In this document: piece after piece, positions 1 through 64,000 of the stretch
Numbering within the stretch: position 1 is the first letter of the stretch
Layout of the letters: each line of letters begins with the position of its first letter
Sequence record: NZ_CP090008.1
From: a plasmid
Direction: 5' to 3' (one strand)
Length of the DNA: 64,000 bases
The notes under the pieces: model-generated
The model's input: the letters and a program-made list of their open reading frames with translations, nothing else
The model's database searches: none
What the model was told of the DNA's origin: nothing
Position numbers and translations under genes: made by a program

Positions 1-431
1 TTCCTCCGATTGAGATCCCGTTTGAATCTTCACTTTATTATGAAGTTGAGGAAATCAATCCTGGGTTATCGAAGTTAATAATTACCACAGAGCATGCAGA
101 AGCTTTTCAAGAGGCTGATATACACATGTTGGAAACTCGCTTAACTATGTTACAGCGAGCAAAAGAATGTGGAAATTTTACGACAAGTAATTTTCCGAGT
201 CGTTTTCCAAAGGTAGCAAGAGACGATTTAAGTCAGTTAGATCTTCTAGCTTGGGGAACAAAAGATATGCCAACATATCTTTTCTGTCTGATGGAATCAG
301 CATTAGACAGTTACAGGGGATTTTATTCTTTGAGAGACCTAATGGAGGATGCTAACGTTACCCTTCAGCAAGGTTATGAGAAAGCTGTTTACTGGTTCTA
401 TAGTGGAGTTAAAGGTCAATATGAATATTGA
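1..431 (+). CDS. hypothetical protein, 5' end outside window
   Basis: Frame of ORF 126..431 stays open back to nt 3 (PPIEIPFESSLYYEVEEINPGLSK...), so the gene starts upstream of the window; no recognisable domain. Confidence 0.5.
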   Translation, partial: PPIEIPFESSLYYEVEEINPGLSKLIITTEHAEAFQEADIHMLETRLTMLQRAKECGNFTTSNFPSRFPKVARDDLSQLDLLAWGTKDMPTYLFCLMESALDSYRGFYSLRDLMEDANVTLQQGYEKAVYWFYSGVKGQYEY

Positions 432-443
432 AGGAGAAAAACA

Positions 444-605
444 ATGACTAAACATCGTTATGTTGCGAAATTTAAACGTAAAGACGAAACAGTCTTTACG
501 AAAAGGTTTCTAGCTTCAGATTTGTTTCAAGCTGATGAGTATGCACTGCAGTATGCCACTAAGCGAGGTATTCTCTATCTCGACTTAGGGCCTGCAGAAG
601 AATAG
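444..605 (+). CDS. small hypothetical protein (53 aa, MTKHRYVAKFKRKDETVF...)
   Basis: AGGAG RBS 8 nt upstream of ATG; followed by hairpin terminator 612-645; a decayed copy (in-frame TGA) lies at ~3395-3480. Confidence 0.45.
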   Translation: MTKHRYVAKFKRKDETVFTKRFLASDLFQADEYALQYATKRGILYLDLGPAEE

Positions 606-611
606 AGAATT

Positions 612-645
612 AAGCTACGTATTTTATACGTGGCTTTTTCTTTTT
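612..645 (+). terminator. rho-independent terminator
   Basis: gctacgtat-ttt-atacgtggc hairpin followed by TTTTTCTTTTT. Confidence 0.5.
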
Positions 646-659
646 AAGGAGAAAACCAT

Positions 660-909
660 ATGCGTTATAATTTAAAAAGTGACAGAGATTTGGCTTTTGA
701 ACAGGCTCTTCTGAGATACAATATCCAAAAAAAGAGCTACTTAAGATTTCGAAAGAACAACTGTCATCGACACAAGAGACAACTCTAGAAGAGTTAGATG
801 AAATGTCCGAACTTGTTGAGCAACTTACAAAAGGGGAAGCAGTAGCAGATTTGGTTGCCTATGCTTTCCTAGATGATATAGCATTACATTGGGAATCTTT
901 ACAAAACTA
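660..909 (+). pseudogene. small ORF (MRYNLKSDRDLAFEQALLRY...) frameshifted at an A7 tract; A8 would give a clean ~83-aa ORF ending ...AYAFLDDIALHWESLQN
   Basis: As written, ATG at 660 with RBS AAGGAG reads 42 aa to TAG at 786-788. A +1 shift inside the poly-A run 731-737 continues without stops to TAA at 907-909. Second diverged/deleted copy at 3536-3700. Confidence 0.4.
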
Positions 910-941
910 AGCTAATGCTTACTGATAGTAGAAAACAGTAG

Positions 942-977
942 TGTAAAATAAGTTGTGTAAACACAAAATTATTGATA
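942..977. promoter_or_regulatory. inverted-repeat box (TGTAAAATAAgTTGTGTAAACACAAaaTTATTGATA) abutting a promoter-like TTGATA
   Basis: Perfect core palindrome TTGTGTAAACACAA inside longer imperfect IR; near-identical box recurs at 2024-2059; sits 60 bp upstream of CDS 1037. Confidence 0.5.
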
Positions 978-1036
978 GTATCCGATGATTTTAAGATATA
1001 GAGTAGTTAGAAATGAATTAAGGATGGTGGTTTAAA

Positions 1037-1993
1037 GTGGAAAAAGAAACGATTATATTTCAGCGTAATGAGTTTGATAATTATTATAGAAGTGTATTGA
1101 ATGGTGGTAAATATGTTGATCCTGATTGTAGAGAGGACATTGATACACCCTACTATAATTTTTTAACGGAATTTCTAAGAAAAAGAGAGAGTGAAAGTAA
1201 TTATAAAAATAAATATTCTTTTATTCCCCCTAAACTTGCTAAACTAACTAGTGACAGTGAGAAAAAGATAAAAGATAATGATAAATATAAAATTGTTGTG
1301 AAGCAAAATGACGAATTGCTGTTCAGACTTACTTCAGATCAATTTGGTTTTTCGGGAGGTGAATATGTATATCAGCAATCCGATGGTCATCTCAAGTATC
1401 CTTTAGCTAGAATTAATTATTTATCTAATAATGAATCTATTGATGAGAGAAAGAGGATTTTAAATAAACTAATTAATTATGTGAAAAATACAAGAACGCT
1501 TGGTGGATCTTTTATCTGGCCTACGCCTAAGAAAAGTGAAGGTTTTCGAAATAGCAAATATAATATGAGTCGTGGTGTAGGTTCTTATATAGAAGATCGA
1601 GTAGATTTAACTCTTTTAGAGATTAAACATGCACTAGATGGGGAATATCATAAATCTCAACATAAAGATGATATCCTATATACTCTTTATATTAAAAACA
1701 CAGATGGTATACGAACATGGTTGGACCATTTTGAGACATTTGAGAAATTTGTTGATTATTTTATGTTTAATAATTTTATTGAAAATGGAATGCCAATTAA
1801 CATATTGACAGGTAAGGCTATTTGTGAAGAAGAAGTAAAAAAATATAAAAATAAAACATGTCAGATCAAGAATCTCAAATTAAGTGAACTGTTAGAGATG
1901 ATTGAGAGATTAGAAAACATGATAATTAATAGAACATGTCTGATGGAAGAACATATAAAGGATTATATAGTAAAGAGATATAATATGGATTGA
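1037..1993 (+). CDS. hypothetical protein (318 aa), GTG start
   Basis: Long ORF, RBS AAGGATGGTGG; AT-rich; no domain recognised by eye. Confidence 0.55.
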   Translation: MEKETIIFQRNEFDNYYRSVLNGGKYVDPDCREDIDTPYYNFLTEFLRKRESESNYKNKYSFIPPKLAKLTSDSEKKIKDNDKYKIVVKQNDELLFRLTSDQFGFSGGEYVYQQSDGHLKYPLARINYLSNNESIDERKRILNKLINYVKNTRTLGGSFIWPTPKKSEGFRNSKYNMSRGVGSYIEDRVDLTLLEIKHALDGEYHKSQHKDDILYTLYIKNTDGIRTWLDHFETFEKFVDYFMFNNFIENGMPINILTGKAICEEEVKKYKNKTCQIKNLKLSELLEMIERLENMIINRTCLMEEHIKDYIVKRYNMD

Positions 1994-2023
1994 GCTCCCT
2001 TTATCTATAACAGAAATTGGTAG

Positions 2024-2059
2024 TGTCAATTAAGTTGTGTAAAGACAAAATAATTGACA
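2024..2059. promoter_or_regulatory. inverted-repeat box TGTCAATTAagttgtgtaaagacaaaaTAATTGACA (second copy of 942-977 motif)
   Basis: 9-bp perfect arms TGTCAATTA/TAATTGACA with 18-bp spacer containing TTGTGTAAAGACAA; immediately upstream of promoter 2068-2098. Confidence 0.5.
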
Positions 2060-2067
2060 GTATCTTG

Positions 2068-2098
2068 TTGGTTGAAAAGTCGTTACAAATGTGGTAAA
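2068..2098 (+). promoter_or_regulatory. sigma-A type promoter (TTGAAA-N17-TAAAAT with TG extension)
   Basis: ttgaaa agtcgttacaaatg tgg taaaat; drives Nudix-ASCH gene 2330. Confidence 0.45.
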
Positions 2099-2329
2099 AT
2101 TGCTACAGAACTGATAATAATGTATTCATGGGGATATATCACCATGATAATGGAACGTCGTGGAATATCAACATGACGTTTTAACGTAAGGGGGAAAACT
2201 CTTACGTTTTTTGTTTTGAAAGTCTGTTATAGTTAAATAGACAAAATGTCTTTAATAAAGAGTGCCCCTAACCCAAGATTAATGTGATGATATTTATGTG
2301 TTAAAAAATTAAGCTAGGAAGTTAAGAAT

Positions 2330-3259
2330 ATGGAAATCAAAAATCACTTTGGTGTATATGGTATTTGTTTTGAGAATGGGAAATTGCTATGCATTGAGAA
2401 AACGAGAGGACCTTATCAGCATCGTTTTGATTTACCGGGTGGTAGTCAAGAACTAGGTGAGGGACTGACAGAAACCCTCGAAAGAGAGGTTCTGGAAGAG
2501 ACGGGCTATACGCTTAGCCGTTATTCAAATCCTAGGATTTATGATGTAATGGTTCAAGAAGGTGGGCAAGACTTCGCAGTACATCACATCATGGCCTTTT
2601 ATGATATCGTACTCGATTTTGAGCGCTCTCAAAAATCCCTTCCTCAAGAGGTTCTTGACGGAAGCAATGATTCAGCAAATGCAATTTGGATTCCTTTCGA
2701 GCAGATTACCGAAGAGAATGCCTCACCCTTAGTATTGAAGGTGAAGGCAGAGTTAGTAGGAATTCCAGAATTACAAATGACAAGCTATAGAAATTGGAAG
2801 GTAAAAGAAGGAGAACAAATGAAACCTCAAGAAATGTGGAATGCCTACAAGCAAATTAACCCCTCGATCGGAGATGAAATCGATGCTTGGGCTTTTGGAG
2901 TAGAAGCCGATCTCTTGTCAGATTTGGTGTTAAAAGGTGAAAAGACGGCAACTGCATCAGCCTATGATCTTTATGCAGTTGATAACGACCCCCTGCCACA
3001 AGAAGGGACCTTTGATGTTATTTTAGACAGTCAAGATCAGGCTGTCTGCATTGTCGAAGTCACAAAGGTTTCTGTTCAGCCTTTCCATCAAGTGTCAGCC
3101 GACCATGCCTACAAGGAAGGTGAGGGTGATAAATCTCTGGCCTATTGGCGTCAGGTTCATGAGGAGGTTTTCACCGAGTGGATGAGCGATGCCGGACTGA
3201 CTTTTACACCTGACAGCAAGGTTGTTTTGGAAGAATTTCGCAAGGTTTATCCATTATAG
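2330..3259 (+). CDS. NUDIX hydrolase - ASCH domain fusion protein
   Basis: Nudix box GGSQELGEGLTETLEREVLEETGY in N-terminal half; C-terminal half resembles ASCH/YqfB-like fold (KQINPSIGDEIDAWAFG...LKGEKTATAS). Confidence 0.65.
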   Translation: MEIKNHFGVYGICFENGKLLCIEKTRGPYQHRFDLPGGSQELGEGLTETLEREVLEETGYTLSRYSNPRIYDVMVQEGGQDFAVHHIMAFYDIVLDFERSQKSLPQEVLDGSNDSANAIWIPFEQITEENASPLVLKVKAELVGIPELQMTSYRNWKVKEGEQMKPQEMWNAYKQINPSIGDEIDAWAFGVEADLLSDLVLKGEKTATASAYDLYAVDNDPLPQEGTFDVILDSQDQAVCIVEVTKVSVQPFHQVSADHAYKEGEGDKSLAYWRQVHEEVFTEWMSDAGLTFTPDSKVVLEEFRKVYPL

Positions 3260-3394
3260 AACACCCTCTCCTTCTTGGAGAGTTTTTTGATATGGATCTT
3301 ATTTTCCAAAAGGGTTAAAAAATGATGTAATGTAAGCGATATTATACAGAAGTACAGGAACAGTACGACCGCAAGGCTAAACAAAAAGGTCGGA

Positions 3395-3745
3395 AGTCTT
3401 GTTTGAAGTTGATGAACACGCCTGAGAGTATGATACTAAGCGAGATATTCTCTATCTCGTCTTAGGACCTGAAGTTCAGTAGAAAGTTAAGATACGTATT
3501 TAATACGTGGCTTTTTTAAAAGGGGATATACCAGATGCGTTTTAATTCTAAAAGTGACAGAGATTTGGCTTTTGAACATGCTCTTTTGAGGTACCATATC
3601 ATAAAAAAGAGCTACTTAAGTTTTCGAAATAACAGCTGTCATCGGCACAAGAGACAACTCTAGAAGAGTTGGATGATATAGCATTACATTGGGAATTTAT
3701 CCAAACCTAAGCGGATGTTTACTGATAGTAGAAAACAAATAGGCA
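3395..3745 (+). repeat. decayed direct repeat of 520-960 (small-ORF cassette copy 2, with internal deletion)
   Basis: Aligned by eye: ...aaaaggt..ttgtttgaag.tgatga...ctaagcgag.tattctctatctcg.cttagg.cctg...; ...acgtggcttttt...; atgcgtt.taat..aaaagtgacagagatttggcttttgaaca.gctctt...gatgatatagcattacattgggaat. Confidence 0.7.
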
Positions 3746-3778
3746 CTTAAAGTTTTTGAACTTTAAGTGCTTTTTTTG
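3743..3778 (+). terminator. rho-independent terminator
   Basis: gcacttaaagtt-tttga-aactttaagtgc perfect 12-bp stem + T7. Confidence 0.7.
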
Positions 3779-3835
3779 TTGCTTTTTGATATCTTTTACG
3801 AATAGATATATTGTAAAAAATAGGAGGTATATGAA

Positions 3836-4018
3836 ATGATGACTTATGATGAAGTAATGGAAGCGATAGAAAGAGGTTTTATCAAGGGCGATAAAATCAG
3901 TATTGTCCGACGAAATGGTAAAATCCATGATTATGTCTTGCCGGGAGAGAAATTAGAACCGGGAGAAATAGTGACGGAAGAGAATTTAGAAGCTGTCCTT
4001 GAAGAATTGAGTGAATAA
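3836..4018 (+). CDS. small hypothetical protein (60 aa)
   Basis: RBS AGGAGG 7 nt upstream; followed by very strong terminator. Confidence 0.55.
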   Translation: MMTYDEVMEAIERGFIKGDKISIVRRNGKIHDYVLPGEKLEPGEIVTEENLEAVLEELSE

Positions 4019-4083
4019 TATATGAGAATGTTTTATTTCGAAAATAGATTGTTTAATATTTAGTATAGTATGCTGTATTAATT

Positions 4084-4148
4084 GGTAAAACCTAAAGAGA
4101 GAATGGAATTATTTGGGCGCTGTATTCTCTTTAGGTTTTACCTTTTTG
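4084..4148 (+). terminator. rho-independent terminator (21-bp perfect stem)
   Basis: ggtaaaacctaaagagagaat...attctctttaggttttacc + TTTTT. Confidence 0.75.
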
Positions 4149-4608
4149 CTATAATTTTTATATAAAAAATAGGAGGTGTTGGTGAATGAAGTTAAATCTA
4201 GTAGTATGTTAAAAAAGAATGAAAATAGAACATGATATGACCTTTATTGATTATTTAAAATCATACTAACATCACTATTAAGTTTTTAGAAGGAACAGAG
4301 GAAGATTTATAAGGCCATAGTTAAGAGTGTAAGTGCTCTATCTACGGCGGTTTATATTTTGTGTACAATTGTGCTTAAATAGGCAGAAGTGTTATAATAA
4401 AGAAAATGTTTTAGTGAATTGAGGTTATAAGGATTTTTATACTTAGTCAGCATGTAATGTATTCTTTAAAGAGATTAAGTAATGAGACAATGCTTAGGTA
4501 GAAAGAAGATTATTACGCCAATACTAGAATGTTTTGTTTGAGCAATGGCTCAAAGGGGTAAACAGGAGCTGGAATCACTGTATTTTGATAGATTTAAGGA
4601 GTGATATT

Positions 4609-5991
4609 ATGGGGTGGACTAGTATTCCGAATTTTGGAGATAAATATGCCAAAGTTAGAGAAAGAACCCATTCATCTGGTGCAAAACTGATAGAAGTTTT
4701 ATACGGTGCTCGTGACAACAGGGGAAGACCCACATCTCCAGAAAGCAATTCTGATGGACACGGTCATTGGCTTGCCATAGAAATAGATGGAATATATCAG
4801 ATGTTATCATGGAGACATCCTATTCATGAAGGTGGTCAGCAAGAATATGGTCGTGGCCGAAGAAGCAATGCCCTCTCTGATTTGGAATCTGACATAATAG
4901 AAAAAGAAAAGATTTGTTCACAGGCTAAGAGTTTATCATTGTCAAATGATTGGAAAACCGCTGCACCTAAATTTAAGCAGTTATTTAATGAATGGAAAAA
5001 GGTTTACAATTGGGGAACGCCAAAAGAAAAACAACTATGGGAAGATTTTCAGGCCGCTAAAAAAACGTTCTATGAACGACGAGAGAGTAATCGTTCAAAA
5101 AATAAAGTTACCAAGCAAAGTATAATTTCGGAAGCTCGAACTTTATCAGCATCAACCGATTGGAAATCCACAGGGCAACAGTTTAAAAAACTTTTTGATA
5201 GATGGAAAGGCATAGGTTCTGCTGGAAAAGATGATGAAATTCTATGGATTGAGTTTAAATCTGCTCAACAAACATTTTATGATCGTCGTTCAAAATACTT
5301 CAGTGATTTAGATAAACAACGTGACAAAAACAGACAAATGAAACAAGCACTGATTTCAGAAGCAAGGAGCGTTTCTCAGTTTTCAACAGATTGGAAACGA
5401 ACTGGCGATAAACTCCATGAATTAATGGATAGGTGGAAAGAGATTGGAAGTGTTGGCAAGGAATATAATGATAGTCTTTGGAATGAATTTAATAGTATTC
5501 GACAGGATTTCTTCAATCGTAGACGTATTTATTATGAGGAACAAGACAGACTTTTCCAAGAAAATGCTAGCCGAAAAGGACAGATTGTACAAGAGGCTGC
5601 AAATATTGCCAGCAGCAGTGACTATTCTGTGCAGACTACAGAGCGCATGAAAGAACTTGATCGTGAATGGAGAAACATAGGCTCCGCTGGAAAGATAAAT
5701 GAGCACCAGCTTTGGAATCTATTTCAAAGTGCTAAAGATAGCTTTTGGTCCGGAAAACGCTTGTATAATGAGCGAAAACAACAGGAATGGCGAAGAAAAT
5801 TGTATGAAGCTATCAATCGTAAGAGAGATCAGATTTCAAATCTTGAACGGCAAATCAGTGAACTTCAATATAAAATGAGTAACATGAGAAATCAAGAGCA
5901 TATCAATAATATGTACCGGTGGATAGATGAAAAAAATTCCAAGATTAGAGAACTTGAAATAGCAATTCAAGACATGGAAAGCAAATTATAG
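4609..5991 (+). CDS. DUF349 repeat protein
   Basis: At least five ~70-aa repeats of DWK..x..F..L...WK.IG..G..E..LW..F..A...F..RR; probable start ATG 4609 (RBS GGAGTG) rather than 4534. Confidence 0.6.
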   Translation: MGWTSIPNFGDKYAKVRERTHSSGAKLIEVLYGARDNRGRPTSPESNSDGHGHWLAIEIDGIYQMLSWRHPIHEGGQQEYGRGRRSNALSDLESDIIEKEKICSQAKSLSLSNDWKTAAPKFKQLFNEWKKVYNWGTPKEKQLWEDFQAAKKTFYERRESNRSKNKVTKQSIISEARTLSASTDWKSTGQQFKKLFDRWKGIGSAGKDDEILWIEFKSAQQTFYDRRSKYFSDLDKQRDKNRQMKQALISEARSVSQFSTDWKRTGDKLHELMDRWKEIGSVGKEYNDSLWNEFNSIRQDFFNRRRIYYEEQDRLFQENASRKGQIVQEAANIASSSDYSVQTTERMKELDREWRNIGSAGKINEHQLWNLFQSAKDSFWSGKRLYNERKQQEWRRKLYEAINRKRDQISNLERQISELQYKMSNMRNQEHINNMYRWIDEKNSKIRELEIAIQDMESKL

Positions 5992-6738
5992 ATTGTGTTT
6001 CCAATATAATTGATGATTACCACGTCCTTGACCTGTTCGCGATTTTAACACATCCAGAATTTTTCATTCAACGAGAAGTTACAAATAGTCACTTTGATGA
6101 CGGTGTTTTAGGTATTTTCGAGTAATTTTTGGAACGTTATCCATTAGCTACGGAATGTTTTAATAAGATTTCTGATTATGTTCAAAAAACTATTAATGAT
6201 ACGATAGGAAAGTTTAGGATTGTTAAAACCCCATGGCATAATATAACTGTATATTGTCGACACGTATTGAGTGTATGAGTTTACTAGAAAAGATGAAACC
6301 GCAAGCTTAAAATAGAATCTGAGATGATCAATCAATTTTTCATCGGAGGCCACGAGGAATGCCAACAAAGAGATATGGTTTCTGAGGAACAATTGAACTT
6401 AGTAGGTTTAGTTCTAGCACTCTTAGTATTAACTGGGTTGTTAAGACAGAACTCTGACTTTATGATTGTTGTCGACTTATGCTTGTCGCAAACTCTTATT
6501 GAGATGTCTCGCAATAAAGCAGAAAAATTATTTGGTAGGCATTAATAGTAGTATAGACACCATTTTAGGATGGTGTTTTTTGTTTAGATTGTTTTTTATA
6601 AAGCAATTTGCTTTCCACTTAATCTGGTTGGCAGCATTTACGAAACCTGGTTGAAAAATATAAAAAAGTGAAATAAAGTGTCCTCTGAGCTTCGCATACA
6701 AGACCTGTTATGATATACTTATATCAAGGTTAAGGAAT

Positions 6739-6906
6739 GAGGTTTCTCCCCTCGACTTAACCCGACCATTGTTGTTGTAAGGTTAGACGAGATTTCTCCT
6801 CTCGCATCTAACATAATCTATTAAGTTCTATTAGTTATGAATCAGGGACCTCCCCCAAAGCATAACTATCCTTTCTGTTTTTAGTGTTATGAGGTTTCTC
6901 CCCTCG
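6739..6906. repeat. three copies of 16-bp motif GAG(G/A)TTTCTCC(C/T)CTCG in a 1.3-kb non-coding region
   Basis: Copies at 6739-6754, 6789-6804, 6891-6906; unequal spacing (50, 102 bp). Confidence 0.6.
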
Positions 6907-7166
6907 CTGTTCAACTAAAAATAGTCATTGTTTTTCTTCTCCAGAGAAATTTCTCTTGGGAAGAGAGGTAGTCCATTGAGGGCTGCCTCTTTTTTTGTTG
7001 TCAACGAAACTTATTTTGAATAGAAAAAACCATCGGAACAACAGGGGGTCCCAATGGTTACAACAACAATATTTTCAAAAAACAATGACGTTTCAAGAAA
7101 AAGAAGATATGGAGAAGAAGGAGAAAAGCAACCTCTCCATAAAATTCCCCGAAGGGAAAAACAATG

Positions 7167-7200
7167 ACTGTGTTTAGGAATACTCCTAAACACAGTTTTA
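7167..7200 (+). terminator. hairpin terminator
   Basis: actgtgtttagga-atac-tcctaaacacagt (13-bp perfect stem) + TTTT. Confidence 0.5.
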
Positions 7201-7274
7201 GTATAGCTTATTAAAGGGGTGATTTCAATGCTAGGAAACCAGATTAAGCTCAAAAGTCAACCTATGTCACTAGG

Positions 7275-8408
7275 TTGCGATACCTATATGATATAGCCTA
7301 TCATGGCTTCATGGTAGAATTTAAAGATTATGAAAATACACAAGGGCTCGAAGAGCTAGAAGGTTGGCGGTATTTTCCGATTAGAGCAGCAAATAGGATC
7401 AAGTCCTTCTGGGAGAGCAACAGCGTTCTCTCTTACTTGAGGCGACATCGGTTAAAACGAACGATGATCATTAGTTATGCATTACTGGGAACAATGGTAT
7501 GGACAGCTACATCTGCTTATTTCTCTCCAACCCGAGTTACTTACTTAGAGTCACAACTGCAGGCAACACAATCATTTGGTAATGGACTTGGAAGTATCAC
7601 CGCAACCTCTATGACTTACTCTTCGTCAAATGGCTTAGTCGTTATGGAATTGACAACATCAGATGCTACTAGTGCTATCAAAAAAGGGATTAATACTGAA
7701 AATCTTGATTGGCAGGTTTTCTTGCCAAGTAGTGTTAAGAATCCTGAAGCAGTGACCTTAGAAGTCATTCCGTTAACCGGAGATAAGGTGTATCTAGTCA
7801 TGCGTAATGTGCCTTCAGATTATACGCTCATGGTTATTCGTGCGACAAATAAGACACCGAACTCAAACAGTCTCAAGATTGACGTTCAAGAATACAATGA
7901 CTACTTATCATCAAGTTCTAATGACGCTTCGGTTTCTAAGCAGAATAAACAAAAAGATAAGGAAGGGAATAAGAACTACGTTGATTTCTTTGTAACTCCT
8001 CAAAATGAACTCTTCAAAAACAAATATGTCAAGAATTTATCTCGTGAGAAGTTTGCCCTCAATATTTTTGAAGAGGAGTTGAAATATCAAAAAGGTCAAC
8101 GAAAAGAACTCTTGGCTTCTGCAAAAACACTTGATGACAGTATTAAGGAAGATACTAAGACATTGGAGCAGTTGAAACGTGAGTCAGAATACTTGGTCGG
8201 TAACGAGTTAACCGGTAAGCAGAGTGATATGGAAGCTATCGAGAAAAGTATGGACTCTAAAGAGAAAGACGGAGCGAAAGCGCGTGAAAATGCTGCTTAT
8301 GTTCAGACAATCATTGAACAGATTGAAAAGAATATCAAAGCAGTTAAGAATGGTACCTACAAGTTTAATTCACCAGTACGATCAGTAAAACAAGATATTG
8401 GGAAATAA
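7275..8408 (+). CDS. conjugation-module membrane-anchored protein with C-terminal coiled coil
   Basis: TM segment (MIISYALLGTMVWTATSAYF) then extracellular domain and K/E-rich coiled coil; first gene of T4SS-like operon; true start may be internal. Confidence 0.45.
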   Translation: MRYLYDIAYHGFMVEFKDYENTQGLEELEGWRYFPIRAANRIKSFWESNSVLSYLRRHRLKRTMIISYALLGTMVWTATSAYFSPTRVTYLESQLQATQSFGNGLGSITATSMTYSSSNGLVVMELTTSDATSAIKKGINTENLDWQVFLPSSVKNPEAVTLEVIPLTGDKVYLVMRNVPSDYTLMVIRATNKTPNSNSLKIDVQEYNDYLSSSSNDASVSKQNKQKDKEGNKNYVDFFVTPQNELFKNKYVKNLSREKFALNIFEEELKYQKGQRKELLASAKTLDDSIKEDTKTLEQLKRESEYLVGNELTGKQSDMEAIEKSMDSKEKDGAKARENAAYVQTIIEQIEKNIKAVKNGTYKFNSPVRSVKQDIGK

Positions 8409-8443
8409 ATATAAAAAGGAAAGAAAGGACTTTATTAACGATT

Positions 8444-8842
8444 ATGACAATTGACGAACAACGCTATTTACTTAACCAGGACTGCCTATTGATGAAATAT
8501 CAACGAGGTAACGCTATGAATGAACCCCTTCAAATTTTTAGAGGGAAATGGGCAGACGGTTTAGAACGCCTACATCAAATCATTGATAAAGAAGTTGGTT
8601 GGAAGAACTTTCGTAGTTTTGTCTCAAGTAACGTACATCATGACTCTGAAACATCCATTGAGGTAGTTAAGACACACTTAAACCAATGCCGTATTGAATG
8701 TACGGACCTTTTGGATATTGATTTTGGAGAGAAAGGTTCTATTTGTATTCAGAGGGATCAAGTGGAGCTTTTGACTGAGAAATTCCGTTATTTCCTTTAT
8801 TTTGAAAGTAATATTCAACCAATGATGGATATTGACTTCTAG
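8444..8842 (+). CDS. hypothetical protein (132 aa), conjugation module
   Basis: Tightly packed in operon; overlaps next gene by 11 nt. Confidence 0.45.
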   Translation: MTIDEQRYLLNQDCLLMKYQRGNAMNEPLQIFRGKWADGLERLHQIIDKEVGWKNFRSFVSSNVHHDSETSIEVVKTHLNQCRIECTDLLDIDFGEKGSICIQRDQVELLTEKFRYFLYFESNIQPMMDIDF

Positions 8843-9254
8843 GAGGTACTGGATGAATCAAGAAGAAAATCAACAACAAGAGGGGAACTGGGGACTGCCT
8901 CGTGGTCTTTACACGCAGGTAAAGTACTACGGTGTTCCGGTAATGAAAGCCTTCATTATAGTAGGGAGTTTTGTTTTTCCACTACAATTCAGGGATATAT
9001 TTTTCCCTAGAGGGCAAGAGTTGAAGTTCCTAATCAATTTACTCTGTACAATGACTTTAACGATTTATTGGATGATCCCTTCTTCGTCTGGTGGAAATAA
9101 GTTCTGGGAATTTATTCATGCACACCGTCGGACAAAGAAACGTTATTATCCAATTGATAAGAACTGTTACCCAGAGTTGAGAGATGATGGCTCGAAAAAC
9201 CGTCGCTACTTAATGGATAAGGCTGCAGAACGTTTAGGAAGGAAGTATAAATAG
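8832..9254 (+). CDS. small membrane protein (140 aa), conjugation module
   Basis: Two hydrophobic helices; stop abuts start of ATPase gene. Confidence 0.45.
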   Translation: MTSRRYWMNQEENQQQEGNWGLPRGLYTQVKYYGVPVMKAFIIVGSFVFPLQFRDIFFPRGQELKFLINLLCTMTLTIYWMIPSSSGGNKFWEFIHAHRRTKKRYYPIDKNCYPELRDDGSKNRRYLMDKAAERLGRKYK

Positions 9255-11198
9255 ATGAAGGAGAGGACTAACCATAATCTTAGTAAGACTCCTTATATTG
9301 ACAAATACACAACAGACCTTACTGAGAAAATCAGACCCAAGCGTCAAGATTTTGTGGCTTGGGGTAGACAAGATGAAATCAGACAAGTCTTTATCTCACT
9401 GAATCGATTAGAAAAAAACTCTCCTGTACTAATTGGTGAAGCTGGTGTAGGTAAAACAGCTATTGTAGAAGGAATTTGTGCGGATATTCTTAACAAGAAA
9501 GCCCACGTCCCAACACGTTTCCAAGGTAAGCAGGTTAAGCAACTAGAATTATCTGCTATCCAAGGGAAAGAATTTGACCATACAGGTAAAGAGGTGAACA
9601 TCATTGCCAAAATGGACGGATTGATTAAAGAGTTTATGGCTCACAAAGATGAGTTTATCCTCTTTATTGATGAAGTGCATACCATTATGGGAACAGGTGT
9701 TGAGGGAAGTGCTCTTGACGTCGCTAATAGCTTGAAACCAGCCTTATCTCGTGGGGAAATCTATCTTATTTCAGCCACTACAGCTGATGAGTTTATGATT
9801 ATCGAACGAGACCCAGCGATGGAACGACGTCTGCAACCAGTTTACGTTGATGAACTGGACAAAGAGGCATCTATTTTGGTCTTGAAAAAACGTCGTCCCA
9901 AGTATAAACGAGAACTTGATATTGAGATTCCTACTGATGCCATTAAGGCAGCAGTAGAATTATCTATTCGTTATGTCACGGATAAAATGCTTCCGGATAA
10001 AGCTATTGATATTATTGATGAAGCTTCAGCGACTGCAAATATCGATGGGAAATCAGAGATTACCTTAAAAGATATTGCGAGTGTCATTCACCGTAAAAAA
10101 GGTATTCCTATGGAAAGTCTTCTACGCACGTCCTCAACACCAGTGGATTTTGCAGAAGGTATGCGTGCTGTTGTTAAGGGGCAAGACCATGTGATTCGAA
10201 CTATAGCACGCCTTATGTATAAAGGTATCCAGGGTGGGCAGAACAAGCGAAGACCTCTAGGAACTCTTCTTCTACTTGGAACAACAGGTACAGGTAAAAC
10301 TGAATTGGCGAAACAAGCAGCAAAACAACTGTTTGGTAGTGAAGAAGCGATGATTCGGCTGGATATGTCAGAATACATGACTGATAATGCTGTTGTTCGT
10401 CTTATAGGAAATGACGAGCGAAAAGGTGACTTAACGGAGAAAATTAAGAAGAATCCCTACTCGTTAGTACTATTGGACGAGTTAGAAAAGGCTCATCCAG
10501 ATGTATGGGCTTTATATTTGCAAATGCCTGATGACGGGCATTTGACTGATGGACGTGGACGAAAAATCAATTTTAAGAATACGTTTATCATTGCGACATC
10601 AAACGTGGGGCATAAGCGAATCAGAGATAAATATATCACCTCTGGTCAAACCTTTACAGAAATGAACAAGACTGACTATAAAGAGTTCATGAAGGATATG
10701 AGAGACGAGTTAATCAAAATCTTTAAGCGTCCTGAATTTATCAACCGTTGGAAAATTGAAGTGACTAATATCTTGACGAAACAAACCATTGATAAGATTG
10801 TCTATTCAAAAATGGCAGTACATGAGAGTACTTGGTTTAAAGAGCATCATATCCTTATTAATTATGAGGATGTTAAGGATGGTGACCAAATTATCGATGG
10901 CAAAAAATACTTCTATGAATATCTCAGTAGTGTCGGTGTTAGTCCAGAAGATGGAGCAAGGCCTTTAGAGAGAACTATTGATGAAGTGTTAACTGATGAA
11001 ATCTTTGAGCAATTGTATTTCCTTGGGCGAAAGCCAGAAGATTACTTTATGGTTGATGTGTCTTTATCTGGACATGCACCAGGAACGTTTGCGTATGGGA
11101 ACTCAGGTAGAAAGACAGTTCAAGATAGACGTCAGACACATATTACTGTCAAACGGATACCTCCAGAGGAGTATGGTAACTATTTGCTTACTTCTTAA
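9255..11198 (+). CDS. ClpA/ClpB-family double AAA+ ATPase lacking N-domain
   Basis: D1: RQDEIRQVFISLNRLEKNSPVLIGEAGVGKTAIVEGI (Clp D1 signature); D2: VKGQDHVIRTIARLMYKGIQGGQNKRRPLGTLLLLGTTGTGKTELAKQ...MIRLDMSEYM (Clp D2 signature); 647 aa, too short for N- and full M-domains. Confidence 0.75.
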   Translation: MKERTNHNLSKTPYIDKYTTDLTEKIRPKRQDFVAWGRQDEIRQVFISLNRLEKNSPVLIGEAGVGKTAIVEGICADILNKKAHVPTRFQGKQVKQLELSAIQGKEFDHTGKEVNIIAKMDGLIKEFMAHKDEFILFIDEVHTIMGTGVEGSALDVANSLKPALSRGEIYLISATTADEFMIIERDPAMERRLQPVYVDELDKEASILVLKKRRPKYKRELDIEIPTDAIKAAVELSIRYVTDKMLPDKAIDIIDEASATANIDGKSEITLKDIASVIHRKKGIPMESLLRTSSTPVDFAEGMRAVVKGQDHVIRTIARLMYKGIQGGQNKRRPLGTLLLLGTTGTGKTELAKQAAKQLFGSEEAMIRLDMSEYMTDNAVVRLIGNDERKGDLTEKIKKNPYSLVLLDELEKAHPDVWALYLQMPDDGHLTDGRGRKINFKNTFIIATSNVGHKRIRDKYITSGQTFTEMNKTDYKEFMKDMRDELIKIFKRPEFINRWKIEVTNILTKQTIDKIVYSKMAVHESTWFKEHHILINYEDVKDGDQIIDGKKYFYEYLSSVGVSPEDGARPLERTIDEVLTDEIFEQLYFLGRKPEDYFMVDVSLSGHAPGTFAYGNSGRKTVQDRRQTHITVKRIPPEEYGNYLLTS

Positions 11199-11200
11199 GG

Positions 11201-11240
11201 GGTGTCACTAGGTTGTGACTCGTAGATGGAATATTGTAGA
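11201..11240 (+). promoter_or_regulatory. promoter with conserved upstream element GGTGTCACTAGG abutting -35 (TTGTGA)
   Basis: One of four occurrences of GGTGTCACT(G/A)GGTT immediately 5' of a -35-like hexamer (see 16240, 49217, 53256). Confidence 0.45.
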
Positions 11241-11270
11241 CTACAGACATTAAAATTTAAGGAGGCTGTT

Positions 11271-11618
11271 TTGAAAGAAAACACATTTTTGAACAACGTG
11301 AAGACTAAGGCATCAACACTTGGAATGACTGCTTTGTTGACGTTAAACTCTGTATCACTTGCTTTTGCGGAGCAAACTGGAGGAAAAGCTGCTAACCCAG
11401 CTAATGAGGCAACAAATACGCTTAATGATGTTTCAGGTATGTTGCGACTTGTATTCCCGGGGATAGCAATAATATCTGGTTTAGTTGCATGTATCTTGAT
11501 GATGATGGGTGAAAAGAAACGAACGGAAGCCCTTGACCGACTCTTGTGGATTGCAATCGCACTAAGTGTTGGTTCGGCGCTTGTTTTGGTTGTTAATTAT
11601 CTTTGGCAACCCAAATAA
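11271..11618 (+). CDS. VirB2/PrgF-like small membrane (pilin-like) protein, TTG start
   Basis: RBS AAGGAGG 7 nt before TTG; signal peptide ...LTLNSVSLAFAEQ then two hydrophobic helices. Confidence 0.5.
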   Translation: MKENTFLNNVKTKASTLGMTALLTLNSVSLAFAEQTGGKAANPANEATNTLNDVSGMLRLVFPGIAIISGLVACILMMMGEKKRTEALDRLLWIAIALSVGSALVLVVNYLWQPK

Positions 11619-11638
11619 GTCTTTAAGAGGTATACTTT

Positions 11639-12853
11639 ATGGAAAAAGAATTACTTACCATAAAGGGGAATCGCAAGGTATTGTTTCCCGATGCCTTGTT
11701 TCTTTATATCGAGTGGAAAGGAAATGCAAATCCTAAAAAGAATGAAGAGTTAGCGGATATCATTGATGACTTAGATACTGAATATTTCCCTAGTAATAAA
11801 AAAGAAAGTATCGCTCAAAGTCTACCATTTCTAACTTTTAAACAAGCAGAATTACTTTTTCGAGAAATTAAAAAGCGTTATTCTGAATTTACCTTAAAAG
11901 GAATTGCCCTTGCTAGTCAACCGATGGAACAAAATGGTCGTGTGACACGACCAACTACGGGAGTCCCTAGTATTGAAGGACAACCTCAGATTACCCCTTT
12001 TGTTATTACGAAAGATTATAAGGAACTCGTTACCCCACTCATCGAAGAAGCACACCGTGATAAACGGTTTGAGAAAACAACATATGAAGGTATCTCCAAC
12101 TTTTTCAGTGGGCCTATGGGGTTACTTCCATGTTATGCTGAAAGTCTTGGATTGTCTCTAGTTGATATGCCACCCTATCCAAAACCTGGAACGATTGAAG
12201 GAGAACTTCCAAATCGTCTTATGTCGAATAAGGATAAGCATAAACAGTCAGTTGCTGGAGCCAAGAAACGGAAGGAGAAGACAGGCAGAGTGTATGAAGA
12301 TGAAGAAGTAGGACCACCAAGTAAGTTGTCATTGATTTTGGCTATTGGGTCTTGTACCTTGTCGGTGTTCTTATTGTTGATGCTAATGGTCTATAATAGT
12401 AATTTCACGCGCGTGAAGAAAGAACTTGTGGCCACAACAGATAAAGTTGAGCGTCTTACAATGATACAAGATCATGAACATGAGATTGATGTCATGGCTC
12501 GTTATTTCTTGTCATACTATTATTCAGGAGATAAGGATAAGCTTAAGGCTTACTTGGATAATAACGACGCTAAATTTACTAACCCAGAGGTAGCGACTGT
12601 TTCTAGCACAATGTTGGAGAAAGTTGAACTCGTTAAGAATGAGAAAGATACCTATGAGGTTACATACGTTGTTGGTACAACGGATGAGGCTCAAAAAACG
12701 ACAGTTCGTCGTGTTACTTTCAATGTTAAGAAAAAACCATCAGCTACTCAAGGTTGGGTAGTTACATCTGAACCGACAACAACAGCATTTGCAATTCCAA
12801 CATCTCCTTCTACTGAAACTTCAGCTGAAAACACTGAAAACAAGGAGGGATAA
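11639..12853 (+). CDS. VirB8/TcpC-like conjugation protein (single TM, NTF2-like C-terminal domain)
   Basis: Central TM LSLILAIGSCTLSVFLLLMLMVY; C-terminal region with pattern typical of TcpC/VirB8-like fold; position in operon. Confidence 0.45.
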   Translation: MEKELLTIKGNRKVLFPDALFLYIEWKGNANPKKNEELADIIDDLDTEYFPSNKKESIAQSLPFLTFKQAELLFREIKKRYSEFTLKGIALASQPMEQNGRVTRPTTGVPSIEGQPQITPFVITKDYKELVTPLIEEAHRDKRFEKTTYEGISNFFSGPMGLLPCYAESLGLSLVDMPPYPKPGTIEGELPNRLMSNKDKHKQSVAGAKKRKEKTGRVYEDEEVGPPSKLSLILAIGSCTLSVFLLLMLMVYNSNFTRVKKELVATTDKVERLTMIQDHEHEIDVMARYFLSYYYSGDKDKLKAYLDNNDAKFTNPEVATVSSTMLEKVELVKNEKDTYEVTYVVGTTDEAQKTTVRRVTFNVKKKPSATQGWVVTSEPTTTAFAIPTSPSTETSAENTENKEG

Positions 12854-12856
12854 CCT

Positions 12857-15100
12857 ATGGGTGCAGAAGCAACAATTGAGATTGAACAAGGGAAGGTCTG
12901 GCCATCCCTATCAGATATGATCTCTCAATCGAAAGATTGGCCTAATGAAGTTGGTTCTAAAGGTTGGGGAGGTGACAAAGATAAAGAGCTATTATTGGCA
13001 TCCTTTTATGCACAGTGGGACCAATACCTCCATCCAACAACTGGGGTATTTATAGCCTTTGGCTTTATTCCTGAGATGCTTTCAAAGGGTATCTATAGTT
13101 TTAGTTATGCGATTGAGAAGGTTTATCTCAACATGTTTAAGTTATTTGGGATGTTTGATTATATTAGTCAGTCGGATAGCTTTGTTGGTCAGGTTTATAA
13201 GTGGCTTCAAATCGTTGGGATTTCTTTATTTGTTTTGGTAACGCTCATTCGTCTTATAATGGCTATGGCAGGAGCACCTTTCAGGTACAGAGAATTCTTC
13301 AATCACATTATTTTGGTAACTTTTTCTGTAACTGCACTTCCGGTGTTCGCTTCAAAATTTGGTAGTGCTATAGCGAAGGATACCGTAGGACTAGCCTATT
13401 ATGACATAACTGGCAGTGGTCAGAGTGTTTCACTTTCTGTAACCCCATTTCGGGGTAATACGGTTGACCTCGAAATGCTGTATGCAATGGATTTTGATAC
13501 AGATAAGTTAGGCTATAATGAAGATACTCATTTTATAGCGGGGGATAAAAACTGGAATACCATTTCAGATGGTAATATTTGGTTCACCAATTTTACTGAA
13601 ACTTATGGCCCAACCAACAAAGCCATGTTGCAGTATTATTCTGGACGTGAAGGACGAGTATCCTCAATAACTAAGTTCGTAGGAGTGCGAGAAGACGGTT
13701 CGGTTGATTGGGGGCAACAAGTAAAAAATGGTATAGCCTTATCTAACCCAATAACTGCTCTTCTTCAAACTAGTAAAATATTTTTTACTGGTTGGAAAGA
13801 GGAATCTGAGTGGAAAGATAATCAGGCAAAATCACCTTACAATGGATTTTCTGATGTAATGAGATCTACGCTCAACACCATTCGTTATGCAGATGGCAAG
13901 ATTGCTTATGCACGAGTCACTACGTCAAAATCAGGTTATTTCCTTGGTTTTGATAATACTGCTTTCTTACCAACTTATGCTCGCTATAAAGTTGACTGGA
14001 TAGCACTGATAACTCAGCAAATCATTCTTTTACTCCTTCTCATCGGATTGCTAGTAACTACGGTACGAGTAATTTTCAAAACGCTTATAACAGTGATTAT
14101 CTCACCCCTAGTTTCTTACGCAGCAGTCGGAAATAGTATGAGAATCTTGGAGGTTTGGCAGGAAGTTATGACAGGAATTGCTGCCATCTGGTTCCAACTA
14201 CTATTCGTTAAAGTAGCTCAATGGTTCTTAATTACTTATAGTGAAGTGAAACTCAATCTAGGTTCTGGAGCACCTGATGTTGCTAAGAAAACTCTAGGTG
14301 GAAGTTTCTATGATGGACTAGATCCATTCCAACATGCGATTGCCACGATTGCCGTTTACCTAGGTGTTTACCTAGCGGTTTCCCAAGGCTCAAAAGTCTT
14401 GGAACGCTGGATAGGTATTGATACTAACCTTTCAAGTGGCACTAAGGCTGGAGTCGCTACAATGGCTGTTGGTGCTATGGCTGCTAGTAAAATGGGTGGT
14501 GGTGCTAGAAACTTCGCTGTTGGTAGGTATAATCCAAATACTGGCAGACGAAATCAAAGTGGATTTAACCGTCTCAGAAATAGTGTTAGTAGTGGAACCA
14601 AAGTTGGTGTAAAGGGACTTAAGACTGCTGGAAGTACAGTAGGTTCGACTGCTAACAATATCAGACGAGGAGCCTTAACTGCTGCTGGTGCTACTGCAGG
14701 TACTGTAGCTGGTACTTGGAATGCAATGGCTGATAGACGAGCTCATGGTCTTAAGTATAGAGAGATTGTTGGTCAGTCAATGAGTGCTGCTGGACGCAAT
14801 GTGTCTAAAGGAGTCAAAGAGACTGTTAAATCTGGTAAAGAAGTTGTTGGCAATGAATTCAAGAATGCTAGTCAAACAGTTAAGAGAGACTTCTCAAGTA
14901 GTTTCGGAGCAGGTTATACAAGTACTAGAGATAATGTTAGAGACAAAATCTTAAATAGTACTGGTGGAGCTGGAAGAATTACTCCAAAGGGAGATACTTC
15001 AAGCATTACTCCTCCGACTCAAAGTTTATCAAAGAAGAATAGGTTAGATAGCGACAGTCGATTACAGAAATTTGATGCTGGAGAAGATGGAGAATTGTAA
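12857..15100 (+). CDS. VirB6/TrbL-like polytopic conjugation channel protein (cf. Tn916 Orf15 / ConG / TcpH)
   Basis: 747 aa, multiple TM helices in first 550 aa, Gly/Ser/Thr-rich hydrophilic C-terminal tail. Confidence 0.6.
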   Translation: MGAEATIEIEQGKVWPSLSDMISQSKDWPNEVGSKGWGGDKDKELLLASFYAQWDQYLHPTTGVFIAFGFIPEMLSKGIYSFSYAIEKVYLNMFKLFGMFDYISQSDSFVGQVYKWLQIVGISLFVLVTLIRLIMAMAGAPFRYREFFNHIILVTFSVTALPVFASKFGSAIAKDTVGLAYYDITGSGQSVSLSVTPFRGNTVDLEMLYAMDFDTDKLGYNEDTHFIAGDKNWNTISDGNIWFTNFTETYGPTNKAMLQYYSGREGRVSSITKFVGVREDGSVDWGQQVKNGIALSNPITALLQTSKIFFTGWKEESEWKDNQAKSPYNGFSDVMRSTLNTIRYADGKIAYARVTTSKSGYFLGFDNTAFLPTYARYKVDWIALITQQIILLLLLIGLLVTTVRVIFKTLITVIISPLVSYAAVGNSMRILEVWQEVMTGIAAIWFQLLFVKVAQWFLITYSEVKLNLGSGAPDVAKKTLGGSFYDGLDPFQHAIATIAVYLGVYLAVSQGSKVLERWIGIDTNLSSGTKAGVATMAVGAMAASKMGGGARNFAVGRYNPNTGRRNQSGFNRLRNSVSSGTKVGVKGLKTAGSTVGSTANNIRRGALTAAGATAGTVAGTWNAMADRRAHGLKYREIVGQSMSAAGRNVSKGVKETVKSGKEVVGNEFKNASQTVKRDFSSSFGAGYTSTRDNVRDKILNSTGGAGRITPKGDTSSITPPTQSLSKKNRLDSDSRLQKFDAGEDGEL

Positions 15101-15249
15101 TAACGAGTTTACAAAGTTTCGCTACAGTCTTGTAAGTTAAGATTCTTAGTCTATGTTGAGTATTGTAATTGCTATCTTTGTTCGGAGTATCAGACGACTA
15201 CACTGTAAAGAAATGATAGAACGCCTATTCAGAACAGCCAAAAAATAAA

Positions 15250-15285
15250 AAGACAAACATCAAAAGAATGTTTGTCTTTACTTTA
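15250..15285. terminator. bidirectional hairpin terminator
   Basis: aagacaaacat-caaaagaa-atgtttgtctt, A-run upstream and T-rich downstream. Confidence 0.6.
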
Positions 15286-15453
15286 ATCCTGTATGAGAAA
15301 GGATGGCTTTGACTTATAAACACCAACAGGGATATATTACGTATGTTCGTATAGAATTAGTTTAAGAGGTAAGACAGTACTGAAAGGTAGTACAGTAACT
15401 CACACTTTAATCAGTATTCTGATAAATAATTCTTTTAACTTTCCTATTGATTC

Positions 15454-15642
15454 TTAGCCAATGTTTAATTCCTTTCGTTTGTTGGTGACATAAGTTTTTA
15501 AATCAATTACATCTTGAACAGTAGGCTCATAATTTTCAATCATTGAAGATCCGATAGCATACCAAACGGTATCAAAATCTGAATAATTATCAAAAGAAAT
15601 TCCTAAAATTGTTAATTCTTCTTCATTTACATCAAGAGTCAT
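15454..15642 (-). CDS. small acidic protein (62 aa)
   Basis: RBS AGAGAGGTG 5 nt upstream on minus strand; downstream of membrane protein 15742..16104(-). Confidence 0.45.
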   Translation of the reverse strand: MTLDVNEEELTILGISFDNYSDFDTVWYAIGSSMIENYEPTVQDVIDLKTYVTNKRKELNIG

Positions 15643-15741
15643 GGCACACCTCTCTTAGATTATAGACAAACTACTTTTTCAAAGGTGGTTTGTTTTTTAT
15701 TTTCTTAACATAATAGCATCGGCTGAATAGGTTTCCCCTCA

Positions 15742-16104
15742 TTATTTCTTTGCCATGAAGAATAAGAACAATGGATTGAAAAGGCTGATGATGAATAGAA
15801 TAATACCACAGATAATTAACAAACCAAATACTGGGAAAAAGAAACTAGAAACAGCACCTACTAGGATTCCTATTGAATGGATGATGCCATGGAGTGTCAT
15901 AAATAAACAAAATAGAGCAAATATTCCAGTTAGAGACAACGAAAATTTAAACCAAATTGTTTCAGCAGCCTCACTTATCGTAGAAAAAAGAAGTGTGAGA
16001 AAGAAACAAGCGATACCAATTAGTACTGAAAAAAGTAACCATTTTAACGAGGTCCAAGTGCTTATATAAAGTGAAAAATAAAAATCTTGTAAAAACTCTA
16101 GCAT
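15742..16104 (-). CDS. small polytopic membrane protein (120 aa)
   Basis: AGGAGG RBS 7 nt upstream on minus strand; 4 predicted TM helices; the overlapping plus-strand ORF 15755..16069 is low-complexity and rejected. Confidence 0.5.
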   Translation of the reverse strand: MLEFLQDFYFSLYISTWTSLKWLLFSVLIGIACFFLTLLFSTISEAAETIWFKFSLSLTGIFALFCLFMTLHGIIHSIGILVGAVSSFFFPVFGLLIICGIILFIISLFNPLFLFFMAKK

Positions 16105-16239
16105 CCTAAAACCTCCTAAAAAAAGATTATTGCGATTGTATTTATTTGATTGTAACAGTTTTTAAGTAGCTAGACAAGGACAGAGAGCACTAAATAGAAG
16201 TGATCAATCAAAATCATGGAGAAGTATGAGTAGCTAATA

Positions 16240-16281
16240 GGTGTCACTGGGTTACGAACGTCCCATACTGTTTTGTAGAAT
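16240..16281 (+). promoter_or_regulatory. promoter: GGTGTCACTGGG element + TTACGA -N18- TAGAAT
   Basis: Conserved element copy 2; ~35 bp upstream of CDS 16313. Confidence 0.5.
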
Positions 16282-16312
16282 AGGGAAGAATAATGTTTAT
16301 GGAGGAAATGAT

Positions 16313-17149
16313 ATGCCAGGTTTAATTGAAGAACCAGTATTGACAAAAAAAGAACTTAGAAAACGAAATAAAGAACTTAAGAAACAAAAAAAAGAAGAGG
16401 CACGTAAAAGTAAACAAGCTAAGAAGAAGGAAAAACAAACACAATATGAAAGTATCGACCTTGGTGAACGTGCCGGAGAGGAATTTGTGTATGTTCCACT
16501 TAATAAGAAGAAACGTAAAGATTTTTTAGACACTGTTGCGATAACTGATGTGAAGTCTATCCTATATGGCTATCCTAATCAACCGATACGATTAGCTAAT
16601 GGCTATTCAGGATATGTGCAGATTTTTGAGGTGTTTGGGCAAGATATTCAAGCGATGTCTAACGAAGAACAGGCAGCAATTAAAGTAGGATTCACTCTTT
16701 TTCTGTCTGGGACTGCCTTTGACATGATGATCCAGACAACAAAATTGCCAACAGATGTCTCAAGTCAATCTAACGAATTGCTACGTCTGCTAGATGAAGT
16801 CAAACAAGAACAGAACGCTCCAGAATTGATCATCAATGATGGTGATGACATTGATACCATTTCACGTAAAGAGAGACTTGTTTATCAACTTAGACAAAGA
16901 GAAGATATTTTGAAAACAAAATATCTCGTCCAACAAGTCATTGCGATCAATCAACAAAATATCGAGTTCTTTATTTGGGTGTTTGGAGATACTTTAGCTG
17001 AAATTGATTCCAATACCCGTACCACACTAACGATTGCCTCAAACCACGGATTTAGCCCAAAAGTTGTATCTGTCGAAAAGAAGGAAGAGCTATTGACTCA
17101 ATATTACAACTTTAATGATTCACTTAATGTTTCACTTAATCAGTACTAG
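16313..17149 (+). CDS. conjugation-module protein with Lys-rich N-terminus
   Basis: ATG at 16313 preceded by AGGAGG; the annotated 16241 start is just the translated promoter element; KKELRKRNKELKKQKKEEARKSKQAKKKEK. Confidence 0.5.
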   Translation: MPGLIEEPVLTKKELRKRNKELKKQKKEEARKSKQAKKKEKQTQYESIDLGERAGEEFVYVPLNKKKRKDFLDTVAITDVKSILYGYPNQPIRLANGYSGYVQIFEVFGQDIQAMSNEEQAAIKVGFTLFLSGTAFDMMIQTTKLPTDVSSQSNELLRLLDEVKQEQNAPELIINDGDDIDTISRKERLVYQLRQREDILKTKYLVQQVIAINQQNIEFFIWVFGDTLAEIDSNTRTTLTIASNHGFSPKVVSVEKKEELLTQYYNFNDSLNVSLNQY

Positions 17150-17160
17150 AAGGAGTTCAC

Positions 17161-19122
17161 ATGGATTTAAGTTCACGAAAAATCAAGAAATATATTCGAG
17201 AGGGTTATGACCTCAATCTTATTAGTAGGATTCAAAGTGATATTCCTGATTTCAAATATGATGATAGATATTGGAGACAAGCAAACGGTTATTATAAGAT
17301 TGCTCATGTTCCATATGACCGATACCCAGAACACGGTTTACCTGACTTCTGGATGAGTGATTTAATGCTCGTTGATAATGTTATCAGTTTTATGTCCTTA
17401 GAACATGCTGCAAATAGTGAAATGTCCGACCTAGCTTCAAAAGCTATTTCGAATATGTTAGCCACTCAAAATACAAAGGCTGCACAAGATGCCGATGATA
17501 AGATGCGTATCAGTTCTTTGTTAGACTATCGTGAAAAACTAGGTAACAACGTTCCTTCTAAAAAAATTCACACTCGCTTTTTATTAGCTGCAAACACATT
17601 GGAACAACTGGTAGAACGAGAAGCTGACCTCAAGCAACAGTTGAATCAGTATTCTATCTCTTCTTCAGATGGCATGCAAGACGTCGAATATCATACAGCC
17701 TTTATCCCAGCTTCTCGTTTGGAAGACACCCCACTACGTCGAAAAGGGCAAGCCGCATCCGTCTGGGATTTAGGTGCTGGCTATCCTTTTAATCATACGA
17801 ACTTAATGGATACCTATGGTGTTTACTTGGGAGAAACACGTACTGGTGGTGTGGTGAACTTTGACCTTTTGCATGAAGATAGGGAACGTAAAATTCCATC
17901 AATGCTGATTGCCGGAGCAGGAAACGGGAAGATGAAACTGTTAGGTAATTTGATTGATACCTATTTTGCTAAAGGCCATACCATTTTTAACATTGACCTT
18001 ACTGGTAACTTAAAAGAACTTACGGAACTTCAAGGTGGTCGATATGTTAAGATGTCTGGTACTAATAATCGAAATCATATTAACCTCATGCAAATTATTG
18101 CAACGGCTTCCTCTGCAGATGGAGAAACAACGGACCAGGTTCAATCTTTCTATGCCCACCGTAATAAATTACGTGCTTTAGCTCAAATTCTTGATTCAGG
18201 GTTAAAGAACTCTGACCTCAATAATTTGTCTTCTGCTTTAAACGACTTTTATGAAGACCGTAGTCTGTGGAACCGTAATGCAGAAGTCATGGACCAAGAA
18301 GACTTAACGATTACTAATGTTATTCCAGAAGATTATCCGATTCTATCTCATTGGGTAGAACGCTTAAACAAGCTTAAAGAGGACAAAATCGCAGAGGGAA
18401 ATAAAATTGATGCTGCAAGTTATGACCGTCTCTATAATGCTTTCTCTGGTCTCTTGGGGGATTATCGCTTCTTAAATGCGACCTCACAGTTTGAAGATTT
18501 CTCAAATGAACAAGTTGTGACCTTTGACCTCTCTGGGATTCAAGATACTAAACTTCTTAATATTCAGCTTTACCAAGTGTTATCTATCATTTCATCATAC
18601 GCTGTAGCAAATGGAAGAAGGGTCTCTGAGTATTTCCGTAGAGGGATTATCGGGGGAGATAAGAGCCAACGACCTCATAGCATTATTACCATTAACGGAG
18701 CACATAAGCTCTTCAATTATCGTTACTCAGAGTCTCTTAACTTTTTAAAGGATTTGATTGAGAATGTAAGTAGTAACTATTCCGCATTTATTATGGAAAT
18801 GAGTTCATTAGATAACATTCTCTTGAATGCAAACTCTACGGACGCAGTGGACTACGTTTTAGCGACACGCGCAATTTTCTCTATGATGACGTATCGTGTC
18901 TTTTCTCAATTAGGTGATTTGACTATCCCTCGTCTAGCAGATGCTTTACAAGGGGAAATGACCGAGAGTGAACTTTCGTCACTTAAATATTTAAGAGATG
19001 GTGATTTCTTCCTAAATATTGCTTCTGTCAAGAACTTAGTCTTCAACCATCAACTAGCGGATAATAGGTCTTATGGTAAGTATCCGTATGATGAACATGT
19101 TCGCTATGCATTCTTACCTTAG
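17161..19122 (+). CDS. VirB4/TrsE-like conjugative ATPase (divergent P-loop)
   Basis: 653 aa; P-loop-like IAGAGNGKMK, size and operon position of VirB4-family ATPase; Walker A ends in M not S/T. Confidence 0.4.
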   Translation: MDLSSRKIKKYIREGYDLNLISRIQSDIPDFKYDDRYWRQANGYYKIAHVPYDRYPEHGLPDFWMSDLMLVDNVISFMSLEHAANSEMSDLASKAISNMLATQNTKAAQDADDKMRISSLLDYREKLGNNVPSKKIHTRFLLAANTLEQLVEREADLKQQLNQYSISSSDGMQDVEYHTAFIPASRLEDTPLRRKGQAASVWDLGAGYPFNHTNLMDTYGVYLGETRTGGVVNFDLLHEDRERKIPSMLIAGAGNGKMKLLGNLIDTYFAKGHTIFNIDLTGNLKELTELQGGRYVKMSGTNNRNHINLMQIIATASSADGETTDQVQSFYAHRNKLRALAQILDSGLKNSDLNNLSSALNDFYEDRSLWNRNAEVMDQEDLTITNVIPEDYPILSHWVERLNKLKEDKIAEGNKIDAASYDRLYNAFSGLLGDYRFLNATSQFEDFSNEQVVTFDLSGIQDTKLLNIQLYQVLSIISSYAVANGRRVSEYFRRGIIGGDKSQRPHSIITINGAHKLFNYRYSESLNFLKDLIENVSSNYSAFIMEMSSLDNILLNANSTDAVDYVLATRAIFSMMTYRVFSQLGDLTIPRLADALQGEMTESELSSLKYLRDGDFFLNIASVKNLVFNHQLADNRSYGKYPYDEHVRYAFLP

Positions 19123-19145
19123 AAATGGTGAAAGGGGGAAATACA

Positions 19146-19451
19146 ATGAACCTACAGCAACCATATTCTGATGAGGCATTCCAACTACAAACTAAAATTC
19201 TGACAGAGGATAATCCGCATGATTTGGAAAGAATTGTAAATGATTACTTAGAGATCTTGGCTTACAAAAAGACCTGTCGTGTTGTTGATATTACTTATCA
19301 GATGCGAAAAACACATCTTTTAAGTAGTTTATGTGGCTTATTTGGAAGTCAGCAAGTGGATGAGTACTCAGCCATGATTATCTACCAAGAACCTGCTCGA
19401 TTTGAGTCGAGAATATTTGAATCGGAAGAAGAACCAGAGGAGGAAAATTAA
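19146..19451 (+). CDS. small hypothetical protein, conjugation module
   Basis: ATG 19146 with GGGGG RBS; acidic C-terminus. Confidence 0.4.
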   Translation: MNLQQPYSDEAFQLQTKILTEDNPHDLERIVNDYLEILAYKKTCRVVDITYQMRKTHLLSSLCGLFGSQQVDEYSAMIIYQEPARFESRIFESEEEPEEEN

Positions 19452-19454
19452 ATA

Positions 19455-20153
19455 ATGACCACACTAATGCAAATGTCACTATGGGTTAACAATATTGCTT
19501 ATGACATTAAGACACTACGTTTTTTTAGGATAGTCTCCTTTATTATCAGTTTAGTTCTTGGTTTGGTTGGTTTCTATAGCTATCTCATGCTCTATCAGAC
19601 ACTTTTATTCGCCTACGGTGTTCATTTTATGGCTATTGCCTATACACCATATGTGTTTTGTGCCTTGATTGTAGCCCTTTATCAGCTACTTACTGGTAAG
19701 AGACGTGAACGTATCAAGAAAGCAAAGCGTATCCTTATGTTTAGTCTTCTACCAATCTGTTTGATGAATACCTGGGGTTTTATCACACTAGTGACTTGGG
19801 GGCTTGCATGGGTTATGGTCAAACTAGAATATAACCATAGAAAACGAGCTGTTAAGATCGTATCATTTTTCTCAAAAGAATATTCACCTCTTTTTGAAAA
19901 GAGATTGGCTAATCGAAGTAACTATTATGCTTATCAATCTGCTTATCGTCTCCTAGACTTGATTCAGGTGTCAGCTTATGAAGAACTCTTTAAGGAAGAA
20001 GTGACAGAAAAAGATTATAAAGCCGGTCTCGTTGTTAAAGAGTTACACCGTACTTTCAGAATTAAAGGTGTACCTTTTTCTAAGGTAACTGTAACAGATA
20101 AACTCTATATTGCTCCACAAAAAATGCCAATTATTGGCTTAAGGAGGTTTTAA
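19455..20153 (+). CDS. membrane protein (232 aa), conjugation module
   Basis: 4 hydrophobic helices, operon-packed. Confidence 0.45.
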   Translation: MTTLMQMSLWVNNIAYDIKTLRFFRIVSFIISLVLGLVGFYSYLMLYQTLLFAYGVHFMAIAYTPYVFCALIVALYQLLTGKRRERIKKAKRILMFSLLPICLMNTWGFITLVTWGLAWVMVKLEYNHRKRAVKIVSFFSKEYSPLFEKRLANRSNYYAYQSAYRLLDLIQVSAYEELFKEEVTEKDYKAGLVVKELHRTFRIKGVPFSKVTVTDKLYIAPQKMPIIGLRRF

Positions 20154-20156
20154 TAT

Positions 20157-20579
20157 ATGGTATCTTATCGTTTTAAACGAGATGGTCAGTATATTCAACG
20201 TGAACTAGAACTAGATTCTCTTAATGGTTATCAAGACCAAGTCTATCCGGAAAGCCTCGAAGAGCAAGTAGATTATTCAGCGTTTTACGATACCTACTAT
20301 GACGGTTTTGGTGAGGACAGTATCTCACGTGAACAAGAGAAAAAACAAGGTCTCATTGCGCGTGGGAAAGAAAGGTTATCCAGTGTCAAGGAGGATGTGA
20401 CAGACTATTATAATTTGCAAGTGGAACGTCACAAAGACTATTACTCAGATGAAGATTCATTTTGGATGCGTAAGCAACAACAAAAACGAAATCGAAAATT
20501 CATTAAACAAAGTATCTTTCTTGCCCTAGGACTATTACTTGTATTTGGTTGGTACTGGCTAACCGCACTACTTCATTAA
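20157..20579 (+). CDS. hypothetical protein with C-terminal TM anchor
   Basis: Operon-packed; C-terminal IFLALGLLLVFGWYWLTALL. Confidence 0.4.
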   Translation: MVSYRFKRDGQYIQRELELDSLNGYQDQVYPESLEEQVDYSAFYDTYYDGFGEDSISREQEKKQGLIARGKERLSSVKEDVTDYYNLQVERHKDYYSDEDSFWMRKQQQKRNRKFIKQSIFLALGLLLVFGWYWLTALLH

Positions 20580-20596
20580 GGGGGTGACTAAGATAT

Positions 20597-22642
20597 TTGA
20601 AACGAATAGGTGATAAAGCTGCTCGTGTTCTTCTAACGATTTTTGGAGTGAAGACAACCATTATTATAGGAACTATTTTAACTTTTGCGGTTATCTTAAT
20701 TGCAATTATCACTGGTTTAATGGGGACGATTAGTACTTCCGGTGGGAAAGGTGGCAAGACTAACGCCCAATGTGTAACCTACCAAAAAGATGGCGATGAA
20801 GAAGACGATGATGGCTCTAAGCCTCAATCGACTTCTACTAAAACAGACTCAGCATCTGCAAGCGATTCTGATCCCTTTACGAAGGGGACAAAAGCCTATG
20901 AAAATGCCCACAAAGTCTTTATGGCCTTAGTGAATGCCGGACTGTCTGGGGAATCTGCTGCAGGTCCTGTTGGTTGGGCAAACTCTGAAGGGGGCTATGA
21001 CATCATTGGACGTGCCCAAGGACATTATGGTGGTGGTATCAATGACTCCATTTCTAAGGGAGCTGTTCCAACGACAGGTGGTACGTCTAACACACTTGGT
21101 GGTGGTGGAATCTTCCAGTTTGACCCCTTCACGAAATATGCACCTTTAAATAGTCCAGACTGGGAAGATGCTGATAAGATGGTTGCCTTTGTTATTGATG
21201 CAATCTCAAAAGGTGACTGGAACCCAGCCTATGACGAATCTGGCCATAACTGGTCATTCCAGGAGTTTGCTAAACAAACCAATATCGATGAAACTGCTAT
21301 GGCATGGAATGCCTACGAACGAGGTAATATGGCTTATGTCAGACCAGAGCAAAAGAAGGCGGATGCAAGGAAGTTTGCGGAAGTCTTCGAAGCAAGTAAA
21401 TATAAGTACGATGATGCCAAGTTCCAAAAGGCGTTTGGTGGTGGTGGAGCTTCTTCCAATAACTCCTCGTCAAGTAGTCAAAGTTCAGATGATGATAACG
21501 GTGACGACGATGAAGAAGATAGCGACAACGAAGACAATGATAACGATAGCAGTTCAAGTAGTTCATCAAGTGACTCTAGCAACAAGGATAGCAAAAAAGA
21601 CAGTGATAAAGACAAGAAGTCTATTGATACTGATAAGGCTATCAAGTGGTATAAGGATAAGCTAGGGAAGGTCAAGTATTCTCGTGATGCTCGTACTGGG
21701 CCAGATAGCTATGACCATTCATCTGCTCTATACTATGCCCTTGTTGACGGTGGTGCTAAAGAATCTGGTTCTCCAGTAGATACCGATTCAGAACACGATT
21801 GGTTGAAAGATAATGGTTATGAGTTAGTGTATGAGGGTGCCTGGTTGTCTAAAGATGATGTTCAAAACCGTGAAAAAGGAGATGTCATTATCTGGGGTAC
21901 GAAAGGTAGTAGCTCTGGAGATAAAGGACAGACCATGCTTGTTGAGGATAAGGAAAATATTATCCAATGTTCCCCATCGACAGACGGGATTGCTGAGAAC
22001 AATTATGGTCAATATCGAGACCGTATTACTATGGACTACGGAAAAGTCTATGTCTATCGTCCAAAAGAGTCAAAAGACAAGAAGGGTAAGGATGATGACA
22101 AGGAAGAAGTAGATGCAGATACGTGTGGTGATAGCGATAGTAGTAATCTCAATACTGATACAGGTCAGCCCCTTGATGTCCCTTATACCATTACCCAACT
22201 TTTCGGTGCATCAGCTAATGCTGGCGGTCCAAATGCAGGTTCAGGGCACACAGGAATGGACCTTGCAGCACCAGAAGGCTCTCCAATTTCTGCCGTAACA
22301 GACGGTGAAGTAGTAGAGGTCAATGAAGAGGCGATGAATATCGATGGTAACCACGTGATGCACACTCTTCCAGATGGCACTATTATATATTATGGACATA
22401 TGCGTGATGTTCCTCTTGTTAAGAAAGGTGATAAGGTCAAAAAAGGACAACTTATCGGGTATGTCGGACAAACGGGTGCAGCTACTGGACCACATATTCA
22501 CTTTGAACGTCGAAAAACGAAAGTCTTCCAGTATGGTGATTTCTTGAGTCCAGCATCAATTATTTTAGGAGATACCCAACCACAAGTTGGAATGGTGATT
22601 GATCCTAAGACACAAAAAGGTGGAGCACCATCTAAAGAATAA
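20597..22642 (+). CDS. membrane-anchored peptidoglycan hydrolase (CHAP/Amidase_5-like domain + Peptidase M23 domain), TTG start
   Basis: N-terminal TM; central KYSRDARTGPDSYDHSSALYYAL (Amidase_5/CHAP-like motif); C-terminal M23 motifs GHTGMDLAAPEG...HMRDV...GPHIHFE; Asp/Ser-rich linkers. Confidence 0.7.
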   Translation: MKRIGDKAARVLLTIFGVKTTIIIGTILTFAVILIAIITGLMGTISTSGGKGGKTNAQCVTYQKDGDEEDDDGSKPQSTSTKTDSASASDSDPFTKGTKAYENAHKVFMALVNAGLSGESAAGPVGWANSEGGYDIIGRAQGHYGGGINDSISKGAVPTTGGTSNTLGGGGIFQFDPFTKYAPLNSPDWEDADKMVAFVIDAISKGDWNPAYDESGHNWSFQEFAKQTNIDETAMAWNAYERGNMAYVRPEQKKADARKFAEVFEASKYKYDDAKFQKAFGGGGASSNNSSSSSQSSDDDNGDDDEEDSDNEDNDNDSSSSSSSSDSSNKDSKKDSDKDKKSIDTDKAIKWYKDKLGKVKYSRDARTGPDSYDHSSALYYALVDGGAKESGSPVDTDSEHDWLKDNGYELVYEGAWLSKDDVQNREKGDVIIWGTKGSSSGDKGQTMLVEDKENIIQCSPSTDGIAENNYGQYRDRITMDYGKVYVYRPKESKDKKGKDDDKEEVDADTCGDSDSSNLNTDTGQPLDVPYTITQLFGASANAGGPNAGSGHTGMDLAAPEGSPISAVTDGEVVEVNEEAMNIDGNHVMHTLPDGTIIYYGHMRDVPLVKKGDKVKKGQLIGYVGQTGAATGPHIHFERRKTKVFQYGDFLSPASIILGDTQPQVGMVIDPKTQKGGAPSKE

Positions 22643-22812
22643 ATCAAGAAGGAGAAAAAATGAAAACAAAAATCAATCAAAAAAGCATGTTTTTAACTTC
22701 CATCTATTTGGAATCAATGGTAGGTTTTCACCAAGCTATCTACCACTAATTGACCTAACTGTTAGTGAAAACAAGGCAAAATAATACATAAATATAATTA
22801 TGTATATACTAA

Positions 22813-22840
22813 AAAGGAGTCTGAATAGAGCTCCTTTTTA
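22813..22840 (+). terminator. hairpin terminator after hydrolase gene
   Basis: aaaaggag-tctgaatagag-ctcctttt. Confidence 0.45.
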
Positions 22841-22929
22841 GTCGCTTAATTTTTAACTTTCAAGTTATGAGTAGGTAGTTAAATTAAGTTATTATGAAAA
22901 GTTATAATAGGAGTAGAAAAAGTGCATAA

Positions 22930-23739
22930 TTGATTTCAATAAGGAGGGACTTAGATTTGCCTAATAATAGTTACGAAGATTTTTTATATGATGAGGATCA
23001 ACGGCTCCATAGTGTATATGAAGTTCAAAAAGAATATGAACAGAATAATGGTGATATTTCAAAGTATCGTGATAAAATGTTGTGTCCTGAATGTAAAAGA
23101 GCGAAATTACGTTTTACACATAAAACATCAGAAAGAAGAGCATTTTTATCAACTTTTCCAACCTCAAACCATGAAAAAGGTTGTTCATATAATTATGACC
23201 TAGCTTCAAATAGGGCGGTTAAGCAATTTGTAGCAACATTAACAGATGAACAAGTACATGATAGGCTTGAAGCAATGTTAAATACCTTGTTGCCTAGGTA
23301 TAGAAGAGACAATGAAAATGCAGTAAATGCTGAACAAGAGAATCCATTCGTAATAGATATAGGAGCAAGAAACCATCAGCTTAACCGAAGAGCAATATCA
23401 AGAAAGTCTATGAATCGTTGGTTTGATAAAGCGGATGAAAACAACATATTCCTATTTTATGGTAAGGTAAGGTTATCAGTTGAAGAGACAAAAACCAAGA
23501 AGGGGAAACGGTATAGATTAATTGTGAAGACCAAGAGAGGAGTGGAATGGATCCAAAAGACCAGAATTTTTAGAGGGATGGCTAAAGATGCTATCGATGA
23601 GAATACAACGTATGACCTTGCTGTTATGGGACACCTTGAATTTTATAATATCCTTCCACAAATTGTCACAGAATCATGGACTTCGATTTTGTATAGAGAG
23701 GCAAGGAGAAAAGAAGAAACAATAAAGTATATTCTTTAA
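22930..23739 (+). CDS. hypothetical protein with Cys/His zinc-finger-like motif (CPECK...H...C)
   Basis: 269 aa; LCPECKRAKLRFTHKTSERRAFLSTFPTSNHEKGC; precedes nuclease gene. Confidence 0.5.
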   Translation: MISIRRDLDLPNNSYEDFLYDEDQRLHSVYEVQKEYEQNNGDISKYRDKMLCPECKRAKLRFTHKTSERRAFLSTFPTSNHEKGCSYNYDLASNRAVKQFVATLTDEQVHDRLEAMLNTLLPRYRRDNENAVNAEQENPFVIDIGARNHQLNRRAISRKSMNRWFDKADENNIFLFYGKVRLSVEETKTKKGKRYRLIVKTKRGVEWIQKTRIFRGMAKDAIDENTTYDLAVMGHLEFYNILPQIVTESWTSILYREARRKEETIKYIL

Positions 23740-23861
23740 AAGGTGTACTTTATTTTAGGGGTGAATAATGTATATTTTAGTTCTATATTTATCTGCTTAA
23801 ATCATGTAAAAGCCGTGTTATAATTTAGAAAAGGAAAATTATACTTTTAGGAGGACAACAT

Positions 23862-25667
23862 ATGAGCAGTCGTGACAAATACACAGTAGAGTTAAAACCT
23901 TCAGCATTAGATATTAAACAAACTTACTCTGACTACCCTGAATTGAAGAATTTGCTAGAAAATTCTTCATATGATGATGGAGGTTTCTTCATTCTGAATA
24001 ACAATAAGATGTTTGATGATGATAAACGGCCTAGTATTTGTCAGCATAAAATTATTTTGGACGAAATACAAAATATTGAAATTAAAACAATAAAGGTATT
24101 GTTGTCTAAACGGTTTAATAAAAACAAAGATAATTTTGAAGCTTCCGAGACTCATAAGGATAAAAAAGGGAAGTATTTAGAGTGGACAACTAAACCTGAT
24201 AATGTCTATGGCAAACAACACATAAAAATTGATTGTTCAGTGTTTCCCAGTGAGGATATTTTTAATCGAGGACATCTAATAGCAGATTCAATTATTGATT
24301 ATTGTGACGAATTTGATTACCGTAAACGGGAAGACTTCGTTATGATCACTAATTGGTGTAATCGAGCCAATACTAATCACAAAACTAGAAAAGCTTGTGG
24401 TATGTTCTATTTTGAGAATGTTATACTTAATACATTAGAAAAAGGAATTGATGTTGAATATAGAGTTACGCCAATCTTTAAAAAGAATTCAGAAGGTGCA
24501 AAACAAGAATTTGAATACCTTCCTAGAGGCGTTATTTTAGAAGCTAAAACGCTAAATAAAGAAGCGTTTGAAGTAGAAGATGATTATGTTATCATGAATG
24601 AATTTAATGTCTTTATCCCAAATGCTCAAAATGGTTTAGACATCAATTATAAAACAGGTTCAATAAAAGCCACTTCATCTTTAACTGAAGCAAATGCAAG
24701 CCCTGCAGACCACATTAAAAAATTACCTGAACATATTATAAAGGACGCATTATCAACTATTGCAACATATCCTAAAGTAGCAGAACAAGCTAATCTATCA
24801 AGAATAGCAGCAGCTACAAGCGTGTTGAAAAATAAAGAAATTACACAACTTCTAAAGAAAATAGATAGTGTGATAGAACAATCAGGTTTGAAGCGGTTTT
24901 CAGAACAGAATAAGGAACTTTTCAAAAGTCTAAATAAAACGTCACAAATCATTAGCACGTTAGGCCAAAGTATTGCCACAGACTACCTCGTAGAATTAAG
25001 AAGACAGTTTTCAAATTTATCTGAGGTAGTAAAAGATGCTCTTACTCCATACACGGAAGAAGAGAGAAAGAGTATAATCGATAAAGTAGAAATTTTTGCT
25101 GATAAAGGCTGGGTTATCTTCTTCCAAAACAGAGCAGTCGTTAATCAGCTTTTGTTAGACGATACTGAAGACATTGAGGTGGAGTGGTTAGATAATCTTA
25201 AAGAGATTATTTCAGATACATCTAACATAGAGTATTTAGCGAGATCACAGTGTTTTTCTTATCATCTAATCCAGTCAATGGCAATGAGTTATTCAGAACA
25301 AAACTACTACGCAGCCTACACGCTTGCTTCATTAGCTATTGATGGTGCACTTAATAGATTAGCAGAGCCATTATCTAGTGAGGTGGATAAAGTGACAGCA
25401 GTTGGACACAAAGCGATAAGAAAAATTGATGAGCAAATAAGTCCTGGAGAAAAAACAGTTTTTGACTACGGCCTTTTGCATTGGTGTTATAACTTTTTTG
25501 CCGATACCCAACGATTTACTATTAATTATCCAAACAGACACATGATTGGACACGGACGTTGGGATGACGAGATTTCAGAAGAAGAGTTTTTAAAACTATT
25601 TAATGTGTTACTTTATCTTGAGGAGAATTTTGATTATTGGGCAGGAATTATTGATGAAAATTGTTAA
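23862..25667 (+). CDS. cytoplasmic protein with DNA/RNA non-specific (beta-beta-alpha-Me) endonuclease-like domain + 380-aa unknown C-terminal region
   Basis: FNRGHLIADS (DRGH-type catalytic motif) followed by ENVILNTLEKGIDVEYRVTPIF resembling the Serratia-nuclease ...RKLIDRADISSVYTVTGPLY segment; no signal peptide. Confidence 0.5.
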   Translation: MSSRDKYTVELKPSALDIKQTYSDYPELKNLLENSSYDDGGFFILNNNKMFDDDKRPSICQHKIILDEIQNIEIKTIKVLLSKRFNKNKDNFEASETHKDKKGKYLEWTTKPDNVYGKQHIKIDCSVFPSEDIFNRGHLIADSIIDYCDEFDYRKREDFVMITNWCNRANTNHKTRKACGMFYFENVILNTLEKGIDVEYRVTPIFKKNSEGAKQEFEYLPRGVILEAKTLNKEAFEVEDDYVIMNEFNVFIPNAQNGLDINYKTGSIKATSSLTEANASPADHIKKLPEHIIKDALSTIATYPKVAEQANLSRIAAATSVLKNKEITQLLKKIDSVIEQSGLKRFSEQNKELFKSLNKTSQIISTLGQSIATDYLVELRRQFSNLSEVVKDALTPYTEEERKSIIDKVEIFADKGWVIFFQNRAVVNQLLLDDTEDIEVEWLDNLKEIISDTSNIEYLARSQCFSYHLIQSMAMSYSEQNYYAAYTLASLAIDGALNRLAEPLSSEVDKVTAVGHKAIRKIDEQISPGEKTVFDYGLLHWCYNFFADTQRFTINYPNRHMIGHGRWDDEISEEEFLKLFNVLLYLEENFDYWAGIIDENC

Positions 25668-25796
25668 CTTTTAGCAAATACCATTTTGAAGAGCTGACCT
25701 CAGTTTAACGAGACTGTAAAAGCACTACACATGATTTAATGCTAAGTAAATAGAAGCCATTATAAGAAAGGTTACATATGACTACAGAACAACACA

Positions 25797-26063
25797 ATGG
25801 GGAATGGTCAAGATTGGGTGCGAACAGCGGCAAGCCTCGGTGGAGAAACAGGGTCAACCCCAAAAGCAGGTGCTATTATCTCTTTTGTGGGTGGTGGTCA
25901 TGGCTCAGATGTAGGATGCGAACATGTGAGTTTTGTCGAAAAAGTTTATCCAGATGGGTCATTCCTTATTTCAGAAACGAATGTCAATGACAATCCCAAT
26001 TACACTTTCCGTAAATTATCAGGACCAGATAGTACCATGAGTTTTGCCTATACGAGGAAATAA
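25797..26063 (+). pseudogene. 3' fragment of a CHAP-domain gene
   Basis: GAIISFVGGGHGSDVGCEHVSFVEKVYPDGSFLISETNVNDNPNYTFRKL is a CHAP C-terminal half (His region) with no N-terminal Cys part; last 130 bp duplicated at 27098-27228. Confidence 0.6.
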
Positions 26064-26099
26064 TTTGAGCTAGTTTTTATATCTCAATTGACGTAAAAG

Positions 26100-26128
26100 T
26101 TGACAAAGTCAAGGAAAGTTTATATAAT
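26100..26128 (+). promoter_or_regulatory. consensus sigma-A promoter TTGACA-N17-TATAAT
   Basis: ttgaca aagtcaaggaaagttta tataat. Confidence 0.7.
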
Positions 26129-26134
26129 GAATAT

Positions 26135-26332
26135 GTAAATAAGAGATTACTAACTTGTGGGCTAGTGGATATGGTCTGCACCCGCCTGTGGGCTCCGCAA
26201 GCAGCGTAGACTGTTTGTTGAGAAAAAGAATAGCAGGACTGCCTACCCTTGAGGAATAGATAGGGCATATCTAGCGTGAGGTGAAACTCAATACGTGGAA
26301 GAGAAGGAAGCACGTGCTTCCTTCTCTTTTTT
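26135..26332 (+). ncRNA. candidate ~200-nt structured RNA / cis-regulatory leader of gene 26347
   Basis: Consensus promoter; GC-rich (relative to surroundings) body with repeated CYTGTGGGCT; ends in perfect terminator GGAAGAGAAGGAAGCACGTGCTTCCTTCTCTTTTTT whose 3' side overlaps the RBS of the next gene. Confidence 0.4.
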
Positions 26333-26346
26333 AGGAGAAAATTCAA

Positions 26347-26982
26347 ATGACATATACTTTGGAATGGCTAAAGACATTTGATGGTGAGATTGATATTTTA
26401 AACATTGAGATGTCTTGTTTAGCCAATACGATTGAGAAATATGTTTCTCAGTACAAGTACGTTTATCAGACAAATATGGAGGCCTATCCAGAAATAATTC
26501 TTTCTGTCCCAAATTCCTCTATCCCACATTTATTAGGGCTATCGAGGGAACATCATGTCAATTTACCGACAAATAACGCTGGAAGCATTTTTGAAGGCTT
26601 GAAAGATGACTGGACATTGGAACGTCTCAATGGAGCGGACAATGGTTGGTTTAATGAAAATAAATTTAAAATAGTTGGAACCCTATTGCTCTATCAAATG
26701 TTACATGGAATAGAATGTAAATTCTATACGACGGAAGGTATTTTGAATAGACAGTCAGGAAAACGTTTTAGAAGAGATAATATTTACTTTGTAGTTTTTA
26801 AATTGAGTAATGGAATTCATTATACGGTTGAATTATCACATGAGCGAGGAAATCAATATTTCCCACGAAGTCTAAAAATTAATGATTCATCTATTACAAA
26901 TTGTAGAGAGATTGAACTAACACTGATTGATAAGAAACGTATTAAGAGCTCTAAAGTCCGAAAAGTTAGTTGGTTCTCTTAG
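26347..26982 (+). CDS. hypothetical protein (211 aa)
   Basis: RBS AGGAG embedded in terminator tail; no domain recognised. Confidence 0.55.
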   Translation: MTYTLEWLKTFDGEIDILNIEMSCLANTIEKYVSQYKYVYQTNMEAYPEIILSVPNSSIPHLLGLSREHHVNLPTNNAGSIFEGLKDDWTLERLNGADNGWFNENKFKIVGTLLLYQMLHGIECKFYTTEGILNRQSGKRFRRDNIYFVVFKLSNGIHYTVELSHERGNQYFPRSLKINDSSITNCREIELTLIDKKRIKSSKVRKVSWFS

Positions 26983-27097
26983 AGGAAAAATATGATTGTA
27001 AGATACTGTGCTTACGATACACTATGACAGTCATCCACTAATTGGTGGGTAGCTTTTTCTTTGTCCTTCTTTGATGTGATACCAAGATTAAGCTGTC

Positions 27098-27228
27098 TTT
27101 GTGGAAAAAGTTTATTCAGATGGGTCATTCCTTATTTCAGAAACGAATGTCAATGGCAATCCCAACTATACTTTTAGTAAGCTATCAGGACCAGACAGTA
27201 TCATGAGTTTTGCCTATACGATAAAATA
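27098..27228 (+). repeat. second copy (~90% identical) of CHAP 3' end 25935-26063
   Basis: gt(c/g)gaaaaagtttat(c/t)cagatgggtcattccttatttcagaaacgaatgtcaatg...tttgcctatacg. Confidence 0.7.
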
Positions 27229-27311
27229 AAAAGAATAAGCTAACAAAATGTATCATTGTTAACTTATTCTTTTTATTATTCCTTTACATGGTAGAAGATG
27301 TTGAATGAGCG

Positions 27312-27707
27312 TTAGCATTTGTTTGAAAAGTCTAAGGTACTTACTAAACTAATAATTTCATCAAGGATTTCTGAGAAGGAGATACCTGTTGTATAATTAT
27401 ATTTCTTTGAATAATTTTCCCATTGTTGCTGCTGAGTAATGTCAGACTTGAATGTTCTTAGAAGTTGGATGATGTTGTTAAAATTGAGTTCAGTTTCACG
27501 ATAGGAGAAGGTTCTTTCACAAGCTATCTTTAATTGTTCAAAATCAATGTCATCTTTCTTTAACTTGGAGAGGATATAGACACCGTAAAAATCCTTGTTG
27601 CGACTATTCAAGAAAATTCTTGAGTAAATGGTTTGTAATTTTTCAGCTAAAGATGAAAATACGCTTCCTAAAGTTGTAGAAGGGATGAAGAGGTAGAGGG
27701 AACTCAT
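27312..27707 (-). CDS. hypothetical protein, last gene of GntR-ABC operon
   Basis: 4-nt overlap with upstream permease gene. Confidence 0.45.
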   Translation of the reverse strand: MSSLYLFIPSTTLGSVFSSLAEKLQTIYSRIFLNSRNKDFYGVYILSKLKKDDIDFEQLKIACERTFSYRETELNFNNIIQLLRTFKSDITQQQQWENYSKKYNYTTGISFSEILDEIISLVSTLDFSNKC

Positions 27708-28174
27708 TTTTTTAGGAGCTGCCCAAAGTTGCTCGTAATCAGTAGGAAATCTTTTAAGTCTACGTTAAATGCGGCTATAATAGCAATCGAAGTCAGTACT
27801 ACGAGACTAGAAATCGTATTTAAAATAAAGGCTACAAAAAGTTTCGATAAGATTATTTGGTGGGCAGAACCTGGGAGTGTATTGGTTAGATAACCTTCTC
27901 TCCCAAAGACAGTCTTTGCAAAGCGTCTAATAATAAGGACTATTGTCGCTATATAAATGGCTCCCCATACAATAATAGTGGCAAAACACATCAGTGTGAA
28001 GAAAGCAAAAAAGAGTAGACTAGGTTCTTCGTTACTGTGTTCAAAGGTGAACATTAATTTGTGAAGCATTAAGCCCAAGGGAATAGAGAGTAGGATGGCA
28101 ATACCATAGATGCCAAAATACCACTTGCGGACTGATTGTAATTCAGACTTAACTAAATTCCAAAACATGCTCAT
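27704..28174 (-). CDS. ABC transporter permease-like membrane protein
   Basis: 4 TM helices; follows ABC ATPase. Confidence 0.5.
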   Translation of the reverse strand: MSMFWNLVKSELQSVRKWYFGIYGIAILLSIPLGLMLHKLMFTFEHSNEEPSLLFFAFFTLMCFATIIVWGAIYIATIVLIIRRFAKTVFGREGYLTNTLPGSAHQIILSKLFVAFILNTISSLVVLTSIAIIAAFNVDLKDFLLITSNFGQLLKK

Positions 28175-28275
28175 ACCTCCTAATTGTGGAACATCTCTCT
28201 GAAGAGCTTGTCAATAGACTTGCCATGGGCTTGACGGATATTATCGGCATCTCCTTGAAGTTCAATCTGACCGTA

Positions 28276-28878
28276 TTATAAGAAGACAACTTCATCTAGG
28301 ACAGATTCAATATCTGCAATCAAATGAGTTGAAATAATAACAGAAGCATCTTCAGAGTATTGGTTGATGATAGTTTTAAGGATATAGTCACGTGATGCAG
28401 GATCGACCCCGCCAATAGGTTCATCAAGGAGATAGAGTTTAGCCTCACGACTCATAACCAAAATCAACTGAACTTTTTCTTTGTTACCTTTTGAAAGGTC
28501 TTTAAGGCGCAAATCAGGCTGGAGCTTTAGATCCTCCAAGAGATGTAAGGCAAGAGGATAGCGGAAGTCAGCGTAAAAATCTTGGAAGAAATCCAAGTAG
28601 TACTGGATTGTCTTACTTTCATCTAAATAGGTTGTGTCAGGCAAATAAGCCACTTGCGCCTTAGTGATAGGTGATGGCTGAAATCCATTAATGGTCACTA
28701 AGCCAGAAGTCGGTTGAAGGAGACCGTTCAAAATTTTGATTAGAGTTGTTTTCCCACTACCGTTTGGACCTAAAAGGCCAACAATTTTTCCTGACGGGAT
28801 GGACATGGTCACATCTCTAAGGGCTGGAACACCATTATAAGTTTTGGTGAGATTTGTTAAAGTTACAATATCAGTCAT
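28276..28878 (-). CDS. ABC transporter ATP-binding protein
   Basis: Walker A GPNGSGKTT, signature/Walker B LLDEP; start taken at MTDIVTL (28878). Confidence 0.75.
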   Translation of the reverse strand: MTDIVTLTNLTKTYNGVPALRDVTMSIPSGKIVGLLGPNGSGKTTLIKILNGLLQPTSGLVTINGFQPSPITKAQVAYLPDTTYLDESKTIQYYLDFFQDFYADFRYPLALHLLEDLKLQPDLRLKDLSKGNKEKVQLILVMSREAKLYLLDEPIGGVDPASRDYILKTIINQYSEDASVIISTHLIADIESVLDEVVFL

Positions 28879-28882
28879 CAGT

Positions 28883-29287
28883 CTATAACTCCTTTCCTGT
28901 TTGTTCAATGTAGTCGGTGATAATGGTTTTAATTTTAGGTGAACTAAAGCCAATAGTCATCATTTCAGTGACAAAGTTTTTTATAAGGTTTTGAGCAATT
29001 TCGTGTCGTTTTTGATCAATGAGTTTCTCATCTTCAGTAACGAAGCGACCAGACGTACGAGCAGAATAGACCAAACCCTCTTTTTCAAGTTCTTGGAAGG
29101 CTCTTTGCACAGTGTTTGGATTGACACCGGCTTCCTGAGCGAGTTCCCGAACGGGTAAGAGTTGTTGCCCTATGCTTAATTCTTTGGAAGCAATTTTAAG
29201 TTTGACACGATAGGCGATTTGAAGATAAATGGGTGATTTTTCATCAAATGTCCAAGCCATAAGAGACTCCTTTCTAGGAAATATCAT
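28883..29287 (-). CDS. GntR-family transcriptional regulator (YtrA-like)
   Basis: HTH: LPVRELAQEAGVNPNTVQRAFQELEKEGLV. Confidence 0.75.
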   Translation of the reverse strand: MIFPRKESLMAWTFDEKSPIYLQIAYRVKLKIASKELSIGQQLLPVRELAQEAGVNPNTVQRAFQELEKEGLVYSARTSGRFVTEDEKLIDQKRHEIAQNLIKNFVTEMMTIGFSSPKIKTIITDYIEQTGKEL

Positions 29288-29500
29288 TACATTATTTTTG
29301 TACTATAGTAATGACACAAATAAAAAATATAATTTGCAAGTAAAAATCTATATTTTCTTTAATTTCTTTGGCTTTTCCCTAACTTATATTCTTATTTTTG
29401 GTACAATAGGGGCAAGTATATTCGACCTGAAGGGGGATTATTTTGAATATTTTAGCAACAGAAATCGGAATAAGGAAATTGATACAATAGTATACAAAGA

Positions 29501-29534
29501 AAGCCTTGGAAACAGCTGTTTCCAAGGCTTTTTA
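29501..29534. terminator. hairpin aagccttggaaa-cagctg-tttccaaggctt + TTTT
   Basis: Perfect 12-bp stem; a related hairpin (cccttggaaacttttgttccaagg) recurs at 32314-32336. Confidence 0.5.
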
Positions 29535-29869
29535 GCTGTCATTAGCTACACGGACAAGGTCGTTGGTGATGATGCGTTTTTATGGAGATACCCTTGATTT
29601 GTAAATCGTTAAATTGTATGTTATCAATGGTAATTCCTATAAATATAATTAAGTAATAATGGATGAAATCACTTAGAGTCATTGATTTCAATCGTATTAA
29701 GAGGCTGTACATATAAAAATGCAGCTACTTTCATAAAGTTTCACATAGACCTTATAGGTAAAATGAAACAATTATATATCGATTAAGTTTAGAATGGTTA
29801 TCCAGTTATTCTCCTATTTGACAACTAATCTAAAAAATGTCATAATTGGTTTTATATTAGGAGGTATAA

Positions 29870-30337
29870 ATGGCAGAAAATATAAAAAACTGGGTTAATG
29901 TGTGTGTAGTAAAAAACAATAAAATTCTTTTACTTAATAGACAACATGATGATTTTCCTGGATGGATTCCTCCAGGTGGGAAAGTAGAGTTTCCTGAAAG
30001 TTTCTTTGAAGCTGCTATTCGAGAATTAAAAGAGGAGACTGGTCTAACTGCTTTAAATTTAAAATTAAAAGGTATTTCTGGATTTACCAATACTATTGGT
30101 AACGAAAGGTTCGTATACTACGATTTTTTGTGTACAAATTTTTCTGGAGATATTCGTGCTTCTAGAGAAGGAGAACCTAAATGGTGGAATTTAGAAGATA
30201 TTGAAGAAATATCTATGCAAGAAGAAATTAAAAATAGGTTGCCCCTTTACTTACGTGAAGGAAGTTTTGAAAGTATTAATTACTGGGATGAGTCAAAAAA
30301 ATGTATTAGCCATAATAAAACAATTTTGTTTGATTAA
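29870..30337 (+). CDS. NUDIX hydrolase (MutT-like)
   Basis: Nudix box GGKVEFPESFFEAAIRELKEETGL. Confidence 0.75.
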   Translation: MAENIKNWVNVCVVKNNKILLLNRQHDDFPGWIPPGGKVEFPESFFEAAIRELKEETGLTALNLKLKGISGFTNTIGNERFVYYDFLCTNFSGDIRASREGEPKWWNLEDIEEISMQEEIKNRLPLYLREGSFESINYWDESKKCISHNKTILFD

Positions 30338-30463
30338 ACTTTTTTGATTTGTATAAATAAATATTCTACATCTAGCTATTCAGCTAGGGGTTATTAGCAC
30401 GAATTGAATAAACTATTCGCTACTATATCTCCTATCTTAAATTCATTTATTACTTAAAATTTT

Positions 30464-30995
30464 GGCTCTATAATTTCTGTAGTAGGTAAAACCACTGTAG
30501 GAATTATGGAGTCTATGTTTTTGTAGAAAAAAAGCCCCATAAGACCTATAATGAAAAAGTGGCCAAACCCTCATTAGAAAGAATCTTATGGAACAATTAA
30601 ATTTTATCACAAACATACTTGGAATTAATGACAAAAATATTTTTATCTTAGATTATCTTGATGCTGGAACGCATAAAGAAGTCATTGCTAAGCTCGATTA
30701 TCCTGCCTCTAAATGTCTCAACTGTCAAGGACAAATGGCTAAATATGACTTTCAAAAAGAATCCAAAATCCCCTACCTCGAATGTGCTGGCTACAAGACT
30801 CTCATTCGATTGAGAAAACGCCGTTTCCGCTGTAAAGACTGTGGAAAACATACTAAGATTAGTAGTGAAGAAATCTCCGATGGGAGAGAGTACTCACTAC
30901 TTTTTCTTTATGTTAAAGTAGTGGTGTCTTGTAAAGTCGTAGGGCTCTATGGCGCTAGACGTCGCTTGACAAACTGGCAAGACACCTTGTTTTAG
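30464..30995 (+). mobile_element. ISL3-family IS left end + truncated transposase (N-terminal 90 aa only)
   Basis: GGCTCTATAATTTCTGTAGTAGGTAAAAC terminal repeat; ORF 30588 N-terminus MEQLNFITNILGI...CLNCQGQMAKYDFQKESKIPYLECAGYKTLIRLRKRRFRCKDCGK is the ISL3 zinc-finger N-domain, then frame decays. Confidence 0.7.
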
Positions 30996-31091
30996 GTGGA
31001 GTTTGATCAAAGTATGTGGGACGCTAAACGTCGCGTATTGAAAATATAATCACTAAAACATGGAATTATTCAAGACAAAAGAGGTAATGTC

Positions 31092-32015
31092 ATGCGTGCA
31101 GTATTTGGAATTGATGTAAGTAAAACAAGCTCTGAGGTGGCCATTTTAGTCAACAGTAAGAAGATTAATGGCTACACCATACTCAATGATGCCATTGGGT
31201 TCAATCGCCTGTTGGGCGACTTGAAAACTGTTCATAAACCAACTTACGTGCAGGAAGAAGTTTATCAACACCTGCGTGATTTAAGCCGTTTCTATCAAAA
31301 TATGACAGAAGATCTTGTTCAAACTAAAAACTGTCTGCACAAGGTCCTACAAGTCACCTTTCCTGAATTGGAAAATCTATTATCCACCCCTACTGGAGAG
31401 CAATATTGGAACTTAGTGATGGCTTTTCCATGCAAAGAGTTTATATTAAGCTTATCTCAAAGTAACTTGTGTGAGATTATCCGTCAATCTACCTCCAAAC
31501 GCATCTCTGAAAAGCGTATTGCTTACCTGACTGATAAACTTATAAAACTTGCTAAACAATCTCTTTGTGCGGTCAAGAAAACCTCTCCAATGCTTGAAGA
31601 GGTTCGTTACTATGCTCAAGAATTGCTTCGTCTTTCTGAACGCAGACAAGTTGTCTTAAACGACATGGTAGCTCTAGCTCAGCCTTTACCAGAATATGAC
31701 ATCTTACGGTCAATTCCTGACATCGCAGAAATCACAGCGACATCTATCATTGGCGAATTGGAAGATATTCGTCGCTTTCAGTCTACCAATCAAATCAACG
31801 CTTTTATTGGCATTGACCTGAGACACTATGAATCTGGGAACTTTCTCGCCAAGGAACACATCACTAAACGAGGTAATCCCTATGTCAGAAAAATCTTGTT
31901 CAAGTGCATTCACAACATCGCTTCAGCTAGTCATACCAATCCTTGTCATATCCCAGATTTCTATGAGAAATGTATTACCTCATTACGCATAACAAACTTT
32001 ACGATTACTCTTTGA
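31092..32015 (+). mobile_element. IS110-family transposase (possibly C-terminally truncated, 307 aa)
   Basis: MRAVFGIDVSK N-terminus and DEDD-type N-domain typical of IS110; shorter than usual ~400 aa. Confidence 0.65.
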
Positions 32016-32253
32016 CCCAAAATCGATAAGGTTGTCTATGCCGTATTATTGTAGCACCTTGTTTCAAACAAATACCAGATGAGGTGTTTTTTAGCATGCC
32101 CTTTTATGGATCAAAAAGTGTTAAAAATAAGACAGTAACCTCAGAATAGCTACTGTCTTATCTCTTTTTTTACTTAAAGCCTTGATAGACTTGACAAATG
32201 GTAGAAAAGAGTCGTTTTTCTTTGTGAAACATAGGGAACACCTCACAACTCTT

Positions 32254-32289
32254 CTTATCTCTATTCTTATCTCTATTCTTATCTCTATT
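32254..32289. repeat. 12-bp tandem repeat x3 (CTTATCTCTATT)
   Basis: Direct reading. Confidence 0.8.
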
Positions 32290-32542
32290 ATACGACTTTA
32301 CACAAAGAAAAGCCCTTGGAAACTTTTGTTCCAAGGACTTTGTCTTCAATCTGAGGCCTTGATGATCAATGCTTTTTATATTGCTCAAAAGTCATTCAAC
32401 TTTTATAAGCAAATAATATACTCCACTTATTGTGAGAGTGTGCATGAATATTTAAAGGATTAGAATGTGACATATGTGGGACTTGTTTTGAAATTAATAA
32501 AATATGATAATTAATACAAGATAACTGAAGGAAGAAAAAATA

Positions 32543-32773
32543 ATGAATGGGATAGGTTATATACTTAGGAGGTTACGGAAAGAAAAAGGGATTACACAGA
32601 GAGTTATCTATACAAATCTTTGTAGTCGAAAGCAACTTTCTAGGATAGAAAATAATACATCTTTCCCATCAGTATATCTTTTATATCATATTTGCCAAAG
32701 ATTAGAAGTGACAATAGATGAAGTTATCAAATTAACATTAGAAGGAGAAAGTAATGGCAATCAGCACAAGTGA
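32543..32773 (+). CDS. short XRE/Rgg-like HTH transcriptional regulator (76 aa)
   Basis: ILRRLRKEKGITQRVIYTNLCSRKQLSRIENNTSFPSVYLLYHICQRLEV; overlaps start of QueA-like gene. Confidence 0.6.
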   Translation: MNGIGYILRRLRKEKGITQRVIYTNLCSRKQLSRIENNTSFPSVYLLYHICQRLEVTIDEVIKLTLEGESNGNQHK

Positions 32774-33800
32774 ATTAAAGTATGAATTACCGGTCGAATT
32801 AGCTGCTCGACAACCTATAGAACTGACATCGAGTAGAAGGGATGGAACTAGATTAATAGTAGGTTTTAAAAACTCTCAAAAAATCATTGATGATGTTTTT
32901 ACAAATTTTACTAACTATATAAATTCAGGAGACTTACTTATTTTAAATAATAGTAAAACAATTTCACCAATTTTTTATGCATATTCCGATAAATATGGAG
33001 AGGTGAAATTTCATATTAAGACTAAGACTGATTTAGGATATGTATCATATATCAGAATTAGAGAAGATTTAAAAGATAAAATTATTGGTGAGAACTTTAT
33101 TGTAACTGATGAAATAGAAGTATCTGTAAATAAACGAACTGAAGGCGATGAATTTTTGTGTAGTTTTAATTGTTCTGAAGAGGATTTGTATAACTATTTA
33201 TTAATTAATGGTGAGGCAGTGAAATCAATTTATACAAAGAAAAAATGGTCAATTGATTATTATCAAAATGAAGTTGCAAATAAATTAGGATCTTTTGAAA
33301 ACCCAGCAGCGAGTCGGCACTTTACTAATAAAATGTTAAATATTTTACGTGAAAAAGGGGTAAGAATCGCGTATATTACTTTAAATTGTGCTTCGGTTGA
33401 TACAAAAATTTTTGAGGATATTATAGAGAAACATGTTGTTTTTAAGGAATACTATGAGATCCCCGAAGAAACAGTAAGATTAATTCAAGAAACAAAATTA
33501 AACGGTAATAAGGTGTTTGCGGTTGGAACTACAGTTATTAGGACTTTAGAAAGCTGTAATTATGATAATTTCAGAATTACTTCCCCTTTAAAAAATTATA
33601 CTGATTTATATATTCATCCTGGACATAATTTTAAAGTAACAGATGCTTTAATTACAAATTTTCATGGATCAATGACTAGTAGACTTGCTCTTTCTGCAGC
33701 TGCAATTGGTGTGGATAATATTATGAATTTATACAAACATGCAATCGAAGAAAAATATTTATTTTATGAGTTTGGGGATGCGAATTTATTATTCATGTAG
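32754..33800 (+). CDS. QueA-like S-adenosylmethionine:ribosyltransferase-isomerase paralog
   Basis: Collinear with QueA: YELPVELAARQP..., GDLLILNNSKTI, VGTTVIRTLES (QueA VGTTSTRTLE), ITNFHGSMTSRLALSAA, YKHAIEEKYLFYEFGDANLLF (QueA YxHAxEExYRFFSFGDAMLI). Confidence 0.75.
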   Translation: MAISTSELKYELPVELAARQPIELTSSRRDGTRLIVGFKNSQKIIDDVFTNFTNYINSGDLLILNNSKTISPIFYAYSDKYGEVKFHIKTKTDLGYVSYIRIREDLKDKIIGENFIVTDEIEVSVNKRTEGDEFLCSFNCSEEDLYNYLLINGEAVKSIYTKKKWSIDYYQNEVANKLGSFENPAASRHFTNKMLNILREKGVRIAYITLNCASVDTKIFEDIIEKHVVFKEYYEIPEETVRLIQETKLNGNKVFAVGTTVIRTLESCNYDNFRITSPLKNYTDLYIHPGHNFKVTDALITNFHGSMTSRLALSAAAIGVDNIMNLYKHAIEEKYLFYEFGDANLLFM

Positions 33801-33831
33801 TTTAGTAAATAACTAGAAAGGGGGTGATGAT

Positions 33832-33906
33832 ATGAAGAAGTTGACATTGAAAGAACTGGTTGATAAAAATAATGATTTGCTCTCACGTTGCACAATCAAT
33901 AAATAA
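33832..33906 (+). CDS. candidate 24-aa precursor peptide MKKLTLKELVDKNNDLLSRCTINK
   Basis: Strong RBS AAAGGGGGTG 6 nt upstream; located between QueA-like and PqqD-like genes. Confidence 0.4.
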   Translation: MKKLTLKELVDKNNDLLSRCTINK

Positions 33907-33972
33907 TTAACCACGGAAAAATCCAATGAAGAATGATATTATTTCTTCATTGGAGTTTATTTTGGAGGGCTT

Positions 33973-34239
33973 ATGCTTTATAAAGTTAATCGAGACGTAG
34001 AAATAACAGAAGAAAATGGATATCAAGTTATTCATAGATATTCAGATGATTCGTATTTTTCCTTAGAAAATGATACTTTGTTTATTTTATTGAGTTATAA
34101 TGGTTTAAATAAATTGCAAGATATTGCAAAAAGCTTTGCAAAATATAAAGGAATTTCTAATAACAAAGCTTTAGAATACGTAGAACAAATCCAAAAATAT
34201 TTAGTTTCAGAAGGAATAATTGTCATAGATGAGAACTAA
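33973..34239 (+). CDS. PqqD-like (RiPP recognition element) protein
   Basis: 88 aa; ...FSLENDTLFILLSYNGLNKLQDIAKSFAKYKGISNNKALEYVEQIQKYLVSEGIIV matches PqqD pattern. Confidence 0.55.
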   Translation: MLYKVNRDVEITEENGYQVIHRYSDDSYFSLENDTLFILLSYNGLNKLQDIAKSFAKYKGISNNKALEYVEQIQKYLVSEGIIVIDEN

Positions 34240-35095
34240 ATCTAAGTTATTTAATAATATAGCAGAAGATAATATAGACTCCCTTTATGTACAATTGTGT
34301 AATTTAATATATAAAAATGGTAAAGTTGTAATTTCGAGAGGCATGGAGGTAAAAGAATTAATTGGGGTTAACTTAATTTTAACTAATCCCAAAAGACGCT
34401 TTTTAGAAAATGCCAACAGAAAATTAAAACTATACTACGCTATTGGAGAATTCATATGGTATATGAGGGGGAGTAATAGTTTAGAGGAAATTCAGTATTA
34501 TGCCCCTAGCATGTCACAGTTTTCTGATGATGGTTCTATTCTTCAAGGAGCTTATGGACCTAAGATTGTAACTCAAATCGATAAATTGATTACACTGCTA
34601 AGACATGACAAGGGGACTCGTAGGGCAGTTTTACCTATTTATTCTGCGAGTGAATTAGGTAAAGATAGTAAAGATATCCCATGCACACTCACATTAGAGT
34701 TTTTGATTCGAGCTAATAAGCTTCATCTCATTGTCAATATGAGATCAAACGACATATTTTTGGGGCTTCCGTATGATATTTTTTCTTTCACAATGATTCA
34801 GGAATACATTGCAAATAAGATAGGTCTAAATTTAGGATATTATTATCATAATATCGGAAGCTTACATGTCTATAAGAAACATTTTGATAGAATAAAAGAA
34901 ATATCAACTATGAATATACATAAAACATCAGAATTCAATAACTCAAATTTAATCTTTAAAAATTTAAGTGATTTGTTAAACATTGAAAAATCAATTAGAA
35001 ACGGAAGTCCATACAATATGAGCAAGGAATTACTTAATAATTCGGATTTCAATAGAATAAAGATTGAACTAGAGAAATATAAGGATAGTAGGTGA
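34229..35095 (+). CDS. thymidylate synthase-fold pyrimidine-nucleotide hydroxymethylase/methylase-like enzyme
   Basis: LKLYYAIGEFIWYMRGS (ThyA WKGVLEELLWFLKGS), RRAVLPIYSASELGKDSKDIPCTLTLEFLIRANKLHLIVNMRSNDIFLGLPYDIFSFTMIQEYIA (ThyA RRIIMSAWNP...PPCHALCQFYV...[25 protein letters not shown]); catalytic Cys retained. Confidence 0.7.
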   Translation: MRTKSKLFNNIAEDNIDSLYVQLCNLIYKNGKVVISRGMEVKELIGVNLILTNPKRRFLENANRKLKLYYAIGEFIWYMRGSNSLEEIQYYAPSMSQFSDDGSILQGAYGPKIVTQIDKLITLLRHDKGTRRAVLPIYSASELGKDSKDIPCTLTLEFLIRANKLHLIVNMRSNDIFLGLPYDIFSFTMIQEYIANKIGLNLGYYYHNIGSLHVYKKHFDRIKEISTMNIHKTSEFNNSNLIFKNLSDLLNIEKSIRNGSPYNMSKELLNNSDFNRIKIELEKYKDSR

Positions 35096-35098
35096 GAA

Positions 35099-35683
35099 AT
35101 GTCTATCGGAAAACTAATCTATATATGTGGAATTGATGGTTCTGGGAAAACAACATTAGCCAAGAATCTTTCTAATCATTTTGGTGATAAATCAATATTT
35201 TTGCCATTAAATAATTCAAAAAGATTCATTAATGAAATTGATAGTTTCTGTAAAGAGTATAATACAGACAGGTGGAGTATATTTTCAGAATATTTTAGGG
35301 GAAATATTTGGGCGTTAGAGCTAGTTTATTTTTGTGAAAATATTTTAAAACCCGCTCTAAAAAAGTACGAATATGTATTCATCGATAGATATTATATATG
35401 TAATGCTATATATTCTAATTTATTAGTCACTAATAAGTTGGTTAATAGACTGCATGAATTACTGATTAAACCAGACATGGTTTTTTATATCAATATTAAT
35501 CCAGAGATCGCTTTTGAAAGAATTTTAAAAAGGAATGAGCAAAAAACGCCGAAAGAAAGTTTGGACAATTTAAAATTAGCTTCTGATTTATATTCAAGAT
35601 ATCTTGAAGATAAAAGTTATTATGAATTAGACGGAGAGAAGTCAGAGAATCAAATTTTAAAGTCTGTATTACAAATTATTTAG
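35099..35683 (+). CDS. dTMP-kinase-like P-loop nucleotide kinase
   Basis: LIYICGIDGSGKTTLAKNL (Tmk Walker A GIDGxGKTT); 194 aa. Confidence 0.65.
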   Translation: MSIGKLIYICGIDGSGKTTLAKNLSNHFGDKSIFLPLNNSKRFINEIDSFCKEYNTDRWSIFSEYFRGNIWALELVYFCENILKPALKKYEYVFIDRYYICNAIYSNLLVTNKLVNRLHELLIKPDMVFYININPEIAFERILKRNEQKTPKESLDNLKLASDLYSRYLEDKSYYELDGEKSENQILKSVLQII

Positions 35684-35699
35684 AATTTAGGATTAAGAT

Positions 35700-36689
35700 A
35701 TGAAATTTGAAACAGTACTAGATTTTTATATATACTATTTGGAAATCCTTCTGAAAAGGGAAAAAAATCATACTAAAGTTGTCCCATTTTCGGAGATAGC
35801 TAATAAAGTCGAGGTTTTCAACAATAGTATTGAGATTGTTCAAGGAACTCATAGTAATATGCTATTTAGTAGATCTGAATTTAATTATAATGTAGTGCAT
35901 ATGCTATATTCTTTGAGTGGGAGAACAGATTCATATATATTAAAAAAATATAAAAGTTCATATTGGCGATATTCGAATGAGGGATTTTATGTCAATACAA
36001 TTGGGGAGCGGTTATATACTTTATATGGTAATCAAATTAAACGTTGTGTAAATTTTTTAAAAGAAAATATTTATACGTCAGATGCCGTTTGTTTTATGAA
36101 ATCTTTTGAAAATGAAAATATTGAATGTACTCTAAATCTTCATTTTTATTATAGAGATAATCGATTAAATTTGGAGTTATCATATAAAGGTTCTAGTTTA
36201 TTAGAGTATACTAACTCCGATCTATTTATTTATTCTTCTTTACTTTCATTAATGAGCCATTGGTTAGATGTGGAACCTGGAAGTTTATTTTTAAAATGTC
36301 ACTCGATTTTTATTTCAGAAAATGATCTAGAAAGAGCTAAGAAACTATTAGAAATTGGTAAATCGTTGAGAAATATTGGTATTTCAATGAATCATAGGTT
36401 TTCATCCAGTATTGAAACTTATCGTTCAGAATTTTCTGAAGCTATCAATAGAATAATTGCTTGGGATACTGTTGATATTACTCAGAGAGTTTCTGAGGAA
36501 TTAGAGTATATAAAAAAGTATTTTACTCCATATATTCAAGACTTGTTACTTATTCTTTTAGCGGATAGATTTCATCAAACTGATAGTGATTATAAAATAG
36601 TATTGAGTCAGCTCTCAGATAGGTCAATTGGGAAATTTAAGGAAACAATTGATAAAATACAATTTAATAAATTATTAGAGGTAATTTAA
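35700..36689 (+). CDS. second thymidylate synthase-fold paralog
   Basis: SDAVCFMKSFENENIECTLNLHFYYRDNRLNLELSYKGSSLLEYTNSDLFIYSSLLSLMSHWLDVEPGSLFLKCHSIFI aligns to ThyA C-terminal half incl. catalytic Cys position. Confidence 0.55.
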   Translation: MKFETVLDFYIYYLEILLKREKNHTKVVPFSEIANKVEVFNNSIEIVQGTHSNMLFSRSEFNYNVVHMLYSLSGRTDSYILKKYKSSYWRYSNEGFYVNTIGERLYTLYGNQIKRCVNFLKENIYTSDAVCFMKSFENENIECTLNLHFYYRDNRLNLELSYKGSSLLEYTNSDLFIYSSLLSLMSHWLDVEPGSLFLKCHSIFISENDLERAKKLLEIGKSLRNIGISMNHRFSSSIETYRSEFSEAINRIIAWDTVDITQRVSEELEYIKKYFTPYIQDLLLILLADRFHQTDSDYKIVLSQLSDRSIGKFKETIDKIQFNKLLEVI

Positions 36690-36691
36690 AT

Positions 36692-36952
36692 TTGATAATT
36701 AAAAAGAGTCTTGCTGCTATACAACGTTCAGTATCAGGAAATGAATTTTTGTTAAATTTACTTACTGATAGGACTTTTCTCCTTAATGAAGTTTCTCTCT
36801 ATATTTGGAGTAATCTTGGAGAATGTAGTACTGAGGAAATAGCTGCAAATTTATCTAAAATGTATAATGAAAAAACCGAGATAATTCAAAATGATGTAGA
36901 TGAAGTTATTAATATTTTACAGGAAGAAGGGTTAATTGAAATTCTGAATTAA
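36692..36952 (+). CDS. PqqD-family RiPP recognition element protein (TTG start)
   Basis: LLNEVSLYIWSNLGECSTEEIAANLSKMYNEKTEIIQNDVDEVINILQEEGLIE = classic PqqD pattern. Confidence 0.65.
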   Translation: MIIKKSLAAIQRSVSGNEFLLNLLTDRTFLLNEVSLYIWSNLGECSTEEIAANLSKMYNEKTEIIQNDVDEVINILQEEGLIEILN

Positions 36953-36970
36953 GAGAGGTGGAGGATATTA

Positions 36971-37657
36971 ATGGCTGAAATTATTTATAGTATGATTGCT
37001 AATGAGATTTCAGAGCAATTGTCAGAGGATAATATTGTAATTTGGAAATCTGAGATGGATGGACTGGGGACCTCATTATCTGATATCGATGCATATTGTA
37101 TCTGCAAGGAAGAAAAAGTAATAAAAAGCTTTGTATATGAAGGGACACCGGTTGATATTGAATATGTGACTTCGGAAAGGCTAAAAGCTAAAATTAATAA
37201 AATTTATCAATACACTAATCATGGTGATATTTATAAAGGATTAGATGAAGATTTGAAATTATTTTACAGATTACAAAGAGGAGAGAAATCAGCTAAATTT
37301 TCATTGATTGGAGTTGAAGTTCCCACACTTGAGGAAATTTCTAAGATTGCAGCACAATATTATTATGAATTATTTTTAGGTCTGTATGAAGATGCTTATA
37401 AAATGTACCATGGGAAAAATAAATTAGATTCTTTTGTCCTTTCCCTAGAGACATTACAAATGTCTATTGCAACTTATTTAGCTAGGGTAGGGAAACCACA
37501 ATTTAAGAAAAAATGGCTATTTAAATATTTTAATATAGTAGCTAACAATTCCCTATATAAAGATTTAATTACACAATTAGAATCAACACAGGAATATGAT
37601 TTAATGGAATTCACAGAGAGTATACTAGTCAATTCAAAAAAGCTTCTAGAAATTTAG
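36971..37657 (+). CDS. Pol-beta superfamily nucleotidyltransferase
   Basis: MDGLGTSLSDIDAYCI (G[SG]x9-13Dx[DE] motif). Confidence 0.55.
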   Translation: MAEIIYSMIANEISEQLSEDNIVIWKSEMDGLGTSLSDIDAYCICKEEKVIKSFVYEGTPVDIEYVTSERLKAKINKIYQYTNHGDIYKGLDEDLKLFYRLQRGEKSAKFSLIGVEVPTLEEISKIAAQYYYELFLGLYEDAYKMYHGKNKLDSFVLSLETLQMSIATYLARVGKPQFKKKWLFKYFNIVANNSLYKDLITQLESTQEYDLMEFTESILVNSKKLLEI

Positions 37658-37857
37658 TATATTGAAAGGAGGTGAGATTATGGTCTATAAAAAACCTATT
37701 GTTGAAGATATTAAATTAAGTGCCTCTGCATTACTTGTATAATATCTTAGTATAAGTCGGAGAGTTGAACAGAATAATTATGTAGTTAATATGACTAACA
37801 GGAAGTATTACTACAAAAAATTCTGTTCAACTTTCCATTTTTTATAGAGTAATAAAA

Positions 37858-38664
37858 ATGAGCAAAATTAGGTATATCATAATAAAGATACTATTACATC
37901 AATTTTACGGAATCAAAAATATAAAATTAATAAATTGTGTTAAAAATATGAATAAAGTTTATATTTTTGAAGATATCAACAAAAAGGTCAAAATGGTTTT
38001 AAAAGTAGAATCTGAAAGAAGAATTAATTCGATCAAGTACCAACATATATTTTCCAATTATGGGATATCGCCAAAAATAATTAAAACTAGAACAGGAAGA
38101 CAGTATATAAAGATTTATAGATTGGTAATATTTGTACAAGAGTATGTAACATCTAGTAAAAGAAAGGTCACTTCAACAGAGATTGTGGGATTTTTAAAAT
38201 ATTTTTACGGAAAAATGGATGAAATAAGAGAATATTTACCCGAAGTTTTGACTACTTATCCATTATATAAGCAAGGCGCATTAAGTAAATGGTTTTATGT
38301 AGTCCATGGTGATTTACGTCCACAAAATATTATCATTACCAGGGATAGTTTTAGCGTGATTGATTTTGAGTATTTAAGTCTAGGAATTCGAGAAACTGAA
38401 ATTCTCAAGTTAATTATAATAATTTGTAAATATCAAAGTAATTTGATTGAATCGCTATATTCTAAATTCTTAGAATCAGACGTAATAGAAATGCATATAG
38501 AGGAGGCGATAAGGGTTCTTTTGTATGATCTTCTTAAATCAAATTTTCCTGAAAAGGTCAAGAATAATATTCCAAAGAATTATTTTTTAGAAATAACTTC
38601 TGAAAGGGAGGCATTAATAAACTTTTGCCATACATATTTAAAAAGAAAGGAATCCCAAAAATGA
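37858..38664 (+). CDS. APH/choline-kinase-like phosphotransferase
   Basis: FYVVHGDLRPQNIIITRDSFSVIDFEY (HGDxxxxN ... IDFE catalytic/Mg motifs). Confidence 0.6.
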   Translation: MSKIRYIIIKILLHQFYGIKNIKLINCVKNMNKVYIFEDINKKVKMVLKVESERRINSIKYQHIFSNYGISPKIIKTRTGRQYIKIYRLVIFVQEYVTSSKRKVTSTEIVGFLKYFYGKMDEIREYLPEVLTTYPLYKQGALSKWFYVVHGDLRPQNIIITRDSFSVIDFEYLSLGIRETEILKLIIIICKYQSNLIESLYSKFLESDVIEMHIEEAIRVLLYDLLKSNFPEKVKNNIPKNYFLEITSEREALINFCHTYLKRKESQK

Positions 38665-39710
38665 TTTCAACTGAGATTGAGAAAAAATATCTACTTACAA
38701 AAGAAGAATTTCTATCCTTTAGTAGAGATTTTTTTAAAAGTGCAAAAATTCAAGAACAAACTAATTATTATTTTGATAGTTTAGATTTTTCACTATTAAA
38801 GAGAGGAATGACTCTTAGAATTCGAGAAAAATATGATAAATATATTTTAACATTAAAGAAAAAGAAATCAGTCAAAATAATTGTAGAATCGGAAGAAATT
38901 AATTTCGTAATTACACCGCAAGACTTTCAAGAGGCAATCTTAACTGGAGAATTTCCCCAAAATGTAAAGAAAGAACTAGACTCATTAATTCCCGAAAAGA
39001 AAATTTTTTATCTAGGTTTTCTAAAAACTAAAAGATATGTAATCGAAAAAAATTCTTTGATATATTGTTTAGATAAAAATAATTATTTTGGAAAGGAGGA
39101 TTTTGAATTAGAAATTGAAGGAACAGAGAAAGGACTAAAAGAAATTGAAATTGATATTTCCAAGAGCAAATCTAATAATGTTGGAAAATATGCTAGATTT
39201 ATTGATGAATTATTGAAAGGAAACGGTAATTATCTGATTAAAACTCAAGTGTCTGCAATTATTCTTAATAAAAGTAGCGATAAAGTTTGTCTTATTAAGA
39301 AGGATATTCCAACCTCAAGTATACATAATATGTGGCTTCCACCCGGTGGACATATCGATTTTGGAGAAAATTTAATAGATGCTGTCAAAAGAGAGGTCTA
39401 TGAAGAGACAGGGTTAGAAGTTACGGTTTCAAAATTATCTAGCATTGTATCGTTTCATCAAAAAAAGGCAGAGCAAGCTATTTGTTTCTTTTATGTCGCA
39501 GAATCCCAAAATATTAATGAAATAAATGTCACTGAGCCAGGCATTGAATGCAGGTGGTTTAATTTAAAAGATATACTAAGTGGAGATGATATAAATATGA
39601 CATCCTATCATAAGCTTATAATATCCGACTTGCAAGATAACAGGATTTTATATTTGAATTTAAAAAAATCTGATAATCAATATAATATTGAAAATATAGT
39701 TCATATTTAA
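38661..39710 (+). CDS. CYTH (triphosphate tunnel) - NUDIX fusion protein
   Basis: N-terminus MISTEIEKKYLL (CYTH EIE[RK]KFL start); C-terminal Nudix box GGHIDFGENLIDAVKREVYEETGL; ATGA overlap with kinase gene. Confidence 0.6.
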   Translation: MISTEIEKKYLLTKEEFLSFSRDFFKSAKIQEQTNYYFDSLDFSLLKRGMTLRIREKYDKYILTLKKKKSVKIIVESEEINFVITPQDFQEAILTGEFPQNVKKELDSLIPEKKIFYLGFLKTKRYVIEKNSLIYCLDKNNYFGKEDFELEIEGTEKGLKEIEIDISKSKSNNVGKYARFIDELLKGNGNYLIKTQVSAIILNKSSDKVCLIKKDIPTSSIHNMWLPPGGHIDFGENLIDAVKREVYEETGLEVTVSKLSSIVSFHQKKAEQAICFFYVAESQNINEINVTEPGIECRWFNLKDILSGDDINMTSYHKLIISDLQDNRILYLNLKKSDNQYNIENIVHI

Positions 39711-39894
39711 AAGATTAAAACTAGTTATATATAAAATCTAGGTATAACTGTTCCACTGAATTCCATAGATATAATTAGCTTCTTAAATGTAGGGCTATTT
39801 TATAGCTTGAATATACAATATAAGTGCACAATAAAAACTCATAAGATTTTCTAGTAAAATAGAATTGAACGAACTAGTTACGAAAGGAAATCTT

Positions 39895-40881
39895 ATGAGC
39901 TACCATCATTTTACTATAGATGAACGTGAAAGCATTCTCGTTTACCGTACGCATGACCTAAATTTTTCTCAAATTGCTAAATCACTTCATCGTCATTAGT
40001 CTAGCAGTAGTGGTGAGTGGCAACGACATCTTAAAGAAGGAAGCTATTCTCCAAGTCATGCATAGGAATCTTATCATATGGCTAAATCACACTGTGGGCG
40101 GAAACGTATGCTTGAAATAGATCACAATTTAAGCAATACCGTCAAACATCTATTTCTCGATTACCAATGGTCTCCCGAAGAAATAGAAGGTCGGTTGCGA
40201 TTAGAGTATGGAAAAACTGTTATTAGTTATCAAACAATCTATAGAGCCATTTACAGAGGGCATTTTGATGATAACTCACTATCTCATGGTGCTCGTGGTG
40301 TCATTCGAAAGCTCCGTCATCGTGGTAAAACACGTCATACAAAAGGTTATGTCGAAAATAGAGGGAAAATCTCTATATCTCATACAATTCACGAAAGACT
40401 AGAAGATGCTAATAACCGAACTAGAATAGGAGATTGGGAAGCCGATACTGTTGCAGGTAAAACTAGAAAAGCTTGTTTAGTGACTCTAACTGACCGTTAT
40501 TCTCGTTTTCTAAAAATCCAGAAGGTAGCTGTCAAGAAAAGCAAGTTGGTAATAGAAGCTATGGTAAAAATGTTAGAGCCCTTGACGAAGCATACAATAA
40601 CTCCTGATAGAGGGAAAGAATTCACGTATCATCAGAAATTGAGCGATCAATTGAACATTGAAGTCTATTTTCCTGACCCTCATGCTCCATGGCAACGAGG
40701 AACCAATGAGAACACGAAAGGATTACTTTGAGAGTATTTTCCAAAGGGTAGTGATCTAACATTGGTTGATGATCAGACTATTCAGCTGTGGGAGAACAAA
40801 CTTAATAATAGGCCACGAAAATGTCTTAACTGGAAAACACCTTATGAAGTATTCTATGGGGAAAGTATGCACTTAATTTGA
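39895..40881 (+). pseudogene. IS30-family transposase, disrupted by stop codons/frameshift
   Basis: MSYHHFTIDERESILVYR...(stop)...RIGDWEADTVAGK...TPDRGKEF...HAPWQRGTNENTKGLL(stop)EYFPKG; reading frame broken at least twice. Confidence 0.7.
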
Positions 40882-40953
40882 CAATTCAAGAGTAAAATAA
40901 ATTTAGAAGACATATTTTTATTTGATTTAAGTTATTTGATTTAAGGAGGCGAA

Positions 40954-41745
40954 ATGCTACTAGCTGTAATAAGAAGAAACTGGCAGATGTATAAAAGATA
41001 TTTTCCAGTAACATTGTTTTTTAATAGGGGTTTGGATGCTGGTTTTACTCTATTAGGTTTGTGGTTAATAGCGAATTTTTTATTCGCAAATAACATTAAA
41101 GTTGGTAATGCTATAGAGTACTCAGATTACTTCAGTTATGCTGCAGTAGGATTGGTTTATTATAATGCATCAATTGCTATTCTGATGAATGTAGGGAGAG
41201 CATTAATAACAGAAGTTAGAGAAGGCACTCTTGAAAGTACATTAGTATCTCCTTTTAACATTGTCTATTATTACTTAGGAATCTTTTTAGAGCAGTTTGT
41301 AAGGACCTTTTTGGAATTTCTATTTTCTTATATAATTGCTATTTTGCTCGGTGCAGATTTACAACAAATTACATTACTGATTTTATTGCTTGGCTTCTTA
41401 TATGTTTCGATTTGCTCTTTTTCGATGGGGGTATTCCTATCAAATATAATGTTGTGGTTTAGGGATACATTCATTAGTCAAAATACAATTTTTCTGATAA
41501 TCTTCTTGGTCTCAGGCATTACCTTTCCAATAGAATTATTGCCAAAATTTTTAAGGGTGATTAGTAATTTTATACCGTTAACATATTCTATTAAGGCAAT
41601 AAGAACCTTATATTTGGAAACCCAGACGAGTATGATCAATCTTAGCTTTATACAAGGTTTACTACTTTCAATATTATACTTCTTGATAGGGATTCTGGTA
41701 TATAATAAGGTTGAGAAAAAAATTGTAAGTGATGTTTCATATTAA
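40954..41745 (+). CDS. ABC-2 type exporter permease
   Basis: 263 aa, 6 TM helices. Confidence 0.6.
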   Translation: MLLAVIRRNWQMYKRYFPVTLFFNRGLDAGFTLLGLWLIANFLFANNIKVGNAIEYSDYFSYAAVGLVYYNASIAILMNVGRALITEVREGTLESTLVSPFNIVYYYLGIFLEQFVRTFLEFLFSYIIAILLGADLQQITLLILLLGFLYVSICSFSMGVFLSNIMLWFRDTFISQNTIFLIIFLVSGITFPIELLPKFLRVISNFIPLTYSIKAIRTLYLETQTSMINLSFIQGLLLSILYFLIGILVYNKVEKKIVSDVSY

Positions 41746-41763
41746 GTGAAGGAGAGAAATAAA

Positions 41764-42744
41764 ATGTATGAAGTATTCAATATTTCAAAAGATTATGTAA
41801 CAAAAAAGAGAATAGGATTGTTTAAACATAAAAAAGAAGTTAAAAAAGCTATACAAGATGTAAATTTATCAGTCCCTAGAGGTAAAATTATTGGTGTTTT
41901 AGGAGAAAATGGTGCAGGGAAAACAACTTTAATAAAGATGATGACAACACTTCTATCAAGTGATACTGGAAAAATTTTGATAGATGGAGTTGACATTAAT
42001 CAAAATGTAAAAAATACTCGAAAAAGGATCAACATCATTAGTGGAGGAGAAAAAAATCTCTATTGGAGATTGACTGCAGTTGAAAATTTACTCTATTTTG
42101 CTTCTCTGTACGGTCTTCCAAAGAAAGAGGCATTACCTAAGATAGATAATTTATTGAATGAATTAGGGCTTTGGGAAAGTAAGGATACTCCTGTAGAAAA
42201 ATTTTCAAAGGGAATGAAGCAACGCTTACAAATTGCTAAAGGACTAATCAATGATCCAGAATATTTATTTCTTGATGAACCTACACTAGGTCTAGATGTC
42301 AGTATTGCTTACGAGTTGAGAAAAAAATTAAAAGAGATAGCGGCTAAGCGGAATACAGGAATTTTGTTAACAACTCACTACATGGCTGAAGCAGATGAAT
42401 TATGTGATTATATTTATTTTTTAAAACATGGTAAAGTAATTGTGTCAGGTACCAAAACACAGGTTTTTGAACAATTACAGATGACACCAGAGCTTCATGT
42501 CATCCTTTCAGATAGGGATGATGAAAATTCTTCAAAGCTGGCTCAAGTTAGTCGTTTATTTCCATGTATAATTTTGGAAAAATTTGGTAGTAGTATATTG
42601 TTGAAATTCTCTCTTTCAGAATATAATGTGCAGGATATAATAAAAAGCCTATATAATAATCAAATTGAAATTAAGGAAATAAGATATAATGAGCCTACTC
42701 TTGAAAATGTTATTCTAAATTTAGGAGGAAAGAGCTTAAAATGA
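41764..42744 (+). CDS. ABC transporter ATP-binding protein
   Basis: Walker A GENGAGKTT, LSGG-like KFSKGMKQRL, Walker B LFLDEP. Confidence 0.75.
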   Translation: MYEVFNISKDYVTKKRIGLFKHKKEVKKAIQDVNLSVPRGKIIGVLGENGAGKTTLIKMMTTLLSSDTGKILIDGVDINQNVKNTRKRINIISGGEKNLYWRLTAVENLLYFASLYGLPKKEALPKIDNLLNELGLWESKDTPVEKFSKGMKQRLQIAKGLINDPEYLFLDEPTLGLDVSIAYELRKKLKEIAAKRNTGILLTTHYMAEADELCDYIYFLKHGKVIVSGTKTQVFEQLQMTPELHVILSDRDDENSSKLAQVSRLFPCIILEKFGSSILLKFSLSEYNVQDIIKSLYNNQIEIKEIRYNEPTLENVILNLGGKSLK

Positions 42745-43535
42745 ATTCGATAATAGTTAGTACTTTTAAGAGTGAATTTAGAAGAACATTTTTAAATGAC
42801 AGTATTAATAAATTTTATTTTTTTTCAATGATACTTTGGCCAATTATTTCTCTAATTCAAATTTTTTACAATATGCAAGCCTTTCCAATTACGGATATAC
42901 AAATAGCATCTCTAAGATATGAAGACCAATTAATTTATTTTATATTTATTGGTTATTGTGTTTACATCATTTTTTCAAATGCTGTTCAGAGTGCATGGAG
43001 GCTTGGTGGAGAACGATATCAAGGAACTCTTAGTCAAATTTTTATTGCTCCAATTAAAAAAAATCTATGGCTTTATGCACGTACCTTATCACTTATTTTA
43101 AGTAATTCATGGTTTTTTATCACTATTTTTATTATTGGAAATTTTGTCTATTCTGATGCTTATGAATATATTCTTGCGTCCACTTTTATTTTAGTTGTTG
43201 CATCCTGGATTTGGGCAAGTTTCTTAGGTAGTATTTGTATCAGTTTGAGAGATGCAACGGTAGTTTATGTATTATTGGAGAGCTCTCAAAATACTTTTAG
43301 TGGTGCTAAAGTTCCATTATCAAAATCACCTCGATTAATAAAAGTTATAGGGAGTTTATTTCCCATTAGCTACACAATTATTTATCTAAGAGATATACTT
43401 CTTTATAAAGAGATTATAAGTATAAGTGCTATTTGGTGCTTATGCATAAATATCTTTGTTATTTTATTAACGAAGATAGTGTTAGAAGTTGGAGAAAGAC
43501 ACATGAAAAAAGTGGGCAGTTTTGATTTATTTTGA
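42741..43535 (+). CDS. ABC-2 type exporter permease (second)
   Basis: 264 aa, 6 TM helices, ATGA overlap with ATPase gene. Confidence 0.6.
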   Translation: MNSIIVSTFKSEFRRTFLNDSINKFYFFSMILWPIISLIQIFYNMQAFPITDIQIASLRYEDQLIYFIFIGYCVYIIFSNAVQSAWRLGGERYQGTLSQIFIAPIKKNLWLYARTLSLILSNSWFFITIFIIGNFVYSDAYEYILASTFILVVASWIWASFLGSICISLRDATVVYVLLESSQNTFSGAKVPLSKSPRLIKVIGSLFPISYTIIYLRDILLYKEIISISAIWCLCINIFVILLTKIVLEVGERHMKKVGSFDLF

Positions 43536-43789
43536 ATCGTGCTTAACTAGCTATTTAAATTTAGAGTAATTATTTCATTTAATTTATATTTTATCAATAA
43601 TAAAGGGGTAGTACTAAGGAAAAATTATATAGAGAGTTAGCTGAATCCTCTTCGAAACTCAGTGAAAAATAGTTCAATTATTGTTTCGTCAGATCAACAC
43701 GATTTAATCATTTGATACAATGCTCATATCTTTCAATACTCAATTGTTTTTACAACTTTTGGATGTTTAATTTATACAGTCTACGATTT

Positions 43790-43988
43790 CTACCATATTT
43801 TCAACCTTGCAATCAAGTGCAATACATATTTTCAATAAAATATCAGTAGTGATATTTTCCCCTTTTCCTAATTTTGCTAGAGAAGAGGAGCTAATCCCTA
43901 CTTCTTGCCGGAGCTTTGTTTTGATTCAACCTTTATCAATGAGAAGTTTCCATAATTTATTATAACTAAACTTCATCTGAGTTTTTTC
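43790..43988 (-). pseudogene. XRE-family HTH protein with in-frame TGA
   Basis: rc reads MKFSYNKLWKLLIDKG(stop)IKTKLRQEVGISSSSLAKLGKGENITTDILLKICIALDCKVENMVEIVD. Confidence 0.55.
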
Positions 43989-44588
43989 CTTTGTTCCATG
44001 AAATACCGTAGAGTTCATTTCCGTTACTAGAGAGTCTCAGTACAGTATTTTCTGACAAGAGATGATTAGCTTCTGGATAATACGAGATAGCTTTATCAAA
44101 GGATAAAAAGACTTGTTTGTTCAATGATTTTGATTGGTCATATAGCTTCAACAGGGCTTCGGTTGCTTGGTAACTAATATTACTTAAGAGTAATGAATCA
44201 TGGGCAAGTGCTGGAAGATTAGTTAGATAGAGTATTGCTAAATCGTACAATATCATTCCTTTGAACTTAGTTCCTGTACCGTCGTCGTCAGGGGTATAGA
44301 AGGAATAGCTATTATAGGTTCTGAGGATAATTTGAGGAGCTTTGCGAATATCTGGATAAAGGAAATCATTGAATTCTCGCATTTTAGCATTGATTTTTCC
44401 TTCTAGCTCTATTAGAATGTGATCCAACGCTACTGTATTTTCAAAACTAATATATTCTGTTGGGTTTTCAATCCCATAAACAGATTGCAGTAGGTCTAGC
44501 CAAAAAGACTGGCTCTCTTGTCTTTCTCTACCACGGTTTTCCCAACGCTTAATAAAAGCCTTGGCTTGTTTTTTTCTGTTCTCTAGTG
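43966..44588 (-). pseudogene. N-terminal fragment of an MmeI-like (Type IIL/IIG) restriction enzyme or related PD-(D/E)xK protein; frameshift in A7 tract
   Basis: rc: ATG AAC ACT AGA GAA CAG AAAAAAA then, in the +1 frame, QAKAFIKRWENRGRERQESQSFWLDLLQSVYGIENP... (cf. MmeI N-terminus ...KRWEDASDENSQAKPFLIDFFEVFGI as I recall it); ORF stops after ~207 aa. Confidence 0.35.
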
Positions 44589-44706
44589 TTCATTACTACT
44601 AATTCTTTCTAAATAGACTCGGTGTCATTGTACCATATATTTCTACTGTATTTTAGTAGGTATTATCTACATTAACTAACTGTCAAGTGACTAGATATAA
44701 CTTGGG

Positions 44707-44745
44707 GGGTGTCACACCCCCTAAGTCTCTTTTTTAAAACATAGA
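44707..44745. terminator. GC-rich palindrome GGGGGGTGTCACACCCCC + T-run
   Basis: Perfect palindrome followed by taagtctctttttt. Confidence 0.55.
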
Positions 44746-44764
44746 AAGGTGCTATACTAAGTCC

Positions 44765-45355
44765 ATGAAAAAAGATTCTAAGTACATTATTACTTTGGTG
44801 GTCATTTTCCTCGCTCTTGGAGTCATGTTTTTGGTCTCTGCCTTAATGAAGAAAAATGAACCGAAGAAAAAAATAACACCCCCTAGCACCGAACAGGTGA
44901 TTGAAGATTCATCCTCGGAAGACATTCTAAAAGAAGATAAGTATGAGAGATGGCGTAAAGAGGCACTTGCGACCTTAGAAACACAAACACCTGCAGATGA
45001 TGCTGACACGCAAACTGTAAAGAATGCTTTGAAAGAAATGTGTTCTTATGTTGAGACTGTTCAGAACGTAACCGATGTTAAGCCAGATTATCAAAATCAC
45101 TTAACTATTACTAGCACTAAGATGCAGTATGAGCTTGTAGCGAAATTCATGCTAGGTTATAAGTACTCTGATGCTAAAACGCAAGTATTTAAAGCTAAAG
45201 CGGACAATGTTCGTCAGTTTGTCCTTGAGGTTGCTAACCCAGATGGTGCAAAACTCTATTTCTGTGGGAATTACGTTATGGGAACAACTCAAATAGAAGT
45301 AACATCAGTTCATGGAGTAGCTGAAGCTGATCATGCTGAACATGGACATGATTAA
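44765..45355 (+). CDS. membrane-anchored hypothetical protein
   Basis: N-terminal TM; His-rich C-terminus HAEHGHD. Confidence 0.5.
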   Translation: MKKDSKYIITLVVIFLALGVMFLVSALMKKNEPKKKITPPSTEQVIEDSSSEDILKEDKYERWRKEALATLETQTPADDADTQTVKNALKEMCSYVETVQNVTDVKPDYQNHLTITSTKMQYELVAKFMLGYKYSDAKTQVFKAKADNVRQFVLEVANPDGAKLYFCGNYVMGTTQIEVTSVHGVAEADHAEHGHD

Positions 45356-45559
45356 ACGTAGTCAATCCGTCTTACATATCTTGTTTAGCTTCATCAAGAG
45401 ATGGAGCTTTTCTTTATCTATTCAACTCTAATAGGAATTTTTGTCCCTGTGTAAGTGCATATCTTCTTAATCCTTGATATAATAGTGCCATAGCACAGGG
45501 ATTAAAGAATTGGTGATAATAAGAGAATAGGATTAAAGAACGATTGGAGATGAGGAGTC

Positions 45560-46132
45560 ATGGAAAAAGAAACAAAGCGTCTTTTAAGGAAGTTGGTCAG
45601 ATTATTTGACGGACAGACTAAGGAATATCTTTTAAAATATACTGATGATGTTGCTGAGTTAAATATTGAAGAACAAAATAAACTAGCTCAAGAGTTACCG
45701 GCTAGACACTTAAGTGCTGAAATTTTAAGTGATATTCAACGAATTAAAAACGGTGAAGAACCACGTTTCTTTACTAAGGATGGACAATATAAGGGACTAT
45801 GTGTTGAAGAATACAACCAGCGTGACTTTATGACTCGTCAGCAACGTTACGTTCTAAGTTGGGCGTTTGGAATGCTACTCTTTTTGGCAGTCTTTACAAT
45901 TGTATCTTGGAACTTTGTTCCCAACGTTATCCAAAAAATGGAAACTAGTACATCACTATTGAACTATACTGAGAACTATGGCACTCGTCCTGAACAGGTC
46001 TTTGCAATGGTTGTATGTGGTGTTTTATTGATATTACTTTCGGTAGTTGTTTCACTAGTATGTTTGAAGAGGTATCGTAAAAATACTGAAGAACCTATCA
46101 ATGTTGTATTAACCGATGATTTGAGATTATAA
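45560..46132 (+). CDS. hypothetical protein with two TM helices
   Basis: Followed by palindromic terminator aagcttaagctt. Confidence 0.5.
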   Translation: MEKETKRLLRKLVRLFDGQTKEYLLKYTDDVAELNIEEQNKLAQELPARHLSAEILSDIQRIKNGEEPRFFTKDGQYKGLCVEEYNQRDFMTRQQRYVLSWAFGMLLFLAVFTIVSWNFVPNVIQKMETSTSLLNYTENYGTRPEQVFAMVVCGVLLILLSVVVSLVCLKRYRKNTEEPINVVLTDDLRL

Positions 46133-46566
46133 AAGCTGAAGCTTAAGCTTTGGCTTTTTTGGTGTTTTTAAACTTGATCGCTACATGTTACTGGGAAAAT
46201 GTAGAGTGTCATAATGGGACTTTACGGTACTTGATATTTCCTAATTAAATAAATATATAGCCAGATCATTTTCAATGTTACATAATAAAAAGATAAAAGT
46301 ACATGTAACTCGCACTTTATTATTAATTTGTTTGTACATGATTGAATACAGGAACAGGTGCATTGTTAATGCGCTTGTTTTATATATCTATATTGATAAA
46401 ATATAATCATGAGATAAATAAAAAACTAAGGGAACAGAATTCAGTATCATTTTGATTTAATAGTCTTTCTGTTTTATCTAGTAAAATAGATATTTGGTTT
46501 AGCTAGATAAAGTAATCAAGGACTTTTAGTATAATGTGACGAATTCGGAAATGAAAGGAAAAAGTA

Positions 46567-46791
46567 ATGTTTGATAAGTTAGATTATAGTATGAAGATGA
46601 TGGCTCGAGAAATTGAAGGCCTAGAATTTGTTGAAGGAAAATACCTTCTGGATCCTAATGACCCTAAAGCTTTCAATTCGATGGAGGAAATTGAGCTTTA
46701 TAAGGAATTGGCGAAGAAGTCAGCTATTGAGTTTCTTAAGGAAGAACCAGAATATTCTTCAAATCCATTTGAAGAGCTTATGAAAGATTGA
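46567..46791 (+). CDS. small acidic hypothetical protein
   Basis: RBS AAAGGAAAAAG; 74 aa. Confidence 0.4.
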   Translation: MFDKLDYSMKMMAREIEGLEFVEGKYLLDPNDPKAFNSMEEIELYKELAKKSAIEFLKEEPEYSSNPFEELMKD

Positions 46792-46903
46792 GGAGAAGTA
46801 GCATAGCCTATGGTTCCGTTACTAGAACTTCAATACAATTTATTGATAACAAATGGCAATTCACCATAGTTAATTATAGTTGTTAGTACTTGGGAGGTAA
46901 AAA

Positions 46904-47662
46904 ATGACTTCAGTAACAAACCTAATAAAGGTAGTGAAACAGCCTAGAGGTGGTTACATACCATTGAAGCAGTTTTCAGCGATTACCTTAGATGACGGAA
47001 AAACCTTGAATTCAGATGAGTCTGTATCGCCTGGACTTGTTGGTCTGGCTGTAGACTATCTAACACGTTTGATGAATGGTGCTCAGCCCAAAGAAGCGTT
47101 TAAGATTTCTTTAAATGGAGCGTATCTGGTTGGTGAATTTGATAAGGCTATTTCACTATTAGACCAAATTGTTGGACTAGATAATCAATCAATTGCTGCT
47201 GCATGTATTCTGGTGGGTTATGATGTTGCTTTTAGAGCAGGGCCTGCTCGTTTTATGACAGTTGATACTATTCACGCTGATGAAGCCACGATTGAAAATA
47301 TTCGTATCATGGTACAGCGAAGTCTACACTTCTTTGAAATCTATGGGCCAATCACTTTAGATGGATTTACATTCGACTCTGCATATACGGACACAATCAC
47401 ATCAGGTGATGGAGATTACTTAACCAAGGATACTCTCTGGGATTTCAAGGTCATAAAATCAAAACCAAATAAGGACTATACGCTGCAGGTTCTTATATAC
47501 TATTTAATGGGGATTCGTTCCAATCAACCAGAGTTCTTGAGTATATCAAAGCTGGGTTTCTTTAATCCACGACAAAATGTAGTTTATCAGACAGCCATAG
47601 CTGATATTCCTAAGGAAGTTATTGAGATTGTTGAAAAAAATGTTATTGGCTATCCAGACTAG
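46904..47662 (+). CDS. PD-(D/E)xK nuclease-like hypothetical protein
   Basis: GDGDYLTKDTLWDFKVIK (D...D-x-K arrangement); RBS GGGAGG. Confidence 0.4.
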   Translation: MTSVTNLIKVVKQPRGGYIPLKQFSAITLDDGKTLNSDESVSPGLVGLAVDYLTRLMNGAQPKEAFKISLNGAYLVGEFDKAISLLDQIVGLDNQSIAAACILVGYDVAFRAGPARFMTVDTIHADEATIENIRIMVQRSLHFFEIYGPITLDGFTFDSAYTDTITSGDGDYLTKDTLWDFKVIKSKPNKDYTLQVLIYYLMGIRSNQPEFLSISKLGFFNPRQNVVYQTAIADIPKEVIEIVEKNVIGYPD

Positions 47663-47687
47663 ATAGTCTGGATTTTGGAGGTTCAAC

Positions 47688-47804
47688 ATGGAAATAGATC
47701 GTTACTGTAATAGTTGTCTAGGATACTATTCGTATGATATTGATGAAACAGATAATTACGAAAAGTGTCGTTGGTGTGGCTCAGAAGATACTGAAGAAGC
47801 CTGA
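47688..47804 (+). CDS. 38-aa zinc-ribbon peptide (CNSC...CRWC)
   Basis: MEIDRYCNSCLGYYSYDIDETDNYEKCRWCGSEDTEEA; RBS GGAGG 7 nt upstream. Confidence 0.4.
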   Translation: MEIDRYCNSCLGYYSYDIDETDNYEKCRWCGSEDTEEA

Positions 47805-47907
47805 GGTTAAAGGTATCCCAATGCTATTTTCTCTCTTTGTTTTCATACACTCTTGATGCTTATTTGGAAGAGAGAGCTTTCAACACTAAATTTATCGCTT
47901 CATAGTA

Positions 47908-47965
47908 GGCTCTATAATTTCTGTAGTAGGTAAAACTACTGTAGAGATTATGGAGCTATTTTCTA
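47908..47965. mobile_element. solo ISL3-family terminal repeat remnant
   Basis: GGCTCTATAATTTCTGTAGTAGGTAAAACTACTGTAGAGATTATGGAG nearly identical to 30464-30515. Confidence 0.6.
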
Positions 47966-48616
47966 TTTTTGGGGAACAAATTACCAAAAAGCAGTTATCG
48001 AAAGAACATTAACTATATCTTTCCCTGAATACCAGTAGGAACAGACTACAAATATTACTTAAGTAGGAGATGGAAGGTTTACAACGACAGGACGAGACCT
48101 TACCCCGTAATTGGAAATTTATATTAAAGGATAGTGCAAGCGTACTTGATGGAGTGTTAGAAGAGAATGAGGCGAGGAAGCTTATTAATTTGCAAACTAA
48201 AAGCACTGTCACTTCGTACTTAGTGCCAGCAGAATAATTATTAAATAAACACCTCGCCCCAAGAATAGTGCCTAACTTCAAGTGATGAGAACTGCTGGTC
48301 AGGGGTCTGGACGAGATATAGCTTATCACTATCGTGAAACAAATCAAAGAAGCTGTGTACTGCAACAACTAGAGGAGCAGGTACAACACCGCCCTGTATC
48401 TTTAACTTTTGAATCACTGAGGGCTTTATTAAAGACAAGAAAAAGGAATTTATCAAGTAAACCTTGAAGTTGATAAAGCAACGTCTAAAAAATAGTTCAT
48501 TTTAAATGACTTTTGAAAATTTAGGGCTCTCTGCGCTTGCTCTTATAATTTCCTCTGTGCTACACTAATCTTAGTTTAAGAAAAGACGATTCAAATATCT
48601 ATGAAAGGAGAAAAAT

Positions 48617-49147
48617 ATGAACACACCTCGTATTAACCGATTTTTAGGTGAATGGTTGGACAGACAGACTAGCCCAGACTTTTTTAAAAAAGGTTTGATT
48701 CTTCTGAATGCATATGACTTTCTCGACAGTAAGGCGGATGCCATTCCTGGTCTCATCGCTCATAAAAAAAGCCCTCTACGTCGGCAATTAGATGAAGCTC
48801 TCGCTAGTCGTGGGTACTGTTATCTTAAGCCTATTAAAGTCAATGCTCAAAACTCCATTGAAGTAGAGAAGTACTATCGATTTGAAGCTACACCTAAAGG
48901 TTCCAATGAACCTATTACTTACTATGGTCTAGGTGCGTACTTTATTTACCGTGCTATATTCAATAATGAATTCGACATTGATTCTGGCTTTCAATATGAT
49001 GACGAAGAACTCTTTTATGAAGACATTGGATTTGATGCTCTATTCCATAATAAACCTGTTTTTCTATTAGGAAATACGCCCTCTGATGATATAGAGGTAT
49101 CTTGGCAGGATGTTGGGATCTCAATCCGTAGACGGGCCTTTAATTAG
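48617..49147 (+). CDS. hypothetical protein (176 aa)
   Basis: RBS AAAGGAG; terminator agagca-gt-atgctct + T7 at 49186. Confidence 0.5.
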   Translation: MNTPRINRFLGEWLDRQTSPDFFKKGLILLNAYDFLDSKADAIPGLIAHKKSPLRRQLDEALASRGYCYLKPIKVNAQNSIEVEKYYRFEATPKGSNEPITYYGLGAYFIYRAIFNNEFDIDSGFQYDDEELFYEDIGFDALFHNKPVFLLGNTPSDDIEVSWQDVGISIRRRAFN

Positions 49148-49216
49148 TTAGACATCGAATACAATCCACGAATAGATTACATAAGAGCAGTATGCTCTTT
49201 TTTTGTGTTTTCATAG

Positions 49217-49257
49217 GGTGTCACTGGGTTTGAGTCAGGGATGACTTTTGCTATTAT
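49217..49257 (+). promoter_or_regulatory. promoter: GGTGTCACTGGG element + TTTGAG -N17- TATTAT
   Basis: Conserved element copy 3. Confidence 0.5.
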
Positions 49258-49294
49258 CTGATTGTAATTTTTTTAGAAAGGAAATTGCTTATTT

Positions 49295-50605
49295 ATGGAT
49301 AAAAACAAACGTTCAATGATCCTAAAATCTGGAGCTTTTTTAACAGCCCTTGTAGCAACAGGTTTGGTTAATAATGGGGTATCAGCAGACGAAACTGCCG
49401 CACCAACTGGACCAACAGATAATGCTACTGTTGCGACTGGACACTCCGATACACTTCTTCCTCCCGCTTCATCAACACCAGCGACACCCGGTACCAATAC
49501 TACAGATGTCCCAACTGCTGAAGCACCTAAAGTTGACACTCCAAAAAATGAAGGTGTAACAACTGAGACACCTAAAGTAACTGACGGTTCTACTGGTACA
49601 GGTGTAGCTACACCTACGACTTCTGAAAATGCAAATACAACTGCTGAAACGTCTACAGTTACCTCTGAAGGAAGTGAAGGAAACTCTACTTCTGATACAA
49701 CTTCAACTGCATCAGAAACACCTACCCCTTCAGAGCACACAGTAACTGAAACTCCTACTAAGCCTAACGCTACGGATACTGCTAATACTAACCATAATAG
49801 TGAAAATAACACTAGCAGTAGCAGTGAAAGTTCAACAAATCCTGTTAATGATAAAGGGTCAACTGTTGCCACACCAACTCCAGCACCAACTGAAGGGAAT
49901 AACGCTTCAAGTTCTGAAGCACCTAGTGGCTCATCAACTTCAGCTGAATCTTCTTCAACAAGTTCAGAAACACCAAAAGTATCTGATGGAACATCTGGAA
50001 CAGGTGTAAGTTTGCCAAGTAGCGAAGGAACAACATCTTCTGAGAAATCATCAACCTCTCCAGAACTATCTGAAACTGCTATAAATACACCTCATATTCT
50101 TGACGGAACTAATGGAACTGGTGTCTCTACGCCATCTGAACATAAATCAGACAATCGTACAGAAGTAGCTTCAACTTCAGCAGCATCTTCAAACAAAGTA
50201 GTTGAGTCTCCTAAAACTGAAGAAACTCCTAAAGTTAGCGACACGAATGTTCAAGAAGCACCTAAACCAGGGGACGTTTCTCCTTCAACAAAACAAGTTG
50301 TACTTAATGTGACTCCTAGTCAACCAGTCGTCACAAATACTGGTTATAAAGTTGTCTCAACAAACAATAGTGATCTTATCGTACAAAACTTCGATGGTTC
50401 TGTAGCCTCAGTTCCAGCTTCACAGGCAGGAGGAGCAGTGAATGAGGATGGAACTGTCTCTGTTAAGACCGAGGCAGGAGAAATGGTAACACTTCCTGAA
50501 ACAGGGGAAGCTGGAACAAAACTCGTTACCTTTGGATTCTTGATTTTGGCAGCACTTGGTCTTCAACGTACAGCTGTAAAACAAGATAAATGGTACTCAA
50601 ACTAA
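49295..50605 (+). CDS. Ser/Thr-rich LPXTG cell-wall-anchored surface protein (PrgC-like)
   Basis: Signal peptide; low-complexity T/S/E repeats; LPETGEAGTKL + hydrophobic anchor + basic tail. Confidence 0.7.
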   Translation: MDKNKRSMILKSGAFLTALVATGLVNNGVSADETAAPTGPTDNATVATGHSDTLLPPASSTPATPGTNTTDVPTAEAPKVDTPKNEGVTTETPKVTDGSTGTGVATPTTSENANTTAETSTVTSEGSEGNSTSDTTSTASETPTPSEHTVTETPTKPNATDTANTNHNSENNTSSSSESSTNPVNDKGSTVATPTPAPTEGNNASSSEAPSGSSTSAESSSTSSETPKVSDGTSGTGVSLPSSEGTTSSEKSSTSPELSETAINTPHILDGTNGTGVSTPSEHKSDNRTEVASTSAASSNKVVESPKTEETPKVSDTNVQEAPKPGDVSPSTKQVVLNVTPSQPVVTNTGYKVVSTNNSDLIVQNFDGSVASVPASQAGGAVNEDGTVSVKTEAGEMVTLPETGEAGTKLVTFGFLILAALGLQRTAVKQDKWYSN

Positions 50606-50623
50606 GAAAGGTGATTATTTTAA

Positions 50624-53164
50624 ATGTTTAAAGACTCAAATAACACGAAAGGACATGGCTCTATTCGTAAGAATAAGGTCTATGGAGCAGTAGGTGTACT
50701 TGCACTCGGTGCTGCAGCAATCGTTGGAGGAACTTCTCAAGCATCCGCAGATGAAGTAACTGAAGCTCCTGTAAATTCAGAACCAGTTGCGACCTCACAA
50801 GCAAACGCAGACAGCCTTATGTCACAAGCTACAGCTGTTGCGACTTCAGATGTCTCTACTCCAACAACCATAGCGACTGCAACAAACACTACTGATTCAC
50901 AACCTACTGAAACAGTAGCAGAAGTAGCTACTACACAACCAGTAAGTACTAATGATAATAATGCTTACGCTGAAAAGGCTAATACATCTACTGAAGCTGA
51001 AAAGGTAACTATCGACAACACAGCTGTCACAGATGCAGTTGCTACTGCAAAAGACAGTGGGGTTAAAGTAACACAAGATGCTACGCAAGACAAAGGGACA
51101 CCAACCACAAGTGAAGACCTCGCAACAAAGCAAGCTGAAATCAAGGCCGACCAAAATGAACAAGTAGCTACAATCAAACAAGCTACCCAGGACGCATCTG
51201 GACGCCAATCAGCCTATGATGCAGCTGACAAAGCTCACGACACACTTGAAACTCAAGTAGACAAAGCGGTTAAAGATAGTAATGGACTTATTAAAGCTGA
51301 AGCTACTGAAATCTCAAGTGGGGATGGTAAAAATGTAGGTGATTACAACACCTATACTGAACAGGTTAACAAGCAGATTGCTTCGAACAAAGAAACCATC
51401 GACAAATTTAACAAAGATTATGCTGCTATGAAGGATAATGCTAACGTTAATGTTGATGGACGTGTGACAACACAAAATGTTGATCAATTGACTTACGGGA
51501 ACTCTGTTCAAAATGGTAGTGTTAATCCAGACGGCACCTTCTCATTCACGCACGATATGAATGACTCAGCTAATGATAGCTTGGGTGTTTTGGGTACAGG
51601 TACCCTTAATGGTAAGGTTAATTTCACGTCTGCTGCTAACGGAGACGGTTCGACAACCGTAACACTTAATAGTCTCGATTTGTGGAACTATGCTTATACA
51701 AGTAACCGTCTGAATACTGGTGTTAACCAAAATCTTAACTACCACGTTTACACAGACGGAGAAGAAATCTACTCAGTAAACCATGATGGTAACTCAAGCT
51801 TTGCGGAAGATATCAATCGTAGTATTGCACTTAACAAGTCCTATGTCTTGAAACCAGGCGAAACTACTGGTATTATCCCAATTCTTAACATCGATGATAA
51901 TTGGATTATCAATACTCATGGTCAGTTAAGTCTCGATTTCACTAATCCAAACACTGTACCATCAGCTACAGTTAAAAAGGTTAATGAACCTGTTAAACCA
52001 GAAATTCCATCAGCAAGTTATCATGACTACAGTATGAATTATCAACCAACTGTAACTAAGACTGTCCTCAACAGCGACGGTGAAAATGTTAATGGTAAGA
52101 TGATTCCTAAAAATGATGAACATACCTATGTTTTGAATAACGGAAACATCTTTGCCAATGCAAAGGTTGGCGATACTGTGACAACTCGTGATCCACTTGA
52201 ATTCGGAGAAGTTCCAAATATCGAAGCCAACAAGACTGAAAATGAGGCTAAAGGTTGGAACGTTGATTATGATGAGGCTTCTAAGACTTACACATTTACA
52301 GCCAAATATGATGGGAAAACTCTTGAAGCACCTACAATCAAGTTCGTAGCAACGGACGATAACGGTTTCTACGATAATACTTATAAAGCTGGTCGTAACG
52401 GTTACGAAACCTTCTCTGATACTGTCACTAACAAGACGCCAACAGCTCCTAAGCCACATAAGTCTGTTACAGACTCAAAAGGAAATGACATCGATGGCCA
52501 AACGACATCTGATGATAAAGTCAACTTCCATTTGACAACTGACTATAGTCCATATAAAGACATGGCCGCTTCTAAGAAAGCTCTCGAATTTGCACTTCTC
52601 GATGACGTGCAAGATGGTGCCTTCACTGTAGATGAAGATGCTATTACTATTCGCGATAGCAATAACAAAGATGTCAAAGAACTCTTTGATATGTATCACG
52701 TACTTTCGGATGAAGGACGTACTGATGCCATCAACAAGATCCTAGAAAAATCTGGTCTTAATCCAACTGGTGAGTTCTATCTCTGGGTAGCCAAAAATCC
52801 AGTTGATTATTACCAAAACTACATTCTTAAGAACAATAATGTAACAGTTAATCTCCCTGCTACATTGAAAGTCCCTGCAGGTACTACTGTAGAAAATGAT
52901 TTCTATCAGATTGATTTTGGTAATGCCTATAAATCAAATCTTGTTTCATTCGATACACCACCAGCAGCACCAGTAGGAGAGTCTGGCGGACCTACTTCTA
53001 CCCCAGTAACTCCAGTAGAAGAAGTGCCTGTCCAACAACAAGCTATTAAGGTTCTTCCTAATACTGGTGAAAAATCAACTTCAGCGTTTGCTGCAGTAGG
53101 AGCAGTTATTCTAGCTACTACACTAGGTATGCTTGGTTTCTCAAAACGTAGTAAAGAATGCTAA
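50624..53164 (+). CDS. antigen I/II-family (PrgB/aggregation-substance-like) LPXTG adhesin
   Basis: Signal peptide; C-terminal region LFDMYHVLSDEGRTDAINKILEKSGLNPTGEFYLWVAKNPVDYYQNYI...DFYQIDFGNAYKSN matches AgI/II C-terminal domain (LEMRHVLS...SPVGEFYMWVAKDP...YQIDFGNGYY); LPNTGE anchor. Confidence 0.65.
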   Translation: MFKDSNNTKGHGSIRKNKVYGAVGVLALGAAAIVGGTSQASADEVTEAPVNSEPVATSQANADSLMSQATAVATSDVSTPTTIATATNTTDSQPTETVAEVATTQPVSTNDNNAYAEKANTSTEAEKVTIDNTAVTDAVATAKDSGVKVTQDATQDKGTPTTSEDLATKQAEIKADQNEQVATIKQATQDASGRQSAYDAADKAHDTLETQVDKAVKDSNGLIKAEATEISSGDGKNVGDYNTYTEQVNKQIASNKETIDKFNKDYAAMKDNANVNVDGRVTTQNVDQLTYGNSVQNGSVNPDGTFSFTHDMNDSANDSLGVLGTGTLNGKVNFTSAANGDGSTTVTLNSLDLWNYAYTSNRLNTGVNQNLNYHVYTDGEEIYSVNHDGNSSFAEDINRSIALNKSYVLKPGETTGIIPILNIDDNWIINTHGQLSLDFTNPNTVPSATVKKVNEPVKPEIPSASYHDYSMNYQPTVTKTVLNSDGENVNGKMIPKNDEHTYVLNNGNIFANAKVGDTVTTRDPLEFGEVPNIEANKTENEAKGWNVDYDEASKTYTFTAKYDGKTLEAPTIKFVATDDNGFYDNTYKAGRNGYETFSDTVTNKTPTAPKPHKSVTDSKGNDIDGQTTSDDKVNFHLTTDYSPYKDMAASKKALEFALLDDVQDGAFTVDEDAITIRDSNNKDVKELFDMYHVLSDEGRTDAINKILEKSGLNPTGEFYLWVAKNPVDYYQNYILKNNNVTVNLPATLKVPAGTTVENDFYQIDFGNAYKSNLVSFDTPPAAPVGESGGPTSTPVTPVEEVPVQQQAIKVLPNTGEKSTSAFAAVGAVILATTLGMLGFSKRSKEC

Positions 53165-53255
53165 GATACCACCCACTTCTTAAAAAATCCTTTTCCCTAT
53201 TCTAAATTCATAATTCCCTAAAAGCACAGCTCACAAGAGTTGTGCTTTTTTAAGA

Positions 53256-53296
53256 GGTGTCACTGGGTTACAAATAGATATTTGTTTTCCTATAAT
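53256..53296 (+). promoter_or_regulatory. promoter: GGTGTCACTGGG element + TTACAA -N17- TATAAT
   Basis: Conserved element copy 4, directly after terminator 53222-53252. Confidence 0.55.
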
Positions 53297-53412
53297 AAAG
53301 AAGTACTTTAAAACAAACTAGGAAGGAAGTTATTGCTTATATGAGAACTGATAATTTATATAATTATGAACTTATGAAATCAAGACCATATAGGTAGAAA
53401 GAAGGTATCTAT

Positions 53413-54066
53413 TTGAAAAATAATAAATTAATGTTCATGTTGCTGATGAAATGGTTTGCTGAAAGTATTTATTTCCTTGAAATCATATTTATAATAGCCA
53501 CTTCAGTTCTGTTATTAGCAAACAATATTTTCAATGTTTCAACAAAGACGATTCATATTGTCGCCCTGGTGTTACTAGTGTTTTATGTATGTATTGGTTT
53601 GTTATTAGCTAACCGAAAAAATAAATTTACGATGTCAGTTAATTACTTTAAATTGATAGGAGCACTAGCTTATATCGTCCTGATCACCACTCTAAAAGGT
53701 ATTGTGTTTGATATTTTGACACATCCACTGGTTACCTTAGAGATTGCACTTCCATATTTTTTAGCTATTGGCTTACGAAATTTCAGTAAGAGCCAGATAA
53801 CAAAAATCATTTTTGATGACCGTCATAACGCAAATATCAGAGGACGATTTGATTCTGTAGAAAATATAAAGGATTCTATGCGTACATCTATAGCTAGTAG
53901 CATTACTCCTGAATTTAATGGACTTATGGAAATCAGAGATGAAAAATTTAGGCAAGACACAAAGGGTAATGTAGCTGGAATGTTCAAGGTCTTGCTAAAA
54001 TCCGGATTTCTTGGGTTTAAACATATCCCATTGACTAAAGTAACACTGACATTTAACTTAGAATAA
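53413..54066 (+). CDS. polytopic membrane protein
   Basis: 217 aa, 4-5 TM helices. Confidence 0.45.
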   Translation: MKNNKLMFMLLMKWFAESIYFLEIIFIIATSVLLLANNIFNVSTKTIHIVALVLLVFYVCIGLLLANRKNKFTMSVNYFKLIGALAYIVLITTLKGIVFDILTHPLVTLEIALPYFLAIGLRNFSKSQITKIIFDDRHNANIRGRFDSVENIKDSMRTSIASSITPEFNGLMEIRDEKFRQDTKGNVAGMFKVLLKSGFLGFKHIPLTKVTLTFNLE

Positions 54067-54078
54067 GAGGTAATCACG

Positions 54079-54648
54079 ATGAAGAAAAATATTTTAACAA
54101 CGGAACAAGCAAGTTTTTTGAAGCAGTACAATTTCTCTCTATACCAGGAACGTTTTGAGGTACTATGTAAAGCTCAAAAAGCTGAAAAGGATGGGCATCT
54201 AAATTTTGCCTCGGACGATGAATATAAAACATTTATTGATGCTGTAATGACTGGAGAATGGTCTGAAGAACTCTTTATGATCAACCTATCAAATCCTATT
54301 GGATGTGAACATTTCCTTGCAGCACGAGAAGATGACAATGGCGGAATAATTTGGGATGTCGTCGATTATAGTGAGGGAGACCGCTTCACTAAAGAACAAA
54401 TCCAGACGATTGTTCCAGAGGCATATCGATATAGTGCCTTTATGGTCTCTGAGATTGCTGCAGACAAAGACTGGGGTCCAGAAGCTCAACACCAACGACT
54501 TGAACAAGCTAAAAAGCAAGCCCAAGAACATGAAAAGCCTATCGAGAACTTTCCAAAACCTCGTGTAATCACAGAAGAAGAAAGACATGATGACTATACA
54601 CAAAGTTCTATCAGAACAGTAGCAGCAACCTTGAGACCTGCACAATAA
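54079..54648 (+). CDS. hypothetical protein (189 aa)
   Basis: RBS AGAGGT; two hairpin terminators at 54703-54760. Confidence 0.5.
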   Translation: MKKNILTTEQASFLKQYNFSLYQERFEVLCKAQKAEKDGHLNFASDDEYKTFIDAVMTGEWSEELFMINLSNPIGCEHFLAAREDDNGGIIWDVVDYSEGDRFTKEQIQTIVPEAYRYSAFMVSEIAADKDWGPEAQHQRLEQAKKQAQEHEKPIENFPKPRVITEEERHDDYTQSSIRTVAATLRPAQ

Positions 54649-55257
54649 TCATAGGACTAGCTAAGGATAGCATATAGTGATGCTAAGTGTGAATATAAAA
54701 AAAGACCAACATCATTTTTGATGTTGGTCTTCATTCTGAGCTGGACTGAGGTCCGGCTTTTTTTGATGAGTTTAAGTATTTTGTGTGAATATTATGAGCT
54801 TCTTTTCTAAAAGTTTGGAGTTACTTTATAAAATGATATTGAGTTTGTGTGTCGTATTTATGTATTGTGAAATAAATTGTGTTGATAATTTCTTTTATGG
54901 AGAGTATTTTTCAATTTTTAGGGAAAATTATACCGTTATTTAAAAAAATTTTAAAGAGTAGAATTATTTGGATGCTTTTAAGAAAAATTAAATTAGAAAT
55001 CATGATGAATATGTGAAGGTTTAGCTTTCTGCGTCCTCAAAAAATTAAAGGAAAATAAAACGAGCATATATTGGCATTTTCACTGCAATTGTAATGATTT
55101 TACGCTTTTTTAAATTGTGTAAAAACAGTTGTTTTTTAATTATCAATCTAATCTTAATAATAATTAAATGATAATAATAGTTCTAAAATATATTGAAAAA
55201 CCTTATTTTAAAAGAATTTATTAACTCGAAATAATGATTTAAATTTTCAAAAAATAC

Positions 55258-55286
55258 TTGACACCCTTAAATTTCGGGAGTAAAAT
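55258..55286 (+). promoter_or_regulatory. promoter TTGACA-N17-TAAAAT
   Basis: ttgaca cccttaaatttcgggag taaaat. Confidence 0.6.
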
Positions 55287-55325
55287 TCTAATAGTTGTAA
55301 ATAATTATTCATCCAGGGTTAATTT

Positions 55326-55373
55326 CGCGCCAGCCTACGCGGGCGCGAATACGGGGTTAAACCCCGGAACCCC
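55326..55373 (+). promoter_or_regulatory. two GC-rich hairpins in 5'UTR of prgA-like gene
   Basis: cgcgcc-agcctacgcg-ggcgcg and cggggtt-a-aaccccg in otherwise ~20% GC DNA. Confidence 0.45.
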
Positions 55374-55417
55374 TTATTATTTTTGAAAACAAATTATTTT
55401 ATTGAGGGATAACACTT

Positions 55418-58192
55418 ATGAAAGAAACAAACAACAAAATGAAATTTATCGCTGGTACTGCTGCAATTGTAGCTGCGGCTTGTGCAACAGGTGTTGTAAA
55501 TGCTGATGAAGTAACAGTAACTACACCAGACACAAATGCTGTATCTGAAACACAAGCTCAATCAACCGTTACTGAACAACAAGTATCAGATGCAAAACAA
55601 AATATGGAAAAAGCTGAAACAGCCGCTGTTATTCAAGAATCAGCAACTGGTTTGGCTCAAAATCAAGTAAATGACGCTCAAAATCAAGTGAATGCTGCTC
55701 AAAGTCAAGTGACTGACGCACAAGCAACAGCAGCACAAGCGACACCTGAAGCCATCGCTCAAGCTACTAATGCGATCACAACAGCTGACAGTCACGTACC
55801 TGTTGCAGAAAAGGCAGTAACTGAAGCACAAGCTACCGCTACAAACGCTCAAACGGCTGTGACAAACCAAAAAGCTGTTGTATCAGACGCTCAAGCGGCT
55901 GCAGATAAGTCACAAGCTAAAAGTGACGCTGCTCAAGCAAAAGTAGATGCTCTTGCAAAAGAATCGACAGATGTATCAACAGCTCAAGATAATGTAACAG
56001 TGGCAGAAGCAACTGTAGTACGAGCTAAATCAGATGTGAAAACAGCTGAAACAAACCTTGAAACAGCTAAAAAGGCAGATTCAAAACTTGACCAAGCAAT
56101 TTCAGATGCAAACGGTTCCGTATCAACAGCTGAACAAGGTGTTAAAGATGCAAAACAAACTGTAACAGCCAAAGAAACTGTCGTAAGTCAAGCACAAGCA
56201 GCCTTTGACCAAGCAAAAGCGGCTGCAGATACTGTCAAACCATTAGCGACATGGGAATCAAAAGTTAATATTCCAGAAGAATACTTGAATGCATTGAAGA
56301 AATGGGTGAATGCTAAAGGTGCTGACCGCACGCAAGCAGCTAAAGACGCTCTTGCAATTTATAACGCGCTTCCAATCACAACAGATTCCAACATCATTAA
56401 CCAATATACTAAAATCGTACATGTTTATGATGGTGATATCCATTACGACGCAAACGATAATGGGATTTGTAATTACTTTTATCCAGACACAATTAAAGTA
56501 TATGATGATACTAAATATGATGTCGAAAATCTCCCAGAAAACGTGAACAATATTGTAAACCAATATTTTATAGATCAAGTTAATGCCTTTCGTCATGCAC
56601 TAGGTCTACCCGATGCAACACTTAACACTTTAATGATGGATGTTGCAAAAGCACGCGCAGTGAAATACAACGCATTACGTGATAACACTAATGACTTTGG
56701 TCCTGACCTCTCATTTTGGCTTTCAACACAAGCAGAAGTCAATCCCGAATTGAAGAACTTGCTTGTTATAGAAAACTTAACAAATCAACCTCACTTCAAA
56801 CCGTTCTCAGGTGATTTGGCATACAAACGATCTCATTATGCAACATTAAGCGAAATTCTAGAGGGTGTTCGTGAAGCTGTATTTTTATTCACAGTGGATG
56901 ATGGGACAAATTATTATGGTCATACAGCTAGTTTGACGGACTACGACCAACAAGGTATTTCAATGTACCTACAAGACAACAGTAATTCGTTTATTGAAGT
57001 TCCAGCAGAATTCAATGTTGTAAACGCAATGTCAAGATTGAGTGACGCTCAATTTAACCAAGACTTTGCAGGTGGTCATGTATATGATGTATTGTTAGCA
57101 GGTCGAGCAAACTTTGAGCCAAGTGTAGATGCATACAATAAAGTAGTATTGAAACAAACAACTGCAGGTGTTGCGTTGAAAGCTGCTCAAGAAGATGTTA
57201 CCGTAGCTAAAACAGCAGTCACAACGGCTCAAAAGGCTGTCGATGACGCAAAAGCAAAAGTAGCAGAGCTTGAATCACGTGAACGTCAAACACCAAAAGC
57301 AGAAGCTGAATTGAGTGCTGCTCAAGCTAAGTTGACAGAAGCTGAAGGTAAACTTGCAGTGGCTAAAGTTGTGCTTGCATCCGTAACAGCTGAAGAAGCA
57401 ACTAAAGCCCAAGCGCTTGCACAAGCAAAAGCAGATGCTAAAGTTGCAAAAGAAAAATCTGATGATGCAATGGTTGCACTTGCAACTGAACAAGCTAAAT
57501 TGGCAGAACTTAAATCAGTAGCTGAAAAAGCAAATAACGATGTTGTTAATGCTCAAAAAGCTCTTGACGACGCAAAATTGGCTGTAGAAGCTGCAAAAGC
57601 TCATAAAACTGAATTAGAAAATGCGCAAGCTAACCTTGCAGCCGCTCAAGTTAACCTTGCAGCCGCTCAAGTTAAACTTGTCAACGCTCAAGCTAAACTT
57701 GCCGCTGAACAAGCTAAACTTACAGACGCTCGTAGCAAATATGCATCAGCTAAATCAGAATATGAAACCGTGTTGACTAAATATGAAGTTCAAAAAGCGT
57801 TAGATGATGCTAAAAAAGGTAATATTGTGACACCTGATACTAAACCTGAAACTGGTAAAACTGACAATTCTAAGCCAGAAAATAAAGAAGTTGAGCCAGA
57901 AACTGACGTTGTAAAACCAAATCAAGGTGCAAAAGCTAAATATGACGATGTTGTGGCACCGAAAGTGGTAAGCAGTCAAGGCGAAGCAGCACCAGTATCA
58001 GTATCTAAATTCAACAAGACACAAGAACAAACAGTCAACACTGTAGCAGAAGCTACCGCAGTAGCTGTTAAAGCCGGACATCGTCACACACTTCCAGAAA
58101 CAGGTGATAATGATGGTGTTATTGCAAGTGTTGCAGGTATTGGTCTTCTTGGCCTTCTTGGATTTGTTGGTCGCAAACGTAAGGAAAACTAA
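55418..58192 (+). CDS. PrgA/Sec10-like surface exclusion protein (LPXTG, Ala-rich coiled coil)
   Basis: Signal peptide; long AQAKL... heptad repeats flanking a globular domain; LPETGDNDG + anchor + RKRKEN. Confidence 0.65.
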   Translation: MKETNNKMKFIAGTAAIVAAACATGVVNADEVTVTTPDTNAVSETQAQSTVTEQQVSDAKQNMEKAETAAVIQESATGLAQNQVNDAQNQVNAAQSQVTDAQATAAQATPEAIAQATNAITTADSHVPVAEKAVTEAQATATNAQTAVTNQKAVVSDAQAAADKSQAKSDAAQAKVDALAKESTDVSTAQDNVTVAEATVVRAKSDVKTAETNLETAKKADSKLDQAISDANGSVSTAEQGVKDAKQTVTAKETVVSQAQAAFDQAKAAADTVKPLATWESKVNIPEEYLNALKKWVNAKGADRTQAAKDALAIYNALPITTDSNIINQYTKIVHVYDGDIHYDANDNGICNYFYPDTIKVYDDTKYDVENLPENVNNIVNQYFIDQVNAFRHALGLPDATLNTLMMDVAKARAVKYNALRDNTNDFGPDLSFWLSTQAEVNPELKNLLVIENLTNQPHFKPFSGDLAYKRSHYATLSEILEGVREAVFLFTVDDGTNYYGHTASLTDYDQQGISMYLQDNSNSFIEVPAEFNVVNAMSRLSDAQFNQDFAGGHVYDVLLAGRANFEPSVDAYNKVVLKQTTAGVALKAAQEDVTVAKTAVTTAQKAVDDAKAKVAELESRERQTPKAEAELSAAQAKLTEAEGKLAVAKVVLASVTAEEATKAQALAQAKADAKVAKEKSDDAMVALATEQAKLAELKSVAEKANNDVVNAQKALDDAKLAVEAAKAHKTELENAQANLAAAQVNLAAAQVKLVNAQAKLAAEQAKLTDARSKYASAKSEYETVLTKYEVQKALDDAKKGNIVTPDTKPETGKTDNSKPENKEVEPETDVVKPNQGAKAKYDDVVAPKVVSSQGEAAPVSVSKFNKTQEQTVNTVAEATAVAVKAGHRHTLPETGDNDGVIASVAGIGLLGLLGFVGRKRKEN

Positions 58193-58672
58193 TCAATTGA
58201 TTAGGGGCAAAGCATAAGGGTTGTAGAACGACGAGATTATAAACTTTCTTGAGCAAGCGAGTGATGGTTCGATAGCCGTAAATAAAGTGATTTTCCATAC
58301 AGAGTTGTTCGATTTTATCTGCTATTTCATCTCTTTTCTGAGAATTCTTATACTCCTGTTTCCAGCGGTAAAAGGTTGAGCGTTTGACACCGAAACACTC
58401 TAAAATGATTGATACAGGACACGTTTTCTTATACTCTTCCACTAGCTTGATAAGACTTACTTTGTAGATTCTCTTACCAAGCTCTGATACTTTTTTAGTA
58501 ATTCTACCTGCAAACGTAACTGTTCTACTTCGGATAACTGTTTCATCCCTTTACCATAGGTATATTGTTTCCCCACAGGTTGGTGGAAACGGTACAATTC
58601 ATCATTCTGAGGATAGCATATAGTGATGCTATCCTTTTTGTATTGAATCATATACCACGCGCAACACTTCAC
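58119..58672 (-). mobile_element. IS3-family remnant (OrfA + 5' part of OrfB)
   Basis: 58457..58672(-) has OrfA leucine-zipper end LSEVEQLRLQVELLKK; 58119..58442(-) resembles OrfB N-terminus; overlaps 3' end of prgA-like gene, so truncated. Confidence 0.55.
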
Positions 58673-58818
58673 TTCACAACTCTAGTAATTTTCTTGAATA
58701 ATAATCAAAAGACTACTTTAAAATATGAGAATGTTTAAGTATAATAAAAACAGAATACTTAATAGGAAGTCCCCGTTAGCTATTTGGGGTAATGAACACT
58801 TGGTTTTTGGAGATTAAA

Positions 58819-59997
58819 ATGAAATCTGATTTTATGAAAAGAATTAATACAAGGAAAAGTGCCATAATTTCTCTTATCGCACTATTTTGTTTCGGTATAG
58901 GGTACTATGTACTTGCAATTTCACCACATCAAAGAGCGGTACAGTCATTTAATGAAGTAACAGCCAAAATTCAAAAAGAAAACCGTAGCTTAGAGGAAAC
59001 AATCAAAGTATCTAAGAAACTACTTAGTTGTAAAGATAAACCCTTAGACGAAAAGCTGACGGTTGAGTTAAAAAACGAAGTCTCAACTGCTGAAAAGAAG
59101 AAACAAGTAATTCCTAAAATTAAAAAGAAAACAAGCGACATCAATAAACAAGTTAAATCACTAAAAAAACCAATTAACTACACAACAGAGATAAAAGAAC
59201 TTCAAGATAAAAACCAGAAGTATTCAACAAGTGTTAAGCAGTTAAAACAAATTACAAATCCTTCCAATACATTTGTGGAAAGTCGTCTTAAGGAAATTGA
59301 TACGATTTCAGATGTTCAGTCAGCCACAGAAGATAATGATCCAAACCAAGGCTTAAACAAACAAGGAAGTTATACGGCAGCAGTTTATTTCTCTGACAAT
59401 GAAGTGACTAATCCAGTTGCTGGTGCTGATTTAGTAGCAAAAGGTACGGATGCAGGGGGATGCGTAGAGGTTTATAAAACGGTAGAAGATGCCAAAAAAC
59501 GAAATGACTATTTAAGTGCTTTCGATGGCCTTCCAACTGTCATTAACCCTGGTTCACACTATGTTTATGGAACGGTTGTTATTCGTGTCGCAGCATCATT
59601 AACGGCATCACAACAAAATGCTTTGACGCAAAAGATATATGAGAAGTTAATTGAGATTAAAGATGATAGCACAAGCAAAAACTCCTCAAAAACGGAAATC
59701 CCATCCTCTACGAAACCATCATCATCTAGTTCAAGCTCTACTCAAGCAACTGTTAGTGAATCAGCTCAGAGTAACACCAAAACGGTAGCTGGAAGTGCCC
59801 CAACAACACCTGCACAACAACAAGATCCTGGAGTTACCGAATCATCAAAAGAAACGATGTTGAATCCTGAATATCATAGCCATATTGATGAAAATGGTTA
59901 TAATTCACTCTTGGGTGCCTATGTCCTAGATAATAACAATGGGGGAAACAACTCTAATACTACTACCGAGTCGTCAGCAACAGAAAGTTCTGAATAA
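58819..59997 (+). CDS. membrane-anchored Ser/Gln-rich extracellular protein
   Basis: N-terminal TM AIISLIALFCFGIGYYVLAI; C-terminal S/T-rich low complexity. Confidence 0.5.
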   Translation: MKSDFMKRINTRKSAIISLIALFCFGIGYYVLAISPHQRAVQSFNEVTAKIQKENRSLEETIKVSKKLLSCKDKPLDEKLTVELKNEVSTAEKKKQVIPKIKKKTSDINKQVKSLKKPINYTTEIKELQDKNQKYSTSVKQLKQITNPSNTFVESRLKEIDTISDVQSATEDNDPNQGLNKQGSYTAAVYFSDNEVTNPVAGADLVAKGTDAGGCVEVYKTVEDAKKRNDYLSAFDGLPTVINPGSHYVYGTVVIRVAASLTASQQNALTQKIYEKLIEIKDDSTSKNSSKTEIPSSTKPSSSSSSSTQATVSESAQSNTKTVAGSAPTTPAQQQDPGVTESSKETMLNPEYHSHIDENGYNSLLGAYVLDNNNGGNNSNTTTESSATESSE

Positions 59998-60173
59998 GTT
60001 GCTTATAACTCTATACTCTATTTTAAAAAGAATTAGAAGACTACTGAAAACGCCAATTGCAGCTATTGGTGTTTTTTTACTATCAAAGCTATTGGCAACA
60101 CTGTATCACTTGAAAACCTCACCAAAATAGTCTATACTTTTGTTAGCTTATAAACTAACAAAAGAGGTGGCAC

Positions 60174-61589
60174 ATGGGATATTTTGATTATTCAAGAGAG
60201 CCAAGAAGCGATATCGCTTTTATCGATATGAAGTCTTTTTATGCTAGCGTCGAATGTGTTGAGAGAGGACTACATCCTTTAAAGACTTCTTTATGTGTTA
60301 TGAGTAGAGCTGATAACTCTGCAGGTCTTATCCTTGCTTCTTCACCGATATTTAAGAAAGTGTTTGGAAAATCAAATGTTGGAAGAGCATACGACCTCCC
60401 TTTTGATGTTCAAACAAGAAGGTTCTCGTATTACAATGCCAAGAGACAAGGACTGAGAACAGATCCAGAATACGTGCGATTCATTGAAGATTGGGCAAAA
60501 GTGACTTTCATCGTTCCTCCCAGAATGGACGAATATATCTCAGTTAATATGGAAATTCAAGGCATTTTTCAAAACTATGGTAGTCCTAACGATATTTACC
60601 CTTATTCTATAGACGAGGGTTTTATTGACCTGTCTAGTTCTCTTAATTACTTCGTGCCAGAAAAACAGTTGTCACGAAAACAAAAACTCGACCTTATTTC
60701 TGCGAGGATCCAGAGAGACATCTGGAGACAAACTGGCATCTATTCAACCGTTGGTATGTCCAACGCTAACCCCTTACTTGCTAAACTTGCCCTTGATAAT
60801 GAAGCAAAGAAAACACCAACCATGAGAGCTAATTGGTCTTATGAGGACGTGGAGCAGAAGGTATGGTCTATTCCAAACATGACAGATTTCTGGGGTATCG
60901 GTAAAAGAATGGAGAAACGCTTCAACACGTTAGGTATCTACTCAATCAAAGACTTGGCAAATGCTAACCCAGATATCTTGAAGAAAGAATTAGGAGTAAC
61001 TGGTCTTCGATTATGGTTTCATGCTAATGGTATTGATGAAAGTAACGTTCATAAACCCTATAAACCAAAATCAAAAGGTCTAGGCAACTCCCAGGTTCTT
61101 CCTAGAGACTATTTTAGACAACGAGATATTGAAATTGTCCTTAGAGAGATGGCCGAGCAAGTTGCTATCCGACTGAGAAAGATAGGCAAGAAAGCGACTG
61201 TTGTTTCAATACACCTTGGCTACTCTAAGCATGAGAACAAGCGTTCTATCAATACCCAAATGAAAATTGAACCAACGAATAACACCGACATGCTGACAAA
61301 CTATGTGTTGAAGTTATTCCATAATAAATACACTTCAGGAGCAATCCGAAGTGTAGCGGTTAATTATTCTGGGTTTGTAGATGAATCTTTTGGATTAATC
61401 TCACTATTCGATGATGTCGAACAAATTGAAAAAGAAGAAAGGCTTCAGACAGCAATAGATTCTATCAGAGACCAATTTGGCTTTACCTCTCTACTAAAAG
61501 CTAATGCACTGGATAGTGCATCGAGGAGTATTGCCAGAAGTAGGCTCATCGGAGGACATTCTGCTGGAGGATTGGATGGTTTAAAATGA
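60174..61589 (+). CDS. Y-family DNA polymerase (UmuC/UvrX-like)
   Basis: IAFIDMKSFYASVE N-terminus (UmuC: ...D.N.FYAS.E), SIDE catalytic region, 471 aa. Confidence 0.75.
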   Translation: MGYFDYSREPRSDIAFIDMKSFYASVECVERGLHPLKTSLCVMSRADNSAGLILASSPIFKKVFGKSNVGRAYDLPFDVQTRRFSYYNAKRQGLRTDPEYVRFIEDWAKVTFIVPPRMDEYISVNMEIQGIFQNYGSPNDIYPYSIDEGFIDLSSSLNYFVPEKQLSRKQKLDLISARIQRDIWRQTGIYSTVGMSNANPLLAKLALDNEAKKTPTMRANWSYEDVEQKVWSIPNMTDFWGIGKRMEKRFNTLGIYSIKDLANANPDILKKELGVTGLRLWFHANGIDESNVHKPYKPKSKGLGNSQVLPRDYFRQRDIEIVLREMAEQVAIRLRKIGKKATVVSIHLGYSKHENKRSINTQMKIEPTNNTDMLTNYVLKLFHNKYTSGAIRSVAVNYSGFVDESFGLISLFDDVEQIEKEERLQTAIDSIRDQFGFTSLLKANALDSASRSIARSRLIGGHSAGGLDGLK

Positions 61590-61945
61590 TTGATCGTTCT
61601 TATTTACCATTTCAAGCAGCAAGAGAATATCAGGACCCTGGGATGCAGAAGTGGATGGGGTTCTTTCTGTCCGAGCATACCTCATCATTACATGCTGCTA
61701 AAAATCGTGTTGACTTCTCAACAGACCTAAGTAAGCCTCAGAAACTCTTATTACTTTCTCAACTCTATGCCAACCAACTTAAAGGGCAGTTCACTATCAA
61801 ACATAGAGATAGAAAAGTTACTTTATTCGGCGAAGTGAGAGAACTGTCTCATAAGGAAATATCAATAAAGACTAGTGAAGGGTATAGATTAGTCCAACTC
61901 GACAATATTCTTCAAATTCAGCTTTTGGAAAATCACATATACTAA
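61586..61945 (+). CDS. YolD-like protein (UmuD functional analogue)
   Basis: 119 aa, ATGA overlap with polymerase gene, typical YolD size and position; terminator 61949-61979. Confidence 0.6.
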   Translation: MIDRSYLPFQAAREYQDPGMQKWMGFFLSEHTSSLHAAKNRVDFSTDLSKPQKLLLLSQLYANQLKGQFTIKHRDRKVTLFGEVRELSHKEISIKTSEGYRLVQLDNILQIQLLENHIY

Positions 61946-62010
61946 AAAAGCAACAACCTATATTTGTGGTTGTTGCTTTTAACCATGAACAATAATTTAT
62001 TCATTTTTCT

Positions 62011-62172
62011 CCATTTCGGCTAATGCGGATAAGACACCATCCTCATAGCCTTCTTCACGACCTTCTTTAAAGCCTTCATCATGGCCTTTAATACATCCAG
62101 CATTATATCCTTCTTCGTAACCTTCTTCATAGCCTTGAGTATAGCCTTCTAAGTATTTGTTATTTTCTGGCA
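62011..62172 (-). CDS. small EGY-repeat protein (53 aa)
   Basis: rc: MPENNKYLEGYTQGYEEGYEEGYNAGCIKGHDEGFKEGREEGYEDGVLSALAEMEKNE; below ORF-track cutoff. Confidence 0.35.
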
Positions 62173-62264
62173 TTGTTCTTTTTTCCTTTGTTTTTGTATA
62201 CAGAATTGTATTTTATCTGTACACTATTAGTTTATACCATTTGGCTCTCTAAAAAGGAGCATTA

Positions 62265-62654
62265 TTACATTGATATTGTTTCGTTTCTAATAGGTTGACT
62301 AAAATCAACCGTAATGATGTTATCATCTTTATCAAGAATAACATCAGGATCTTTATCTGCCTCATTCAATAGGTTTTCAGCATATTCCTTTGCTTTAGTT
62401 TGCTTGGTGGCTTCAAATTCCTTATTACTTTTAAATTTATTCCATAAAACTTTAGCTAATGTTTTTGTAACATAGGCACCACTACAAATGATTGCACACA
62501 TTTTCACGGCATCTTTACGACCATCATCGTAACCATCATCGTAAATTTTCTCAATTAATTTTTCTGGACCACCATGAATACTTGCTATCTTAGCTAATGC
62601 TCCATAATCCCATTCCTCATCAATTTCTTTGAACTCTTTTTTAATTTCATTCAT
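62265..62654 (-). CDS. hypothetical protein (129 aa)
   Basis: Shares DDGYDDG motif with the small EGY protein. Confidence 0.45.
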   Translation of the reverse strand: MNEIKKEFKEIDEEWDYGALAKIASIHGGPEKLIEKIYDDGYDDGRKDAVKMCAIICSGAYVTKTLAKVLWNKFKSNKEFEATKQTKAKEYAENLLNEADKDPDVILDKDDNIITVDFSQPIRNETISM

Positions 62655-62714
62655 TGTTTATTTCTCCTTTATCTTTGTTAAGTATAGTATAAAGGAAATT
62701 ATTTATGTTGTCGT

Positions 62715-63593
62715 TCACAGTTTGTGAACTTTTTTTACAGTTTCTAGGAAGTGTATAGCATATGGGTTATTAATCCTAGCCAAGTCATAAATTAATTTAT
62801 AACCAATCAATTGATTAGTTGCAAAGTCCTCATCATTATCGACTAAGTCACAAATATACCTTAAAACAAAAAAGTAATCAGCAACCTTACTGTATTTTTG
62901 AGTTTCCTTTAGTAATTCAATATTAGGTAAAAAAAACTCATTAATTGCTTTCTTAAATAGAGGTGTTTTTATCTCATTATCATTGATGTTGGGTAAAACA
63001 ACATCCGTAATCAGAGCTTTTATATCCTTTTTATTTTTATTTTTGTTCGATTTAAAATCTTTCATTTGGTTACTAAATTTATCACTAAAAGTAGTAGAAT
63101 AACGAAGAAGCTTGAGGCTCAAGACATTTACTAGAATAACTAAAAATGTATCACTATTTTCTTTATATTCAGTTAATGCCTTACCGTAAGTATCTGCAAT
63201 AAAATCAATATCAACTGTTTCTTTTTCTTCAAGAGAACCAAAAAGTAATTTTTCATGTTCCTTATAAGCTTTAAGATATTCTGGACAGTAGGTGTCATCT
63301 AATTCATATACAGGGAAAATTTTTATCATTTCCTGCAAAATTCTATCTGGATTGTTTATAAATGCAACTAAATCAGGAGAAGTATTAGAAAAATCTACTG
63401 ACAATAAAGAATCTACTGTAACCCCATAGCGCTTAGCAATACTCTTGAGTATCTCATCATCATTTGGTTTTCGAGTACCACTCTCATACTGAGAAATTGT
63501 ACTGTTTCCCACGTGTAATGCTTCTGCCAAACTTTCCTGTGTTTCTCCGAAAGACGATCTTAATAATTTTAAATTACTTGCAAAATAGTCCAT
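62715..63593 (-). CDS. XRE-family HTH regulator with large C-terminal domain (ICE/prophage repressor-like)
   Basis: LAEALHVGNSTISQYESGTRKPNDDEILKSIAKRYGV. Confidence 0.65.
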   Translation of the reverse strand: MDYFASNLKLLRSSFGETQESLAEALHVGNSTISQYESGTRKPNDDEILKSIAKRYGVTVDSLLSVDFSNTSPDLVAFINNPDRILQEMIKIFPVYELDDTYCPEYLKAYKEHEKLLFGSLEEKETVDIDFIADTYGKALTEYKENSDTFLVILVNVLSLKLLRYSTTFSDKFSNQMKDFKSNKNKNKKDIKALITDVVLPNINDNEIKTPLFKKAINEFFLPNIELLKETQKYSKVADYFFVLRYICDLVDNDEDFATNQLIGYKLIYDLARINNPYAIHFLETVKKVHKL

Positions 63594-63689
63594 AATCTAA
63601 ATCTCCATTTTCTTCCTATTAGAATTGCTACAATATGATATGTACATTACAATATGCATCGTGTATAGCAATATTGAAGTGACAATCAA

Positions 63690-64000
63690 TTACAAGTCAC
63701 TTAGTGCTTCCTTAGTTGTCTCTGCAGCTACGTGTGCATATACCTCTACCATTGCAGTCCCCTTGTGTCCCAATTGTTGAGAGACTAGGAGGCTGTCTTT
63801 TGTTTGCTCATATAGACGTGTCGCAAGTGTGTGTCGCAGTTTGTGAGGAGTAGTGGGTTTACCATAGGCGGTAGATAGCTTCTTCACCAAAAGCTCGACA
63901 GAACGTGTTCCAAGCCTTGCAGGCACTTTATTTTGAGTCGTTAAGAAGAATGCTTTATCTGAATCACTTGCTGAGTAACGTCCCTTCCTAATTTCTAAAT
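63690..64000 (-). CDS. tyrosine site-specific integrase/recombinase, C-terminal part (N-terminus beyond window)
   Basis: HKLRHTLAT ... LGHKGTAMVEVYAHV (R-H-R-Y catalytic residues). Confidence 0.7.
   Translation of the reverse strand, partial: LEIRKGRYSASDSDKAFFLTTQNKVPARLGTRSVELLVKKLSTAYGKPTTPHKLRHTLATRLYEQTKDSLLVSQQLGHKGTAMVEVYAHVAAETTKEALSDL

Follow-up and report, generated by a model that had tools for sequence, protein, structure and literature searches.

ORF1, a small open reading frame in the 64,000-nucleotide stretch of plasmid NZ_CP090008.1 analyzed here (the window), is a genuine conserved peptide gene, far beyond what chance would produce, and we consider it likely that its product, peptide A, is the substrate of a previously undescribed pathway dependent on RiPP recognition elements (RREs). 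In the model we favor, peptide A would be bound by the RRE encoded next to it (RRE-1), and the pathway, whose chemistry is predicted, would export hybrids of peptide and pyrimidine nucleotide. The features of the locus are collected in Table 1.

Table 1. Features of the peptide/RRE cluster and its flanks, with positions in the window.
Feature	Position	Strand	Remarks
XRE-family HTH regulator	32543..32773	+	First operon gene; Pfam HTH_19/HTH_3; 20-nt overlap with start of QueA paralog
QueA paralog (SAM ribosyltransferase-isomerase fold), not housekeeping QueA	32754..33800	+	PF02547 1.4e-73
Extended Shine-Dalgarno (SD) of peptide A, AGAAAGGGGGTGAT	33815..33828	+	One of two AAAGGRGGTGA sites in the window
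Peptide A (ORF1)	33832..33906	+	24 aa, probable precursor/substrate; leader about residues 1-17, short core around invariant Cys20; six-lineage conservation, purifying selection
RNA hairpin	33922..33954	+	Stem 33922-33933/33943-33954 (12 bp), 9-nt loop; between peptide A stop and RRE-gene SD
"ORF2"	33926..34000	+	Non-gene: hairpin, SD and next gene's start read in another frame
RRE-1, stand-alone divergent PqqD-family RiPP recognition element (from models)	33973..34239	+	88 aa
MilA-like pyrimidine C5-(hydroxy)methylase 1, ThyA superfamily	34229..35095	+	Pfam Thymidylat_synt 1e-29
Thymidylate-kinase-like NMP kinase	35099..35683	+	PF02223 2.4e-22; TIGR00041 just under cut-off
MilA-like 2, very divergent	35700..36689	+	About 100-aa C-terminal extension; Pfam 2e-5; profile to MilA 8e-14
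RRE-2, PqqD-family RiPP recognition element	36692..36952	+	PF05402 2.4e-11; weak lasso_PqqD matches; alignment
ANT(4')/kanamycin-nucleotidyltransferase-like, Pol-beta fold	36971..37657	+	Alignment, AF2, Foldseek
Peptide B, MVYKKPIVEDIKLSASALLV	37680..37742	+	20 aa; YxxPx[LIV] leader motif; SD AAAGGAGGTGA at 37665-37675
Intrinsic terminator	37754..37846	+	Long hairpin and U-run, ends first transcription unit; fold -36 kcal/mol, z = -6.3
APH/protein-kinase-fold phosphotransferase	37858..38664	+	PF01636 1.3e-5, TCAD9
CYTH (triphosphate tunnel) and Nudix fusion	38625..39710	+	PF01928 3e-21, PF00293 2e-15
ABC-2 type transporter (permease, ATPase, second membrane protein)	40954..43535	+	Pfam

The preliminary description of this DNA had placed two small ORFs between the QueA paralog and the first PqqD-like gene, and both are there. 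The first, ORF1 (ATG 33832, TAA 33904-33906), encodes MKKLTLKELVDKNNDLLSRCTINK. An ORF of 23-49 aa with an extended SD occupies the same interval in six divergent syntenic clusters, namely the Streptococcus intermedius-like window, S. mitis/Gemella, Brevibacillus panacihumi and three metagenome lineages. Conservation in homologous clusters had been named as the check on these ORFs; ORF1 is kept in all six lineages, with its position, orientation, SD and reading frame, while ORF2 is open only in the window and a 94%-identical relative. The ORF1 frame is the sole one open throughout the five lineages tested, and it is unchanged in one strain where the ATG start has become GTG. Between the window and S. 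mitis, pS is 0.65 and pN 0.19 (pN/pS about 0.3). Codons 1-12 differ by 5 synonymous vs. 1 non-synonymous changes (pN 0.03, pS 0.79), and pN is 0.39 over codons 18-24; the N-terminus of ORF1 is under purifying selection. It should be noted that an antisense ORF, 33813-33926(-), shares wobble positions with ORF1, and dN/dS cannot tell the two apart. We rejected this antisense frame, which meets stops in loci L028 and L016 (the B. panacihumi locus), has no counterpart among the listed ORFs of at least 20 aa in L007 and lacks a strong SD. A reading of ORF1 as a C-terminal extension of QueA was also rejected: the QueA paralog aligns with the whole of the Pfam model and is closed by a separate stop.

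The ribosome-binding site of ORF1 is equally distinctive. The motif AAAGGRGGTGA occurs twice in the 64-kb window vs. 0.07 sites expected, once 5' of ORF1 and once 5' of the ORF at 37680 (peptide B), and equivalent SDs of 9-14 nt lie upstream of the peptide A homologs. No other SD in the 64 kb is as strong as these two. The earlier claim that the ORF1 site is the strongest in the cluster was nearly right, the canonical site of the 37680 ORF being at least its equal.

Residues 1-17 of peptide A are conserved and the tail is variable, the bipartite pattern of a RiPP precursor with a fixed leader and a variable core that holds a modifiable residue. Nothing but Met1 and the internal Cys is invariant in the alignment of five lineages, and the Cys is also found in the sixth. 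The C-terminal residue of type A peptides may be K, S, A or Y; a terminal Lys is present in 3 of the 6 lineages and a penultimate one in a fourth. Of the two modification sites suggested previously, the internal Cys is conserved and the TINK tail is not. The B. panacihumi peptide A contains three tandem core repeats and a YxxPxL motif, and resembles the leader of peptide B.

The peptide A gene is co-located and co-oriented with the RRE-1 gene in all six lineages; 66 nt separate the two in the window. RRE-1 itself has no match in Pfam or NCBIfam. It aligns with the PqqD-2 family in hhalign (98%, E 2e-13), and a profile search of the PDB returned TbiB1 (E 2.5e-4). The AF2 model (pLDDT 90.6) has a beta-beta-beta-alpha-alpha-alpha layout, the three-stranded sheet and three-helix winged HTH of the RRE fold, and Foldseek aligned it to the leader-bound lasso B1 proteins TfuB1 and TbiB1 (TM 0.79-0.85), with MccB also among the fold matches. 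As judged from these models, RRE-1 is a bona fide RRE, in agreement with the original reading of this "PqqD-like" neighbor.

The numbers of peptides and RREs are equal in each cluster counted: 2:2 in the window, S. mitis, L007, L028 and L030, 3:3 in B. panacihumi, and 1:1 in L008 and L017. The RRE-1 of B. panacihumi scores as a Pfam PqqD protein and that of the other lineages is Pfam-negative (for S. mitis this status is taken from its 67% identity to the window RRE-1). The Tyr and Pro of YxxPxL are likewise missing from peptide A outside B. panacihumi. Because the Pfam-negative RRE-1 goes with the loss of Tyr and Pro, the sequences suggest that peptide A and RRE-1 have co-diverged, in a comparison of small numbers (n = six independent lineages). 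The YxxP residues make contacts to PqqD-type RREs; since the window peptide A is devoid of them, we can only infer its binding to RRE-1, and leader binding to the RREs of the cluster is more generally a prediction.

The second peptide gene, peptide B, lies 3' of the ANT(4')-like nucleotidyltransferase gene. A link between ORF1 and this gene (37680-37742) was absent from the preliminary description. Homologs of peptide B are found in six lineages, along with paralogs, and by sequence comparison its gene is more deeply conserved than that of peptide A. Hairpins 3' of peptide B are also found in L007, L008 and L028. The distance from the Tyr to the C-terminus is 17 residues in 8 of the 10 peptide-B-type sequences, and the last residue varies (V, I, R, T, A and others). 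Lasso leaders carry YxxPxL at -17 to -12 (PMC10368454). The Tyr of peptide B agrees with this register, and the motif is seen at these positions in peptide B and the B. panacihumi peptide A, and is absent from the window peptide A. Because peptide B ends in a variable residue at what would be core +1 of a lasso precursor, its sequence points to chemistry at its C-terminal backbone carboxylate. Peptide B would pair with RRE-2.

The remaining genes of the cluster suggest what might be attached to the two peptides. The QueA paralog, located directly 5' of peptide A in six lineages, fits PF02547 full length, as QueA does, and differs from it in scoring under the NCBIfam QueA equivalog cut-offs, in standing beside a canonical QueA in its hosts (the S. 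mitis and B. panacihumi genomes each have one, E about 1e-143, plus the cluster copy) and in lying inside a peptide/RRE operon. To our knowledge, no role outside tRNA has been reported for a QueA homolog, and the literature we searched gave none either. Both ThyA-like proteins have the CMP 5-hydroxymethylase MilA as their nearest relative of solved structure: for MilA-like 1 it scores E 4e-37 (5b6d/5jnh) vs. 1e-19 for true ThyA, and for MilA-like 2 it scores 8e-14. The catalytic Cys position is kept, Cys143 of MilA-like 2 being invariant in the family alignment. The candidate substrates are CMP, dCMP or UMP, and the outcome may be hydroxymethylation, methylation or capture by a thiol. The second enzyme, with its C-terminal extension, is extremely divergent; a search of 5.8e9 protein clusters gave it only 3 close relatives. 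Mildiomycin-type peptidyl-nucleoside pathways, unlike this cluster, involve neither a ribosomal peptide nor an RRE. The MilA-like and kinase module is also found in clusters that have neither RRE nor peptide (L012, L014), so the nucleotide part could arise independently of the peptides.

The ANT-like protein itself has no Pfam match, but 11-16 of the 29 members of its family match NTP_transf_2, Polbeta or MTPAP-like. S27, D38, D40, D62 and E64 are invariant and the catalytic motif is intact; the AF2 model (pLDDT 92.6) has 3c18 and ANT(4') (6un8/1kny) as its top Foldseek matches. The family is rare, with only 34 representatives in 1.84e9 proteins. Every related cluster has an APH gene, and the CYTH and Nudix domains are fused in L011 and L030 as in the window, and encoded by separate genes in L007, L016 and L028. 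An insertion sequence (39865-40731) parts the ABC-2 genes from the cluster in the window; they are contiguous with it in L011, L007, L016 and L028. CPBP/Rce1-like membrane proteins are encoded in related clusters. Both ABC-2 transporters and CPBP/Rce1-like proteins are usual at bacteriocin loci, and the predicted role of the transporter here is export and/or self-immunity. The operon opens with the 76-aa XRE regulator, found in the same place in L004, L007 and L011. Among the genes scanned we saw no rSAM, YcaO, LanB/C/M, ThiF/MccB, lasso B2/C or PEARL protein, and the window has no evident leader peptidase, CPBP-type proteins being confined to the relatives.

Our model of the pathway is as follows. 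Peptide A, highly translated, would dock on RRE-1 through the approximately 17 N-terminal residues of its leader, and its short core would offer Cys20 to the tailoring enzymes. Peptide B would work with RRE-2 and the ANT-like nucleotidyltransferase. The two MilA-like enzymes, the NMP kinase, the APH-like kinase and the CYTH-Nudix protein would make and handle a C5-modified cytosine nucleotide, and the QueA paralog would probably move a SAM-derived ribosyl or cyclopentyl unit onto an amine. The likely product would be one or two peptide-pyrimidine-nucleotide conjugates, resembling a Trojan-horse bacteriocin, exported and/or tolerated by means of the ABC-2 transporter. A peptide-nucleotide adduct, for which the preliminary description suggested an MS/MS search, would agree with the presence of MilA-like enzymes, an NMP kinase and an ANT-like nucleotidyltransferase. 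The assignment of enzymes to peptides, modification at the Cys and the C-terminus, and the identity and export of the product are all put forward here as predictions.

What defines a RiPP class is its tailoring chemistry, and we know of none with a QueA homolog, a ThyA/MilA-family enzyme or an aminoglycoside-nucleotidyltransferase-like enzyme. A more specific version of the model, which we offer tentatively and would not yet bet on, is that the cluster represents an undescribed class in which a C5-modified cytosine nucleotide is attached to two ribosomal peptides, each served by a separate PqqD-type chaperone. The ANT-like enzyme would then join the nucleotide to the C-terminus of peptide B, the invariant Cys of peptide A could capture the exocyclic-methylene intermediate or hydroxymethyl product of a ThyA/MilA-family enzyme, and the QueA paralog would contribute a ribosyl or cyclopentyl group derived from SAM. 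If so, this would be the first QueA chemistry outside tRNA and the first action of a ThyA-family or ANT-family enzyme on a RiPP.

Three known systems invite comparison. The closest functional analogy is the microcin C family, which includes cytidine-type variants and where a very short ribosomal peptide is likewise combined with a nucleotide (a conjugate that is only proposed here), with an RRE-like clamp in MccB and a locus that includes export/immunity genes and house-cleaning hydrolases. The cluster differs in having no ThiF/E1-like MccB, its candidate transferase and only nucleotidyltransferase being the ANT(4')-like Pol-beta-fold protein; its peptides are 20-49 aa vs. 7 and lack a C-terminal Asn; and the nucleotide is probably a C5-modified cytosine made by the MilA-like enzymes, with a QueA paralog in addition. 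With neither a ThiF domain nor an Asn-ending precursor of heptapeptide scale, we do not class it as microcin C-type. Lasso peptide clusters share with it a stand-alone PqqD-fold RRE of about 85 aa (TbiB1, TfuB1) and the YxxPx[LIV] motif of peptide B with Tyr at -17, but none of the cluster genes encodes a B2 cysteine protease or an asparagine-synthetase-like cyclase. A lasso core has about 15-25 aa with Asp/Glu at position 7-9; peptide B stops at the equivalent of core +1 and the tail of peptide A has 5 residues, neither of them capable of forming a macrolactam. Membership of the lasso peptides was rejected on these grounds. Pearlins (3-thiaglutamate, ammosamides) also start from a short RRE-bound peptide whose C-terminus is shown to enzymes, and peptide B is predicted to be similarly leader-only; the cluster has no PEARL (LanB-like) enzyme, no Lant_dehydr domains and no aminoacyl-tRNA logic, and is thus not a pearlin cluster.

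The pearlins nevertheless inspire the alternative that fares best, although we regard it as rather unlikely: peptide A, peptide B or both may be disposable scaffolds, on whose Cys or C-terminus a nucleoside-derived molecule is built and then cleaved off, leaving no peptide in the product. Peptide B, nearly all leader and with its variable last residue held in a fixed 17-residue register, would suit such a role, as would the CPBP-type proteases of the relatives and the L008 locus, where an ATP-grasp enzyme, a carrier protein, a decarboxylase and an HFCD flavoprotein are encoded beside a peptide that ends in Cys. Against it, the cluster has neither a PEARL/LanB-like nor a tRNA-dependent enzyme, and there is no obvious protease in the window. 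Such a scaffold is a sub-variant of the main model rather than a contradiction of it.

The second alternative concerns the hairpin that follows peptide A. Its fold energy has z = -4.1, and hairpins in the same place in L011, L004, L007 and L016 have z of -2.7 to -5.5 (stable in 5 of 5 lineages folded); those 3' of peptide A in L028 and L030 are visible by eye. Attenuators have this anatomy, a short ORF and then a stable hairpin before the next SD, and a regulator gene opens the operon. ORF1 could therefore be a cis-regulatory uORF, whose translation or stalling remodels the hairpin and controls transcription or translation of the genes for the RRE and the enzymes, while the peptide would be functionless. 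We consider this improbable. The ORF1 stop lies 16 nt before the stem, without overlap, we saw no alternative pairing that could act as an antiterminator, and the SD is of maximal, not modest, strength. The three tandem core repeats and RRE-binding motif of the B. panacihumi homolog, and a peptide number that follows the RRE number, also argue against it, as does peptide B, whose gene is of the same style and lies 3'-most in the operon, ahead of the terminator, with nothing downstream to regulate. A consensus terminator scan found no terminator at the peptide A hairpin. In the substrate model that we prefer, the hairpin would likely let peptide mRNA and protein accumulate in excess over the enzymes.

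Conservation shows that ORF1 is a gene and says nothing of its role, and small signaling peptides are numerous in streptococci. It is nonetheless very improbable that ORF1 is a small protein other than a substrate, for instance one acting as a pheromone, in immunity or regulation, or as an enzyme subunit. Peptide A has neither a signal peptide nor a double-glycine leader, and no Rgg/ComR-type receptor is encoded nearby, the regulator being the XRE protein. The strict adjacency to an RRE in distant hosts, together with the leader/core pattern, is a hallmark of an RRE substrate.

The idea that ORF2 is translated as a second precursor has almost nothing to recommend it, despite its open 24-codon frame with a Cys that is kept in the 94% relative: its SD is weak, its ATG is base-paired within the 12-bp stem of the conserved hairpin, the S. 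mitis frame closes after 9 codons, L007, L016 and L028 have no equivalent, and it overlaps the SD and start of the RRE gene. The weak RBS and the overlap had been correctly described before (ATG 33926, TAG 33998-34000, across the start of the 88-aa gene at 33973). ORF2 is an RNA hairpin spacer, no more than chance as an ORF; the precursor reading originally given to both ORFs thus survives for ORF1, with its leader/short-core conservation and real RRE neighbor, and falls for ORF2, a spacer of hairpin plus RBS. For annotation, ORF1 and the 37680 ORF should be called as genes and ORF2 should not.

The cluster is uncommon. Comparison with plasmids by blastn gave trivial matches only, PADLOC found no defense system (only generic P-loop, Nudix and HTH matches), and no further copies turned up among the genomes sampled, 401 from Streptococcaceae and 61 from the Brevibacillus order. 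Scanning metagenomes with the MilA-like-2 profile yielded S. mitis-type copies only, and a word-based search with the RRE-1 profile found no clusters beyond those already found. Loci L002 and L029 were left out as too short, and L020 was omitted as a probable assembly error, with homopolymer frameshifts in both peptides and a weaker enzyme match than other S. mitis-type copies. This cluster type is not described in the full-text literature searched on QueA, PqqD/RRE, ThyA/MilA, nucleotidyltransferase, YxxPxL and S. intermedius RiPPs, and term look-ups in two RRE genome-mining papers did not find it.

If the model is true, the cluster would make peptide-nucleotide hybrids by a new route, arriving at the microcin C concept again with another set of enzymes, and would allow functions to be assigned to orphan QueA and ThyA paralogs. 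It would also provide two compact RRE/leader pairs for engineering and a rule for genome mining, the peptide B-type genes, at 19-25 codons, being invisible to gene callers. The known hosts are human oral and abscess-associated S. intermedius, the S. mitis group and Gemella, along with Brevibacillus, and the cluster could, on the same proviso, shape competition within the oral microbiota.

The two small ORFs that the preliminary description placed between the QueA paralogue and the first PqqD-like gene have the sequences it gave. ORF1 encodes MKKLTLKELVDKNNDLLSRCTINK (peptide A) and is directly preceded by AGAAAGGGGGTGAT, which pairs over 14 nt, with one G:U, with the 3′ tail of Firmicute 16S rRNA. 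The motif AAAGGRGGTGA occurs twice in the 64-kb window, against 0.07 sites expected, once at ORF1 and once before the small ORF at 37680 (peptide B); a looser 9-nt scan for Shine-Dalgarno (SD) sequences likewise found no SD-led small ORF of at least 20 aa besides these two. Homologous clusters were reached by three routes (the divergent ThyA-like protein, the first ThyA-like protein and the 228-aa protein) and represent six independent lineages: the window with its 94% relative L011; the S. mitis/Gemella loci (L003-L006, L018); the metagenome lineages L007, L028 and L030; and Brevibacillus panacihumi W25 (L016). In all six, the QueA paralogue and the first small PqqD-like gene flank a same-strand ORF of 23-49 codons with a 9-14-nt SD; the candidate precursor gene is conserved.

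Features of the peptide cluster and its surroundings
Feature	Position	Basis or remark
ClpB-like double AAA protein	9255-11198	
TraG/VirB4-like P-loop protein	17161-19122	
CHAP/M23/lysozyme cell-wall hydrolase	20597-22642	
Upstream Nudix gene	29870-30337	
ISL3-type zinc-ribbon fragment, IS110-family transposase	30588-32015	
XRE HTH regulator	32543	Pfam/NCBIfam
QueA paralogue	32754-33800	Pfam/NCBIfam; below equivalog cut-offs
ORF1 (peptide A)	33832-33906	ATG 33832, TAA 33904-33906
Hairpin stem, 12 bp	33922-33933/33943-33954	
ORF2	33926-34000	
88-aa gene (RRE-1)	33973-34239	no Pfam/NCBIfam match
ThyA-like (MilA-like 1)	34229	Pfam/NCBIfam
Thymidylate-kinase-like	35099	Pfam/NCBIfam
Second ThyA-like, very divergent (MilA-like 2)	35700	Pfam/NCBIfam
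PqqD (RRE-2)	36692	Pfam/NCBIfam
228-aa gene (ANT-like NTase)	36971	no Pfam/NCBIfam match
Peptide B	37680-37742	
APH-like kinase	37858	Pfam/NCBIfam
CYTH+Nudix	38625	Pfam/NCBIfam
rve-integrase IS	39865-40731	
ABC-2 transporter	40954-43535	far side of an IS from cluster
DUF2326 ORF, 153 aa	43966-44427 (-)	
LPXTG-anchored antigen I/II-family adhesin	50624-53164	

In the peptide A alignment, Met1 and a single Cys are the only invariant residues; the Cys lies in a local motif, [FL]-[SNA]-x-C-x, of which the Brevibacillus peptide has three tandem copies. Between the window and S. mitis, overall pS is 0.65 and pN 0.19; codons 1-12 show five synonymous changes and one non-synonymous, and codons 18-24 are nearly neutral save Cys20 and Lys24. 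GTG replaces ATG as start codon in one S. mitis strain. The dN/dS ratio is unable to exclude an antisense frame, because wobble positions are common to both frames; the ORF1 + frame is the sole frame open across all five lineages tested. The antisense frame, considered as a gene, has stops in L028 and L016 and lacks a strong SD. By its SD rarity, conservation, selection pattern and sole open frame, ORF1 is more than a chance ORF, and it is probably a real substrate peptide of a RiPP recognition element (RRE); the specific chemistry of the cluster is much less certain.

ORF2 had been proposed as a second precursor gene, a role contradicted by its frame, open in the window and L011 only, and by its ATG, which lies within the stem of a hairpin (fold z = -4.1). 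No convincing SD precedes it, and the ATG (33973) of the 88-aa gene lies within it; the ORF2 ATG opens 9 codons in S. mitis, and no counterpart was found in L007, L016 or L028. Hairpins occupy the equivalent place in L011, L004 (S. mitis/Gemella), L007 and L016 (z -2.7 to -5.5), with stem sequences that vary by lineage; in S. mitis, G-to-A in the 5′ arm is accompanied by C-to-T in the 3′ arm. Since RNA structure, not frame, is conserved, ORF2 is a by-product of the hairpin and of the next gene's SD and start. Bacteriocin operons commonly have a stem-loop right after a precursor gene, and the hairpin after peptide A would fit differential expression of peptide and enzymes. The HTH regulator and QueA paralogue overlap by 20 nt (32754-32773), and genes further downstream overlap or abut (34229/34239, 36689/36692), which suggests translational coupling along the whole operon; the peptide genes, by contrast, are free-standing and strongly initiated.

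Despite matching no Pfam or NCBIfam model, the neighbour of ORF1 described as PqqD-like is an RRE by four tests. A profile of six positional orthologues matched the PqqD-2 family (98% probability, E 2e-13) and retrieved TbiB1, another lasso PqqD chaperone and PqqD from the PDB. The AF2 model (pLDDT 90.6) has a beta-sheet and three-helix layout, and its top Foldseek matches were the TfuB1 and TbiB1 leader complexes (TM 0.79-0.85), followed by the RRE domains of TigE, ThcOx, MccB and McbB.

Peptide B (MVYKKPIVEDIKLSASALLV), encoded directly 3′ of the 228-aa gene, has a canonical SD upstream, a strong terminator downstream (z = -6.3) and homologues in all six lineages. Extra copies of its type are found in L008 (a metagenome variant cluster), in the related locus L017 and, as a third peptide before a third PqqD gene, in Brevibacillus. 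This last, 19 aa long and unannotated, has a YxxPxL motif and a perfect SD (L016 14320-14379; PqqD gene at 14451-14705). Only the Tyr and Pro of YxxPx[LIVM] are invariant in the peptide B alignment; PqqD-type B1 proteins bind this type of motif in lasso leaders, where it stands at -17 to -12 (PMC10368454). The distance from Tyr to the C-terminal residue is exactly 17 residues in 8/10 peptide-B-type sequences, counting the second motif of a 37-aa Brevibacillus peptide, and the C-terminal residue varies (V, I, R, T, A). Given this fixed register, peptide B is a leader followed by a 'core' of one residue, and this would point to chemistry on the C-terminal carboxylate.

Small peptides and RREs are equal in number in every cluster (2:2, 3:3 or 1:1). 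Peptide A has YxxPxL only in Brevibacillus, and RRE-1 scores as Pfam PqqD only in Brevibacillus and L008; outside these exceptions both have diverged. Such joint divergence, seen in a small sample, is expected if peptide A pairs with RRE-1 and peptide B with RRE-2. Peptide A of B. panacihumi W25 (49 aa, annotated as hypothetical T458_24500) repeats its xKCRx core three times in tandem and shares an almost unchanged leader with the peptide B of this strain.

MilA is the CMP 5-hydroxymethylase of mildiomycin biosynthesis. It is the nearest match of both ThyA-like proteins (E 4e-37 and 8e-14, respectively, vs. about 1e-19 and 1e-8 for true ThyA), which retain the catalytic-position Cys. MilA-like 1 has LPYD, presumably with Asp at the dUMP-specifying Asn of E. 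coli ThyA (LPFN), a lead only on the numbering we assume. MilA-like 2 lies directly 3′ of RRE-1 in four lineages. The family of the 228-aa protein is rare (34 representatives in 1.84 billion proteins); its members share the invariant nucleotidyltransferase residues S, D.D and D.E and some of them match NTP_transf_2 or Polbeta, and the predicted structure, a confident one (pLDDT 92.6), is similar to those of kanamycin/ANT(4′) nucleotidyltransferases. The cluster QueA homologue is a true paralogue, since S. mitis and B. panacihumi also hold canonical QueA. Genes added in relatives encode CPBP/Rce1-like membrane proteins, an extra Nudix or MazG, and dCMP deaminase.

We propose that from the operon (HTH-QueA′-pepA-hairpin-RRE1-MilA′1-kinase-MilA′2-RRE2-NTase-pepB-terminator) two peptides would be translated abundantly and the enzymes made at lower levels. 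A C5-(hydroxy)methyl cytosine nucleotide would come from the MilA-like enzymes and kinases. The ANT-like enzyme, brought by RRE-2, would act on the peptide B C-terminus; RRE-1 would offer the Cys-containing peptide A core to an adjacent enzyme, the QueA paralogue or MilA-like 2. CYTH-Nudix may remove toxic nucleotide by-products, and the ABC-2 system may serve in product export or in self-protection of the producer. Microcin C is the closest functional analogy, although the window cluster has none of the enzymes that define the microcin C, lasso and pearlin families. A variant in which the peptide is a scaffold from which the product is released cannot be separated from this scheme by anything short of chemistry. 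That peptide A is instead an attenuator leader is unlikely, given that the ORF1 stop falls 16 nt short of the stem, its SD is maximal, its Brevibacillus homologue has repeated cores, and the same gene style recurs in peptide B at the operon 3′ end.

The cluster is rare, being present in 1/401 sampled Streptococcaceae species genomes and 1/61 from the Brevibacillus order; MilA-like 2 and RRE-1 form 3 and 8 protein clusters, respectively, among 5.8 billion. The window's QueA paralogue groups with a Streptococcus intermedius protein, which makes this species the probable origin of the window. The long metagenome contig L020 was left out: both its peptide genes are broken by frameshifts in homopolymer stretches (positions 8099 and 12001), which most likely arose from errors in long-read assembly and not through decay, and other S. 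mitis-type copies give a stronger enzyme match. Literature searches found no link of QueA or ThyA-family enzymes to PqqD/RRE or RiPPs, and the RRE-mining papers examined do not mention these enzymes; in the literature searched, RRE and leader peptide logic is already known and the enzyme set is new.

L008 (2955-13803) is a larger variant with a QueA paralogue, one PqqD, a MilA-like enzyme, a 29-aa YRKPKL peptide ending in Cys, an HFCD flavoprotein (Cys-decarboxylase family), ATP-grasp, a carrier protein, acyl-CoA dehydrogenase, Orn/DAP decarboxylase, NTP_transf_5 and dCMP deaminase. A module of MilA-like, APH-like and thymidylate-kinase-like genes lacking RRE or peptides occurs in two related loci, L012 (7189-20348; with an adenylating enzyme, carrier protein, glycosyltransferases and ABC exporters, and an adjoining agr locus) and L014 (8738-12128; with MazG, and an integrase and reverse transcriptase alongside). 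The nucleotide-making module seems to be a portable unit.

One IS region in the window lies between the upstream Nudix gene and the HTH regulator, another between CYTH-Nudix and the ABC-2 transporter; L011 lacks both, so the window cluster may be partly uncoupled from its transporter. The upstream genes (9255-22642) look like an integrative conjugative element, of which the peptide cluster may be cargo or a neighbour; such an association would fit its patchy distribution. The DUF2326 ORF looks truncated, its L011 counterpart having 552 aa, with an HTH gene before and an MC7-domain gene after. The adhesin, which has BspA variable, AgI/II C2 and P1 N-terminal domains, would fit an oral or anginosus-group streptococcus.

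Follow-up and report, generated by a model that had tools for sequence, protein, structure and literature searches.

A conserved Cys-containing small gene beside a QueA paralog and a PqqD-like gene on a plasmid as the probable source of a ribosomal precursor peptide

Two small open reading frames lie between a QueA paralog and a PqqD-like gene on plasmid NZ_CP090008.1, and they raise the question of whether either encodes a precursor peptide and, if so, what its neighbours might make from it. The window, that is, the whole stretch of DNA analysed, is 64,000 nucleotides long, and all coordinates refer to it. Both ORFs described in the initial annotation were recovered with their translations at 33832-33906 (ORF1) and 33926-34000 (ORF2); they had been called overlapping, and a 19-nt gap was in fact found to separate them.

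ORF1 and its ribosome-binding site

Bare small ORFs occurred at chance level in this DNA (151 ORFs of at least 20 aa in 14 kb), so that an open frame by itself carries no weight. It is the ribosome-binding site together with conservation that raises ORF1 above chance, and ORF2 has neither. ORF1 starts 31 nt past the QueA-like gene and ends 66 nt ahead of PqqD1, on the same strand as both.

33815..33828, + strand: extended Shine-Dalgarno site of ORF1 (AGAAAGGGGGTGAT), located by anti-SD hybridisation
33832..33906, + strand: ORF1, the peptide A precursor gene, from the ATG at 33832 to the TAA ending at 33906, 24 aa (MKKLTLKELVDKNNDLLSRCTINK)

The anti-SD hybridisation energy of ORF1 was -22.7 kcal/mol, the strongest in the cluster, as had been claimed for it, and also the strongest among the 1359 plus-strand ATGs of the window. 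Only two of these ATGs reached -17 or lower, namely ORF1 and the small ORF at 37680 (peptide B). The extended Shine-Dalgarno site was kept in loci L002-L004 and L021, and it would allow very efficient translation of ORF1. Within the peptide, a leader of about residues 1-15 or 1-16 could be set apart from a proposed core, LLSRCTINK, carrying the invariant Cys20.

An NG86 comparison of the window with the diverged relative L002 gave a pN/pS of 0.29 for ORF1, the neighbouring enzymes lying at 0.15-0.36, and synonymous change was in excess (Fisher p 0.0016), all substitution counts being small in a peptide of just 24 aa. In the leader, codons 1-12 showed five synonymous changes and one non-synonymous change (p 9e-5), while codons 13-24 showed four and ten, respectively. 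The start, stop and Cys of ORF1 were all retained in L002, and just 3% of randomly generated variants carrying 20 substitutions preserved the same features; against the close relative L021 (a 96-98% identical locus), two synonymous and no non-synonymous changes were counted. Searches of the peptides against Pfam and NCBIfam assigned no family. On these data, ORF1 is a genuine and conserved gene that encodes a Cys-containing precursor peptide.

Peptide A family in other loci

In each of 10 independent loci (L002/3/4, counted once, L021, L005, L008, L009, L011, L025, L017, L019 and L024), a syntenic small ORF with an equally strong ribosome-binding site adjoins the QueA-like and PqqD genes; across these loci, the identity of the QueA-like protein to that of the window falls to about 38-45%. 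When both strands of 12 loci were scanned for 12-60-aa ORFs with a strong Shine-Dalgarno sequence, almost only these peptides were returned. The peptide A alignments A9 and A10 share an MKK[YL]T.[PK]EL motif followed by a hydrophobic-[SA]-x-C motif; the leader is conserved, the C-terminus is variable, and the Cys is the sole invariant residue besides Met1. Of the two modification sites initially suggested, the internal Cys fits this pattern, and the C-terminal TINK does not, as the tail is not conserved save for a nearby Lys. Such a Lys lies within four residues of the Cys in nine of the 10 loci, the exception being the L005 peptide.

The precursors from Geobacillus and Brevibacillus carry three tandem F-x-K-C-R cores, a pattern familiar from multi-core RiPP precursors. 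The leaders of these two long relatives matched a lasso-leader model weakly, at E 0.06-0.075 and under the cut-off, and a word-based search with two relatives of 49-51 aa matched these sequences alone, both of them named 'hypothetical protein'. A YxxPxL leader motif was present in the precursors of L009, L011, L017, L019 and L024 and in peptide B, but it is degenerate in ORF1 itself (L-T-L-K-E-L), where the canonical Tyr and Pro are absent. The Bacillus cereus locus L012 showed no small ORF between its QueA-like and PqqD genes; since the contig stops shortly past these genes, its precursor may lie elsewhere. The clade-C locus L023 had no obvious member of the peptide A family.

PqqD1, PqqD2 and peptide B

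Directly downstream of ORF1, and again further along the operon, lie genes for PqqD-like proteins, the second of which is accompanied by a further small ORF.

33973..34239, + strand: PqqD1, a stand-alone, lasso-B1-like RRE of 88 aa, from profile and predicted fold
36692..36952, + strand: PqqD2, a second RRE (Pfam PqqD 2e-11; weak NCBIfam lasso_PqqD matches)
36971..37657, + strand: Pol-beta-fold nucleotidyltransferase paired with PqqD2, resembling kanamycin nucleotidyltransferase ANT(4')
37680..37742, + strand: peptide B, precursor-like, 20 aa (MVYKKPIVEDIKLSASALLV), whose leader shows a YxxPx[LIV] motif
37759..37845, + strand: large hairpin resembling a terminator, with a U-run, downstream of peptide B (-36 kcal/mol, z -7.2)

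PqqD1 alone gave no Pfam match. The profile of its orthologs (A8) matched TbiB1 (5v1u) over the full length at E 6e-10, and its AF2 model (pLDDT 92) had the TbiB1 and TfuB1 leader complexes as top Foldseek matches (TM 0.79-0.86). Judged by profile and predicted fold, PqqD1 is a peptide-recognition element akin to the B1 proteins of lasso peptides. ORF1 presents features of an RRE-dependent RiPP precursor, being a small same-strand ORF next to an RRE and enzymes, with an RRE fold in its neighbour and a conserved leader joined to a variable core. We therefore consider it probable that ORF1 is the structural gene of a ribosomally made precursor, whose leader is bound by PqqD1 and whose core is presented to the QueA-like enzyme. 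The N-terminus of peptide A (MKKLTLKEL...) would correspond, in degenerate form, to the YxxPxL-type leader of its relatives and would be the part that PqqD1 binds, after which PqqD1 would hand the short C-terminal core (approximately LLSRCTINK) to the QueA-like SAM enzyme encoded just upstream. Modification probably takes place at the invariant Cys, which usually has a Lys no more than four residues away.

The resemblance to lasso systems with stand-alone B1 proteins (TbiB1/TbiA, TfuB1; PDB 5v1u, 5v1v, 6jx3) covers the fold and a detectable sequence similarity of PqqD1, the YxxPxL leader in the relatives of ORF1, and a small precursor gene beside a recognition protein. However, neither a B2 (transglutaminase-like) protease nor a C (asparagine-synthetase-like) cyclase was found when all cluster ORFs were searched against Pfam and NCBIfam, the leader in the window has lost its Tyr and Pro, and the partner enzyme here is a QueA paralog. 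With both the B2 protease and the lasso cyclase absent from the cluster, assignment to the lasso peptide class was rejected.

Peptide B has a Shine-Dalgarno sequence (GAAAGGAGGTGA) at 37664-37675 with a hybridisation energy of -21.5, and a conserved small ORF was present directly 3' of the nucleotidyltransferase gene in L002, L021, L008, L009, L011 and L025. A hairpin after peptide B was also seen in L021, L008 and L009. The AF2 model of the nucleotidyltransferase (pLDDT 88) had 3c18, 6un8/1kny ANT(4') and LinB as top Foldseek matches; its D-I-D motif is invariant, and the L025 ortholog matches Pfam Polbeta weakly. The cluster holds two recognition proteins and two peptides. This second conserved precursor-like ORF, and the occurrence of the QueA-like, PqqD and peptide trio in clusters without nucleotide enzymes, had escaped the initial annotation.

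QueA-like enzyme

32543..32773, + strand: HTH (XRE-type) regulator, the first gene of the operon (Pfam HTH_19/HTH_3), overlapping the QueA-like start
32754..33800, + strand: QueA paralog with the SAM ribosyltransferase-isomerase fold (Pfam Queuosine_synth)

L002, L008 and L021 have orthologs of the HTH regulator at the equivalent position. The QueA paralog matched Pfam PF02547 (Queuosine_synth) over its full length (248 bits, 1.4e-73) and scored under both NCBIfam equivalog cut-offs (225.5 vs 324 for NF001140 and 215.4 vs 267.45 for TIGR00113). It has the full-length fold and core motifs in common with housekeeping QueA (tRNA preQ1(34) S-adenosylmethionine ribosyltransferase-isomerase), retaining motifs such as GTT..R.LE, TNFH and FGD, but it differs in these sub-cut-off scores, in grouping in a clade apart from the housekeeping enzymes, and in lying beside a PqqD gene and a Cys peptide. 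A PqqD gene adjoined all of the 12 members of the non-housekeeping clades whose context was examined. A genome-contig scan with the paralog returned solely the housekeeping QueA of a Saccharibacteria MAG, a negative control that had no adjoining PqqD gene. Among 198 QueA columns conserved in housekeeping enzymes, 49 were kept in both peptide-linked clades and 64 were replaced in both, including the GTFRP motif and several Arg/Lys positions. On the Geobacillus plasmid pGeo12a, such a QueA-like gene is annotated as housekeeping queA.

In clade B, the QueA-like gene, the PqqD gene and the Cys peptide were found without nucleotide enzymes, their neighbours being TldD/PmbA, GT4, PIG-L, ABC and radical SAM genes. 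Because the trio recurs without nucleotide enzymes, the QueA paralog is likely to be the peptide-modifying enzyme of the cluster, and this is the role that we propose for it. The assignment of enzymes to peptides, the residue that is modified, the chemistry and the bioactivity are matters that we infer. If confirmed, the trio would define a previously unrecognised ribosomal peptide family whose members share a SAM enzyme of the QueA-like kind, a recognition protein of the PqqD type and a short peptide with a Cys, and the 24-aa peptide offers a concrete, testable substrate for an enzyme family now annotated as housekeeping queA.

To our knowledge, QueA chemistry is so far known solely from tRNA queuosine synthesis. 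A specific chemical proposal, which we put forward tentatively and judge to be rather unlikely, is that the paralog acts as an RRE-guided maturase, transferring the SAM ribose-derived epoxy-dihydroxycyclopentyl unit to the Cys thiol or the neighbouring Lys amine, and that the product is then decorated with a 5-hydroxymethyl-cytidine-type nucleotide in the streptococcal cluster or with an amino sugar in clade B. Such a transfer would add C5H6O3 (+114.03 Da), and the epoxide might be opened by the other residue of the Cys/Lys pair; the nucleotide would come from the MilA-like enzyme and the kinases, and the nucleotidyltransferase, guided by a recognition protein, would attach it. If true, QueA chemistry would have a second use in biology, and the peptides would make up a new ribosomal natural-product class.

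Nucleotide enzymes and the possible product

34229..35095, + strand: TS1, a thymidylate-synthase-fold enzyme most like CMP 5-hydroxymethylase (MilA)
35099..35683, + strand: dTMP-kinase-like nucleoside-monophosphate kinase (Pfam Thymidylate_kin 2e-22), conserved in all clade-A clusters
35700..36689, + strand: TS2, a second and divergent protein with the thymidylate-synthase fold (24.3 bits for Pfam Thymidylat_synt, at threshold)
37858..38664, + strand: APH/protein-kinase-fold kinase (Pfam APH)
38625..39710, + strand: CYTH-NUDIX fusion with an uncertain start codon (Pfam CYTH 3e-21, NUDIX 2e-15)
40078-40731: rve transposase fragment, which splits the ABC genes from the cluster in the window
40954..43535, + strand: ABC-2 permease, ATPase and permease genes (Pfam)

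TS1 matched PDB 5b6d/5jnh at E 4e-37, as compared with 1e-19 for true thymidylate synthases. It keeps a Cys aligned to the CTL motif of MilA, which by thymidylate synthase numbering we take to be the catalytic Cys, and the ND motif aligns as well; the Asp of its PYD motif, at the Asn177 position of thymidylate synthase, is presumably the mark of cytosine specificity by the same numbering. TS1 is thus nearest to the MilA-type CMP 5-hydroxymethylase known from nucleoside-antibiotic pathways (mildiomycin), with the aligned Cys kept and the Asp at that position. Unlike in the MilA pathway, there is no CMP N-glycosidase partner, and TS1 is accompanied instead by kinases, a nucleotidyltransferase and peptide-recognition proteins. 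TS2 is conserved in all clade-A clusters, with an invariant Cys143 (alignment A2). A protein search of plasmids with TS2 found a Geobacillus plasmid and an unrelated Apilactobacillus nucleoside-type cluster, and a scan of metagenome contigs with a three-sequence TS2 alignment gave one weak, unrelated match. Orthologs of the APH kinase were present in all clade-A clusters but L012, whose contig stops just past the cluster start. CYTH and NUDIX are separate genes in L009, L011 and L025. In L021, L009, L008 and L025, the ABC genes adjoin the cluster without interruption, and they likely serve export or immunity; the transporter would either export the product or protect the producer.

Taken as a set, the nucleotide enzymes, the kinases, the CYTH-NUDIX protein, PqqD2, the nucleotidyltransferase and peptide B would most likely yield a modified cytidine-type nucleotide joined to a peptide, and a peptide-nucleotide conjugate appears to be the most parsimonious interpretation of these genes. 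The microcin C-type 'Trojan horse' peptidyl-nucleotides likewise combine a very short ribosomal peptide with nucleotide-handling enzymes and export/immunity genes. However, there was no match to MccB (ThiF/E1-like) in the cluster, ORF1 ends in Lys and not in Asn, and the nucleotide enzymes are of the TS-fold, NMP-kinase, ANT-like nucleotidyltransferase and CYTH/NUDIX types. A microcin C-like class was rejected, as no ThiF-family match was obtained with Pfam and the precursor has a C-terminal Lys. Since the streptococcal cluster has a full pyrimidine-nucleotide tailoring set, a peptide-nucleotide antibiotic made by a route unrelated to that of microcin C is plausible. A literature search of incomplete coverage, by which novelty is not proven, linked neither QueA-like enzymes nor this gene set to ribosomal peptides, and a peptide natural-product cluster built on QueA-like and nucleotide-modifying enzymes is apparently undescribed.

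The peptide might alternatively be consumed rather than released. In PQQ synthesis, from which PqqD proteins first became known, residues of the PqqA peptide are built on and then excised, and the same holds for the mycofactocin precursor. ORF1 could likewise be a scaffold or donor peptide, from which a few residues next to the Cys would be elaborated and then excised as a Cys-derived nucleoside-like metabolite or cofactor, and not the backbone of a peptide antibiotic. The restriction of conservation to the Cys and its immediate surroundings, the many nucleotide-metabolism enzymes, the tandem short cores of L009 and L011, which would raise the yield, and the proteases found in many clusters (CPBP in L008, L009 and L025; TldD/PmbA in clade B) all agree with such a role. 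However, the cluster is conserved together with ABC-2 exporter genes, and the element resembles the megaplasmids of S. salivarius, which are bacteriocin carriers; both fit an exported antimicrobial, and clade A has no radical SAM enzyme or oxidase typical of such cofactor pathways. We accordingly regard the scaffold role as doubtful.

Stem-loop downstream of ORF1

33922..33954, + strand: stem-loop with a 12-bp stem, 9-nt loop and U-rich tail, between ORF1 and PqqD1

This stem-loop has a fold energy of -19.8 kcal/mol (z -3.9), and a hairpin stood at the same place after the precursor gene in all six loci folded, although the sequences were unrelated; between the window and L002, one compensatory change (G-C to A-U) was observed. 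Rfam returned no match at the ORF1/ORF2 region in a search of 29-44 kb. A consensus scan for promoters and terminators found promoter-like sites at chance level, and AT-rich hairpins fall outside its terminator rules. We propose that the stem-loop is a partial terminator or an mRNA-stabilising hairpin, which would probably end or stabilise some transcripts and thereby leave more precursor mRNA than enzyme mRNA. Lantibiotic operons such as that of nisA carry a stem-loop after the structural gene and ahead of the modification genes, and ORF1, a highly translated small gene followed by a hairpin, has the same layout, although the enzymes are unrelated.

A short ORF with a strong ribosome-binding site followed directly by a hairpin with a U-rich tail, in an arrangement conserved in position, would also suit a cis-regulatory leader peptide, functionless in itself, whose translation, through attenuation at the hairpin, would control read-through into the enzyme genes. 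This we consider very unlikely, because purifying selection acts on the amino acids, and keeps the invariant Cys, across loci with unrelated DNA, and because the tandem F-x-K-C-R cores and a peptide-recognition partner serve no attenuation role; in addition, the folds, in a search that was not exhaustive, gave no antiterminator pairing overlapping ORF1.

Genomic setting

The cluster lies on a low-GC island within DNA resembling a Streptococcus megaplasmid, with flanks like those of Streptococcus salivarius megaplasmids. In sequencing runs, 98-100% of the sampled words of the cluster were found in isolates as well as in metagenomes from food and food fermentation; with such flanks and such near-identical copies, the setting may matter to microbial competition. 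A near-match search of a plasmid collection with the cluster gave no match. PADLOC recognised no defence system in it.

The island is mobile, its kinase and NUDIX parts match the candidate models PDC-M51B and PDC-S07 weakly, and phage nucleotide-modification modules resemble its TS-fold, NMP-kinase and NUDIX set, so that an anti-phage defence or nucleotide-modification island, with the small ORFs as minor regulators or chance companions, was also considered. We hold this to be highly improbable, as no core gene of known defence systems was matched, the QueA-like, PqqD and peptide trio also occurs with sugar-tailoring instead of nucleotide enzymes, and such an island has no place for a pair of peptide-recognition proteins together with two conserved small ORFs whose ribosome-binding sites are the strongest of the window.

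Candidate RNA runs contained small shares of the cluster words only. When four sequencing runs were compared with the region, they yielded contig fragments of low depth, and whether these derive from RNA or DNA is uncertain.

ORF2

33926..34000, + strand: ORF2, not a gene; a chance frame over the hairpin, the PqqD1 ribosome-binding site and the first PqqD1 codons

The ribosome-binding site of ORF2 had been described as weak and its frame as overlapping the PqqD1 start, and both statements hold: its hybridisation energy of -3.5 is background (window median -3.3), and it overlaps PqqD1 (ATG 33973) by 28 nt in a different frame. Of the two precursor candidates placed beside the RRE, ORF1 stands, with its conserved leader, variable Cys-containing C-terminus and confirmed RRE, but ORF2 does not, as it has no ribosome-binding site and is absent in L002; likewise, the conservation looked for in homologous clusters was found for ORF1 in the 10 independent loci, while the ORF2 frame is broken in L002-4. 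In these loci it meets a stop after nine codons, and indels of 10 nt and 1 nt, neither of them a multiple of three, interrupt the region. No counterpart was found in L005, L008, L009, L011 or L025. That ORF2 is a second genuine precursor peptide can be dismissed almost with certainty: its frame includes a Cys and stays open in L021 (96-98% identical) as it does in the window, but comparative data and the background ribosome-binding site reject it, its ATG is buried within the 5' arm of the 12-bp stem, and its last nine codons are simply PqqD1 read out of frame. ORF2 is an RNA hairpin followed by the PqqD1 ribosome-binding site and first codons, read as a frame.

Gene cluster around ORF1 and its plasmid setting

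ORF1 (33832-33906), which encodes the peptide MKKLTLKELVDKNNDLLSRCTINK, was found to belong to an operon of co-directional genes. The island that carries the operon is low in GC (27-30% vs 33-41% elsewhere in the window) and has transposase genes or fragments on its flanks.

Features of the cluster (window coordinates, description)
32543-32773, HTH regulator
32754-33800, QueA paralog
33832-33906, ORF1
33973-34239, PqqD1, 88-aa protein
34229-35095, TS1, thymidylate-synthase-fold enzyme
35099-35683, dTMP-kinase-like kinase
35700-36689, TS2, second, divergent TS-fold protein
36692-36952, PqqD2
36971-37657, 228-aa protein without family match
37858-38664, APH-type kinase
38625-39710, CYTH-NUDIX fusion
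40954-43535, ABC-2 transporter genes, 3′ of a transposase fragment

Positions 8000-26000 of the window matched, at about 95% identity, part of the Streptococcus salivarius megaplasmids, where genes for TrbC/VirB2, a tail-tip lysozyme and a Clp ATPase are annotated, and the Streptococcus sRNA Srn266 of Rfam was matched at 30464-30575 on the minus strand; on account of both, the window was regarded as coming from a Streptococcus megaplasmid-like or conjugative element. Mobile elements interrupt the island at 30464-32015 and 40078-40731; they are an IS110 transposase gene and two fragments, one of ISL3 type and one of rve. Two LPXTG-anchored surface proteins (50624-53164 and 55418-58192), one with antigen I/II-type adhesin domains, and an ImpB/UmuC-type polymerase gene (60174-61589) were also present.

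Ribosome-binding sites of the two small ORFs

Both small ORFs proposed as precursors in the initial annotation were present in the window with the positions and translations given there. ORF2 (33926-34000) shares 28 nt with the next gene (ATG at 33973) in a different frame, in agreement with the overlap described for the PqqD-like start; the two small ORFs, described as overlapping each other, are in fact 19 nt apart. As many as 151 open frames of at least 20 aa were counted in 14 kb of the window, and because frames of this size are so common, neither ORF carries weight as an open frame by itself. The strength of the ribosome-binding sites was estimated by hybridising the 16S 3′ tail to the 20 nt that lie 5′ of every start. 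The energy was -22.7 kcal/mol for ORF1 vs -3.5 for ORF2, the median being -3.3 (n=1359 plus-strand ATGs in the window), so that the site of ORF1 was indeed the strongest of the cluster and that of ORF2 a weak one. Only 2 of the 1359 ATGs reached -17 kcal/mol or below, ORF1 and a small ORF at 37680.

ORF1 is conserved as a coding gene

Inspection of contigs carrying homologs of the QueA paralog showed that this set of genes recurs in independent lineages. These were L021 (gene-by-gene DNA identity 85-98%, mostly 94-98%), in which the cluster is intact and without transposases; L002-L004 (protein identity 60-80%); the metagenomic loci L005, L008 and L025; Geobacillus thermodenitrificans plasmid pGeo12a (L009); Brevibacillus panacihumi (L011); and Bacillus cereus (L012). 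When the QueA-like, PqqD1, TS1, TS2, kinase, PqqD2, 228-aa, APH and CYTH/NUDIX components were compared by BLASTP, orthologs of most were obtained in most of these loci. In L021 no break separates the cluster from the upstream NUDIX gene or from the ABC transporter genes. In the metagenomic L003 the QueA-like (658-1703) and APH (5827-6646) genes are each in two pieces, reflecting either a frameshift or a misassembly.

Between the QueA-like gene and PqqD1, all these loci (clade A of the QueA tree) except B. cereus have a small ORF whose SD sequence is just as strong; in B. cereus none was found in this interval. A scan of both strands of 12 loci for ORFs of 12-60 aa whose anti-SD dG was at most -13 returned almost nothing besides this peptide A family and a second one, peptide B.

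ORF1 showed 2 synonymous and 0 non-synonymous changes between the window and L021, and 9 synonymous and 11 non-synonymous differences from L002, with SD, ATG and stop retained and stops present in both other frames. The synonymous excess against L002 was significant (Fisher p 0.0016), and the pN/pS of 0.29 lay within the 0.15-0.36 of the neighbouring enzymes. Start, stop, open frame and Cys were all retained in only 3% of random 20-substitution variants of ORF1. Conservation of the small ORF in homologous clusters, for which the initial annotation had advised looking, was thus found for ORF1, syntenic in all but L012. The differences from L002 were distributed unevenly: codons 1-12 had 5 synonymous and 1 non-synonymous (p 9e-5) and codons 13-24 had 4 and 10, the residues Cys20 and Lys24 being retained. 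This conserved leader half followed by a variable, Cys-bearing half fits the leader and short core beside an RRE that had been suggested.

ORF2 coincides with a stem-loop

In L002-L004 the frame matching ORF2 ends after nine codons, with 10-nt and 1-nt indels in the region, and no ORF2-like ORF was obtained from any other locus scanned. The 5′ arm of a 12-bp stem (33922-33933 paired with 33943-33954; -19.8 kcal/mol, z -3.9) contains the ATG of ORF2, and in its remainder the ORF runs through the GGAGGG ribosome-binding site and, in a different frame, the initial codons of PqqD1. ORF2 was therefore rejected as a gene, and the precursor-peptide interpretation was retained for ORF1 (conserved, with a strong RBS and an RRE neighbour) and dropped for ORF2, with its background-level RBS.

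The hairpin (33922-33954) has a U-rich tail. Where one arm differs by G-to-A between the window and L002, the opposite arm differs by C-to-T, and each of the six loci that were folded has a stem-loop of unrelated sequence 3′ of its small ORF (z -2.8 to -5.4). By analogy with lantibiotic operon layouts, the hairpin may act as a partial terminator or stabiliser, which would lift the precursor mRNA above the enzyme mRNA.

PqqD1 and the peptide A family

Pfam search with PqqD1 by itself gave no match. A profile of its orthologs matched TbiB1, the B1 protein that binds the leader in a lasso pathway, over the full length (E 6e-10); other PqqD proteins were also matched. The AlphaFold model of PqqD1 (pLDDT 92) superposed on leader-bound TbiB1 and TfuB1 with TM 0.79-0.86. 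On profile and modelled fold, PqqD1 is a predicted recognition element, as had been proposed for the PqqD-like neighbour.

Alignment of nine peptide A members revealed two invariant positions, Met1 and one Cys, the latter preceded by the pattern hydrophobic-hydrophobic-[S/A]-x-C; a Lys lies at most four residues from the Cys in 9 of 10 loci, the exception being L005. Since MKK-LTLKEL of the window aligns with MKK-YTKPEL of its relatives, the ORF1 leader was read as a degenerate form of YxxPxL, a motif familiar from lasso peptides. The Geobacillus (9059-9214, 51 aa) and Brevibacillus (9057-9206, 49 aa) peptides have a YxxPxL leader followed by three tandem F-x-K-C-R units, a multi-core design seen in other ribosomal natural products, and their leaders gave sub-threshold matches to a lasso-peptide model. 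Both are labelled 'hypothetical protein' in GenBank; the plasmid gene table consulted, which is incomplete, has no gene at the precursor position of pGeo12a and names the neighbouring enzyme queA.

Unlike lasso systems, the cluster contains neither a B2 protease nor a cyclase and is therefore not of that kind. Nor is it a microcin C system, because MccB is missing and the ORF1 peptide does not end in Asn. Our literature search, of incomplete coverage, returned nothing tying QueA-like enzymes or this gene set to ribosomal peptides. ORF1 represents a new predicted precursor-peptide family, in an apparently undescribed kind of RRE-dependent cluster.

The QueA paralog is a likely peptide-modifying enzyme

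In a tree of 119 QueA homologs, the housekeeping sequences were separated from three clades, with clusters of the kind described here making up clade A. Clade B (L017, 7001-8479; L019, 7001-8496; L024, 6001-7494) is without any nucleotide enzymes; its QueA-like and PqqD genes occur with a TldD/PmbA protease gene and a 30-33-aa peptide that has a YxxPxL leader and the C-terminus G-L-A-L-[S/A]-C-C-[H/S]-K. In L019 and L024 these are followed by genes for GT4 glycosyltransferase, PIG-L deacetylase, ABC transporter and radical SAM proteins. Conjugation genes lie beside the L017 and L024 clusters. In clade C (L023, 4814-8512) the QueA-like gene is flanked by two PqqD genes; no precursor was recognised in L023, the sole small ORF called resembling a signal peptide. 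AlkZ-like, DAO, MFS and ACPS genes were also seen in that locus.

A PqqD gene adjoins the QueA-like gene in 12 of the 12 clade A-C members whose context was examined, and the housekeeping QueA control had no PqqD neighbour. A QueA-like enzyme with a recognition protein and a Cys peptide is thus the constant trio, and the enzyme likely to modify the peptide is accordingly the QueA paralog. It retains the QueA core motifs and falls below both NCBIfam QueA cut-offs; clades A and B both differ from the housekeeping sequences at 64 of the 198 columns conserved in the latter, among them a GTFRP motif and a number of basic residues. In the normal QueA reaction, as described in PMC10491745, a primary amine is added to a vinyl sulfonium derived from SAM, and an epoxy-dihydroxycyclopentyl group is delivered. 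The Cys thiol or Lys amine of the peptide could be the nucleophile in a QueA-type reaction.

Nucleotide enzymes and a second small peptide

TS1 was closest to MilA, a CMP 5-hydroxymethylase (E 4e-37 vs 1e-19 for true thymidylate synthases), and retains a Cys aligned with that of MilA. On our reading of the alignment, TS1 has Asp at the position of thymidylate synthase Asn177, which we take to mark cytosine specificity.

The model of the 228-aa protein (pLDDT 88) has a Pol-beta nucleotidyltransferase fold resembling kanamycin nucleotidyltransferase ANT(4′) and LinB. Together with the PqqD protein, this model suggests a predicted peptide nucleotidyltransferase guided by a recognition protein. 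Of 1.8 billion cluster representatives, 333 belonged to the wider family of this protein, with no more than seven at E <= 1e-30; through one of these seven we reached L025, a complete cluster with both small ORFs at the expected places.

Directly 3′ of the nucleotidyltransferase gene is the small ORF of peptide B (37680-37742, 20 aa, MVYKKPIVEDIKLSASALLV), likewise conserved and precursor-like, which the initial annotation had missed. It carries a YxxPx[LIV] leader motif and is preceded by a perfect GAAAGGAGGTGA site (SD at 37664-37675), the second-strongest RBS of the window; orthologs were found in L002, L021, L008, L009, L011 and L025. A large terminator-like hairpin follows at 37759-37845 (z -7.2). 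With PqqD1 beside ORF1 and PqqD2 accompanying peptide B, the cluster would consist of two modules, each with a recognition protein and a small peptide. The gene content is read most economically as encoding a predicted short modified peptide that would bear a modified cytidine-type nucleotide, or be made alongside one, and leave the cell through the ABC transporter.

A TS-fold enzyme was also encountered in an unrelated cluster of Apilactobacillus kunkeei plasmid OX335326.1 (L015, 19854-26192), with a DNPH1-like N-hydrolase and a D-Ala-D-Ala-ligase-like gene; this cluster, found on 13 plasmids, looks like a nucleoside-type natural-product cluster.

Follow-up and report, generated by a model that had tools for sequence, protein, structure and literature searches.

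A 24-residue peptide encoded between a QueA paralog and a small PqqD-type protein on plasmid NZ_CP090008.1 is probably, at odds that we put near 0.6, the translated precursor of an undescribed RiPP family. Its gene, smORF-A, was studied within a 64,000-nt stretch of the plasmid (the window, taken at its full length). A first-pass annotation had proposed two precursor genes at this place, and conservation of the small ORF in homologous clusters, which extends to the ORF itself, a leader motif and a Cys, is found for smORF-A. The features around it are the following.

33817-33827, plus strand: extended Shine-Dalgarno sequence of smORF-A, AAAGGGGGTGA, fitting the pattern AAAGGRGGTGA
33832-33906, plus strand: smORF-A, putative 24-aa precursor peptide, from its conserved ORF, pS/pN and motif homologs
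33922-33965, plus strand: 12-bp stem-loop (33922-33954) and then a U-rich tract, terminator-like, energy z = -3.9
33926-34000, plus strand: smORF-B, rejected as a gene because it is not conserved and covers the hairpin and the ribosome-binding site of the RRE gene
33973-34239, plus strand: RRE#1, predicted discrete PqqD-type RiPP recognition element of 88 aa (hhalign, AF2 model, Foldseek)

The small ORFs upstream of the recognition element

Both small ORFs exist where the first-pass annotation had placed them and encode the peptides that it had translated. ORFs of at least 20 aa are common in this AT-rich DNA (97 overlap 9.5 kb), so that a lone ORF of 24 codons has little meaning by itself. 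The conservation and the Shine-Dalgarno sequence of smORF-A far exceed chance. Its Shine-Dalgarno pattern is found twice in the 64 kb of the window, against 0.07 matches expected, and both matches lie directly 5' of a conserved small ORF. The ribosome-binding site of smORF-A had been called the strongest in the cluster, which is not quite the case, as the perfect AAAGGAGGTGA belongs to the ORF at 37680.

smORF-A retains its length, frame and stop in the 80%-related locus L001, in L004, which stands for the Streptococcus mitis type (S. mitis/Gemella-type clusters), and in L006-L009. In L001 the amino acids are identical and two changes are synonymous; in one S. mitis genome GTG replaces ATG, so a start codon is retained. 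Between the window and L004, pS is 0.65 and pN 0.19, similar to the values of the seven flanking genes in the same comparison (pS 0.54-0.80, pN 0.13-0.27), and the changes are biased towards synonymous ones (9 in 13.8 synonymous sites, 11 in 58.2 non-synonymous sites; Fisher p = 0.0016). Codons 1-12 hold five synonymous changes and one non-synonymous change, codons 13-24 four and ten. Judged from these substitution patterns, smORF-A is almost certainly a real coding gene. None of the gene calls and annotation tables that were examined includes the small ORFs, and no NCBIfam model matches any of the small peptides, the lasso precursor models giving a best E of 0.06.

The peptide carries a leader motif, L-K-E-L-V, and a core, L-S-R-C, followed by a variable tail, and its Cys20 is invariant. 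A small ORF between the QueA paralog and the PqqD-like gene recurs in seven further cluster types (28-76% nucleotidyltransferase or 39-76% QueA-paralog identity), with an extended Shine-Dalgarno sequence, a leader of the form [LF]-x-E-hydrophobic and a core [FL]-[SAN]-x-C containing one invariant Cys; as about eight independent cluster types are known, these motifs rest on few sequences. The slot is occupied by a small ORF with a Shine-Dalgarno sequence in Brevibacillus (L011), on a Geobacillus plasmid (L032) and in the metagenomic clusters L012, L013 and L029, while in L034 the ORF of the Cys peptide lies directly 3' of the RRE gene instead. In Bacillus cereus L033, PqqD comes immediately after the QueA paralog, and the examined part of the contig showed no small ORF. 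The Cys motif is tripled in tandem in two bacilli, L011 and L032. When the 49-aa Brevibacillus peptide was used as the query of a protein search, the sole match was the peptide itself, annotated 'hypothetical protein'.

The first-pass annotation had pointed to a leader-plus-short-core ORF beside an RRE, and smORF-A answers to this description: its N-terminal half is conserved and its C-terminal half variable, and it ends 66 nt before the start of RRE#1 on the same strand. Two modification sites had been suggested, an internal Cys and the C-terminal TINK. The Cys fits: all eight cluster types that have a peptide keep it, and across the divergent homologs it is the sole invariant residue besides Met1. 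TINK shows no conservation; the tail of 2-5 residues beyond the Cys differs among clusters and ends in K, S, Y, A, G or R, depending on the cluster. Relative to the consensus F-S-K-C-[RG], the cores of the window (L-S-R-C-T) and of S. mitis (L-A-C-C-N) diverge most. It is highly probable that smORF-A is an RRE-dependent precursor.

Is smORF-B a second precursor? It has, as described, a weak ribosome-binding site and overlaps the start of the next gene (33973), and its frame of 24 codons is open both in the window and in L001 (80% related). It is broken after nine codons by 10-nt and 1-nt indels in all S. mitis/Gemella-type clusters and has no counterpart in L011, L012, L013, L029 or L032. Its start lies within the 5' arm of a stem with compensatory changes, and its 3' part spans the GGAGG and the ATG of gene 33973, overlapping the ribosome-binding site and the first nine codons of the RRE gene. 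With no conservation of its own, and coinciding with a conserved RNA hairpin and a ribosome-binding site, it has next to no chance of being a precursor gene. The ORF at 33926 was also considered as an alternative start of the RRE gene and dropped, since it is in a different frame.

Pairing in the stem-loop at 33922-33954 is kept through two-sided changes at two pairs of the hairpin stem and at one outer pair. Non-homologous stem-loops (z -2.7 to -4.5) occupy the same position in L011, L012, L013 and L029, and an inverted repeat read by eye does so in L032; a stem-loop follows the peptide gene in every cluster type that was folded. This structure might act as a leaky terminator or as a stabiliser, so that the precursor message would exceed the messages of the enzymes. 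Alternatively, smORF-A could be a regulatory upstream ORF whose translation controls the hairpin and downstream expression, with no role as a substrate. It is indeed a short ORF with a strong Shine-Dalgarno sequence, and the U-tailed stem-loop starts 16 nt after its stop and before the ribosome-binding site of the next gene. However, clusters whose enzymes share 20-45% identity have the amino-acid motifs in common, and not just the ORF, while the sequence of the hairpin is wholly different; the core is repeated in some homologs, and for one of them (L011) binding to the RRE is predicted. A purely regulatory role is therefore very improbable.

The recognition element and the QueA paralog

RRE#1 has no match in Pfam or NCBIfam, and BLASTP against RRE#2, a second PqqD-family protein of the cluster, was also negative. 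The label "PqqD-like" that gene 33973-34239 had received is borne out by profile-profile comparison and by a structure model. In hhalign the protein matches the family of the second PqqD protein with 97.8% probability (E 1.1e-12), and its positional ortholog in L011 matches PF05402. The AF2 model (pLDDT 89.4) has four short strands, which form a sheet, and then three helices, and its best Foldseek matches are the lasso proteins TfuB1 (6jx3_B, TM 0.84/0.87) and TbiB1 (5v1v_A). The PqqD family has a winged-helix fold with three strands in its sheet and three helices, and RRE#1 is, as modelled, a PqqD-type RRE homologous to it.

Binding of a peptide by this fold was predicted in silico for the distant homolog L011, whose RRE and 49-aa peptide scored 0.66 against 0.02 for the best of three controls, a score that may reflect likeness to complexes already solved. 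Of 80 solved complexes, 58 reach the binding mark, as do 2 of 110 mismatched pairs; these counts are only rough because an alignment of our own was used. Three runs agree in at least 80% of the contacts (partner pLDDT at least 59) and place peptide residues 1-15 on RRE residues 31-40 and 62-87, and the predicted contacts use strand 3 and helix 3; the L011 leader has an N-terminal YxxP segment, which the 24-aa peptide of the window lacks. In the window, RRE#1 would bind the leader of smORF-A through the shared motif [LF]-x-E-hydrophobic and present its [FL]-[SAN]-x-C core to the QueA paralog, whose gene lies directly 5'.

32754-33800, plus strand: QueA paralog, S-adenosylmethionine (SAM) ribosyltransferase-isomerase fold, PF02547 at 1.4e-73

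QueA transfers the ribosyl moiety of SAM to the aminomethyl nitrogen of preQ1 in tRNA (preQ1(34)). The paralog resembles it in matching PF02547 over its full length and in the motifs GTT-x-x-R-x-LE, TNFH and FGD, and differs in the substrate, presumed to be a peptide, and in belonging to a clade that always stands beside an RRE gene. It was considered as the canonical QueA of queuosine synthesis and rejected. It scores below both cut-offs of the NCBIfam QueA equivalogs (225.5 against 324 bits and 215.4 against 267.45 bits), and it is 27% identical to a host-type canonical QueA but 41-47% identical to the paralogs of distant clusters. The paralogs linked to an RRE group in a single clade (28 tips, support 1.0), from which about 100 other QueA hits stand apart, and the housekeeping copy is found elsewhere: the S. 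mitis carrier has a canonical QueA on another contig (477.7 bits).

All nine paralogs with known context adjoin a PqqD gene or are separated from it only by a small ORF. Besides the QueA paralog, PqqD and the Cys peptide, the L034 cluster has only TldD/PmbA and a 286-aa protein. The constant partner of the Cys peptide is the QueA paralog and not only nucleotide enzymes, a relation that the first-pass annotation of the two small ORFs had missed.

What would the enzyme act on? By analogy with QueA, it would use SAM and place a ribose-derived group on the thiol of the Cys. That the paralog acts on the Cys of smORF-A is a tentative proposal, somewhat short of even odds; we know of no QueA-family enzyme that acts on a peptide. 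Alternatively, a nucleotide could serve as the acceptor, for example a C5-substituted cytidine, with the peptide modified by an enzyme of the thymidylate-synthase fold (TS fold). A transfer of the type that turns preQ1 into epoxyqueuosine would, by calculation, add 114.03 Da (C5H6O3).

Nucleotide enzymes and a second peptide in the cluster

The remaining features of the cluster are listed here.

32543-32773, plus strand: XRE-family HTH regulator, first gene of the operon (Pfam HTH_19/HTH_3)
34229-35095, plus strand: TS#1, TS-fold enzyme closest to the CMP 5-hydroxymethylase MilA (PDB sequence search)
35099-35683, plus strand: dTMP-kinase-like P-loop kinase (PF02223 at 2.4e-22)
35700-36689, plus strand: TS#2, divergent TS-fold protein extended at its C-terminus (PF00303 at 24.3 bits, exactly the cut-off)
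36692-36952, plus strand: RRE#2, PqqD-family protein (PF05402 at 2.4e-11)
36971-37657, plus strand: Pol-beta-type nucleotidyltransferase with a helical C-domain, KNTase-like (invariant residues, model, Foldseek)
37680-37742, plus strand: smORF-C, second conserved peptide gene, 20 aa (Shine-Dalgarno sequence AAAGGAGGTGA; conservation)
37759-37846, plus strand: long hairpin and U-run, intrinsic terminator after smORF-C (-36 kcal/mol, z = -7.1)
37858-38664, plus strand: APH/choline-kinase-like kinase (PF01636 at 1.3e-5)
38625-39710, plus strand: CYTH-Nudix fusion protein (PF01928 at 3e-21, PF00293 at 2e-15)
40954-43535, plus strand: ABC-2 type transporter, three genes (PF01061, PF00005, PF12698)

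The end of the HTH gene overlaps the start of the QueA paralog, and an HTH gene has the same place in L001 and L012. TS#1 matches MilA in the PDB (5b6d/5jnh, E 4e-37) and thymidylate synthases at 1e-19 or weaker; its family has an invariant Cys in DIPCT and an MRSND motif. TS#2 gave no match in a PDB sequence search, and its family alignment shows one invariant Cys (C143). The nucleotidyltransferase has the invariant residues G33, S37, D38, D40, D62 and E64, and its model (pLDDT 90.9) matches 3c18, ANT(4') (1kny/6un8), HalB and LinB in Foldseek. The second conserved peptide gene is the one directly 3' of it, at 37680-37742, and not the ORF at 33926, and the first-pass annotation of the two small ORFs had missed it. 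smORF-C encodes a YxxP leader and a small aliphatic C-terminal tail and is kept in all related clusters, with Y3 and P6 invariant (pS 0.50, pN 0.14). The terminator that follows it is also present in L001 (z = -7.9), the APH/choline-kinase-like gene in all related clusters, and the three ABC-2 genes 3' of the cluster in L001, L011 and L032. To judge from its sequence, the transporter likely serves export or self-protection. PADLOC anti-phage models detected no defined system, only generic matches to kinase and Nudix domains.

The TS-fold enzymes offer a different route to the Cys. It is possible that the Cys is alkylated by one of them rather than by the QueA paralog, the thiol replacing water and trapping the exocyclic methylene at C5 of CMP to give a thioether-linked peptide-cytidylate; the QueA paralog would then decorate the nucleotide part. 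The closeness of TS#1 to MilA suits this chemistry, as do the invariant Cys residues of both TS-fold families and the position of RRE#1, which overlaps the start of TS#1 in the window and in distant clusters is followed directly by the other TS-fold gene. Furthermore, a C5-substituted pyrimidine may be geometrically like the C7-substituted deazapurine on which QueA acts. However, L034 has a QueA paralog, an RRE and a Cys peptide with no TS-fold gene in the 12.5 kb examined, so the Cys peptide there needs no such enzyme, and alkylation by a TS-fold enzyme is improbable.

The product in this type of cluster would be further elaborated or joined to a modified cytidine nucleotide. Candidates for these steps are the MilA-like CMP hydroxymethylase homolog, the two kinases, TS#2 and the CYTH-Nudix protein, as well as the KNTase-like nucleotidyltransferase, which would have its own RRE and its own peptide (37680-37742). 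The ABC-2 transporter would export the product.

Relation to known systems, distribution and significance

Lasso peptide systems are close in recognition. RRE#1 is stand-alone and of about 88 aa, like the lasso B1 proteins TfuB1 and TbiB1, on which its model superposes; B1 proteins have been solved with their leaders, and the contacts predicted for L011 use strand 3 and helix 3 of the RRE as in lasso systems. YxxP, the typical motif of lasso leaders, is present in the long-form homologs of smORF-A (L011, L032, L034) and in all smORF-C peptides. A lasso peptide was nevertheless rejected. The cluster has neither the asparagine-synthetase-like cyclase (C) nor the B2 transglutaminase-like protease (Pfam, ORFs of 31-46 kb). 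In a lasso precursor the YxxP leader has Thr as its penultimate residue, and the core measures about 14 residues or more and carries Asp/Glu at 7-9, whereas the smORF-A leader of the window lacks YxxP and its core of 7-8 residues is too short; smORF-C has YxxP but only 20 residues in total.

Microcin C-type systems share the very short ribosomal peptide, nucleotide-handling enzymes and exporter genes, and the peptide-nucleotide adduct suggested by the first-pass annotation is possible. They differ in that the cluster has no MccB/ThiF-like adenylyltransferase (no ThiF family match among its ORFs) and uses a discrete PqqD-type RRE for recognition. smORF-A ends in Lys, not Asn, and a Microcin C-like assignment was rejected. 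TS#1, much closer to MilA of mildiomycin than to thymidylate synthases, links the cluster to the CMP 5-hydroxymethylase pathways, of which that of BcmA in bacimethrin is another. In contrast to the cluster, the MilA and BcmA pathways have no ribosomal peptide, RRE or QueA-like enzyme.

PQQ and mycofactocin likewise combine a small peptide, a PqqD-type chaperone and enzymes that here may make a small molecule on the peptide. In a variant of the main proposal, smORF-A would serve as a scaffold or carrier: a small Cys-derived, nucleoside-like antimetabolite would be built on the core and cut off, and the peptide recycled or discarded, as in PQQ, mycofactocin and pearlins. With 2-5 residues beyond the Cys the core is tiny, and its tripling in L011 and L032 would be expected if each repeat gave one small unit. 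Proteases are at hand in other clusters (Rce1-like/CPBP in L011, L012, L013, L029 and L032; TldD/PmbA in L034), and the many nucleotide-metabolism and Nudix/CYTH genes suit a nucleotide antimetabolite and self-protection. However, the window cluster shows no protease gene among its ORFs between 32.5 and 43.5 kb and no PEARL or radical SAM enzyme, the enzymes of known scaffold-peptide systems, and the conserved residue is a Cys, not the Glu/Tyr of PQQ or the Val-Tyr of mycofactocin. The data do not separate a released small molecule from a modified peptide, and the scaffold variant is unlikely.

The cluster is both rare and mobile: in the window IS elements lie on its flanks, and in Geobacillus a conjugative plasmid carries it. 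It is found in S. mitis, a Gemella MAG and food-fermentation metagenomes, an occurrence that suggests that the product may act in microbial competition there. A sample of 401 genomes of the S. mitis family gave one strong and two weak matches. The nucleotidyltransferase family has 12 mostly weak carriers among 36,145 genera, and QueA is found within 10 kb in 0 of the 12; since these carriers are far kin, the neighbour count is uninformative and only the rarity of the family is shown. Four presumed-RNA runs gave scattered low-depth contigs of 151-232 nt, indistinguishable from DNA.

No publication on this cluster type was found in the literature searched, nor any description there of a QueA-family or thymidylate-synthase-fold enzyme in a RiPP pathway. 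A more far-reaching possibility, which we regard as doubtful, is that a clade of QueA paralogs has moved from tRNA to peptide modification, placing a ribose-derived carbocycle of SAM on a Cys thiol under the guidance of an RRE, and that the product here is a peptide-nucleoside hybrid. For such a hybrid, the Streptococcus-type cluster would combine the RiPP class with a nucleotide pathway of the 5-hydroxymethyl-CMP type and with a second peptide, linked to the nucleotidyltransferase.

The small ORFs of this cluster were overlooked, and they exemplify how such precursors escape annotation. A peptide of 24 aa in which one Cys is invariant forms a testable set together with its own chaperone and a candidate enzyme, and these three genes could reveal a new SAM-dependent peptide chemistry. 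RiPP classes are defined by their modifying enzymes; if the proposal is true, the recruited clade of QueA paralogs would found a new one.

A conserved precursor-type gene

The first-pass annotation had proposed two precursor-peptide ORFs upstream of the first PqqD-like gene, smORF-A (33832-33906) and smORF-B (33926-34000), and for both the positions and translations are correct. The bare existence of an ORF means little, since in this AT-rich DNA a 9.5-kb stretch is overlapped by 97 ORFs of at least 20 aa. The genes in and around the cluster are as follows.

Gene order in the window
30588-30995: ISL3-type remnant (zinc-ribbon fragment), upstream of the cluster
31092-32015: IS110-family transposase remnant, upstream of the cluster
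32543-32773, +: XRE-type HTH regulator
32754-33800, +: QueA paralog
33832-33906, +: smORF-A
33973-34239, +: RRE#1, 88-aa protein
34229-35095, +: TS#1, thymidylate-synthase (TS)-fold protein
35099-35683, +: dTMP-kinase-like protein
35700-36689, +: TS#2, second divergent TS-fold protein
36692-36952, +: RRE#2, PqqD protein
36971-37657, +: nucleotidyltransferase, 228-aa protein
37680-37742, +: smORF-C, 20-aa ORF, then a strong terminator
37858-38664, +: APH-like kinase
38625-39710, +: CYTH-Nudix fusion
39865-40731, +: IS30-like remnant (HTH plus rve)
40954-43535, +: three ABC-2 transporter genes

Close relatives, taken from contigs encoding proteins of the 228-aa protein's three 90%-identity clusters and from a scan of species genomes, are an 80%-identical metagenomic cluster (L001) and a 64%-identical type (L004, L006-L009) from Streptococcus mitis, an uncultured Streptococcus and a Gemella MAG. 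An HMMER search run in full against 1.8 billion representatives located distant relatives whose gene context has this architecture: Brevibacillus panacihumi W25 (L011), plus three metagenomic contigs (L012, L013, L029/L030). A plasmid search yielded the full cluster on the conjugative plasmid pGeo12a of Geobacillus thermodenitrificans T12 (L032, NZ_CP020031.1). On pGeo12a the QueA paralog is annotated as housekeeping QueA, and the gene table examined lists neither small ORF (10402-10557, 16589-16654).

smORF-A is a real, conserved precursor-type gene with an invariant Cys. The proposed check for conservation in homologous clusters finds it kept, core Cys included, with homologs in the same slot of distant clusters. 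L001 encodes an identical peptide despite two synonymous changes, and the S. mitis type retains 24 codons and the same stop; in one S. mitis genome GTG replaces ATG, which preserves a start codon. Between the window and L004, smORF-A has pS 0.65 and pN 0.19 (0.54-0.80 and 0.13-0.27 in seven flanking genes), with 5 synonymous and 1 non-synonymous changes in codons 1-12 and 4 and 10, respectively, in the last 12 (Fisher p = 0.0016 for the smORF-A substitutions). The 64 kb contain two copies of the Shine-Dalgarno pattern AAAGGRGGTGA (0.07 expected), one at smORF-A and one at smORF-C, and distant clusters likewise carry, after the QueA paralog and ahead of the first RRE (RiPP recognition element) gene, a small ORF with a strong Shine-Dalgarno.

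smORF-A homologs in distant clusters
L011, 2587-2736: 49 aa
L012, 4954-5046: 30 aa
L013, 4958-5041: 27 aa
L029, 5974-6045: 23 aa
L032, 10402-10557: 51 aa

smORF-A and these homologs have in common the leader motif [LF]-x-E-hydrophobic and the core [FL]-[SAN]-x-C, and only Met1 and Cys are invariant across the alignment. The residues that follow the Cys vary among clusters, which tells against the C-terminal T-I-N-K of the window as the modification site, one of two options raised earlier. The two bacillus peptides (L011, L032) carry the core in tandem triplicate (F-[SAN]-K-C-R) and an N-terminal YxxP segment.

RRE#1 and the stem-loop before it

The neighbour of smORF-A is, by its modelled fold, an RRE. 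The 88-aa protein is not recognized by Pfam, NCBIfam or BLASTP; its positional orthologs, once aligned, match the PqqD#2 family (97.8% probability, E 1e-12), and the L011 ortholog matches PF05402 directly. The AlphaFold model (pLDDT 89.4), a small sheet with three helices, is matched best in the PDB by two lasso B1 proteins solved with their leaders, TfuB1 and TbiB1 (TM 0.84-0.87). The ortholog alignment and the model thus bear out the earlier PqqD-like label. Does the RRE bind the peptide? Complex prediction used a distant homologous pair, the L011 RRE and its 49-aa peptide, whose leader is longer than that of the window, and scored 0.66 against 0.02 for the best of three controls; since similar complexes are already solved, the score demonstrates resemblance rather than proving binding. 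Of 80 solved complexes, 58 reach the predictor's mark, as do 2 of 110 mismatched pairs; these counts are rough because an author-built alignment was used. The runs agree on at least 80% of contacts (partner pLDDT at least 59), placing peptide residues 1-15 on RRE residues 31-40 and 62-87.

smORF-B is rejected as a gene and is instead an RNA element. The proposed second precursor is intact only in the window and L001; in the S. mitis type its frame is cut short by indels after nine codons. The same DNA folds into a 12-bp stem-loop (33922-33954, z = -3.9), beyond which lie a U-rich tract and the GGAGG of the RRE#1 gene. Two hairpin-stem pairs and one outer-stem pair are compensatory, with changes on both sides. 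Strong, non-homologous stem-loops occupy the same position in L011, L012, L013 and L029 (z -2.7 to -4.5), as does an inverted repeat, read by eye, in L032. Bacteriocin operons commonly place a hairpin after the structural gene, and the stem-loop after smORF-A may act as a leaky terminator or stabiliser.

Two probable peptide modules and their candidate enzymes

The QueA paralog, peptide and RRE occur together in every cluster type with a peptide, while the order of other genes varies. The paralog scores under the QueA equivalog cut-offs and is 27% identical to canonical S. mitis QueA versus 41-47% to paralogs of distant clusters; S. mitis retains canonical QueA on another contig. In a tree of the best 120 database matches plus context-known sequences, the nine PqqD-adjacent paralogs fall in one clade (28 tips, support 1.0). 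A metagenomic contig (L034, ENA ERZ27287836) combines the QueA paralog and PqqD gene with TldD/PmbA-type proteins, and its 12.5 kb examined have no TS-fold or nucleotidyltransferase gene. Its 31-aa ORF after PqqD has a YxxP leader and an L-S-C-C core, so the triad of QueA paralog, RRE and Cys peptide exists without nucleotide enzymes. This minimal cluster adjoins conjugation genes. In Bacillus cereus (L033) PqqD and a TS-fold gene come immediately after the paralog, and no small ORF was found on the contig portion examined. From the constant linkage, the separate clade and the L034 triad, we infer that the paralog is an RRE-dependent enzyme acting on Cys; the analogy to QueA suggests that for this step it would draw on the ribosyl moiety of SAM.

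Minimal and related modules
L034, 10001-11479: PmbA/TldD-like protein, 286-aa protein, QueA paralog, PqqD, 31-aa ORF
L021, 8709-10676, also L022 (two other S. mitis-family genomes; related but separate): HhH-GPD, Nudix, ABC-2, 24-aa YxxP peptide, Rce1-like protease, 276-aa nucleotidyltransferase-like protein, PqqD
smORF-C homologs: window 37680-37742; L012 9827-9892; L013 9756-9821; L011 8770-8883

TS#1 matches the CMP 5-hydroxymethylase MilA (E 4e-37) better than thymidylate synthases (1e-19) and retains a catalytic-type Cys; TS#2 retains one invariant Cys. The 228-aa protein carries two Pol-beta nucleotidyltransferase signatures, G-x-G-T-x-x-S-D-x-D and D-x-E, and the model built for it, a confident one (pLDDT 90.9), most resembles nucleotidyltransferases of the kanamycin/lincosamide type. 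It is accompanied by RRE#2 and smORF-C, the latter conserved in every related cluster, with a perfect Shine-Dalgarno at 37665-37675 (AAAGGAGGTGA) and a terminator at 37759-37846. Members of the smORF-C family all have YxxP and end in a small aliphatic tail. A nucleotidyltransferase-like protein, PqqD and YxxP peptide also occur without the QueA part, with an Rce1-like protease (L010, L021, L022). The last four residues of smORF-C homologs are one variable, two aliphatic and one more; that of L012 ends C-L-V-T, resembling a CaaX box. An Rce1-like/CPBP protease gene lies beside the homolog in most distant clusters; the window's cluster has none.

Because TS#1 is MilA-like, the nucleotidyltransferase goes with RRE#2 and smORF-C, and this triad exists without the QueA part, the cluster resembles a pair of RRE modules combined with an exporter and a set of cytidine-nucleotide tailoring genes. 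The peptide-nucleotide product guessed at in the first-pass annotation is possible.

Mobility, rarity and class

IS remnants bracket and interrupt the cluster (30588-30995, 31092-32015, 39865-40731), and the CYTH-Nudix and ABC genes, neighbours in L001, are split in the window by the IS30-like piece. The island appears mobile. On the minus strand at 43966-44427 lies a 153-aa DUF2326 fragment; L001 has at that position a full 552-aa DUF2326 gene next to MC7, CTD11 and HTH genes, and farther away a ToxN-like gene, a difference suggestive of a decayed conflict system adjoining the cluster.

The family carrying the 228-aa protein is rare: only three 90%-identity clusters in a 5.8-billion-protein collection, 12 carriers, mostly weak, among 36,145 genera, and 1 strong match among 401 genomes of the S. 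mitis family. DNA near-identical to the window turned up in 16 DNA runs, among them several from food-fermentation metagenomes. In the Gemella MAG (L027/L028; contig C125 of G002, 8866-9890) the QueA paralog matches in three pieces, one with an internal stop, and is either broken or an assembly error. Bacillales versions gain an Orn/DAP/Arg-decarboxylase-family gene (L011 10152-11447, L032 8044-9312, L033 5089-6372), with ATP-grasp, carrier-protein and acyl-CoA-dehydrogenase-like genes also gained in B. cereus, which hints at further tailoring, absent from the window.

The cluster would work in the manner of an RRE-guided RiPP pathway. It differs from lasso peptide systems in having no cyclase or B2 protease and too short a core, from microcin C in having no ThiF-like enzyme and a peptide without C-terminal Asn, and from PQQ or mycofactocin in having no radical SAM enzyme. 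Its proteins match no listed defence system, and the literature searched contains no report of QueA-like or TS-fold enzymes tied to RiPPs. The cluster probably represents a new RiPP family.
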